Shown: positions 1-32,000 of the stretch, piece by piece | How positions within the stretch are numbered: the first letter of the stretch is position 1 | Layout of the letters: every line of letters begins with the position of its first letter | Source: Promethearchaeia archaeon | GTDB taxonomy: Archaea; Asgardarchaeota; Lokiarchaeia; Sigyniarchaeales; SOKP01 | Length of the DNA: 32,000 nucleotides | Assembly (NCBI GenBank): GCA_046497275.1 | Contig: JAWOFX010000130.1 | Span: 1-32,000, forward strand | Direction of reading: 5' to 3' | Position numbers and translations under genes: made by a program | Notes under the pieces: model-generated | The model's input: only the letters and a program-made list of their open reading frames with translations | What the model was told of the DNA's origin: nothing | The model's database searches: none

Positions 1-10
1 TAAAACCTAT

Positions 11-133
11 GGCCCGGGGCGGTCTGGAGTGGTCTCTGACGCTGGACTTCAAATCCAGTTATCCCGCGGAGGGATAGGGGTTCGATATGGTTTTAGTTTG
101 CTAAGATCAAGAAAATCCCCCCCTGGGCCGCCA
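11..133 (+). tRNA. selC: tRNA-Sec (anticodon UCA) with a 29-nt T-loop intron (87-115)
   Basis: 9-bp acceptor stem GGCCCGGGG/CCCTGGGCC, long D-stem, anticodon stem CTGGA/TCCAG with loop CTTCAAA (TCA at 49-51), long variable arm, 4-bp T-stem GGGG/CCCC, discriminator G130, encoded CCA at 131-133. The intron forms a bulge-helix-bulge (outer stem TGGTTTTAG/CTAAGATCA). SepSecS lies about 2 kb downstream. Confidence 0.95.
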
Positions 134-198
134 TTGAATTTTTCTTTTTCTATTATTTTTTTTAGAACTTATAAATAATTCAACAAGCAAATCTTATT

Positions 199-1911
199 AT
201 GAAACAACTTTCATCTGAACAAATTTCTAAAGCCCTTAAACTTCTTAATAAAATTGAAACCTATCGATATTTTTGGAAAGCTTCTGGATATATTGATGAA
301 GATCTAAATAAACCAATCATAGCTGTCGCAAACTCTAATCAAGATGCAGGAGTGGGTCATGTTCATCTAAAAGAACTTGGAAGAAACGTGAAAGAGGCAA
401 TTTATTCAGCGGGAGGAACTCCAATCGAATTTAATGTGATTGGTCCATGTGCAGGTTATGCTAAAGCTAAAGCAACAGATGATATTACAATGCTTTATGA
501 TTTACCACAAAGAGAGGCAATAGCAGACTCCATTGAGATCCAAATGATGAATTATCAAGCAGAAGGACTTGTCTGTATTGGTACTTGTGATAAAATAGTT
601 CCTGGAATGTGGTTAGGTGCAGCGAGATTAAATTTGCCAACAATCTTTCTTCTCGGAGGACCGGCGCTTCCTGGTAAATGGCGAGGAGAGAATACAGTTT
701 TTCCGACTAATATAATCCTTAAAGGCATAAATATGGTGCTTTCTGGAGAAATAACAGAAGAGGAATTTTTTCAAGAATCTAATAAAATGGAATCATCTTG
801 GATAAAAGGTTGTGGGGCATGTCCAGAATTAACGACTGCGAATACTACAATGATATCTACAGAAGCGATGGGATTATGCTTACCAGAAGTATCCACAACT
901 CCCGGAAATTATATGGAGAAAATTAGACAAGCAAGAAAAACAGGCCGTACTATCATGAGATTAGTGGAATCTAAAGTTAAATTAAAAAACATAATATCTA
1001 AAGAATCTATAGAAAATGCCATAAGGACTGTGATGGCTGTTTCCGGATCAACAAATGGGATTTTACATTTGTTGAGTTTTGCGTTAAGTATGGGGATAGA
1101 TTTCTCATTGGATGATGTTCAGAAATTAAGCGAATTAACACCATATATAGCAGGGATTAGACCAAGTGGTCCTTATTCAATGGTTGATTTTCATGATGCG
1201 GGAGGGGTATATGCCTTAATTTATCAATTAAAAGATCTTTTTAACTTAGAATGTAATACTGTATTAAATAAAACAATTAGGGAATTATTGATTAATATAA
1301 AAGTTAAAAATACCGATATTATTCGTCCAAAAGAGAATTCCTTATATCCTTCTGGAGGAATAGTCGTCATGAAAGGTAATTTAGCACCAGAGGGAAGTTT
1401 AATGCGCCATACTGTCGTGAATGCAGAATTAAAAGAATTTATAGGTCCTGCTAAATGTTTTAACACTCAAATAGAAGCATTAATGGGAATTTTAGGAGGA
1501 AAAGTAGAATCTGGAGATGTGATGGTAATAAGATTCCAAGGACCTAGAGGTGCTCCAGGATTTTCAGAAAACTTCAAGATCGTTTTACTATTAGATGCAC
1601 TGGGTTTGAATGATGTTGCTGTTATTGCAGATAGCAGATTTTCTGGCGCCACGGAAGGTGCTCTCTACGTGGGATATATATCACCCGAGGCATATGTGGG
1701 AGGTCCTTTAGCAGCATTAAAAGATGGTGATAGAATAACCATTAGTTTGGAACAGAAGAGCGTAAACGTTAATTTATCAGAGGATCAGATCCAAAAACGT
1801 TTAGAGAATTTCAACCCTCAAAAACCTCGAATTAAAGAAGGCGTTTTAGTTGATTGGTATGAAAATGCCACTCAATTTCATAAAGGAGCAATGCTTAAAA
1901 GAAAATTATAA
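199..1911 (+). CDS. ilvD: Dihydroxy-acid dehydratase (IlvD/Edd family), divergent
   Basis: Motifs KPIIAVANS, GHVHL, REAIADSIE, GTCDK, GACxxxxTANT, GSTN, GNLAPEG, GPRGAPG, DSRFSG; 570 aa. Confidence 0.9.
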   Translation: MKQLSSEQISKALKLLNKIETYRYFWKASGYIDEDLNKPIIAVANSNQDAGVGHVHLKELGRNVKEAIYSAGGTPIEFNVIGPCAGYAKAKATDDITMLYDLPQREAIADSIEIQMMNYQAEGLVCIGTCDKIVPGMWLGAARLNLPTIFLLGGPALPGKWRGENTVFPTNIILKGINMVLSGEITEEEFFQESNKMESSWIKGCGACPELTTANTTMISTEAMGLCLPEVSTTPGNYMEKIRQARKTGRTIMRLVESKVKLKNIISKESIENAIRTVMAVSGSTNGILHLLSFALSMGIDFSLDDVQKLSELTPYIAGIRPSGPYSMVDFHDAGGVYALIYQLKDLFNLECNTVLNKTIRELLINIKVKNTDIIRPKENSLYPSGGIVVMKGNLAPEGSLMRHTVVNAELKEFIGPAKCFNTQIEALMGILGGKVESGDVMVIRFQGPRGAPGFSENFKIVLLLDALGLNDVAVIADSRFSGATEGALYVGYISPEAYVGGPLAALKDGDRITISLEQKSVNVNLSEDQIQKRLENFNPQKPRIKEGVLVDWYENATQFHKGAMLKRKL

Positions 1912-1918
1912 TAATCAC

Positions 1919-1926
1919 TTTTTTTT
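1919..1926 (+). terminator. Oligo-T archaeal-type terminator after ilvD
   Basis: Run of 8 T a few bases after the stop codon. Confidence 0.45.
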
Positions 1927-2071
1927 ATATAAAATGAATATTAAATTGGAAGATTATCAGCATAAAGAAAATCTAAAAAATTTAACATGATTTATTATGC
2001 TAAGAATTATTTTTGATATAGTCTTATTATATTATATTTTATAAAGATAAATTCTACTAATATTATCTTGG

Positions 2072-3445
2072 TTGTATGTTATGGTTGATCTAAATAAGAT
2101 TATTGATTATTTCAAAAATTCTAAGATTCCCGAAAATATGCTTAATCGTGGACAATTAGTACTCAATGAATTTCTAAATCCTCTAAAAGTATTGTTTGAG
2201 CAAAAAGCATTACCTAATGAAGGATGGAAAGATGAGCAAATTGAGTTTCTTTTGCAGATACTAGCAAATATGGACACAGACAAAGATATAAATGCTTCTC
2301 AAGTAGGAGAACGAGAGGCTCGAATTGCTTCGAAGTTGCATTTAAACATCTCTGGTGGATTTTGTCACGGAGTAGGAAGAAGTGGATTTTTAACTGCTCC
2401 CCAACCGAAAGCACCTGGAGGATCAATAATGTACGAAATAACTAACTATCTTGCTCGAGATATTATGAGAAAATTTGGTCTTCCAAACATTAAAAAAGCA
2501 ATTATCACCCCTATCGCTACAGGGATGTCTCTCGCATTAGCATTATCTGCTTTTAAGCCCAATTGGAATAATATACAGCTTAGATCAAAAAGAAAAGTCT
2601 TAATTCCGAGGTTAGATCATCATTCCATATTAAAATCAATAGATTTTATTGGTCTTGAGCCTAAGATTATTGACGGAAAAATTTTTGGTGATGCTGTTAG
2701 AATTCCCATAGATGATATCCGAAATGCTTATGAAGATGAATGTTATGCGATCATCTCTTTTACGAGTTTTTTTCCTCCCCGTGAAGCGGATGAAATTAAA
2801 GAAATTAGTAAGTTCGCAAAAGAAAAAGATCTTGTCCATATTATTGTTAATGCTTATGGGGTTCAAAGTCCAGAATGGATGGGGTTAATCCGATCAGCAA
2901 TAGACGCAGGAAAAGTTGATGCTGTGATTCAATCCACTGATAAAAACTTTCTTACTCCTGTCGGCGCTTCATTAATTGCCTCCCCTGATAAAGAAAAAAT
3001 TGAAAAGATCAGTAAAACTTATGCGGGAAGAGCTTCTGCTTCCCCTGTTGTAAACTTTCTTATATCTATGTTGTCATTAGGAAAAAATGGTTATGAAAAA
3101 CTCATAAAAGATCAACAAGAAAACCGAAAATTCCTTGAACAAAAATTAAACATTTTAGCAGAAAAAATTAATGAGCGAGTGATGAATATTTTTAATCCTG
3201 TGGCCGTTTCAATGACATTAAATCATCTAAAAAAAGATGAATTATATGCTTTGGGTGGAGCATTATATAATCTCAGAGTAACCGGTCCACGAGTATATGA
3301 TCCAAGTCAAAAAGAATTTGGAACTTGTACTGAGGGATATCCTACTCCATATATAGTAATGAATGCCGCAATTGGAAGCAAAAAAGAACATATAAACACT
3401 GCTATCGAAAGACTTGAGAAAGCATACAATCAAATCACTAAATAG
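2072..3445 (+). CDS. spcS: O-phosphoseryl-tRNA(Sec) selenium transferase (SepSecS); start is TTG 2072 or ATG 2081
   Basis: MDTDK...GEREARIAS, FCHGVGRSG..APQPKAPG, PIATGMSL, QSTDKNF (PLP lysine), YAGRAS, LYNLRVTGPR, AAIG; close to tRNA-Sec. Confidence 0.95.
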   Translation: MYVMVDLNKIIDYFKNSKIPENMLNRGQLVLNEFLNPLKVLFEQKALPNEGWKDEQIEFLLQILANMDTDKDINASQVGEREARIASKLHLNISGGFCHGVGRSGFLTAPQPKAPGGSIMYEITNYLARDIMRKFGLPNIKKAIITPIATGMSLALALSAFKPNWNNIQLRSKRKVLIPRLDHHSILKSIDFIGLEPKIIDGKIFGDAVRIPIDDIRNAYEDECYAIISFTSFFPPREADEIKEISKFAKEKDLVHIIVNAYGVQSPEWMGLIRSAIDAGKVDAVIQSTDKNFLTPVGASLIASPDKEKIEKISKTYAGRASASPVVNFLISMLSLGKNGYEKLIKDQQENRKFLEQKLNILAEKINERVMNIFNPVAVSMTLNHLKKDELYALGGALYNLRVTGPRVYDPSQKEFGTCTEGYPTPYIVMNAAIGSKKEHINTAIERLEKAYNQITK

Positions 3446-3635
3446 GGCTTGAAGTGTTCATTCCTTAATTTTATCATATTTTTTATTTAAAATTCTCTTT
3501 CTAAAAAATTTGCCCACTTGATAATTCTTCTATATGCGATGGCTATTAAATAAATTTTTATATTAATTGTATTTTTTCTTTACTAAATAGCTTTCATTTC
3601 AAATTATATATCTCAAGTATTTAGGGATAAACCTC

Positions 3636-4319
3636 ATGGAAAATCGACTTTTAGTTCAGTTTAATAATGTAATTTCTACAGAATGGTTATCAGAGCAATT
3701 TTCTGAACCTTTTAATCCTTTGAATCATAGGGAATTATTTGAATTAACATATCATACCGTTAATAACGTTGGGACAAGGTGTGTTTGGATTAAACTCTTT
3801 CAAGCTTTTAAAAAAGGTTCTAGAGCAATCTTGTACTCTAAAAATAAAACATTCATCTCTATTGAAAATATGGAAGACACCTTAAATGTAAAGTGCTATT
3901 ATAACGATGAGGAAAATGCAAATAGACTCACTACCCAAATTTTACCCACACTTCAAGAAAGAAAGATGAAATTCAATAATAAGGATGATGATATCAAAAC
4001 TCAGCTTTTAAAAACTATTTTAGTTGAGAGAAAGATTGATGAATGTGCAAATCTTGTGATGCTAAAGGATATTAATAGAAAAATATATTTTGCGATTGGA
4101 GATGCGAGGGAATCCGCTGCAGTTGTTCCATTATTTATGGAAGCGGAAGGTTCGCGATTAGTTCAATTAGCATTAAATAAATGGATGGCAACCGCGCAAA
4201 ATCTTCCTTCTGAAGAAGCTTTTCCAGAAAATAGAGTCCCTGGATTATTGAAGAATTTAATGCAGATCAAAAAATGGGTTTTAAATCTAATCACTTCTTA
4301 TTTGGATAAGGATCAGTAA
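3636..4319 (+). CDS. Hypothetical protein (227 aa)
   Basis: Long ORF with ATG start and normal codon usage; no family recognised. Confidence 0.75.
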   Translation: MENRLLVQFNNVISTEWLSEQFSEPFNPLNHRELFELTYHTVNNVGTRCVWIKLFQAFKKGSRAILYSKNKTFISIENMEDTLNVKCYYNDEENANRLTTQILPTLQERKMKFNNKDDDIKTQLLKTILVERKIDECANLVMLKDINRKIYFAIGDARESAAVVPLFMEAEGSRLVQLALNKWMATAQNLPSEEAFPENRVPGLLKNLMQIKKWVLNLITSYLDKDQ

Positions 4320-4544
4320 AATTTTCGATAATTTCTTCTAGGTCGTAATTTTACTCTTTTTTATGGAATATCAACTGAGAAGGTATTCTATAAAAAAATT
4401 TTTATGTTTTATTATTTTAGTTAGATTAATAACACAGTTAAAACTGATTACCATACCCATAAAATAATTCATAATAACCGGTTATCTCAGAATTACAGCT
4501 CCATGATTGAGTAATTAAAACTGTGTAACCGAAGAGTTAGTTAA

Positions 4545-4725
4545 GCTCCCGTTGCTTAGCTTGGTTAACAAGCAATAGGTTCTTGTCTTGACCGACAAGC
4601 GCAGGTCTTATAAATGGCCGATGGACAAACAATCAAGAACAACTGTCCATAATAGTAAAAACCTGAGATCGGGGGTTCAAATATGATTCTCATTTCGAGA
4701 TTCATGGATTTTCCCCCCGGGAGCA
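4545..4725 (+). tRNA. Probable tRNA-Ile (anticodon UAU) with three introns: 4568-4596 (position 21/22), about 4613-4659 (37/38) and 4682-4711 (59/60)
   Basis: Acceptor GCTCCCG/CGGGAGC plus A73; D-stem GCTT/AAGC; anticodon stem CAGGT/ACCTG; short variable loop AGATC; T-stem GGGGG/CCCCC with TTCAAA|T loop. The D-loop intron has a clean hBHBh' (GCT/AGC, TGGT/ACCG, CAAG/CTTG). The T-loop intron has a relaxed BHB. The anticodon intron has a TGTCCAT/ATGGACA stem but an imperfect central helix. Confidence 0.8.
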
Positions 4726-4764
4726 AAATACTTCTCTTCAAATTTATTTTCCGAATAATTATGT

Positions 4765-5097
4765 ATGTTAACTAATATGTCCATCAATTTCTCAACAGAA
4801 GCAAAAGATTTTATTAAAAATAATAATATCAAATATCTTTTCTTAGATGTTGATACTATAGAAGAGGGATGTACAGCAATATATAATCCTAATCTAAAAA
4901 TTGTTTCCAATAAAATTAATTCAGAGCAAGTAATTGAAAACATTGAAACAGAAGATATTCAATTATTTATTTCAAAGGATTTTAATTCACTTTTTGGTAT
5001 ACAAAAGCAATTTGAAGTAGATCTTGTCGGGTTTTTCGAAAAAGTTTTAACAATCACTAATATTGAAGCGAAAACCAAAAACATATGTAAAGTATAA
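4765..5097 (+). CDS. Small HesB/IscA-like-fold protein (tentative); likely start ATG 4777
   Basis: N-terminus INFSTEAKDFIK followed by a hydrophobic strand and EEGC resembles HesB-like proteins; weak, by-eye similarity. Confidence 0.4.
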   Translation: MLTNMSINFSTEAKDFIKNNNIKYLFLDVDTIEEGCTAIYNPNLKIVSNKINSEQVIENIETEDIQLFISKDFNSLFGIQKQFEVDLVGFFEKVLTITNIEAKTKNICKV

Positions 5098-5330
5098 TCT
5101 TAATTAGAAATTTCACTATATTTAAAAATTAAACTTTTAAATTTAATCGAATAATCTTTTTTCATCTGAAATATTTCAAATAACACTCACTAAAAACAAA
5201 AATATAAGCAAGATCCATTACCTCTAAATTACACAAATTTTTATGAATCAAAAAGATTAAAGTAGTAAATCTTATATTTAATTCATAAGGTAAAAAATGA
5301 AAAGATTTTATTATGACGTTGGTGATATAA

Positions 5331-5759
5331 TTGGCTGAAATGTTGACGGATCTGCTCCAGAACATTTATTCTCGTATAGCTCAGCTAGGTAAAGCTATCC
5401 AAGGGCTAAAAAATTCCTTAGATGGGCTTAATCAAAACATAGAGGATAAAATCACGAATCTTAATGAAAAGATGGGGCAGTTTTCCAAAGAAATTGCGGT
5501 CGCACAAACAAAACATTTAGATGTTATAACTGAGATTGGGAAAGGTGCAAAAAAGGAAATTGAGGTAGTTCAAGAAGGATTAGGACTTAAAGCATTGAAG
5601 AAGATGATATCTGATATGGAAAATTTTTCTAAATTAGCGGAGGAAGTTTTAAATCAAGATACAGTAAATTTATTATTATCAGAAGCAATTTCCTCAGTAA
5701 AAACTCTAAAAAAACAACAAGAAGCAAAAGTAGTTAAACAAACACCTAAAAATGAATAA
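5331..5759 (+). CDS. Coiled-coil protein (142 aa, TTG start)
   Basis: Heptad-patterned, all-helical composition; no transmembrane segment; SD-like GGTGAT upstream. Confidence 0.75.
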   Translation: MAEMLTDLLQNIYSRIAQLGKAIQGLKNSLDGLNQNIEDKITNLNEKMGQFSKEIAVAQTKHLDVITEIGKGAKKEIEVVQEGLGLKALKKMISDMENFSKLAEEVLNQDTVNLLLSEAISSVKTLKKQQEAKVVKQTPKNE

Positions 5760-5780
5760 ATCTAATGGTGGATAAAAAAA

Positions 5781-6212
5781 ATGGGAAATGAAATGGAAAC
5801 CCTTTTGGAAGAGATGATAACCAAGATTAATCAGATAATGGAATCACTCGATGGTACTATCTCACAGATTAATCAAATGAATGAATCTATAAATTTAATG
5901 AGCGATAAATTTTCTCAAGAAATCGTTAGTTTAACAGAAAATGTGCGATTAATAGTTGAGGCTTTAAAACAATTTAGAGTCCAATCCAATAAAAGCATGC
6001 AAGAACTTTCAGATGATTTAAATGAAAGGATTGAGGAATTATGGGAAAATAAGTCTATTGAAGCAATTTTAGAAGATGAAAAGAAAGCTATTGGGACTAT
6101 TAAGAAAGCGCAAAAAACCGTAAGCGATAATCTCTATTATGCTCAACTTCTTACAATAATACAATCAATTCGAGAGGAAACTAACCGAATTCTTACAAGT
6201 TGCGATATCTAA
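5781..6212 (+). CDS. Coiled-coil protein (143 aa)
   Basis: Heptad-patterned; 21 bp after the previous gene; SD-like GGTGGA upstream. Confidence 0.8.
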   Translation: MGNEMETLLEEMITKINQIMESLDGTISQINQMNESINLMSDKFSQEIVSLTENVRLIVEALKQFRVQSNKSMQELSDDLNERIEELWENKSIEAILEDEKKAIGTIKKAQKTVSDNLYYAQLLTIIQSIREETNRILTSCDI

Positions 6213-6358
6213 TTTTTATTAAATAATTATTTATTTTCCAATAAATACTATTTTTAATAATACTACCCATATATCTTTTAATTTCTTTTAATAATCTTTT
6301 ATATAGCACAAATAAGATATTCAAATTAAAAATCAAATAAAGAAAAAGTGAAAGTAAA

Positions 6359-7264
6359 ATGCCTAAAGGAACGTTTTGTATCATTTTACCATTTGATTCA
6401 GATTATAAGGTTCTCGGTACTTACTTTAAGGATAAAGAAGGGAAAGATTTTGAAATAACTAGCAATTTATTCCTACGATTAAACCTAGATCTGGAACGAA
6501 ATCAATATTCATTTTTAAAGATAGATGAGGATCGGATTTTTTCATATATTCATAAATTCACTGGAAAAATAAAACTTAAAGCTTCTGGAATTATTGTTGG
6601 TTTACTTTTAGAAGAGGGTGAGAAACCAGAGAAATATAGGCCTTTACTCAAAGACGCTGCTGAAACTATTGAGGAAATAGATTTGTTAGATATACCACGT
6701 GATAAATTTGAGGCGGAATTGAAAGAGGTATATCAAGAGATTATAGAGCCATTAATGGATCTTATGACTCCAGAAAATATTAAACAAAGTATTATAAATA
6801 GAACGAAATCTTTATTATCAGGAAGCAAAAATGATAGGAAATTGGCTCAAGAGTTAGTTGAGAGGGTGGAAGATGAAGAACATATAAAGATTGCAAACCT
6901 TTATAAAGAAGCTGAAAAGGCGTTAAAAATAAAGGAATTTGATAAAGCTGCTAAGAATTATTCAAAGGCTACTGAAATCTCAGAAGAATTACTAGGAGAA
7001 GATAATGAAATTACGAACACTTTATGCGAAAGAGCATCATTTTGCGAAAAAATTCCGGAATTATCCAAAAATCGAGATAAAATTGTTCAAAATGCGAGAG
7101 ACGCTTTAAGAAATGAGGATTTCCATGAAGCTTATAAATTATATAGAGAAGCGAGTGAAATATCTAAAGAATTAGTCCAATTTGACAAGGAAGAAGAATA
7201 TAGGTTAAAATCTAAGGCGTTAAATGATTTCTATCAAGTTGATCAGAGATATAAGAATAATTGA
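6359..7264 (+). CDS. Putative longin/roadblock-like N-terminal domain plus two TPR/MIT-like helical repeats
   Basis: N-terminal beta-beta-alpha-beta-beta-beta-alpha pattern (FCIILPFD..VLGTYF..FLRLNL..RIFSY..GIIVGLLL..LLKDAAE). Two internal repeats: EAEKALKIKEFDKAAKNYSKATEISEEL and NARDALRNEDFHEAYKLYREASEISKEL. Confidence 0.55.
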   Translation: MPKGTFCIILPFDSDYKVLGTYFKDKEGKDFEITSNLFLRLNLDLERNQYSFLKIDEDRIFSYIHKFTGKIKLKASGIIVGLLLEEGEKPEKYRPLLKDAAETIEEIDLLDIPRDKFEAELKEVYQEIIEPLMDLMTPENIKQSIINRTKSLLSGSKNDRKLAQELVERVEDEEHIKIANLYKEAEKALKIKEFDKAAKNYSKATEISEELLGEDNEITNTLCERASFCEKIPELSKNRDKIVQNARDALRNEDFHEAYKLYREASEISKELVQFDKEEEYRLKSKALNDFYQVDQRYKNN

Positions 7265-7282
7265 ATAGAATTCTATTTAAAA

Positions 7283-8107
7283 TTGAATATGAATATTATA
7301 AGTTTATTAACAGATTTTGGTTCACGAGGTTCTCATTACGTTGCCGCGATGAAAGCTGTCATATTAAATATTTCTCCTGAGACCAAAATCATCGATCTTT
7401 CACATATGGTTAAACCATTCTCAATAATAGAAGGATCCTATATACTAAAATCCAACTATTCATATTTTCCCAAACAAACTATTTTTGTGGTAGTAATTGA
7501 TCCAGGAGTTGGTAGTGAACGAGGGATTCTAGCACTAAAAACTAATGATGGTTATTATTTCGTAGGACCAGATAATGGGATTTTACCTGCAGCTTTAGGT
7601 CATAACATAGAAAAATGTGCTCTTGTTGAAAATGATAAATATTTTCATAGACCAGTATCCTCTACATTTCATGGAAGAGATATAATGAGTCCAGTAGCAG
7701 CATATATTTCTTTGAAAACACCATTAAAAAATATTGGACCAATAATAAATCAAAAACAACTAAAAATGATTGAAATTCCTTTAGAAATCAAACCAGACCA
7801 AAGAAAAATTAAATGTTGTATTCAATATATTGATGAATTTGGAAATATCACTACAAATATACCATTAAAAAAGAATAAAATTAGCAATACTGATATTACT
7901 TTATCAGAAAAAACCAGAATAAAAGTAAGGAAAAATAATTCTATATTTGAAGGAAACTATAGCTCACATTTTGCATCTGTTTCTAAAGATTCATTATTAT
8001 TTTTACAAGGTTCTACGGGTTTTCTTGAAATTTCTATAAATCAAGGAAATGCTTCTAAAATATTGGATATCTCCTCTGGAGATGTCATAAAATTACAATT
8101 AGAATGA
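7283..8107 (+). CDS. SAM hydroxide adenosyltransferase / SAM-dependent halogenase family (DUF62)
   Basis: IISLLTDFG, VIDPGVGSER, FVGPDNG, STFHGRDI, YIDEFGNITTN, GFLEISINQGNA. Confidence 0.92.
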   Translation: MNMNIISLLTDFGSRGSHYVAAMKAVILNISPETKIIDLSHMVKPFSIIEGSYILKSNYSYFPKQTIFVVVIDPGVGSERGILALKTNDGYYFVGPDNGILPAALGHNIEKCALVENDKYFHRPVSSTFHGRDIMSPVAAYISLKTPLKNIGPIINQKQLKMIEIPLEIKPDQRKIKCCIQYIDEFGNITTNIPLKKNKISNTDITLSEKTRIKVRKNNSIFEGNYSSHFASVSKDSLLFLQGSTGFLEISINQGNASKILDISSGDVIKLQLE

Positions 8108-8118
8108 AGTGATTCAAC

Positions 8119-9267
8119 TTGGAAGATGAAATTTTAGCATGTATTAAAGAAAAAGATATTAAATATTTGCATTCAGGACAGATTGCTAAACATGTCTTCC
8201 CAGTTGAGAGAAAAGAAGCTCATAATAAGGGAATCCCTCATTTAATTGTCAGAATTTTTATTATTAAGAGAAAAGATAAAAATGATATTGACTTCCTTGT
8301 TCAAAAAAGAAGTACAAATAAAAAAACGTATCCTGGTTATTTTACAGATTCTGCCAGTGGTCATATTGTCTATGAAAAAGGATTAGATCTCTCAAGTATC
8401 AAAGAAAATGCTTATCGTGAGTTAGAAGAGGAAGTTGGAATAAAAGAAAAAGATCTCAAGAAATTAATTTTTTATGACTTTAAATCTGAAAAAGATGAAC
8501 TCTCACGAGAAGTTGCATATATTTTTTTAGGTGTAACAAAAGAAAACGTCGATTTAAAATTAAATCAAGAGGAATTAGAAACCGATTCGACTAAGTTCTA
8601 TTCCCGCTCAGAATTAGAAAATATTATTAATAATAAGGATCTAGTTGATCATTCCAAAGAGGTATGGAAAGAATTATTATCTTCTGATTTGAGTTCCATC
8701 ATTAATGAACAAACAAAATCAACGAATGAAACTGATAATAGTATAGCTCTTTTTATTGGTAGATTCCAACCTCTTCATCATGGTCATATTCATGTGTTAT
8801 ATAGGATTTTTGAAACATATGATTATGTGAAAATAGCAATTGGGAGTTCTCAAATATCACATACAAAAGAAAATCCATTTACTAAAGAGGAAAGAAAAAA
8901 GTTTATTGAAGGTGCTTTAAAAAAGAGGGAAATAAGGAAAGAAAATTACCACATTTATTATATTCCGGACATTTTTAATGCGAAAAAATGGGTCGAACAT
9001 GTCGTTTCTATTGTGGGTGATTTTGATAAAGTAGTATCGAATAGTGATTGGGTACGAGAATTATTCAAAAATGAAAATTATAAGCTCTCTAAAAAAATAA
9101 CTCTCTTTAAAAATAAATATAATGGTACACATATAAGAGAATTAATAGCTGAGGGAAATGAAAAATATAGATTGCTCGTACCAAATGAAGTGTTAAATAT
9201 TATGAAAGATTGTAATGGTTTTGAACGAATTCAAAAATTATATGAAGAAGAGGATAATTATGAATGA
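8119..9267 (+). CDS. Fusion of an N-terminal Nudix (IDI-like) domain and a C-terminal NMN adenylyltransferase (NadM-like) domain
   Basis: AHNKGIPH..LVQKRS..KKTYPG..SASGH..AYRELEEEVGI (Nudix box); then FIGRFQPLHHGH, IAIGSSQ..NPFT..ER, YNGTHIRELI..LLVP (NMNAT). Confidence 0.88.
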   Translation: MEDEILACIKEKDIKYLHSGQIAKHVFPVERKEAHNKGIPHLIVRIFIIKRKDKNDIDFLVQKRSTNKKTYPGYFTDSASGHIVYEKGLDLSSIKENAYRELEEEVGIKEKDLKKLIFYDFKSEKDELSREVAYIFLGVTKENVDLKLNQEELETDSTKFYSRSELENIINNKDLVDHSKEVWKELLSSDLSSIINEQTKSTNETDNSIALFIGRFQPLHHGHIHVLYRIFETYDYVKIAIGSSQISHTKENPFTKEERKKFIEGALKKREIRKENYHIYYIPDIFNAKKWVEHVVSIVGDFDKVVSNSDWVRELFKNENYKLSKKITLFKNKYNGTHIRELIAEGNEKYRLLVPNEVLNIMKDCNGFERIQKLYEEEDNYE

Positions 9268-10339
9268 GAAAAAAGAAAAATTATCCATCGATGGTTCTTT
9301 TGGCGAAGGAGGAGGCTCTATTTTACGCTTGAGTGTTGGATTCTCAATATTATTCAATCAGCCTATTAGAATTTATAATATAAGGGCAAATCGATCAAAA
9401 CCGGGTTTACGATTACAACATCTACTAGGATTAAAAACTTTAGCTAATTTAACTGATAGTGATCTTAGTAAGTGTTCAGTAGGAACACAAGAGATAACCT
9501 TTAAACCTAATACTAAACATTTAAAAGAAAAAATTAAAGTTGATATTGGAACTGCTGCAAGCGTTGGATTATTATTACAACCTATACAAATTGCATGCTT
9601 GAAATTCTCTGAACCATCAGAGATTATCATTGATCTTAATGGTGGTGGTACGTTGGGAAAATGGGCACCCGGACTTCATTATTTAAATAATGTAACCTAT
9701 CAAATATTTAGAAATTCAGGATATGATATAGATTTAGAAATTCACAAATATGGCTTTTTTCCTAAAGGTGGAGCTATAACCCGTTGTAAAATCCATCCCC
9801 CTCAAAATGAATTGAAAGCAATTAAAATTACAGAATTAGGTAATATTAATCTCATTGAGGGAAAAATAGTTTGTACAAATAATCTCTCCAAAGCAAAGGT
9901 TTCAGAGAGAATCAAATCATCTGCGGAGGAAACAATTGCTCAGGAATTAACCGATAAAACTGATATAAGATATCAATATGTAGACGCATTAAGTACAGGA
10001 GTAGGGCTTTCATTATGGGCAGAGTCTGATACGGGCGCAATAATTTCATCTGGAACAATAATAGGGGAGAAAAATATATCTTCAGAAAAAGTGGGAAGAA
10101 TGGCAGCAGATGAAATTATTACATATATTAAAAATAAAATTCCTGTGGATAAATATCTAAGCGATCAACTTATCCCTTTGATGGCTTATATCAACCAATC
10201 CTCCAGGATCAAAGTCTTAGAAATAACAAGCCATGCGAAAACAAATCTAGAACTACTAAAATTATTTACAAATAGAGAATATCACATTGAAAAAAAAGAA
10301 AATTATGCATTAATCGAATATGAAGAGATAAATCAATAA
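9260..10339 (+). CDS. rtcA: RNA 3'-terminal phosphate cyclase
   Basis: IDGSFGEGGGSILR, IRANRSKPGLRLQHL, LNGGT, GFFPKGG, VDKYLSDQLIP, HAKTN. ATG 9260 overlaps the upstream stop codon. Confidence 0.93.
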   Translation: MNEKKEKLSIDGSFGEGGGSILRLSVGFSILFNQPIRIYNIRANRSKPGLRLQHLLGLKTLANLTDSDLSKCSVGTQEITFKPNTKHLKEKIKVDIGTAASVGLLLQPIQIACLKFSEPSEIIIDLNGGGTLGKWAPGLHYLNNVTYQIFRNSGYDIDLEIHKYGFFPKGGAITRCKIHPPQNELKAIKITELGNINLIEGKIVCTNNLSKAKVSERIKSSAEETIAQELTDKTDIRYQYVDALSTGVGLSLWAESDTGAIISSGTIIGEKNISSEKVGRMAADEIITYIKNKIPVDKYLSDQLIPLMAYINQSSRIKVLEITSHAKTNLELLKLFTNREYHIEKKENYALIEYEEINQ

Positions 10340-10437
10340 TTATATTTACTATTGTTCTCAGAAAATAGTAATGAACAAGAAAAATTTTTATTTGTAAATT
10401 TTATGTTAATTATAAAAAGTTTTTAGTTTTTGAAAAT

Positions 10438-11373
10438 ATGTCAATCTCAACCGCTATTCAAAGGTGCCCACGCTGTGGGAACGAGAATCGTTCGGACTCC
10501 TATGCATGTAGTTTTTGCGGTAAAAGACTAAGAATTGAACAAATTGAGAAAATTCCCTTATTGAACCGGATTGAAGAAGAATGGACAAATCCTTATCCAA
10601 TTTATATAAAACTATTATATCTTCTGATAAATCCCGCAAGAGCTTTCTGGGATATAAATCATCTTCGGAAAAAAAGCCCCGGATACCTTATCTTATTATT
10701 TAACTCTTTAGTATCTGGATTAATAGGTTGGGCATTTATTTTTCATTTTAAATTTCTCTCTATTGGTGGAGTCTCTCCTGCCCCTCCCCTTTGGGTTTTC
10801 GTGTATAAATTAAGTTTTTTCTTAGCATATTTTCTATTTGCTTTTCTCTCTCAATTTTTATTTTATAAATTTTTGATATGGATATATACAAAGGGAGCAA
10901 ATTATTCTGTTGGATTTACTGAGAGAATAGAAGCGAGATTTGAAAGCGCTTCTACAGAGGCTTCTAGTTATAAGGAAAGAGAACTCAGTCCATTTAGTAT
11001 ATACAAAGGTGGTACTCTCTTACAAAAACAAGAGGCATATAAATCAAAAATGATGATGTGTGCTTTCTTTCCATATTTTATCATCAATCTTATTAAGTTC
11101 TTTATCGTATTAATCGGATTTCCTACAATTTATGTTGATGCAAGTGGTCCTATAGATCCCTTAATTTTTACTACGATGGTTAATTCCCCTATTTGGATCC
11201 CCCTCTATATTTTAGATGGGATTACTTTAGCAGTTTGGATTCCAATACTTGTTACAATCGCAATTAGAGAATTATCTAACTCATCAACAATTCGAGTACT
11301 GATTCCATCATATATTATTAGTATCTTAGTAGCTGTATTTTTCTTTTTTATAAGACCTGTATTTATTCCTTAA
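10438..11373 (+). CDS. Zinc-ribbon plus Yip1-like multi-pass membrane protein
   Basis: N-terminal CPRCG..CSFCG; LLINPARAFWDI (Yip1-type P..F motif); about five hydrophobic helices with a polar loop. Confidence 0.7.
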   Translation: MSISTAIQRCPRCGNENRSDSYACSFCGKRLRIEQIEKIPLLNRIEEEWTNPYPIYIKLLYLLINPARAFWDINHLRKKSPGYLILLFNSLVSGLIGWAFIFHFKFLSIGGVSPAPPLWVFVYKLSFFLAYFLFAFLSQFLFYKFLIWIYTKGANYSVGFTERIEARFESASTEASSYKERELSPFSIYKGGTLLQKQEAYKSKMMMCAFFPYFIINLIKFFIVLIGFPTIYVDASGPIDPLIFTTMVNSPIWIPLYILDGITLAVWIPILVTIAIRELSNSSTIRVLIPSYIISILVAVFFFFIRPVFIP

Positions 11374-11435
11374 CTTTATTAGGTTAGAAATCCACATTTA
11401 TTGCAGCATTAATTAAATTTTAAAAGATTTTATTA

Positions 11436-12080
11436 ATGAAGTATCGGGAGAAATCAGTATCGCAACTAGAATCAGAATTATTCGCTAATATTAGTATTAT
11501 TAATAAAATCTATGTTAGATATCAGAAAGGGCAATTAAATTCTGATTTTTTCCAAAAATCTTTTAAAAACGCTGTATACGAATTATTAAAAATAAAAATT
11601 GCTTTAAAAGAAAAAAACATCCTTCTTTCTAATTTAATTAAGGATAATAATTATATGGAGGAATATAATCAAGCAATGCTAGTCGTCGACAGAGTTTCAG
11701 AATTAAATCTAGCAAAAACATCATATAAATCAGGTTTGGATGTAGATAATCGATATTCACAAATACTTAAGAATTCTCTTTTACATTTACCTGGATTAAC
11801 TTCTGAAATTACAAGCTTGTTTATAACCCTAATGGATGCCATAAAATTAGAAATTTCAGTAGGGGGATCTTATATTTTGAATTTATTCCAAGAATTAATA
11901 AAGCAAACTAGAACTTTCCCTGGTCTTAAAAATCTTTCTCAGAAAATAACTAAAATTTATAATCATGTGAAAAAAAACTTGGAAACCTTAAAAAAAAATC
12001 AAGATTATCAAGAAAAAGTAGTCAATCATTTATATGAGATTTTTCAAGAATTCCAACATCTCATCAGTCTAAAAATATAA
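11436..12080 (+). CDS. vps28: Vps28-like protein (ESCRT-I subunit homolog)
   Basis: ESELFANISIINKIYVRY resembles Vps28 N-terminal AELFAVVKTMQALEKAY. SLFITLMDAIKLE resembles SLFITVMDKLRLE of the Vps28 C-terminal bundle. FPG and a terminal YEIFQEF helix also fit, as does the length (214 aa). Compared from memory. Confidence 0.75.
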   Translation: MKYREKSVSQLESELFANISIINKIYVRYQKGQLNSDFFQKSFKNAVYELLKIKIALKEKNILLSNLIKDNNYMEEYNQAMLVVDRVSELNLAKTSYKSGLDVDNRYSQILKNSLLHLPGLTSEITSLFITLMDAIKLEISVGGSYILNLFQELIKQTRTFPGLKNLSQKITKIYNHVKKNLETLKKNQDYQEKVVNHLYEIFQEFQHLISLKI

Positions 12081-12150
12081 AGAAAACAAAAAAATTAATT
12101 AACTTTCTATTATTCTAAAACTTATAATATTAATTGAAAGGACGATTAAA

Positions 12151-12420
12151 ATGCCACGACCTGGTTTAAGATCTAAAAGTCAGAAGCGGAAAGAAGTCAG
12201 AACGCCGGGAAATAAAAATAAGAAGCATTATTGGAGAAAAACACCAAGTAGAGCCGTATGTGCCATATGTAAAAAACCTTTACAATCAATTCCACGAGAA
12301 CGACCTTCAAAAATGAAAAAGACAGATAAAACCGAAAGACGACCTACTCGATTGGAAAGTGGCCGTTATTGTGCAAAATGTTTACAAAAATTAATACAAG
12401 AACAAGTTAGACAATCTTAA
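12151..12420 (+). CDS. rpl34e: Ribosomal protein L34e (eL34)
   Basis: MPRPGLRS..VRTPG..HY..CAICKKPL..ERRPTR..GRYCAKCL. Confidence 0.95.
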   Translation: MPRPGLRSKSQKRKEVRTPGNKNKKHYWRKTPSRAVCAICKKPLQSIPRERPSKMKKTDKTERRPTRLESGRYCAKCLQKLIQEQVRQS

Positions 12421-12538
12421 ATTATTATTTTGTTTTCATACTTAAATTTTATTTCTGTATTAAATTTACATCACGAATAAAAAAATAATTATTATATCTG
12501 AGATTCTTTATTTTTAATAATCTATTAAAACCTTATTT

Positions 12539-13084
12539 ATGATTATTTGCATTAGCGGATTTCATGGAACTGGAAAAACCACTGTGGGAAAAAAGGTTGC
12601 TCAGCGACTCAATCTAGATTATTATTCCACTGGACAAGCCTTTAGAGACCTCGCTAAAGAATATGAAATGAATTTAAAAGATTTTTCCAAATATGTCGAA
12701 GATAATCCAGATATTGATAAAAAATTGGATCATAAGGTTATTCAAATGGCTCAGAGGAAAGATGACATAGTCCTTGAGAGTCTTCTTAGCGGATATATTC
12801 TTCAGGGTAAATCAGATTGCTCAATTCTTCTCAAAGCCCCTCTTGAGATAAGAGTAAAACGGATGGTCGAAAGAGATAATTCTGATTTTAAAGAAAAACT
12901 CAAAGAAACAAAAATTAGAGAAAAATCTGAGATTCAACGATTTATCGATTTATATAATATAGATCTGACCGATAGAGAATTGAGATCAGATGTTTTTGAT
13001 TTAATTATCGACACTGGAAATTTATCTGTAGAAGAAGTTGTAGAGAAAATCATCGAATATTTAGAGAAGCAAAAGATTATATAA
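12539..13084 (+). CDS. cmk: Cytidylate kinase, archaeal type
   Basis: IICISGFHGTGKTT, STGQAFR, DIDKKLD, RF..LYNID..DLIIDT; usual position after rpl34e. Confidence 0.93.
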   Translation: MIICISGFHGTGKTTVGKKVAQRLNLDYYSTGQAFRDLAKEYEMNLKDFSKYVEDNPDIDKKLDHKVIQMAQRKDDIVLESLLSGYILQGKSDCSILLKAPLEIRVKRMVERDNSDFKEKLKETKIREKSEIQRFIDLYNIDLTDRELRSDVFDLIIDTGNLSVEEVVEKIIEYLEKQKII

Positions 13085-13147
13085 ATAGATAAATTTCATA
13101 GAAGCAATCACTCTTTCTATTAGTAAATTGTAAAAAAAAGAACCATT

Positions 13148-14041
13148 TTATATATGTTTTTTAATAAAGCTCGCGATCTTTTCTATCGCTTCTTTAGGTT
13201 CCTGAGCAAACTGTGCAAATGCTGCAAATACATGTACCATGTCTTTCCAAATGTCTAATTCTACCTCAACATTAGCTTCTTTTAATTTTTGGGCAATTCT
13301 TTTCGAATCATCTAATAAAATTTCTGATGTACCAACTTGAATATATATCGGAGGAAGTCCATGAAGATCGCCGAATAAAGGGGAAACTAACGGGTTTTTA
13401 GGGTCTACATCTCCTAAATAATTATCTAAAACAAGCTGCCCTAATTCAGGAGTAAGAAAAGGATCAACTTCCGCTTTTGTTGTATATGACTCACCAGAAC
13501 CAGTCATATCAGTCGCGGGCGAAAGGCAAAAAGCGGCTGCGGGGAGCGGTATTTTTAGGTCTCTAAGTTTAATTAAAACTGAAAGTGTTAGCGTTCCACC
13601 AGCAGAATCTCCTCCAATTATTATATTGTTTGGTTTATAACCTTTTTCAGACATAAGCCATTTATATGTGTCGAAACAATCATTTAATCCCGCAGGGAAT
13701 GGATGTTCGGGCGCCAGTCGATAATTTATTGCCAAAACCTTTATTTCTGCTGCTCGAGAGATTCTGGAAATTAAATCTCTATGTGTGTCAATAGAACCCG
13801 CTACAAATGCTCCTCCATGCAAATATAATAAAACTTTGTTCTCAATAACATCTGGAGCTATTATCCATTCTCCTTCTACATTATTTATTTTAACCGGCTC
13901 AAATATAATATCTTCTGGAATTTTACTCATTGCGGCCAATTGATCTAATCCCCGTCTTGTTGATTCAACGCTAGTCTCCTCAGTCATACTTTGAAATTGT
14001 TTTAATAATCCAATCACTCTTTCCATTCCTTTACTAACCAT
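13148..14041 (-). CDS. Alpha/beta hydrolase, HSL-family esterase/lipase
   Basis: LYLHGGAF, NYRLAPEHPFPA, GGDSAGG (catalytic Ser), EILLDD (Asp), MVHVF (His). Confidence 0.95.
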   Translation of the reverse strand: MVSKGMERVIGLLKQFQSMTEETSVESTRRGLDQLAAMSKIPEDIIFEPVKINNVEGEWIIAPDVIENKVLLYLHGGAFVAGSIDTHRDLISRISRAAEIKVLAINYRLAPEHPFPAGLNDCFDTYKWLMSEKGYKPNNIIIGGDSAGGTLTLSVLIKLRDLKIPLPAAAFCLSPATDMTGSGESYTTKAEVDPFLTPELGQLVLDNYLGDVDPKNPLVSPLFGDLHGLPPIYIQVGTSEILLDDSKRIAQKLKEANVEVELDIWKDMVHVFAAFAQFAQEPKEAIEKIASFIKKHI

Positions 14042-14244
14042 ACGCTCACCTTAATCTATTTTTTTCAATATTATTTTTTTAGAATATAAATTAATCTCAC
14101 TAAAGATAAATCTTTCCTACATTTTAACAAATTACAAAAATACAAAATTTTATCAAAAATAGAAAATTTCTAATTTTAATATAATAACGTTATCAGACTG
14201 GTGAAAACAAGTTTGATAACAGAATAAAAAAATTTGGTGACAAA

Positions 14245-14523
14245 TTGGATATGAGTGTTTATGATATTGGACGCGTCTGTGTGAAAACATTGGGACGTGA
14301 GGCTGCAAAGCATTGCGTAATTGTTGATATAATTGACAAAAATTATCTTCTTATTGATGGTACTAAAGTGAAACGTAGAAGAGTGAACTATAAACATATT
14401 GAACCTCTTGATGAGGTTATAGAACTCAAAAAAGGAGCAAAACATGATGATGTAATAGCTGCCATAAAGAAAGCTAAATTAGAAGATTTATTCAATAGCA
14501 CAGTTGAGATCCCTATAAAATAA
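14245..14523 (+). CDS. rpl14e: Ribosomal protein L14e (eL14); start may be ATG 14251
   Basis: IGRVCVKTLGREA..CVIVDIIDKNYLLIDG..VKRRRVNYKHIEP. Confidence 0.95.
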   Translation: MDMSVYDIGRVCVKTLGREAAKHCVIVDIIDKNYLLIDGTKVKRRRVNYKHIEPLDEVIELKKGAKHDDVIAAIKKAKLEDLFNSTVEIPIK

Positions 14524-14544
14524 AATATTAGAGTACATAATCAA

Positions 14545-14561
14545 AATAGAAGATTTAAATA
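14545..14561 (+). promoter_or_regulatory. BRE/TATA promoter of tRNA-Ser
   Basis: Purine-rich AATAGAAGA followed by TTTAAATA (14554-14561), starting 23 nt before the mature tRNA 5' end. Confidence 0.55.
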
Positions 14562-14576
14562 CTTTTCTTATTTAGT

Positions 14577-14679
14577 GCAGCGGTCGCTTAGCCTGGTAGA
14601 GCGCTGGCTTGGAGATAGGATAACCTACCATAAAGCCAGTGCGTTTTAACGTGCGGGGGTTCGAATCCCTCCCGCTGCG
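14577..14679 (+). tRNA. tRNA-Ser (anticodon GGA) with a canonical 19-nt intron (14615-14633)
   Basis: Acceptor GCAGCGG/CCGCTGC plus G73; anticodon stem CTGGC/GCCAG with GGA at 14611-14613; long variable arm; GGGGG TTCGAAT CCCTC T-arm; BHB with TAGG/CCTA; T-rich tract downstream. Confidence 0.95.
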
Positions 14680-14909
14680 CTTTTGATTTCTTTTTTTATT
14701 GAATTTTTTATTCTCTTTTTAACTTCAATAGTTTAATCTATAATTAAAAAAGATCGTGAAAGGTCAATTTAAAGATCTTACAAACATATCCAAAGGCATA
14801 TCAGAATAATATTTCAACGATAATTTCTAACTTTTATTTTAAAAGCAGTAAATATAATTTACTTGTTTAATTTTCAAAAAAAGGAAAAAATACAATTTAG
14901 GGTGAAAGA

Positions 14910-15269
14910 ATGCGAATAATTGGTATACCAAGTGATGGTCCAGAATTAAATGATAAAATCTCAGATCATTTTGGGCACTGTAATTATTTTGTGGGAGTTA
15001 AAATTGACGACGAGATGAATATTATAAAGGAATTTGCCTTCAAAAACGACGGTCATTCGAGCTGTATGGAACCTGTCCTTAATATGAGAGATAAGCAGGT
15101 TTCCGATATGATAGTTGGTGGAATTGGAGGACGCCCATATATGGGATTTCTTCAAGTTGGCATCAATTTATATCAAGGAATAGAGGGTAATTTAAAAGAG
15201 AATGTTATGCAGTTGATTAATAAAAATTTGAAACCCTTGGGAGAACCCAGCTGCTCCGGAACGAACTAA
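14910..15269 (+). CDS. NifB/NifX family (dinitrogenase Fe-Mo cofactor-binding-like) protein
   Basis: ISDHFGHCNYF, VSDMIVGGIGGRP, GINLY, C-terminal SCSG. Confidence 0.88.
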   Translation: MRIIGIPSDGPELNDKISDHFGHCNYFVGVKIDDEMNIIKEFAFKNDGHSSCMEPVLNMRDKQVSDMIVGGIGGRPYMGFLQVGINLYQGIEGNLKENVMQLINKNLKPLGEPSCSGTN

Positions 15270-15416
15270 ACACACAAAAACTAATTCCTATAATTAAATC
15301 CTTTAGGTTTTTTCAACATTTTTATTTATTGAATAGGGTAGGGCATTAGTATTTTTCTTTTTAATTTATTCACTTTTATTCTTTTCCCTTAAATATCCCT
15401 ATGTAAAATACTTTAT

Positions 15417-15773
15417 ATGAAAACATTTACGCAAACTTTAGAACCAAACCTTAAATGTGGTATTTGTGGAAATGAAATTATTGATCGAAAATCTTCGTAT
15501 CACTCAAAATTTATTCCTTGCTCCGCTTGTGAAAGATGTAGATCAATATTCTCCAAAAAGGATATTGAAATCATGCTTAATATGTTTCTTGCCTATGGAG
15601 GATATTTCGGGCAACTGTCTGAGAAAAATTTCTCGCTTGAATCATACTTGGAAAAAATAGGAATTAAACAAAATTTAAAAACCGAACAAACTGAAGAATT
15701 AAAAGTATTGATTTTACACAACTTATTATTGCATGGAATTACACTACAAAAATACTTCCATCTTATTAAATGA
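15417..15773 (+). CDS. Hypothetical Cys-rich, putative zinc-binding protein
   Basis: CGICG..CSACERC followed by a helical domain. Confidence 0.65.
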   Translation: MKTFTQTLEPNLKCGICGNEIIDRKSSYHSKFIPCSACERCRSIFSKKDIEIMLNMFLAYGGYFGQLSEKNFSLESYLEKIGIKQNLKTEQTEELKVLILHNLLLHGITLQKYFHLIK

Positions 15774-15864
15774 ATAAGCTTACTAATTATTACTAATCTC
15801 TCTATACCAAATCTAAATATACCAGAAAAAAATAATTATATAATAGCAATAAATAAGTTATTAA

Positions 15865-16533
15865 TTAAACATCTGGGAATTCCAGAGCTTTCGCCTTGCT
15901 TCCTCCCATCATCTGCTCCATCCCTCCCGAGGATTGTGTTTGCAACCCTAAGAGTCTCTGAACTAGTGTATTTATGCCTAGACTGCATAAAAAATACCAG
16001 GCGGTAAAATTAATCCATCCAGCTTCTAATCCTATTGCTCTTACAGTTCCATAAAAAAGGTACGTCCAATCTTCTACATCACAAGATGATCGGACAATCC
16101 CTCCTATTAACGGTATATCGTTCGCATTCATTGCTGTTAACGCAACAGGTCCATTCCCGAATAATCCTCGGATTACAGCAAATAAGATAATCATTGGCAA
16201 AAACGTAATGCATGTAGGCTTAAGTCGTTGCATTGACATACTTTGTTGTGTTTTTTTAAGCATTTCATCCTTTCTTTCCCATCGCTTTCTTAGTTTCAAA
16301 TATCTATTAGGATCTACTTCAGCTATATCTATAATCTTTTCTTTTTTCTCTTCATGAGCTTTAATTTGTCGCTGTTTGCGTTCTAATTCATCAGTATCTA
16401 CGAGCCATTTTGTGAGTCCAGCACTTACGAGTGCGATGGTGGCTGCAATTAGTAATATAATAAACATAGATCCAGGCGGATCTAATAACCAATTTATATC
16501 CAAAGTTTGTTGGATATTAATGAATAAAATCAT
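15865..16533 (-). CDS. EMC3/TMCO1 family (DUF106, Oxa1 superfamily) membrane insertase
   Basis: TM1, cytosolic coiled coil, Q..MSMQRLKP..ITFLPMI, and AWYFLCS; follows secY as in many archaea. Confidence 0.9.
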   Translation of the reverse strand: MILFINIQQTLDINWLLDPPGSMFIILLIAATIALVSAGLTKWLVDTDELERKQRQIKAHEEKKEKIIDIAEVDPNRYLKLRKRWERKDEMLKKTQQSMSMQRLKPTCITFLPMIILFAVIRGLFGNGPVALTAMNANDIPLIGGIVRSSCDVEDWTYLFYGTVRAIGLEAGWINFTAWYFLCSLGINTLVQRLLGLQTQSSGGMEQMMGGSKAKALEFPDV

Positions 16534-16779
16534 ATCTCTACTTTAATTAGATTAGCATTAATTTAAAAATTTACTTTTACTGAGGTTTATTGAACTTTCA
16601 ATAATTTTGGATTTATTCTCTTATCCAAAATAAATAAAAATAATCAATTTCTGGAATTTTAATCTATTTATATTATAAATTGTAAAAGGATATTTTCATG
16701 AATCATCTGTTTTGTCTTATTAGGAAAACTGTCTTCCATTCAGAATTTTAAATGAAAATCGTGTGAATTAAATTTTTAA

Positions 16780-18228
16780 TCAATCTAAACCTAATAATCC
16801 TCTCATACCAGGATATTGCGCAGCAGCTAACTCTTTACTTATAGTTTCTGCATATTGATGTGTTATCCCTATGGCGATTAATAAACCTGTTCCAGAGGTA
16901 AGAGCTCCTAAACCATCAGCAAAAAAACTCAATCCGGCGATTATGATGCCATTTAATACTACGAGAGTAGGGATATATCGTTTTAAAATCCGTTCGATAA
17001 TTTTTTCAGAGCTTCTAAACCCTGGTATTTGCATTCCAGAATCAATTATTTGTCCCGCAACATCTCGAGGAGCTAGTCCACTTACTTCCACCCATACTCG
17101 TCCTAAATAAATACACAACAAAATGAAGATCCCCAAATAAATAACCGCTCTCAGAGGATCAGCGAGTAAAGCGGCGATTCCTTGTGGAGGTGAAAGATAA
17201 TACATTAACCCCCCAGTAGGTATTAAATAATTAGTTCCTGACGCCTCTGAAGGCTCAAACATACCTATTAGATTAAGGAAAAAATTAGTACCGTTATGTG
17301 AATTCCAAATCATTTGACCGAAGAAGAGAAAATTTGCATACAACGCGTTAACAAGAATGACAGGAATAACAGAAACATAAAGTAGTTTCATCGGATATTT
17401 CCCCTTAAACCCTCGATAGCCTCGATACTGCAATGGAATCTCCACTTTTGTCGATTCAAACCAAACTACCATTAAAAAGATTATTACCGTTGTAATACCG
17501 CCTAAAATTGAAGGTAATTGTGTTTCACCCCTGAGGACTATGGTTCCTAAGGTGGTTTCGGGATTTCCATCAAAAAGTGCAGAAAAAAATGCTATTACTA
17601 TTCCTCTTGGTAAACCGTCTTCCCCGGGGATAAAATTAAAAGCATTCCAGAATATCTGGCCCGCAACTCCCGCTGCGATGAATAATGAAACTCCGCTGCC
17701 TAATCCCCATCCTTTTTGAAGTAATTCATCTAATAAAATAATGATTATACCAGCGAAGAAGAGTTGCATAAAAATAAATACTACATTCATAATCCCTAAC
17801 TCATTAATTGGACCGAAAGCACCCCCTAATAGATATGCTGTTGCATTAAACACGGTTAACATCATTGAAAGAACCTTCTGAGCTCCACTAAACATTGATC
17901 TATCATAAGGATCTGCCATATTCACGTTAATTAGCTTTGATCCTAATAATAATTGCATGATTAGACCAGAAGTCACAATAGGACCGATTCCTAATTCTGT
18001 AAGTGTCCCTCTATTACTGGCTAAAATTACCCGCATCCAATAAAAGTAATCTGTAGATTCTTCGAGTTGCACTCCATAAAGGGGAATATTCGACATTACA
18101 AGATATATTATCAAAACTACAGCCGTCCAGATAAATTTTTCTTTAAACGAAACTTCACGCTGAGGTGCTTTTATTTCAGGTGTGATCTTCACAAACGGTG
18201 TGAAAAAACGTATAAATTTAGACGTCAT
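16780..18228 (-). CDS. secY: Protein translocase subunit SecY/Sec61alpha
   Basis: PEIKAPQREVSFKEKFIWT, ASNRGTLTELGIGPIVTSGLIMQLL, DELLQKGWGLGSGVSLFIA, YPMKLLYVSVIP, RYIP, SGTGLLIA. Confidence 0.98.
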   Translation of the reverse strand: MTSKFIRFFTPFVKITPEIKAPQREVSFKEKFIWTAVVLIIYLVMSNIPLYGVQLEESTDYFYWMRVILASNRGTLTELGIGPIVTSGLIMQLLLGSKLINVNMADPYDRSMFSGAQKVLSMMLTVFNATAYLLGGAFGPINELGIMNVVFIFMQLFFAGIIIILLDELLQKGWGLGSGVSLFIAAGVAGQIFWNAFNFIPGEDGLPRGIVIAFFSALFDGNPETTLGTIVLRGETQLPSILGGITTVIIFLMVVWFESTKVEIPLQYRGYRGFKGKYPMKLLYVSVIPVILVNALYANFLFFGQMIWNSHNGTNFFLNLIGMFEPSEASGTNYLIPTGGLMYYLSPPQGIAALLADPLRAVIYLGIFILLCIYLGRVWVEVSGLAPRDVAGQIIDSGMQIPGFRSSEKIIERILKRYIPTLVVLNGIIIAGLSFFADGLGALTSGTGLLIAIGITHQYAETISKELAAAQYPGMRGLLGLD

Positions 18229-18520
18229 TATTTTTTTAGTAATATTTAAAAATTCTGGACATTATCTTTTTTAATAATTTTTTTTAAAAAAACCTTTCGT
18301 AATAGTTCTCTTCTTAAATAAACTCCATCTTTCAAAACTTAATTTTAATATTTAATATCACTCTAAAAAACCAAGAATATTTTTAAACCCTCTTGATAAT
18401 AAAAAAAGTATAAAAAAATTGAAAAATTATCTTTATTATATTTTCCGAATTCCTTATTTGTCTGAAGATTAACCAAACTGTCTATCTCCTAAAGTAAATA
18501 AAAGATATTCTTGACATTCC

Positions 18521-18814
18521 CTAAAATAAGGAGCCAATTCCTGCCGGTTCTTCCTCTTCCTCTTCCTCTTTTTTAGCCTCTTCTTCTTTTGCTTGAGGAG
18601 CACCACCACTTGTAGCAGGCATTGATGCTACAGGAGCAGCTGAAGCAGATTGTAATATTGTATCAATATCTGTCTCATTTAAACCAGCCACAAGCTTTGT
18701 AATTTGCTGTTTATCTGGTTCTATATCAGCAGCTTTCAAAATCTTTTCAATACTTGCTTCGGTAATGTCTTTCGATGCTTTATGAAGCAAAAGTGCGGCA
18801 TAAATACTTTCCAT
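18521..18814 (-). CDS. rpl12: Ribosomal stalk protein P1/L12
   Basis: MESIYAALLLH..ITEASIEKILKAA, acidic hinge, C-terminal GIGSLF. Confidence 0.96.
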   Translation of the reverse strand: MESIYAALLLHKASKDITEASIEKILKAADIEPDKQQITKLVAGLNETDIDTILQSASAAPVASMPATSGGAPQAKEEEAKKEEEEEEEPAGIGSLF

Positions 18815-18859
18815 TTTCTATTACCTCTAATTTTTTAATTTTTAATTTTTAATATATTA

Positions 18860-19834
18860 TTAGAATAAGCTTCCTATTCCAGAAACTTCATCCTCCTTTT
18901 CCTGATCTTTCTTTTCTTCTTTCTTCTCTTCAGTTTTAGGTTTCCCACTTGGAGGTGATGCAATTCCTTCTCCAAAAATCATCGCATTCATAACATTTGC
19001 ATGAGATTGTGCTTTTTTAAGATAATCCTCGATGAATGTTTCATCTATAAATGGCATCTCGAAAAGTAAAGCTATTGCTTCGCGATGAGCTTTCTGCATC
19101 AAAGGTTCAAAGGTTTCTTTGTCGATTATCCCTAGTTCAAGGGCTATTGTCTGTGCTATTATATATGAAGATGCAACTTCCTCTCTAAATTTCGCCAAAT
19201 CCATATATATAACATCTTCAAGAATAAGATCCCCATCAGACCAGGCAGTATGAATCTTTAGAATTGATTCAATGGGTTCAACTCCAAGCTTTTTCAATAC
19301 AGATGCTTCTTTAGTTGAAACAATATCTCCTGCTTCATGGGTGACCGTATCTTCTCGGATATGTATTGTGTCATTTTTAATCATGGTAGGTAGCTTTAAA
19401 GTCATATTCAATTCACTTATTACTTGACCAGTGGGCAATCCAGTATCTCCTGCAGGAACGACAATATCAACGGGAGTCCGTTGATCAGGTTTTGCGGCAA
19501 CCATCCATTTATTTTCTAAGAAAATTCTTCTTAATTCAAAAGGATCTATATCAGTAAAAATAAGAGCGGATTGACCAGGTATACTTTCTTTTAATTCATC
19601 TATATTTTCCTTATTACTCTCTTCTTGATATTTATCAAGCGCTCGCTGTTGCAAAGATTTTTTCGACATTCGAATTACCGCTTTACCTCTAAGTATTTTT
19701 CTCATCTCCTGAACTTGTTTATCGTTAATATTAGAAACATCAATTACAATAATATTATCGTATTTTTCCATTAAATCCTTAAGATATTTAATCTCATCCT
19801 TTTTCCATTGAGGGATTGTTTTTTCTGACATCAT
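18860..19834 (-). CDS. rpl10: Ribosomal stalk protein P0/uL10
   Basis: IPQWK, QEMRKILRG, AAKPDQ..DIVVPAGDTGLP, LKKLGVEP, C-terminal GIGSLF. Confidence 0.96.
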   Translation of the reverse strand: MMSEKTIPQWKKDEIKYLKDLMEKYDNIIVIDVSNINDKQVQEMRKILRGKAVIRMSKKSLQQRALDKYQEESNKENIDELKESIPGQSALIFTDIDPFELRRIFLENKWMVAAKPDQRTPVDIVVPAGDTGLPTGQVISELNMTLKLPTMIKNDTIHIREDTVTHEAGDIVSTKEASVLKKLGVEPIESILKIHTAWSDGDLILEDVIYMDLAKFREEVASSYIIAQTIALELGIIDKETFEPLMQKAHREAIALLFEMPFIDETFIEDYLKKAQSHANVMNAMIFGEGIASPPSGKPKTEEKKEEKKDQEKEDEVSGIGSLF

Positions 19835-19840
19835 TTTTCA

Positions 19841-20569
19841 TTATTCACCCACACTATCCAGGAATTCCTCGTCTACTTTAACAGGTTTTCCCATTGTTGT
19901 TTTTATATACATATTTCGGATATTATTATATTTATGAGGCATTTGATCGACAATATAATCAACCACAGTTTCAATGTTCTCAAAAACCTTTTCATTTTCC
20001 ATAGATTTTTTACCTACCTTAACTTGGATCATTGGTGTTTTTTTTACTTGAATTCTAATAATTCGTTTATATCTATTGATAGCATTTTCAAGCTCTTCTA
20101 CTGTAGAAACGATTCCATACCCTGCTGGAAACGGTTTCGGCATTTTACCTCGTGGGCCAAGAAACCTCGCTAAGTATCGAGCAACTGTAGGCATTAATTT
20201 ATCTTCTACAATAAAAAACTTATAGTTCTTTACAAATTTTTTTTTTTCTTTCTTCTCTTGAGCGTTTAATTTTTCTAATCCATCAGAATCCAGTGTATCT
20301 ACATCCATCTTTTTCGCTTGTAATAAAAGCTCTCCAGATGCTATTACGCATAGTTTTGATTCCCTTTCCTTTGCTACGGGATGTGGCAATATTAATTCTT
20401 TATCAATTCGTTGTTTCGGATCATTAAGATCAATATCTTTAATATTAATGATTAAATCGACAGATTCATCAAAATTACGTTTTTTAGGTTTATGTCCTTC
20501 TTTTTCTCTTACAGAAAAATCTATAGCTGTTGTTAACGATCGTTTTAATAATCTATCATCAACTTTCAT
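19841..20569 (-). CDS. rpl1: Ribosomal protein uL1
   Basis: KKRNFDESVDLIIN, LGPRGKMPKP, IQVKVG, YIKTTMGKP. Confidence 0.97.
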   Translation of the reverse strand: MKVDDRLLKRSLTTAIDFSVREKEGHKPKKRNFDESVDLIINIKDIDLNDPKQRIDKELILPHPVAKERESKLCVIASGELLLQAKKMDVDTLDSDGLEKLNAQEKKEKKKFVKNYKFFIVEDKLMPTVARYLARFLGPRGKMPKPFPAGYGIVSTVEELENAINRYKRIIRIQVKKTPMIQVKVGKKSMENEKVFENIETVVDYIVDQMPHKYNNIRNMYIKTTMGKPVKVDEEFLDSVGE

Positions 20570-21069
20570 AATAATTCCTCCGTAATTTGATCATCATATT
20601 CTCCATTATCAATTCTTTTTTGAATAGTTCGAGGATCTTCTCCTTCAATGGTCGCTCCTATTGATAAGGCTGTCCCAAGAACTGTTCTCATGGCAGCTTT
20701 ATACGTTTTTTCTAAAAAAGTATCTTTTTTTGCTTCAACAACAGACTTAATTTGATCTAAGGTTAAATCCCCTATTTTTTCTTCTGCACAATTAGAACTT
20801 CCTTGCACCGCTCCTAATTCTTTTAGAAGCAAAGATGCTGTTGAAGGAGTCTCAATAAATATCTCAAATTTCTTAGTTTCTGGATCACACACTATTCGTA
20901 CAGGTACAGATAATCCTTTGAACATTTGCGTTTCTTCATTTATTTTATCTATGACATCTTTTATGTTTATACCAGTTGGTCCAACTGCAGGACCGATAGG
21001 CGGTCCACCAGATGCACTACCTCCTGTAACAAGTGCTTTAACTACTATTTTTTCCGACTGTTCACTCAT
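20566..21069 (-). CDS. rpl11: Ribosomal protein uL11
   Basis: GGSASGGPPIGPAVGPTG, FKGLSVPV, TPSTASLL, GDLTLDQI, VLGTALSIG. Confidence 0.97.
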   Translation of the reverse strand: MSEQSEKIVVKALVTGGSASGGPPIGPAVGPTGINIKDVIDKINEETQMFKGLSVPVRIVCDPETKKFEIFIETPSTASLLLKELGAVQGSSNCAEEKIGDLTLDQIKSVVEAKKDTFLEKTYKAAMRTVLGTALSIGATIEGEDPRTIQKRIDNGEYDDQITEELL

Positions 21070-21218
21070 TTGTAATCCTCTTCAATAATTATTATATTTT
21101 CAAAACAAATAGTAAAAAGGCTAAATTGTAGGTTCGTTTATTTCAATACATTTTATGATGCTATATTGAAACCGTTAAACACGTACTAAGCCTTTTAGAA
21201 TTGTTTTGACTTAGTAAA

Positions 21219-21226
21219 TTTAAAAA
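21219..21226 (-). promoter_or_regulatory. Candidate TATA box for the rpl11 operon
   Basis: TTTTTAAA on the minus strand, about 23 nt before the start of a long leader hairpin. The region is AT-rich, so specificity is limited. Confidence 0.35.
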
Positions 21227-21452
21227 TACTTGAAAATTAAAAAGTTTTATTAAAAAAATAGAAAAAAAAGATATTATGTGAATTGGTATTTTTAGACTCT
21301 ATTCATTTAATAGCCAATTTACTATATAATCTGGAAAGAAAAATCCTAAGTAATAAGTTATAGAACTTATGATTAAAATCAAGCGAACAAGTATAATCAT
21401 AAAAATTGTTGTTTAGGAAGAGATAATTATTTAAATTTTGAAATTTGTAATG

Positions 21453-21641
21453 TTAGTGAGTCCAGCGACAACACAATCTTCTGCCATAATCTAAATTATT
21501 TTTCAAATATTCTTCAGAAAGGATTTCATGTACTGTTTGGTAGTCTAAATTAAGCTTTTTGGCAATATCTTCTATATCCATGCCTGGAATGGTTATTAGC
21601 TCCAAAATAGTCTTTTTTGTCTCTTCATTTACTTCAATCAT
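21453..21641 (-). CDS. Small helix-turn-helix protein with a C-terminal CC motif
   Basis: PGMDIEDIAKKLNLDYQTVHEILS (HTH pattern); tail YGRRLCCRWTH. Confidence 0.7.
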   Translation of the reverse strand: MIEVNEETKKTILELITIPGMDIEDIAKKLNLDYQTVHEILSEEYLKNNLDYGRRLCCRWTH

Positions 21642-21710
21642 TTTGATTCACTAAATTATAGAGAAATACAAATTAAAAATATCTTTTTTATATTTTAAAA
21701 TTTTTGCCCT

Positions 21711-22388
21711 TCATTCTTCTAATAAAACTTTATTGTGGAGAGTTCCTATATTTTCAATATAAATTTCAATAACATCTCCAGGTGAAATTGGTCCAATTCC
21801 ACTCGGAGTACCAGTAGCAATAATATCATCTGGCTTTAAAGTAAAAAATTGAGAAATATAGTTAATTAAAAATGGTATTTTAAAAATAAGATATTTAGTA
21901 TTCGAAAATTGTTTCCTTTCACCATTTAATTTTAACTCTAAGTTAAGATTATGAGGATCATCTAATTTTACGATTTTCGGACCGATAACACCAAATGTGT
22001 CAAATGATTTTGATTTAAACCATGGTTTTTTTGAAGATATATCCTTAATCTGCATTTTTCTTGCTGTAACATCATTAAAAACACTATAACCTAATATATA
22101 TTCATAGGCATTGTCTTCTGAAATATTCTTTCCTTCTTTTTTAATAATGACAGCCAATTCCGCTTCATAGTCTACCCTGTTATATTTTTTATTATTATAT
22201 AGTATTTTGGGGTAGATAATGGGATCTTTATGACCGATCAAACAATTTAATGTTTTATTAAAAAGAAGTGGTTCTTCAGGAATTTCTCTATGTGTTTCTT
22301 CAATATGATCTTTATAATTCAACCCTAAACAGATTATTTTTGTGGGATTTAGCGTTTTCTTTCCTATTTTTATCATAATTGTTATCAT
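21711..22388 (-). CDS. Fumarylacetoacetate hydrolase family protein
   Basis: KIICLGLNYKDH, DYEAELAVII, NDVTAR, KSFDTF..GP, DIIATGTPSG. Confidence 0.95.
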   Translation of the reverse strand: MITIMIKIGKKTLNPTKIICLGLNYKDHIEETHREIPEEPLLFNKTLNCLIGHKDPIIYPKILYNNKKYNRVDYEAELAVIIKKEGKNISEDNAYEYILGYSVFNDVTARKMQIKDISSKKPWFKSKSFDTFGVIGPKIVKLDDPHNLNLELKLNGERKQFSNTKYLIFKIPFLINYISQFFTLKPDDIIATGTPSGIGPISPGDVIEIYIENIGTLHNKVLLEE

Positions 22389-22543
22389 TTAATCCTCTAA
22401 GATTTATCAATATTCCTAATTGAAGTATTTGGGGAATCTGAAAAAATTGGACGAATTATTTAAATCATAGAACGTTAATTATACTAAGCAAATTAATTGC
22501 TTTTCTACTCAAATATTTAAATCTTTAAATATATTTTTAATAG

Positions 22544-23113
22544 GTGTTTGTAATCAGTAATAGCATCAATTCTGAAAATAAAAGTTCACGAACTAGGACA
22601 AGTATTGCTAAACGAGTAGCAACTACTGGATTATTAATTCCTGTAGGCTTGATATTGAGTTACATCAACCCTTTTGCTTATATTCCTATTGCTGGAGCGA
22701 AAGTTAACCCCTTTGCTCATATTATTAACTCTATTTCTGGAGTTTTAATTGGATTATCCTTTTCAATAACTACCGCATTAGCAATCGCAGCTTTAAGATT
22801 TTCTCTCGCGATTGGATCTATTCATGCATTTCACGGAGGAGTTTCAGGAGCTTTAGTAGTTGGGGTCTTTTCTTTCATATTAAGAAGAAAAAATGAAAAA
22901 TATGTCGAATACGCAGCGCTTTTTGAACCTCTTGGAACTATTTTTATTGGAGGAACTATAGCATATTTAATCTCTCCGATTGGGACTATTTTATATGGTC
23001 TAAGCTTTTGGTGGGGATTATTTGCAGCTAATTGTATCCCAGGATCTATAATAGGCTTTTTAACTTTAAAAATCTTGAATAGAGCAGGGCTCTCATGGAA
23101 GGATTTTTTCTAA
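22544..23113 (+). CDS. thiW: ECF transporter S-component, ThiW family
   Basis: NPFAHIIN..SGVLIG, ALRFSLAIGS..AFHGG..GA, EPLGT..IG; hydrophobic; GTG start. Confidence 0.75.
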   Translation: MFVISNSINSENKSSRTRTSIAKRVATTGLLIPVGLILSYINPFAYIPIAGAKVNPFAHIINSISGVLIGLSFSITTALAIAALRFSLAIGSIHAFHGGVSGALVVGVFSFILRRKNEKYVEYAALFEPLGTIFIGGTIAYLISPIGTILYGLSFWWGLFAANCIPGSIIGFLTLKILNRAGLSWKDFF

Positions 23114-23144
23114 CTAATAGATATTTGGTTTAATATAATATATT

Positions 23145-23744
23145 ATGAATTGCCGAAATAAATTGGATTTTGAAAGAATATTGGGAATAAAGGTACTTTT
23201 ATATGGTGAGACAAATACATATAAGACTTTCTGTTCCGCTAAATATGTACAATTTCTTTTAGAAGATAGAAAAATTAATCCTAACCAAATTTCAATAATT
23301 GATTTCGCACCTAAATTGCAAACTATTGATGATTTGAAAATAGGTGGAAAGGTTAAGGATTATTTTAAAAAGAGTAACTTATGTAGATATTTGGACACTA
23401 ATGAAGAAATCATCCCTCCACGATTACATGCTAAAAATAGGAAGGAATTATATCATAACGTATGTCATAATTATAGACAAACAAGAATAATTCTTCAAGA
23501 ATTTAACGAGAACCCAACCCCATATTTAGTAATAAATGACATTTCTATCTATCTCCATTTAGGGGATAAAAGAGATTTGATTGAAGCAATGGAAAATGCT
23601 AAAACTGTAATTGGAAATGCATACTATGGTAAAAATATTAGTCAAAAAGCTAAATTTGCAAGATTATTTAGTCTAAAAGAACAAATCAAAATAAAAAATC
23701 TTAGAAAATATTTCGATAAAACAATTCTAATGGAAAAAACTTAA
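23145..23744 (+). CDS. Hypothetical protein with a P-loop-like fold and degenerate Walker A
   Basis: KVLLYGETNTYKT, ISIIDFAP, LVINDISIY (Walker-B-like strand), NAYYG. Confidence 0.6.
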   Translation: MNCRNKLDFERILGIKVLLYGETNTYKTFCSAKYVQFLLEDRKINPNQISIIDFAPKLQTIDDLKIGGKVKDYFKKSNLCRYLDTNEEIIPPRLHAKNRKELYHNVCHNYRQTRIILQEFNENPTPYLVINDISIYLHLGDKRDLIEAMENAKTVIGNAYYGKNISQKAKFARLFSLKEQIKIKNLRKYFDKTILMEKT

Positions 23745-24088
23745 TTTGGGAGTTCATTTGAAAGGCTGAAAATTTCACATTGAAGGATTTTTTTAAATTC
23801 TAAATCCCTTTCATCTAAACAACCATTATTATCGTAGATATCAATAGGACACTCATAATCAGTAGAAAGTAAGGCTGAGATTATTAAATTAGAGATAGTA
23901 CTATAACATCCTGTTCTTTCTTTATATTTGAACAAATCATCAACAAGTTTCGATACCAATTCAAATTTCTTCTTCTGTTTTATTCTCTTATTTTGAGCAT
24001 ATGTTATTTCAATTTGCTTCCCCATCATTTCATAACTGTAATTCTTCTCAACATGCAATCCATTTTTTTGATTGTTCATATCAATCAT
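23741..24088 (-). CDS. Hypothetical protein (115 aa)
   Basis: ORF fills an otherwise empty gap after the radical SAM gene; overlaps the convergent gene by 4 bp. Confidence 0.55.
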   Translation of the reverse strand: MIDMNNQKNGLHVEKNYSYEMMGKQIEITYAQNKRIKQKKKFELVSKLVDDLFKYKERTGCYSTISNLIISALLSTDYECPIDIYDNNGCLDERDLEFKKILQCEIFSLSNELPN

Positions 24089-24278
24089 AATCTGATTTAA
24101 ATTAGTTGGAACTCTAAAACAATTCTAAAATTAATTTGATTAGAATTCATAAAAACTCATATAATATTTAAGTGATATATCAAAAAAATGAAGGTTAAAT
24201 AACAAGTAAAACTAATTTGGACGTTTAAATATATTTGAATGACTAATAACTATAAATAAAATAGGATTATGAGATGAT

Positions 24279-25847
24279 TTAAGAAAGAGACTCTTTTTTA
24301 GATGTTGGATATTGAGGAATATGTGTTTCTATTTTGTATTGTTGCCCTGTTTTTTGTTCTATATGCTTTGCTTTATTAGTTATCGCCTTTAACTCATCCG
24401 ATATTTTTGATGTAGATATTCCTTGGCTTCGCAGCATTTCAAATCCGTTCTTTATAACTTCACTAACAAATCTTGGTATGCTTGAAAGCATCCAATTAAA
24501 TTTCCCGAACGGATTACAATATCTTTTCCCTACCATTAAAAGCCATTCTTTTCCAAAATAGTAGGACGAATATGCTTCGACTACTAATTCATATAGTTCT
24601 TTACTTGATAATTCATCAGTATCCATCATTGATTGGAATAGATCATAATTTCTGTAATTTTTTGATGCAATCTTTCCTTGAGCTTCCATCTCATCATAAA
24701 ATTCAGTTCCAGGAAAAGCAGTTATTGGGGTAAATTGAACACATGTTAAATTAAGTGATTTGGTAAATTGAATGGTTTGCCTTACCATTTTTTTAGTTTC
24801 TCCAGGAAAACCTATTATAACTCCTCCAAAAATCGAAATACCATAGTCTTGAAGCTTTTCCACCACTTCTCTTGTCATAATTGGTGTTGTCCCCCGTTTA
24901 TTCATCGCATTTAAGCTTTGTTGATGTACTGACTCAATACCAAGAAAAACTTGCCTCATCCCCGCTTTATGCATCAAATCGATTAACCAAGGATTTCTAT
25001 GTAGCGTATCAACTCTCGATTGACAACTGAAATACATCTTGTTATTTACTCGGGACTTAATAATCGCATCAAGTATGCGTTTTGTTCTTTTTATATTTAT
25101 AGTGAAATTATCTTCGCAGAAAAAAATGAAATCATTTTCTTTCCAATTGACATCATAGATTTCTTTCATTATTCGTTTCACGCTTTTTGACCTATAGGAT
25201 AAATGAGAATATGGATCGCTCCACATCTTATGAATACAACAAAATTTACATGAATGAGGACATCCTCTTGAACTTTCAAGGGAAGCAACTCTCACTCCCA
25301 AATAAACATATTTAGAATCATCAATTAAATCTCGTCTTGGTAAAGGAAAGTTATCTAGATTCTTTTCTAACTTACGATCCTTGTTATGAATCACTTTTCC
25401 CTTCTCATCTTTATAGGAAAGTCCATCAATATCTTTTAGCGTTATTTTGTGTTTATTGTCATTGATAAAATCGATTAGTTCTCGAAAAGTGTGTTCCCCT
25501 TCTCCTCTAATGACATAATCCACAGATGGATGTTTTATTACATGATCAGAAGCTAAGGTTGGGTGATATCCTCCAAGAATTGTTGGACAGTCTTGTTTCT
25601 TGGCGATGTCCGCAATCTCGAATGCACTGTAAATTTGTGGCGTCATGCTTGTTATCGCAACAACATCATGCCTATTTAATTCGCTAGCTAATTTATTTTC
25701 ATCAAAATCTTGAACCTTATAATCAATAAGTTTTGCATCGTGCTCGGGAACCATTGCGGCTAAGGTCATTAGGTTTAGGGGTTGCCCTTTAATAATAAAG
25801 TCAAGACCTGCTCTAATTCTTGTTGGATTGATATATAAAATTTTCAA
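24279..25847 (-). CDS. B12-binding radical SAM protein (class B methyltransferase-like)
   Basis: N-terminal cobalamin-binding domain (PLNLMTLAA, ILGGYHPT, RGEGE); SRGCPHSCKFC (CxxxCxxC); FLGIES, IIGFPGET. Confidence 0.95.
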   Translation of the reverse strand: MKILYINPTRIRAGLDFIIKGQPLNLMTLAAMVPEHDAKLIDYKVQDFDENKLASELNRHDVVAITSMTPQIYSAFEIADIAKKQDCPTILGGYHPTLASDHVIKHPSVDYVIRGEGEHTFRELIDFINDNKHKITLKDIDGLSYKDEKGKVIHNKDRKLEKNLDNFPLPRRDLIDDSKYVYLGVRVASLESSRGCPHSCKFCCIHKMWSDPYSHLSYRSKSVKRIMKEIYDVNWKENDFIFFCEDNFTINIKRTKRILDAIIKSRVNNKMYFSCQSRVDTLHRNPWLIDLMHKAGMRQVFLGIESVHQQSLNAMNKRGTTPIMTREVVEKLQDYGISIFGGVIIGFPGETKKMVRQTIQFTKSLNLTCVQFTPITAFPGTEFYDEMEAQGKIASKNYRNYDLFQSMMDTDELSSKELYELVVEAYSSYYFGKEWLLMVGKRYCNPFGKFNWMLSSIPRFVSEVIKNGFEMLRSQGISTSKISDELKAITNKAKHIEQKTGQQYKIETHIPQYPTSKKESLS

Positions 25848-26159
25848 TATTAATTTTCTCTTTTAAAGTAATTTAATTGTATTAGTTTATATAAAATTTT
25901 ATGGCATTCTAATATTAATTATTTTCGTTGAAATTGAAGAAAATATTTCAATTAAAAGAAAGAATATTATTATAATCATAAGACCTCCTTAACTATTAAA
26001 AATTTGGATTCTCAAATATATTAATTAAATATATCTTTTTCAATCATGAGGAATAATAATTTTTAAAGAATCTTGATTTTTCGTTCTAATTAGAAATGAC
26101 TTTTATTTTGTAAGAAATTATTTAAATTTAATTTTGAGAAAAAATTAAAAGGAATTATT

Positions 26160-26828
26160 ATGAGTAAAAAACGAAAATTGGTTCTTTTTGGTCCACCTGG
26201 CGCTGGTAAGGGTACTTTTGCCTCGCAAATAAAAAAAGTCTTGCCGAATATTATTCACGTTAGTACAGGCGACATCTTTAGAGAGAATCTAAATAATGAA
26301 ACTGAACTGGGATTAAAAGCAAAAGAATATATGGAAAAGGGAGAATTAGTTCCCGATGATGTTGTCATTGATATGGTAGATGATCGTTTAAATAAAAAAG
26401 ACCTTAAAAAGAATGGCTTTATTCTCGATGGATTTCCTAGAACCTCAGAACAAGCTAAAGCGCTATCAGAAATAACAAATATTGATTTATTCCTCTTGTT
26501 AGAGGTCCCGAGAGATATATTGAAGAAGAGAATTTTAGGTAGATTTTCTTGCCCTGAATGTGGAGAGATTTATAATAAATATACTCTACAACCAAATAAA
26601 AAAATCGGAGAAGATAAATGGATTTGTAATAAATGTGGGACAGAAATAGAATTTGAACAAAGAAGTGATGATACGGAAGAGACCTTAGAAAAGCGGTTAG
26701 ATGTATATGAAGAAAATGCAACCCCTATAAAGAATTATTATGATGAAAGAGGAAAATTGAAAAGAGTTGACGCACAGAATACATTAGACTTATCTGAAGG
26801 AGAAATTAAACAAATAATTGAAATTTAA
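26160..26828 (+). CDS. adk: Adenylate kinase, bacterial/eukaryotic type, with a zinc-binding LID
   Basis: GPPGAGKGT, HVSTGDIFR, GELVPD, LDGFPRT, CPECG..CNKCG, QRSDD. Confidence 0.96.
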   Translation: MSKKRKLVLFGPPGAGKGTFASQIKKVLPNIIHVSTGDIFRENLNNETELGLKAKEYMEKGELVPDDVVIDMVDDRLNKKDLKKNGFILDGFPRTSEQAKALSEITNIDLFLLLEVPRDILKKRILGRFSCPECGEIYNKYTLQPNKKIGEDKWICNKCGTEIEFEQRSDDTEETLEKRLDVYEENATPIKNYYDERGKLKRVDAQNTLDLSEGEIKQIIEI

Positions 26829-26853
26829 CTTATTTTTCTTATTTTTTATATAT

Positions 26854-27597
26854 ATGAACCCTTATAAAATTTGTATTGCTATCCCGATTAGATCAAGCAG
26901 CGTTGAGGAAAATAGAAAGGTTCTATTCAAGGTTGAGAATCATTCTCCAGATTTTATTGAACTCCGTTTCGACTATATTCAAGACCCGAACAACTTAACA
27001 TTTGAGTTTATTCGATCTCTATTAGATTATTCCGATATTCCAATGATTTGTACCTTTAGAAAGTATTCTGAAGGAGGTCATTGTAAAATTACAGACTCAG
27101 AGCGTATTTCCATAATAAAAACTATTATTAAGGCTACACCTGAATTCCTAGACATAGAAATGGATAATTCTATTGATTTTATTGAGGAAGTTGTCTCATT
27201 AGCTGCTGAGAAAAATATAAGATTAATATTTTCTCATCATAATTTCACAGACACTCCTAAATTTAAAGATATGCAAAAAATCATTTCTTCCTTTAAATTA
27301 AAATTACATGGTATTCAGAAGATTTATAAGAATTTTTTAAATAATTTTGTCTGGAAATTAATATTTACAGCAAATAAATTTGAAGATAATTTAGAAGTGT
27401 TGAAACTCTGTAATACTATGGCTCATGAGAATGAAAATATCATCTCTTTTTGTATGGGAGAGATAGGAATCTTTTCTCGATTGCTTTCAGTCAAAATGGG
27501 GGGGTTTTTAACCTATGCCTCCTTAGATGATAAAACTGCTCCTGGTCAGATTAATATCGATTACATGAGAAAATTTTATAAGATTTTCCAGAATTAG
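26854..27597 (+). CDS. aroD: Type I 3-dehydroquinate dehydratase
   Basis: DFIELRFD, ICTFR..EGG, LDIE, IFSHHNF..TP, WKLI, SFCMGEIGIFSR, LTYASL..TAPGQI; ATG 26854 preferred to the track start at 26818. Confidence 0.93.
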   Translation: MNPYKICIAIPIRSSSVEENRKVLFKVENHSPDFIELRFDYIQDPNNLTFEFIRSLLDYSDIPMICTFRKYSEGGHCKITDSERISIIKTIIKATPEFLDIEMDNSIDFIEEVVSLAAEKNIRLIFSHHNFTDTPKFKDMQKIISSFKLKLHGIQKIYKNFLNNFVWKLIFTANKFEDNLEVLKLCNTMAHENENIISFCMGEIGIFSRLLSVKMGGFLTYASLDDKTAPGQINIDYMRKFYKIFQN

Positions 27598-27638
27598 GAT
27601 ATACCAAAGAATTAATTATTATTACATTTCAAATATTT

Positions 27639-29141
27639 TTATTCCTTCAAATTGATGATATTTTTTCCGATTTCTTGATCATAATTTATGGGATATTGTT
27701 CTCCTACAAATTCAATTCTTTCCAATTCCGATAATTCCTCATCCGTTCCTTTAATTATTCCAATCGTGTGTTTATTTTTATTTACTCTTCCAATTACGAT
27801 GCCATATTTCCTAGTTCCATCTCTTTCGTAAATTAATGTATAAGCTAATATTTTAATTATTCCATTTGCCTTTTTTATTGGTTCAGCTAATTCTTCATTA
27901 AGTATTTTTTCCTGAACCTCTTTTGTATTTAACTCATCGAAACCTAATTTTGGGGGTTTTTTGCTATATATGCCAAAAGATTGTTTTGTATTATACCCAC
28001 CGTTCGCAATCACCATAATCGTTAAATTTGGATTTTGTTGTATTTTTTCTATTGCTGTTGCGATTGCGTGTAATGAGTAATTACTCCAAGGGCCACCAAA
28101 AAACGGTAATCCCCCCGTGAGAGTTAAAGGTCGATTTTCATTCTCTTTCAAACCTATTTCTTTGGAAATAATTTCCACAATTGATGGAAAGCAGCTATAA
28201 ATATCAAAAATATCAATATTATCTAAACTGAGTCCCGCTTGTTTTAATGCTATTTTTGAACCAATGTTCGCTGCAGGTGAGACAAATAATTTAGCCCTTC
28301 TTGTGATATCAAAAATGTTTTGAAAATCTGATGTTCCCATGAGATACACCCATTTTTGTTTAGGTATTTCCAGTTCTTTAGCAATCTCTTCGCTTATCAT
28401 TAGAACTGCCGCACTTTGATCTACAAACATATTCGAACACATTCTTTTTGTATATGGATAGCAGATCATACGATTATTATGAGAAGGGGTTATAATCTCT
28501 CCTTTGGTATAAGACTTTTGTGTCCATGCATAAGGATTTTGAGCAGCAACGTTAGAAAAGTTTTCAAATAAGATGCCCATCTGATTCCGATGCTGCTTAA
28601 TATTAAGTTCCATTGCTGCTCGATATGCAGTTTCAAATAATGCATATGAGTAAGGGGGGATAATCAAATTATACTTATTTTCAAATTTATTTGTTCCGTG
28701 CCAAATTTGGCCTTCCATATAATCTGGGTCGGCTTTTTTCGGCCATGATAACTTTATTCTCCCTTTTTTGGCTTGATATACGGAATATGATGCTTCTCCC
28801 CCTATAATTAAAATGCATTTTTTCTTTCCATCATAGATTCTTCTAGCAGCTCGATTGACAAGCATTTGCGGAGTATTTCCTCCGTCTGAAAGGTAAGTCT
28901 TTTCATTTGGATTTAAATGTAAAATCTCACTTAATTCACCTGGAGCATCTTGATATGACCACGAATTAATATTAACCATATAAAGTGCATCAATAAATTC
29001 TTTTAAATTTTCTGAATTATTTATGTTAAATGCTTTTTCTGCCGACTTAACCATTAAAGTAAGCGGATCTAACCTTTCTTTTATTGATTTTCGATGCGTA
29101 TATTGTGCTCCACTGATTAATATTGGCCACGTTTTAGTCAT
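27639..29141 (-). CDS. Thiolase-like protein (acetyl-CoA acetyltransferase family) with a C-terminal extension
   Basis: GGNTPQMLV, ILIIGGEA, NPYAW, YPYTKRM..VDQSAA, DIYSCFP, TLTGGLPFFGGP..NYSLHAI. Confidence 0.85.
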   Translation of the reverse strand: MTKTWPILISGAQYTHRKSIKERLDPLTLMVKSAEKAFNINNSENLKEFIDALYMVNINSWSYQDAPGELSEILHLNPNEKTYLSDGGNTPQMLVNRAARRIYDGKKKCILIIGGEASYSVYQAKKGRIKLSWPKKADPDYMEGQIWHGTNKFENKYNLIIPPYSYALFETAYRAAMELNIKQHRNQMGILFENFSNVAAQNPYAWTQKSYTKGEIITPSHNNRMICYPYTKRMCSNMFVDQSAAVLMISEEIAKELEIPKQKWVYLMGTSDFQNIFDITRRAKLFVSPAANIGSKIALKQAGLSLDNIDIFDIYSCFPSIVEIISKEIGLKENENRPLTLTGGLPFFGGPWSNYSLHAIATAIEKIQQNPNLTIMVIANGGYNTKQSFGIYSKKPPKLGFDELNTKEVQEKILNEELAEPIKKANGIIKILAYTLIYERDGTRKYGIVIGRVNKNKHTIGIIKGTDEELSELERIEFVGEQYPINYDQEIGKNIINLKE

Positions 29142-29316
29142 AGTTATTTTAGATCTGTTTTCAAAGGGGTTTGATATTAATTGAAATATTGTGCGATTTA
29201 ATAGATTGACTTATGAAAGCCTAATTTTTAAACTGAATTGCAGAAATCTAAAAGCTAATATGTTCGTATAATTACTATTAACTAGAAAAACTATTATAAA
29301 GAGGATAGTATTTAAA

Positions 29317-30519
29317 ATGGTCGTGTATTTTTCTTTCTTACTTCATATCTATCAACCTCCCACCCAGATTGCCCCCGTTATTAAGCAGATAGCAAAAGAA
29401 TCATATAAACCAATTTTAGGTGCCGTAAAAACTCATCCTGAGGCAAAGATCACGTTAAACATTAACGGGACTTTAGTAGAACAATTATATGACTATGGAT
29501 TTACGGAGATTATTGAAGGAATTACAACACTCGCTTCCAGAGGACAAATTGAACTTACATCATCTGCGAAATTTCATCCCCTTCTTCCATTACTTCCTCA
29601 ACCCGAGATTGAGCGTCAAATCAAATTAAATGATTCCACAAATAGGAACTTTTTTGGGGAGATTTATAGGCCTCGTGGCATTTTTCCTCCTGAAATGGCA
29701 ATTTCAGAGGAGGTTTTACGCACTGTTAGTAATATGGGATTTGAATGGATTATTATGAGTGGAATTGCTAACATTTTGCCAAAATTTCCTACTACATTTA
29801 TATCTCAACATCATAATGCTTTAAGATTATTGTTCCGTGATGATTATATTTCTATCGATTGTGCATTTAACAGGATTAATAATGTAGAAAATTTTGCTAA
29901 TAGATTAAAATATCGAAACACTAGTGAAGATTATTATGTGATCTTGGCAATGGATGGCGAAACTTTCGGTCATCATGTAAAGCATGCTATAGATGATTTT
30001 TTAAATCCTTTATTTGATTTTCTTCCTTCGCGAGAGGATATAAAAATATGTACAATATCTGAAATAGTCGATAAGTTTCCTATAGGTGAGAAACAACAAC
30101 CAAGAGATTCCAGCTGGTCAACTATGCCTTATGATATTGCAAATAACATACCCTTCCCACTTTGGTTCGATCCACACAATAAAATTCATATTGAGCAACA
30201 CAAATTTTTCATGTATGCTCTTACATTGGTTCATCTTACCAATAAATTTAGAGAAAGCATGAATGATGAGAAGAAGCGAATTTTAGACAACGCTCGAAAC
30301 TTACTTGACAGAGGCGTTCATAGTTGTCAGCAATGGTGGGCCTCAAAACGCCCATGGTATTCCCCTGACATGATTATGAGGGGATTAAATGAAATATTAA
30401 TGGCAAGTGTAAATGCTAAAAGAAGTATCCCAGATAACTCCCCAGATATCAAGGAGGCGGCGAAATTAATAATGACTGATATGCTTAAAGCCCATAATAA
30501 GATAATATTATCTCTCTAA
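29317..30519 (+). CDS. Glycoside hydrolase family 57 protein
   Basis: HIYQP, ESYKP, FHPLLP, FPPEMA (catalytic Glu), MDGETFGHH (catalytic Asp), SSW, HSCQQWW. Confidence 0.93.
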   Translation: MVVYFSFLLHIYQPPTQIAPVIKQIAKESYKPILGAVKTHPEAKITLNINGTLVEQLYDYGFTEIIEGITTLASRGQIELTSSAKFHPLLPLLPQPEIERQIKLNDSTNRNFFGEIYRPRGIFPPEMAISEEVLRTVSNMGFEWIIMSGIANILPKFPTTFISQHHNALRLLFRDDYISIDCAFNRINNVENFANRLKYRNTSEDYYVILAMDGETFGHHVKHAIDDFLNPLFDFLPSREDIKICTISEIVDKFPIGEKQQPRDSSWSTMPYDIANNIPFPLWFDPHNKIHIEQHKFFMYALTLVHLTNKFRESMNDEKKRILDNARNLLDRGVHSCQQWWASKRPWYSPDMIMRGLNEILMASVNAKRSIPDNSPDIKEAAKLIMTDMLKAHNKIILSL

Positions 30520-30556
30520 TCTGGTTATTTTATTGAAACCATTCTAATTTCATTAG

Positions 30557-30579
30557 AAAAAAGAAAAAAAGGAAAAAAA
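30557..30579 (-). terminator. T-rich terminator between the convergent zinc-ribbon and GH57 genes
   Basis: A-runs on the + strand (T-runs on the minus strand) right after the minus-strand stop at 30584. Confidence 0.45.
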
Positions 30580-30583
30580 TAAA

Positions 30584-30751
30584 TTATTTCTCGAAAGTCG
30601 AGCCGCAGTTTCCACATTTGATTATCTTTTTGTATACCGGGGTTCCTTGCATACTGTAATAAAGTACCTTGGATTTATCCGGTTCCTCGTGTAACATTCT
30701 CGGATTTTCATTTCCGCATTTCTCACATTTAACTCGCTTATATTCTGTCAA
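30584..30751 (-). CDS. Small zinc-ribbon protein (55 aa), not in the ORF track
   Basis: Manual translation from TTG 30751: MTEYKRVKCEKCGNENPRMLHEEPDKSKVLYYSMQGTPVYKKIIKCGNCGSTFEK*. Two CxxCG knuckles; G-rich SD-like sequence upstream. Confidence 0.85.
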   Translation of the reverse strand: MTEYKRVKCEKCGNENPRMLHEEPDKSKVLYYSMQGTPVYKKIIKCGNCGSTFEK

Positions 30752-30844
30752 AAATATAACCCTAACCTAATTATTATTATACTATTAAGATAGGGTATTA
30801 AAATTTAAATCTAAGTTTTTGAAATATAGTATAAGTTTAAATTC

Positions 30845-31699
30845 TTAAGAATTAATAGTGCTTCTGATTAAATTTTTATAACTCTTATAATTCTTGGCGT
30901 GAATACAATATTTTCTTGTAGCAGGTCCCCACTTCTTATTTTGTCGAATTAAATGTATGAATAAATCTGAATCTGCAATAAAAGTACCTCCCAAAACATC
31001 AACACCTCTCTGAAATATGGGATCTGGTAAAAAACCACCTGTTGGACCCACCATTGAAATTTTTTCCGCATTCTTGGTATATGAGAGAATTTCATCTAGT
31101 GAATCATTTAAAACGGTTGTGCTTGTACATAGAATTTTATTACACGATTTTAATTTTGAAGGATCTAGCGTAATTTCCCAATTTTCTTTTGTTTTAATAT
31201 TGAATTCTTTTTTTTCGATAACAACCAATGGAATATTCATTTTCTCGATTTTTTTAACTAAAGGCGGAAAATATCCCACCATTCCAACTTTATCATCATC
31301 ATTGAGATTAAGTAATCCTAAAGAATCACTTACAAAATCAAATTCATAATTCACTTTCTTAAAAATTGATTGAGAGATTGCATTTATAGCGCCCAATGCT
31401 AAAGTCCTTTCTAATTCCCTTGCTGAATCAAATTTTTTTGCCAAATCTACAGGATTTATTCCTATTAAAGTATTTATATTAATATTAGAAACTTTTTTCC
31501 TGATCTTTTGAGATAAACCAATAAATACGATCCCGATAGATCCATCTTCCAATTTTATAGCGCCAAAATTAGAAAACTTTCTTCTCATGTCTGTAGGAAG
31601 AAATTTAGGGAAAAAAGCATCCGAAATTAAGTCCAAATCAATTTTTTCCTCTATATTCACTACGATTTTAACGAACTCATTTTTTATGACCATAATCAT
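30845..31699 (-). CDS. DUF364 / Rossmann-like domain protein
   Basis: LALGAINAISQ, VGMVGYFPP, ILCTSTTVLNDSLDEIL, MVGPT..PDPIF..GVDVLGG. Confidence 0.85.
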   Translation of the reverse strand: MIMVIKNEFVKIVVNIEEKIDLDLISDAFFPKFLPTDMRRKFSNFGAIKLEDGSIGIVFIGLSQKIRKKVSNININTLIGINPVDLAKKFDSARELERTLALGAINAISQSIFKKVNYEFDFVSDSLGLLNLNDDDKVGMVGYFPPLVKKIEKMNIPLVVIEKKEFNIKTKENWEITLDPSKLKSCNKILCTSTTVLNDSLDEILSYTKNAEKISMVGPTGGFLPDPIFQRGVDVLGGTFIADSDLFIHLIRQNKKWGPATRKYCIHAKNYKSYKNLIRSTINS

Positions 31700-32000
31700 T
31701 ATATCCTAGTTTTTTTTTCTTTTTCTGCCCTCTTCATTTTCACATCAATTTTATGAAGGATTTCCTCTACTATCTCATTTATAGTCTTCTCTGATGTATC
31801 AATAATGATATCAGCAGCTTCCTCATAAAAAGATTTTCTAAAAGTTAAAACTTTTTCTATCTCTTCTCTAACATTCTTTTTATCAATTATTGGTCTTTTT
31901 TCTTTTCCATTTTTTATTATTCTTTCATAGATAATATCGGGAGAAGCTTCTAATAGAACAATATAGCAGTTACGCTTAAGATAATCTATATTAATCTTAT
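31699..32000 (-). CDS. aroK: Shikimate kinase, bacterial AroK type; C-terminal part only, truncated by the window end
   Basis: Manual translation ..CYIVLLEASPDIIYERI..KRPII..RKSFYEEAADIIIDTSEKTINEIVEEI..TRI*. Its stop overlaps the DUF364 start (TAATG). Confidence 0.75.
   Translation of the reverse strand, partial: KINIDYLKRNCYIVLLEASPDIIYERIIKNGKEKRPIIDKKNVREEIEKVLTFRKSFYEEAADIIIDTSEKTINEIVEEILHKIDVKMKRAEKEKKTRI

Follow-up and report, generated by a model that had tools for sequence, protein, structure and literature searches.

AUA is the one sense codon whose reading differs among the three domains of life, and several systems are known in which it is read by a tRNA-Ile with a UAU anticodon. 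Within the archaea, tRNA-Ile(UAU) without TiaS, the enzyme on which archaeal reading of AUA usually depends, has been reported for Nanoarchaeum and Korarchaeum, two of 167 genomes (PMC6000648), and the UAU tRNAs of Nanoarchaeum equitans and Candidatus Korarchaeum cryptofilum have been named tRNA-Ile3(UAU) (PMC8450103). In ARMAN the intron at position 37/38 of the UAU tRNA is cut by a broad-specificity endonuclease (PMC3239211). The anticodon of the eukaryotic tRNA-Ile(UAU) becomes pseudouridine-A-pseudouridine (PMC6000648, PMC8879553), and in bacteria that lack TilS, including Mycoplasma mobile, a UAU anticodon compensates for the lost C34-modifying enzyme (PMC3575796). Genes with several bulge-helix-bulge introns per tRNA are described in Asgard archaea (Valentin-Alvarado 2024) and in Thermoproteales (Sugahara 2008), both as cited in a preprint (bioRxiv 10.64898/2026.10.13.758758). 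A literature search returned no paper joining Asgard archaea with TiaS or with AUA decoding by a UAU tRNA.

Here we describe a locus in a Loki-type Asgard archaeon, giving all positions in the window, which is the whole stretch of 32,000 nucleotides that was analysed. We consider it highly probable that positions 4545–4725 of the plus strand are a functional tRNA-Ile(UAU) gene, split by three introns, whose product reads AUA. This would extend a rare archaeal exception to the relatives of eukaryotes, and would provide a system for asking how U34 avoids AUG and whether an intron plays a part.

Organization of the tRNA-Ile(UAU) gene

The features of the locus are as follows.

4512..4520, plus strand: AT-rich TATA-like box TAATTAAAA, about 25–33 nt upstream of tRNA position 1, as read from the sequence
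4545..4567, plus strand: exon 1, tRNA positions 1–21, with the acceptor 5′ strand GCTCCCG, U8, U9, the D stem GCTT and the D loop to A21
4568..4596, plus strand: intron 1, of 29 nt, at about 21/22 in the D loop; the cut slides by 1 nt
4597..4613, plus strand: exon 2, positions 22–38, with AAGC, G26, the anticodon stem CAGGT and the loop CUUAUAA
4609..4611, plus strand: anticodon TAT (UAU), positions 34–36, from the sequence and ARAGORN; invariant in 20 of 20 orthologs
4614..4660, plus strand: intron 2, 47 nt, adjoining the anticodon (37/38 or 38/39, with the same product)
4661..4681, plus strand: exon 3, positions 39–59, with ACCTG, the 5-nt variable loop AGATC, the T stem GGGGG and the T-loop portion TTCAAA
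4682..4711, plus strand: intron 3, a hairpin mini-intron of 30 nt at T-loop position 59/60
4712..4725, plus strand: exon 4, positions 60–73, with T60, CCCCC, CGGGAGC and the discriminator A73
4565..4741, minus strand: antisense ORF of 58 amino acids over the tRNA gene
4677–4943, minus strand: second antisense ORF, 88 amino acids

The pre-tRNA is 181 nt in length, and removal of the inserts of 29, 47 and 30 nt leaves a mature form of 75 nt in which the D-loop portion of exon 1 reads AGCTTGGTTA. The cut of intron 2 slides by 1–2 nt within runs of A, which leaves the product unaffected, and CCA is not encoded at the 3′ end of exon 4. When spliced in silico, the 75-nt product is called as tRNA-Ile (tat) by ARAGORN and folds into a regular cloverleaf, with a 7-bp acceptor stem, a D arm, a 5-bp anticodon stem, a 7-nt loop containing U33, and a T arm whose loop is of the UUCRAnU type. 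Its Ile-type features are A37, A38, A73, a short variable loop and the UAU anticodon. The three inserts had been proposed in a preliminary description made from the sequence, and their lengths and positions were right in every detail, both on reading the sequence and from the ARAGORN call on the spliced form; the cloverleaf given there, with its CU-UAU-AA loop, short variable loop and A73, is likewise borne out by that call and by stems that pair across the orthologs. The box at 4512..4520 is a possible archaeal promoter element, judging from its composition and placement; RNA contigs (see below) start upstream of it.

In its unspliced form the gene gives no tRNA match with ARAGORN or with Rfam (RF00005, at the gathering score and in permissive mode), because the three inserts interrupt the sequence. 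Both programs are thus blind to it, in keeping with the expectation that it would be easily missed, and standard tRNA finders overlook an essential gene entirely. Annotations of these genomes will therefore seem to lack any tRNA for AUA, and spurious antisense ORFs may be annotated in its stead. The overlap with an antisense ORF noted earlier is present, with two such frames (58 and 88 amino acids) on the minus strand, and we judge the 58-residue frame to be spurious because it overlaps a conserved and covarying tRNA gene.

Several other tRNA genes in the window and in the host genome contain inserts. A tRNA-Sec gene with anticodon TCA lies at positions 11–129 (18–133 by our parser; Rfam 49.4 bits) and has a T-loop insert of about 30–34 nt, with an identical copy on contig C165 of the same assembly. 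A tRNA-Ser(GGA) gene at 14577–14679 contains an anticodon-loop intron of about 19–22 nt (Rfam 46.8 bits; ARAGORN). A tRNA-Phe(GAA) gene (G000 C122:1367–1529, minus strand) is interrupted by three inserts, one of which falls within the anticodon stem at about 30/31; in-stem introns therefore occur in the host genome, and defeat simple finders.

Conservation and covariation among relatives

A BLAST search of 40 relatives located the gene in 19 of the 24 genomes belonging to the same family. The full cloverleaf could be parsed in 18 of 20 orthologs and the loop CTTATAA is present in all 20. Each position of the acceptor stem, anticodon stem and T stem is paired in all of the fully parsed orthologs (17/17), and eight stem positions in these 17 are altered on both sides: five acceptor pairs (2, 3, 5, 6 and 7), the first two pairs of the T stem, and the second pair of the anticodon stem. 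The maintained pairing and the compensatory changes are far beyond chance. The acceptor stem, for which the preliminary description had suggested a likeness to vertebrate tRNA-Ile(UAU), varies freely from one ortholog to another.

For wider comparisons we used a 15-nt signature, AGCGCNGGTCTTATA, that runs from the 3′ strand of the D stem over G26 and the anticodon stem to A37 in the loop. Within the family it occurs in 110 of 117 genomes, and within the sister family in 6 of 11, almost always as a single copy. The two matches outside the order (G258 and G301) lie inside coding sequence and were set aside as chance. A version of the signature with C34 (CAU) has no match among 121 genomes, which lends no support to an origin from an Ile2(CAU) gene sharing this body. 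Among the other tRNAs of the host genome the closest is tRNA-Ile(GAU), with 65% identity over the stems, followed by the CAU elongator with 63%; these values give no sign of a recent duplication, and do not discriminate between a GAU and a CAU source. Single-intron tRNA(UAU) genes were found in three sister-family genomes and in one closed genome from a third family of the order. BLAST searches with a single-intron ortholog against five closed or near-closed TiaS-positive genomes, and against five TiaS-less genomes of other families, gave short generic or AT-rich matches only, and are uninformative on those lineages.

Structure and distribution of the introns

The number of introns ranges from one to four among the 20 orthologs, and their pattern of presence and absence matches the predicted borders. 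The D-loop intron is missing from four of the 20 (L012, L014, L015 and L019), in which the D arm reads GGTTA|AAGC as predicted, and the T-loop intron is missing from ten, in which the sequence reads TTCAAAT, again as predicted. An intron in the variable region occurs in three orthologs, and an additional D-loop intron in three. The intron adjacent to the anticodon is the sole one never lost, being present in all 20 family orthologs and in the four genes from two other families.

In the archaeal bulge-helix-bulge motif a 4-bp helix is flanked by 3-nt bulges, one on each strand, and the cuts fall inside the bulges; all three inserts can be drawn as relaxed versions of this motif. Introns 1 and 3 are hairpin mini-introns of about 30 nt. 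Intron 1 has 4-nt bulges and a central helix UUGG/CCGA, which is kept in relatives as UCGA, UCAA or CCAA; intron 3 has a central helix UUCA/UGGA with 4-nt bulges, and forms a clean 3-4-3 motif in ortholog L010. The 3′ part of intron 2 (GUAA here, (G/A)UA(A/G) in orthologs) pairs with U33–U36, so that the cuts fall after position 37 or 38, either of which gives CUUAUAA. Its 5′ bulge is AAA (AAN in orthologs), and its inner helix has only 2 bp, with 2–3 bp of the form UGR/YCA in most orthologs.

Intron 2 also contains an internal 7-bp hairpin (4621–4627 with 4644–4650) that shows several compensatory changes in orthologs. Its loop starts with a conserved (A/C)(U/A)ACA in the family and with GCAUACAU or GCGUACAU in the sister family, in a comparison that took in L002–L020, L024 and L027; the hairpin (4621–4650) has no match to an Rfam family.

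Three further observations concern the intron borders. In 17–18 of 18 orthologs G29–C32 can pair with an intron GRCC (window 4604–4619), a fold incompatible with the anticodon stem, and the precursor may therefore alternate between two conformations. In L006–L009 the D-loop intron closes, on its 3′ side, with an imperfect repeat of the D-loop exon immediately upstream (AGCTTGGTYAAC ... AGCTTGGYCAAC), with a weaker likeness of the same kind at window positions 4585–4596; this resembles a direct repeat on either side of the insert, and may have a bearing on the origin of these introns. Finally, in ortholog L015 (G005:C13) some 20 additional bases separate the intron end CAGUAG from CCUG; these are unparsed and may be a further intron in the 3′ strand of the anticodon stem.

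AUA decoding in the host lineage

The host genome is 98.9% complete and has a G+C content of 30.4%. AUA ranks ninth in its codon usage, accounting for 33 of every 1000 codons and for 33% of those that specify Ile. Where AUA occurs in RtcB, the homologues have Ile in 28 of 48 aligned cells and Met in two, and the genetic code is therefore standard.

TiaS was sought with the TiaS_FLD and TiaS_TCKD domains, and with a complete TiaS protein of four domains encoded by a different Asgard genome; none of the three has a match in the host genome. TiaS_FLD is likewise unmatched in all 41 genomes sampled from the order (three of which consist of a single contig), in all 117 genomes of the family, and in the further phylum families f5, f6, f7, f9, f19, f24, f25 and f26. 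Across the phylum the same domain is matched in 156 of 332 genomes, which form family-specific blocks, and it is matched in all four archaeal controls. Because about half of the sampled genomes of the phylum keep TiaS, the loss appears to be clade-specific, which argues against an ancestral Asgard trait.

The tRNA genes were counted with an intron-tolerant finder anchored on the acceptor and T arm, together with Rfam, and about 44 were found in the host genome. Two have a CAU anticodon: that on contig C34 is the initiator, with an A1-U72 acceptor stem and a G-C-rich anticodon stem, and that on contig C180 is an elongator with a 34-nt intron. No third CAU tRNA, which would be tRNA-Ile2(CAU), was found among these genes, in a census that is incomplete and does not strictly exclude a hidden one. 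Genes for tRNA-Thr(UGU), Gly(CCC), Pro(CGG) and Arg(CCG) were also not found by this census; of these, Thr(UGU) at least is to be expected, so that either introns conceal it or it is missing from the assembly. Any hidden CAU gene could not, without TiaS, read AUA by the known route.

Because neither TiaS nor a third CAU tRNA was found, we take AUA to be read by the UAU tRNA and not via agmatidine, and tRNA-Ile(UAU) is the sole evident AUA reader of the lineage. The preliminary description had suggested decoding without agmatidine, and this agrees with the absence of TiaS from the searches of the genome, of 41 relatives in the order and of the 117 family genomes. As for a tRNA-Ile2(CAU), the genes recovered conform to the suggestion, with the initiator and one elongator the only CAU tRNAs among them, although a census that misses Thr(UGU) stops short of settling the matter. 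The order, together with several other TiaS-less Asgard families, appears to have dropped the agmatidine route, and the order studied here appears to rely on an intron-containing tRNA-Ile(UAU).

RNA-library evidence and alternative readings

Five metatranscriptome runs contain part of the stretch, and we compared contigs from three RNA runs and one DNA run with the locus. One RNA-library contig of 529 nt spans 4467–4950 with 2 mismatches over 484 nt and is without exactly 4682–4711, the 30-nt T-loop insert; this insert is retained in an independent DNA run at a depth of 33. Upstream of 4467 the contig diverges, with 13 unlike bases at its 5′ end. In run X5, one RNA contig ends at 4681, the predicted 5′ cut, and another starts at 4725, the 3′ end of the tRNA, and these are weak hints, from one study only, of processing sites. 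Removal of introns 1 and 2 was not seen, every RNA-library contig retaining both. No mature or fully spliced RNA was seen among the RNA-library contigs, which cannot show that a mature form is absent.

The 30-nt gap could reflect splicing, or the gene could be functional and the gap not due to splicing at all, being instead a genomic intron-less allele of a related strain. We think the allele somewhat unlikely, though a serious possibility. The divergence upstream of 4467 is what makes an allele of another strain possible, and the retention of introns 1 and 2 in the same contig points the same way, as does the finding that half of the orthologs have no T-loop intron in their DNA; RNA libraries, moreover, can contain DNA. 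Against this, the 484 nt contain only 2 mismatches, the intron is retained in the independent DNA run, and the other contig from the same study (run X5) stops exactly at the predicted cut. Whether through splicing or through an allele, the 30-nt T-loop element and its borders are independently confirmed.

Two other readings concern the gene itself. It might be a decaying or non-functional tRNA gene, with AUA read by a hidden tRNA-Ile2(CAU) whose modifying enzyme is unrelated to TiaS. This is very improbable: the imperfect splicing motifs of its three introns and the lack of a fully spliced RNA among the RNA-library contigs would suit decay, but 110 of 117 family genomes retain the gene as a single copy, its stems changing in a purely compensatory manner, and AUA is heavily used in the host genome and means Ile. 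A hidden tRNA-Ile2(CAU) could have escaped the incomplete census, but only two CAU tRNAs were found by it and a search of 121 genomes returned no C34 form of the signature. It is also possible on paper to splice the A-rich junctions differently, with the exon ending at CTTA or earlier and AAA supplied by the 3′ end of the insert, which would yield the loop CUUAAAA and a UAA (Leu) anticodon. We find this scarcely credible. Contig C151 carries a distinct tRNA-Leu(UAA) whose variable arm is long, which rules out such a reading of the gene described here, whose own variable loop has 5 nt as against the long variable arms of the host Leu tRNAs; the conserved pairing of U33–U36 with (G/A)UA(A/G) sets the cuts after 37 or 38, and relatives with a canonical 37/38 intron also yield UAU.

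Proposed maturation and a possible role for the anticodon-adjacent intron

The host genome has two genes encoding EndA domains (about 200 amino acids) and two RtcB genes. Non-canonical introns are cut only by the two-subunit and epsilon2 types of endonuclease (PMC5829648), and the two EndA-domain genes fit a broad-specificity two-subunit enzyme, the type that we infer here. In the scheme that we propose, the three introns would probably be cut out by the archaeal splicing endonuclease, RtcB would rejoin the exons, and CCA would be added afterwards; the mature 75-nt tRNA would then be charged by IleRS and read AUA. The splicing agent, the charging with isoleucine and a safeguard at U34 against the reading of AUG, by modification or by other means, are all predicted parts of this scheme. 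It is plausible that a U34 modification is needed to avoid AUG; in Mycoplasma mobile, U34 is reportedly unmodified, with IleRS and the ribosome adapted.

In eukaryotes, formation of pseudouridine-A-pseudouridine in the anticodon requires the intron. By analogy, the intron adjacent to the anticodon might always be kept because it is needed for modification of U34 and/or U36 before splicing, an idea that we regard as rather unlikely. If true, such intron-dependence would explain the covarying hairpin, the (A/C)(U/A)ACA loop motif and the pairing with the anticodon, and a eukaryote-like, intron-dependent way of reading AUA would already exist in Asgard archaea. The host genome has one gene of the TruA/Pus1 family and no extra Pus1-like paralogue. 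The anticodon had been called eukaryote-style, and this holds in so far as UAU is used for AUA; a special link to eukaryotes does not follow, the same solution being found in Nanoarchaeum, Korarchaeum, ARMAN and some bacteria. At this stage the resemblance to eukaryotes is one of analogy only.

Comparison with known systems

The resemblance to eukaryotic cytoplasmic tRNA-Ile(UAU) lies in the use of UAU for AUA and in an always-kept intron that adjoins the anticodon and pairs with it. The bacterial tRNA-Ile(UAU) gene of Mycoplasma mobile, unlike the gene described here, has no introns. As in the multi-intron tRNA genes of Asgard archaea and Thermoproteales, many of whose introns lie in the D arm, several introns interrupt the gene and standard annotators miss it (bioRxiv 10.64898/2026.10.13.758758); the preprint contains no mention of Ile, UAU or TiaS, and its focal families are in other classes.

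The likeness to ARMAN-2, -4 and -5 is in the UAU anticodon and an intron at 37/38 (37/38 or 38/39 here), and in the loss of both TiaS and tRNA-Ile(CAU), which for the CAU tRNA is an apparent loss in the present lineage (Fujishima et al. 2011, PMC3239211). In ARMAN there is a single 25-nt intron with a strict hBHBh′ motif and an epsilon2 enzyme (PMC3239211), whereas the present gene has two additional non-canonical introns and relaxed motifs, and the host genome carries two distinct genes with EndA domains. In Nanoarchaeum and Korarchaeum, as appears to be the case here, a genome-encoded UAU replaces tRNA-Ile2(CAU), and the Korarchaeum gene also has an intron (PMC8450103; PMC6000648). The present gene differs in belonging to the Asgard phylum, in having three introns (one to four in orthologs), and in occurring order-wide in more than 100 genomes. 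The UAU strategy is thus one already known in a few archaea, of which this lineage is a new and sound example, documented across an order.

Follow-up and report, generated by a model that had tools for sequence, protein, structure and literature searches.

The question raised by this locus is whether eight co-directional genes at positions 5331-12080 of the window, i.e. the whole stretch of 32,000 nucleotides of archaeal DNA that was analysed, form one undescribed membrane-trafficking system. The first-pass annotation had read them as a single non-canonical ESCRT-I-like module, in which a coiled-coil pair (CC1 and CC2) substitutes for Vps37/Mvb12-type stalk subunits, with a conserved housekeeping neighbourhood as the fallback. 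Most of the run is ordinary, as our data indicate. The genes are real, and we estimate a probability of roughly 65% that they are not one new ESCRT-I module and that a conserved housekeeping string has collected two unrelated pieces, namely module A (CC1-CC2 plus a longin-TPR protein) and module B (ZnYip, a zinc-ribbon Yip1 protein, plus Vps28). The fallback fits most of the run but does not cover the ZnYip-Vps28 pair, which has an older link. The interactions and functions proposed below are inferred from domains, distributions and gene neighbourhoods, which we observed directly.

All eight genes were confirmed as open reading frames on the + strand (Table 1), with intergenic gaps of 21, 146, 18 and 11 bp, an overlap, and gaps of 98 and 62 bp, hence all below the 150 bp given before. 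The DUF62, Nudix-NMNAT and rtcA core is likewise confirmed by Pfam, TIGR and NF profiles. The true start of rtcA is probably the ATG at 9260, which gives 359 aa and matches the orthologue length. The right edge of the run is arbitrary, with L34e on the same strand 70 bp on and cmk 118 bp on, and in most relatives SepSecS and an Asgard Sec-system gene lie upstream. In three runs of a single study, the CC1-CC2 junction is bridged by metatranscriptome contigs of salt-lake origin; none covers the whole gene run, and contigs of this kind can neither demonstrate transcripts nor rank genes. A sigma-70 promoter scan of the run stayed near the shuffle expectation, with a model unsuited to archaea.

Table 1. 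Genes of the run and its continuation, with positions in the window
Feature	Position	Strand	Description
CC1	5331..5759	+	142 aa, all-helical coiled coil, CC2 paralogue; Asgard family without assigned function
CC2	5781..6212	+	143 aa, coiled coil; always immediately 3' of CC1; single copy
Longin-TPR protein	6359..7264	+	Longin domain ~1-132, TPR-like helical hairpins ~138-299
DUF62 SAM hydroxide adenosyltransferase	7283..8107	+	Housekeeping; Pfam PF01887 E 1e-49, PF20257 E 1e-19
Nudix-NMN adenylyltransferase fusion	8119..9267	+	Housekeeping; Nudix N-terminal; PF00293, PF01467; NF002243 above cut-off
RtcA, RNA 3'-terminal phosphate cyclase	9215..10339	+	Housekeeping; TIGR03399 283 bits, above cut-off
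ZnYip	10438..11373	+	N-terminal C4 zinc ribbon, then five-helix Yip1-family membrane domain
Vps28	11436..12080	+	Full-length: N-terminal steadiness box, C-terminal four-helix bundle
L34e + cmk	12151..13084	+	Same co-directional conserved string, continued

The gene order is kept across the Lokiarchaeal order. In a synteny survey of 58 loci, all eight genes were on one strand in 26 of the 27 loci holding all of them, and the SepSecS, rtcA, L34e and cmk neighbours are equally kept. Housekeeping pairs (DUF62-NMNAT 46/48; Vps28-L34e 27/27 within 2 kb) hold together as tightly as the trafficking pairs do, the latter including CC1-CC2 adjacency in 41/41 loci and ZnYip-Vps28 adjacency in 38/38 loci with both genes. 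Rearrangement breakpoints show that the run consists of blocks. In G020, G008, G065, G030 and G034 the CC pair has moved elsewhere, and in another genome (G027) the longin-DUF62-NMNAT-rtcA block remains without the CC pair and without ZnYip. The CC pair thus moves independently of Vps28 and ZnYip in rearranged genomes, and it does so in other Asgard classes. Vps28 is cleanly deleted in 12 genomes of 6 genera, corresponding to at least four separate changes on the tree; L34e there directly follows ZnYip on the same contig. Vps22 and a steadiness-box protein of contig C41 persist in genomes without Vps28, and Vps28 is dispensable in Lokiarchaea retaining ESCRT-II. We propose that the core string would consist of SepSecS, the Sec-system gene, DUF62, NMNAT, rtcA, L34e, cmk and L14e, and that modules A and B were collected by it independently.

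Vps28 is a subunit of ESCRT-I, and the window protein is a full-length orthologue of Lokiarch_10170 (motif identity 17/22, and 22/22 in an orthologue) with both canonical domains of the eukaryotic subunit. PF03997 is matched by 36 of 38 orthologues (best 3e-13). The N-terminal hairpin matches an independent steadiness box (hhalign 95.7%), and the profile matches the headpiece chains 2f6m/2f66/2p22 over positions 7-67 (E 1e-3). The C-terminal domain has profile matches to 2j9u/2g3k (E 8e-6) and carries a FIT-x-MDA-x-KL motif, in which F129-I130-T131 are invariant. The accessible part of Hatano et al. 2022 (PMC9192718) describes Lokiarch_10170 with the same family, length, two domains and off-cluster location, notes that Asgard ESCRT-I genes are encoded away from the ESCRT cluster, and reports two-hybrid interactions with the ESCRT-I/ESCRT-II partners Vps23-like, steadiness-box protein and Vps22, whereas that part mentions neither the fixed ZnYip upstream nor the recurrent clean loss of the gene from Lokiarchaea. 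These partners are encoded on other contigs of the present genome.

No Vps23, ESCRT-II/III or ubiquitin gene lies in the window, as had been stated, and our genome searches found ubiquitin, E1/E2, Vps23, Vps22, Vps25, Vps4 and ESCRT-III on contigs C39, C41, C45, C79 and C168. The canonical Asgard co-location of ubiquitin and ESCRT genes is absent from this locus. In genomes of the Odin, Baldr, Hod and Heimdall types, ZnYip and Vps28 both belong to or flank the ubiquitin-ESCRT clusters known from earlier work (Hatano et al. 2022; Lu et al., 10.1101/2023.07.25.550441; Makarova et al., PMC10936438), whereas here only these two stand together, with ubiquitin, E2, Vps23-like, ESCRT-II and ESCRT-III on four other contigs. 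In Helarchaeales, Vps28 is inside the canonical cluster.

ZnYip is a candidate membrane component of the ubiquitin-ESCRT system, judging from its sequence and its neighbours. The family is single-copy in Asgard (asCOG cog.000454/arCOG02054 type) and shares a five-helix membrane domain with the Yip1/YIPF family (PF04893, arCOG02054); its homologues are called 'YIP1 family protein' by NCBI. The window protein alone gave no Pfam Yip1 match, while 26 of 47 orthologues did (best E 3e-10) and a Baldr homologue passes the PF04893 cut-off with 42.3 bits. It has five hydrophobic helices, an AF2 model with pTM 0.85 and an Atlas TM of 0.54 to a Yip1 cluster; a VIA-align search with the model returned nothing above Z 5.1. 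The domain had been taken as eukaryotic-type, but 7 of 14 prokaryotes used as controls have it above the Pfam cut-off, and it is not eukaryote-specific. ZnYip differs from the Yip1/YIPF family in carrying a C4 zinc ribbon at its N-terminus, in having an extra ~45 aa inserted in two Loki families, and in being tied genomically to ubiquitin-ESCRT instead of a Rab. The ribbon cysteines C10, C13, C24 and C27 are invariant in ZnYip, and the Odin-type copies lack the ribbon. The Loki pattern C-x2-C-x3-N-x6-C-x2-C is presumably NZF spacing, but without the Trp or TF signature.

The link between ZnYip and the ubiquitin-ESCRT genes extends well outside Lokiarchaea. We surveyed 59 non-Loki loci in 21 families. 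In 24 of these loci, from 10 of the families, the gene immediately next to ZnYip belongs to the Ub/ESCRT set and is of one of four kinds (E1, Ub, Vps25 and UEV-Vps23). E1 is the downstream neighbour in 7 families, and no upstream neighbour is common to more than two. The cluster order reads ZnYip> E1< E2< Ub< ... UEV-Vps23> Vps28>, or ZnYip> UEV-Vps23> Vps28>. In Table S2 of Makarova et al. 2024 (PMC10936438), Yip1 appears beside E1 for Kari LC_2 and Hod LC_3 without being marked as an ESCRT gene, and Lu et al. (bioRxiv 10.1101/2023.07.25.550441) mention Yip1 in the ubiquitin-ESCRT cluster for Hodarchaeia only. Given the adjacency of ZnYip and Vps28 in 38/38 loci and the position of ZnYip by Ub/ESCRT genes in 10/21 families, module B is most likely a relic of an ancestral Asgard ubiquitin-ESCRT cluster, whose middle genes would have moved out and left ZnYip>Vps28.

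An alternative hypothesis could be pure hitchhiking, where all genes are here by accident, ZnYip is a general membrane protein and the adjacency is an inherited order without function. It would agree with the commonness of Yip1 domains in prokaryotes and with a ZnYip that is almost unchanged where Vps28 is lost. In roughly half of the families, e.g. Thorarchaeia, Jordarchaeia and several others, ZnYip also shows no linkage to Ub/ESCRT genes, and a search of 7 Helarchaeales, whose cluster is complete, did not detect it. The ZnYip-E1 link is convergent and not operonic, and since the orientation is usually tail-to-tail, inheritance alone could preserve it. However, the link holds in ten families and in Loki with five partner genes while the upstream neighbours turn over, and ZnYip lies within the cluster in one family and is co-directional with UEV-Vps23 and Vps28 in another. 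We consider hitchhiking somewhat improbable and prefer the cluster relic.

The relic reading bears on how ESCRT-I reaches the membrane in Asgard, cells that have, to our knowledge, no clear ESCRT-0 and no full Vps36. ZnYip is a concrete candidate for this recruitment, being single-copy, neighbouring ubiquitin-ESCRT genes across ten families of Asgard, and remaining beside Vps28 after the Lokiarchaeal cluster broke up. The locus is present in the cultured Promethearchaeum syntrophicum, where Vps28 is DSAG12_00114, with a 220-aa form, and CC1 is DSAG12_00123, and where the candidate role is testable. We speculate, at about even odds, that ZnYip is a membrane-embedded organiser in the same pathway with its zinc ribbon in the cytoplasm. 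In yeast, the zinc finger of Vps36 docks the C-terminal bundle of Vps28. It is unlikely that ZnYip is an ancestral integral-membrane anchor whose ribbon docks that bundle and ties ESCRT-I to the membrane without a full Vps36, and quite unlikely that it binds Vps28 directly. Vps28 itself would be an ESCRT-I subunit of the ordinary Lokiarchaeal kind, whose steadiness box would pair with steadiness-box partners encoded elsewhere, most likely the C41 protein, and its C-terminal bundle would contact ESCRT-II, as suggested by the published two-hybrid data on the orthologue.

Module A could be connected with small GTPases. Longins regulate GTPases, and the gene described before as a longin-repeat protein encodes a single longin domain, the remainder being TPR-like hairpins. 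The AF2 model (pLDDT 87) has the longin fold (beta-beta-alpha-beta-beta-beta-alpha-alpha), with VIA-align Z 11.7 and rmsd 2.7 over 108 aligned positions to the Vamp7 longin, and Z 11.4 to a chain of the GATOR1 complex. The longin fold is common to the window protein and the GAP-type longins NPRL2, FLCN and SMCR8 with their Asgard relatives (PMC12290439), but the window protein has TPR-like repeats instead of a DENN domain and lacks the arginine and the GP motif, which in GAP-type longins stands ahead of strand 2. The GP motif is present in 1 of 42 orthologues, and the arginine-finger position is Leu73 here and Arg in 30 of 42. In Helarchaeales the homologous genes lie downstream of one for a Rab-like GTPase, and their products retain GP and RR, the motif and arginine of the GAP-type longins; in the longin-TPR tree (support 55/86) these genes are possible orthologues.

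CC1 and CC2 are an undescribed paralogous coiled-coil family (hhalign 97.5%, E 6e-12). CC2 is near universal in the order and occurs in 66/68 and 7/7 genomes of the two main families. Five genes of certain or possible trafficking type had been counted in the run; the longin, Yip1 and Vps28 genes stand, but the CC pair does not, as narrow and broad profiles searched against PDB sequences gave generic coiled coils or helical matches only. An ESM Atlas search returned unnamed Asgard clusters only, and the hydrophobic share of 70% at a/d positions within the first 75-85 residues is generic, not diagnostic. Comparison with BORC/BLOC-1 gave insignificant matches only (SNAPIN E 0.65; Muted in 5/42 members), and the small coiled-coil protein encoded in the ubiquitin cluster, which has no RING by Pfam, did not match (hhalign ~10%). 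The CC1+CC2 complex prediction (score 0.18, mark 0.32) is evidence neither for nor against pairing. Tandem homologues occur in Helarchaeales, Jordarchaeia and two further families, a third paralogue accompanies the pair outside Lokiarchaea, and the contigs encoding distant CC2 matches are all short. In several non-Loki lineages roadblock, longin or small-GTPase genes lie alongside the pair: a Ras-family GTPase in G046, a weak roadblock match and a longin-Arf fusion in G041, and a roadblock-like protein in Jordarchaeales, a context seen in few genomes with partly weak roadblock matches. We tentatively suggest, at slightly less than even odds, that module A is a heteromeric, helical scaffold that serves small-GTPase signalling and whose longin is non-catalytic.

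It is very unlikely that the two modules form one GTPase-regulated trafficking unit, where a Rab-like GTPase would be the target of the longin-TPR protein and the CC pair and would have Yip1 as membrane receptor, as in yeast, with Vps28 attached. Eukaryotic Yip1 binds Rabs, and GTPases adjoin ZnYip in two families and the longin-TPR homologues in Helarchaeales, but the run contains no GTPase, none of the 59 non-Loki loci has a longin-TPR gene or clear CC pair within ~10 kb of ZnYip, Helarchaeales have the GTPase-longin pair and no detected ZnYip, and the GAP motifs are absent from the longin of Loki.

The original ESCRT-I reading, with Vps28, Yip1 and the longin protein joined to CC1/CC2 as stalk subunits, draws on the co-directional conserved order, the stalk donor needed because the Loki Vps23-like protein lacks a Vps23-core match, and a weak Mod_r match of CC1 alone (E 0.015), but it is highly improbable, since CC1/CC2 have no steadiness box, which defines Vps23 and Vps37 of eukaryotic ESCRT-I (Vps23, Vps28, Vps37, Mvb12), and the pair outlives at least four Vps28 losses. 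Against two steadiness-box profiles hhalign gave 0.2-4.4% (positive control 95.7%), the CC1/CC2 locus has no Vps23_core match, Mod_r does not rank among the 25 best families when the CC1 alignment is used, and the run lacks a UEV. In the 12 genomes without Vps28 the pair is retained and is conserved as well as the housekeeping enzymes or above their baseline; CC1 and the longin-TPR protein are slightly more diverged there, in a comparison group of essentially one clade. In other Asgard no link was found between the pair and ESCRT genes. The lead of a coiled-coil stalk is thus removed as false.

A better stalk candidate, from its sequence, is the coiled-coil and steadiness-box protein on contig C41, a Zn-ribbon-PH-coiled-coil-SB protein encoded beside ESCRT-III. 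The Vps23-like protein of Loki has multiple E2 folds, is patchy across genomes and does not track Vps28; the Pfam UEV model had zero matches anywhere, controls included, and is uninformative. With p-values that treat kin as independent and overstate significance, as they do for the CC pair and ZnYip against Vps28 loss, the steadiness box of the C41 protein is more diverged in several Vps28-less lineages, at a ratio of 0.74 vs 0.93.

The eight genes at the start of this contig, which comes from a 3.85-Mb genome that is 99% complete, are a new arrangement of known Asgard parts, and the useful content of the run is the link of its Yip1 protein to the ubiquitin-ESCRT genes. The first-pass annotation read eight ORFs with short gaps as one candidate trafficking system. 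The ORF calls and gaps agree with it and the run is truly conserved, but three things had been merged into one. The same-strand run extends past Vps28 into L34e and cmk, and its start in relatives lies farther upstream, at SepSecS. Relatives that share the locus include Promethearchaeum syntrophicum and Ca. Harpocratesius repetitus, so the source genome is Lokiarchaeal. Among 58 loci surveyed, with adjacency taken as within 2 kb, CC1 and CC2 are adjacent in 41/41, CC2 and the longin gene in 35/36 and ZnYip and Vps28 in 38/38. Of the 27 loci that hold all eight genes, 26 have them on a single strand. The order is thus kept across the Lokiarchaeal order, but the housekeeping links are as tight as those of the trafficking genes and hence gene order by itself defines no system. 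Rearrangements have cut the run into separate blocks. The CC pair has moved together with SepSecS in one genus (genomes G020, G008 and G065) and alone in another (G030 and G034), while genome G027 keeps longin-DUF62-NMNAT-rtcA without the CC pair or ZnYip.

Features of the window and related loci
Feature	Location	Strand	Remark
SepSecS, putative selenocysteine-system gene, weak CC/Se-motif-like ORF	2072-5097		upstream of run
CC1	5331-5759	+	coiled-coil
CC2	5781-6212	+	coiled-coil
longin-TPR	6359-7264	+	third gene
DUF62		+	housekeeping enzyme
Nudix-NMNAT	8119-9267	+	housekeeping enzyme
rtcA		+	housekeeping enzyme
ZnYip	10438-11373	+	zinc-ribbon Yip1 protein
ZnYip insertion	10888-11050		residues about 151-204
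Vps28	11436-12080	+	ESCRT-I subunit
L34e-cmk-L14e, secY-EMC3	12151-18228		head-on
alpha/beta-hydrolase gene	13148-14041		insertion
C41 steadiness-box protein	L097:4085-6238		same genome
C148 longin-TPR paralogue	L098:6802-7725		same genome
P. syntrophicum Vps28	L042:5984-6646		

ZnYip combines an invariant C4 zinc ribbon with a five-helix Yip1 domain; family-level matches and structure both bear out its naming as Yip1-like. Yip1 domains are common in prokaryotes. ZnYip is essentially single copy and occurs in 138 of the 151 genomes of the class and in 65 of 80 other Asgard genomes; it was not found in the Helarchaeales searched, where Vps28 still lies within the canonical cluster. Outside the Lokiarchaea, a ubiquitin or ESCRT gene is the immediate neighbor of ZnYip at 24 of 59 loci, in 10 of 21 families. 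The neighbor is E1, tail-to-tail, in seven families (including Baldrarchaeia and a closed 1.4-Mb genome), ubiquitin in one and Vps25 in Asgardarchaeum, and in one family ZnYip is followed by co-directional UEV-Vps23 and then Vps28. As an internal control, no upstream neighbor of ZnYip is common to more than two families. In the E1-type clusters ZnYip, UEV-Vps23 and Vps28 all run in one direction, so removing the cluster middle gives the Lokiarchaeal arrangement, and the ZnYip-Vps28 pair probably originated as such a relic. In the literature searched, Yip1 in the cluster is noted for Hodarchaeia only (Lu et al., bioRxiv 10.1101/2023.07.25.550441), and Table S2 of Makarova et al. 2024 (PMC10936438) has Yip1 beside E1, unmarked, in Kari LC_2 and Hod LC_3.

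These neighborhoods suggest, with a probability of about 0.5, that ZnYip is a membrane component of the ubiquitin-ESCRT pathway. The tail-to-tail tie to E1 could also be plain inheritance; ZnYip lacks a ubiquitin or ESCRT link in roughly half the families and is unchanged when Vps28 is lost. Any interaction among the proteins of the run is our inference, and direct binding of ZnYip to Vps28 seems unlikely. A conserved insertion of ~45 residues in ZnYip is found in two Lokiarchaeal families and is absent from all other Asgard copies. In one Asgard family, two ZnYip-like genes stand in tandem (L180, L181) ~5 kb from a ubiquitin gene.

The last gene encodes a genuine Vps28 of full length. By itself the protein scores slightly below the Pfam cut-off; PF03997 is matched by 36 of 38 orthologues, and the family profile matches the headpiece and C-terminal bundle of solved Vps28 structures. 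A 22-residue motif (17/22 here, 22/22 in one orthologue) marks it as the orthologue of Lokiarch_10170, the Loki Vps28 used by Hatano et al. 2022 (PMC9192718). That paper reports two-hybrid interaction of this Vps28 with a Vps23 homologue, probably also with a free steadiness-box protein, and ESCRT-I contacts to Vps22; by analogy Vps28 would bridge steadiness-box partners and ESCRT-II. Vps28 was found in 121 of the 151 genomes. In 12 genomes of six genera L34e comes straight after ZnYip, both on one contig, with no Vps28 found elsewhere; these losses take at least four changes on the concatenated tree, or five if only losses are allowed. The current P. syntrophicum record QEE14302.2 has 159 aa, versus 220 aa in the open frame and an earlier version, and would lack the greater part of the steadiness box at the N terminus.

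CC1 and CC2 are all-helical paralogues from an undescribed Asgard family; PDB profile, ESM Atlas and family-profile searches gave no named relative. Of the five genes thought to have possible trafficking domains, the longin, Yip1 and Vps28 genes carry identifiable ones; the CC pair gave only generic helical matches. A broader profile extends the tandem pair to Helarchaeales and Jordarchaeia as well as two more families (L221-L236), where a third helical paralogue usually accompanies it. Nearby genes include one for a Ras-family GTPase in genome G046 and, in Jordarchaeales, one for a roadblock-like protein; in G041 the pair lies near a weak roadblock match and a longin-Arf GTPase fusion. Proximity to ZnYip or ESCRT genes outside the Lokiarchaea is not the rule, with one genome having the pair 13 kb from ZnYip. 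The third gene, described as a longin-repeat protein, is predicted to fold into a single longin domain, without longin repeats, plus TPR-like hairpins. Its Helarchaeales homologues lie directly downstream of a Rab-like GTPase and retain two features of GAP-type longins, the GP motif and the arginine, both of which the window protein lacks. Our best guess, a tentative one, is that the CC pair and the longin protein may act as a helical scaffold and a non-catalytic longin in small-GTPase signalling. Contig C148 of the same genome encodes a second longin-TPR paralogue, in which the GP motif is kept, and in genome G006 the window gene's orthologue has relocated to <3 kb from this paralogue.

Vps23 and Vps37 bind Vps28 by a hairpin, the steadiness box. 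The proposal that the CC pair stands in for Vps37/Mvb12 is very improbable, as hhalign found no such box in CC1 or CC2 (0.2-4.4% versus 95.7% for the positive control) and the pair is kept in 12/12 Vps28-less genomes (CC1 being lost to a contig end in one), with conservation above the housekeeping baseline. The pair is thus decoupled from Vps28. A better candidate partner is a 717-aa protein on contig C41, beside ESCRT-III, whose layout of zinc ribbon, PH, coiled coil and C-terminal steadiness box matches Znr_PH_CC_SB of Makarova et al. 2024 (PMC10936438). In several Vps28-less lineages the box of this protein has diverged further (ratio 0.74 versus 0.93), clearly in four genera and not in two, a possible and only suggestive signal of co-evolution with Vps28. 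Contigs other than that of the window encode ubiquitin, E2, a Vps23-like protein, Vps22 and a second ESCRT-III; Vps25- and Vps4-like ORFs separate Vps22 from this ESCRT-III.

Several minor observations concern the other genes. In the Nudix-NMNAT fusion the Nudix domain is N-terminal, opposite to the order in NadM-Nudix, and its top scores, below cut-off, are to type 1 IPP isomerase models. Upstream of the run, SepSecS is accompanied by an Asgard putative selenocysteine-system gene (NF045535) and by the CC/Se-motif-like ORF, which is at that site only in the source genome and its closest relative. Downstream, L34e-cmk-L14e faces secY-EMC3, the opposite of the orientation usual in the ribosomal superoperon of archaea, and the alpha/beta-hydrolase gene is inserted only in the source genome and genome G002.
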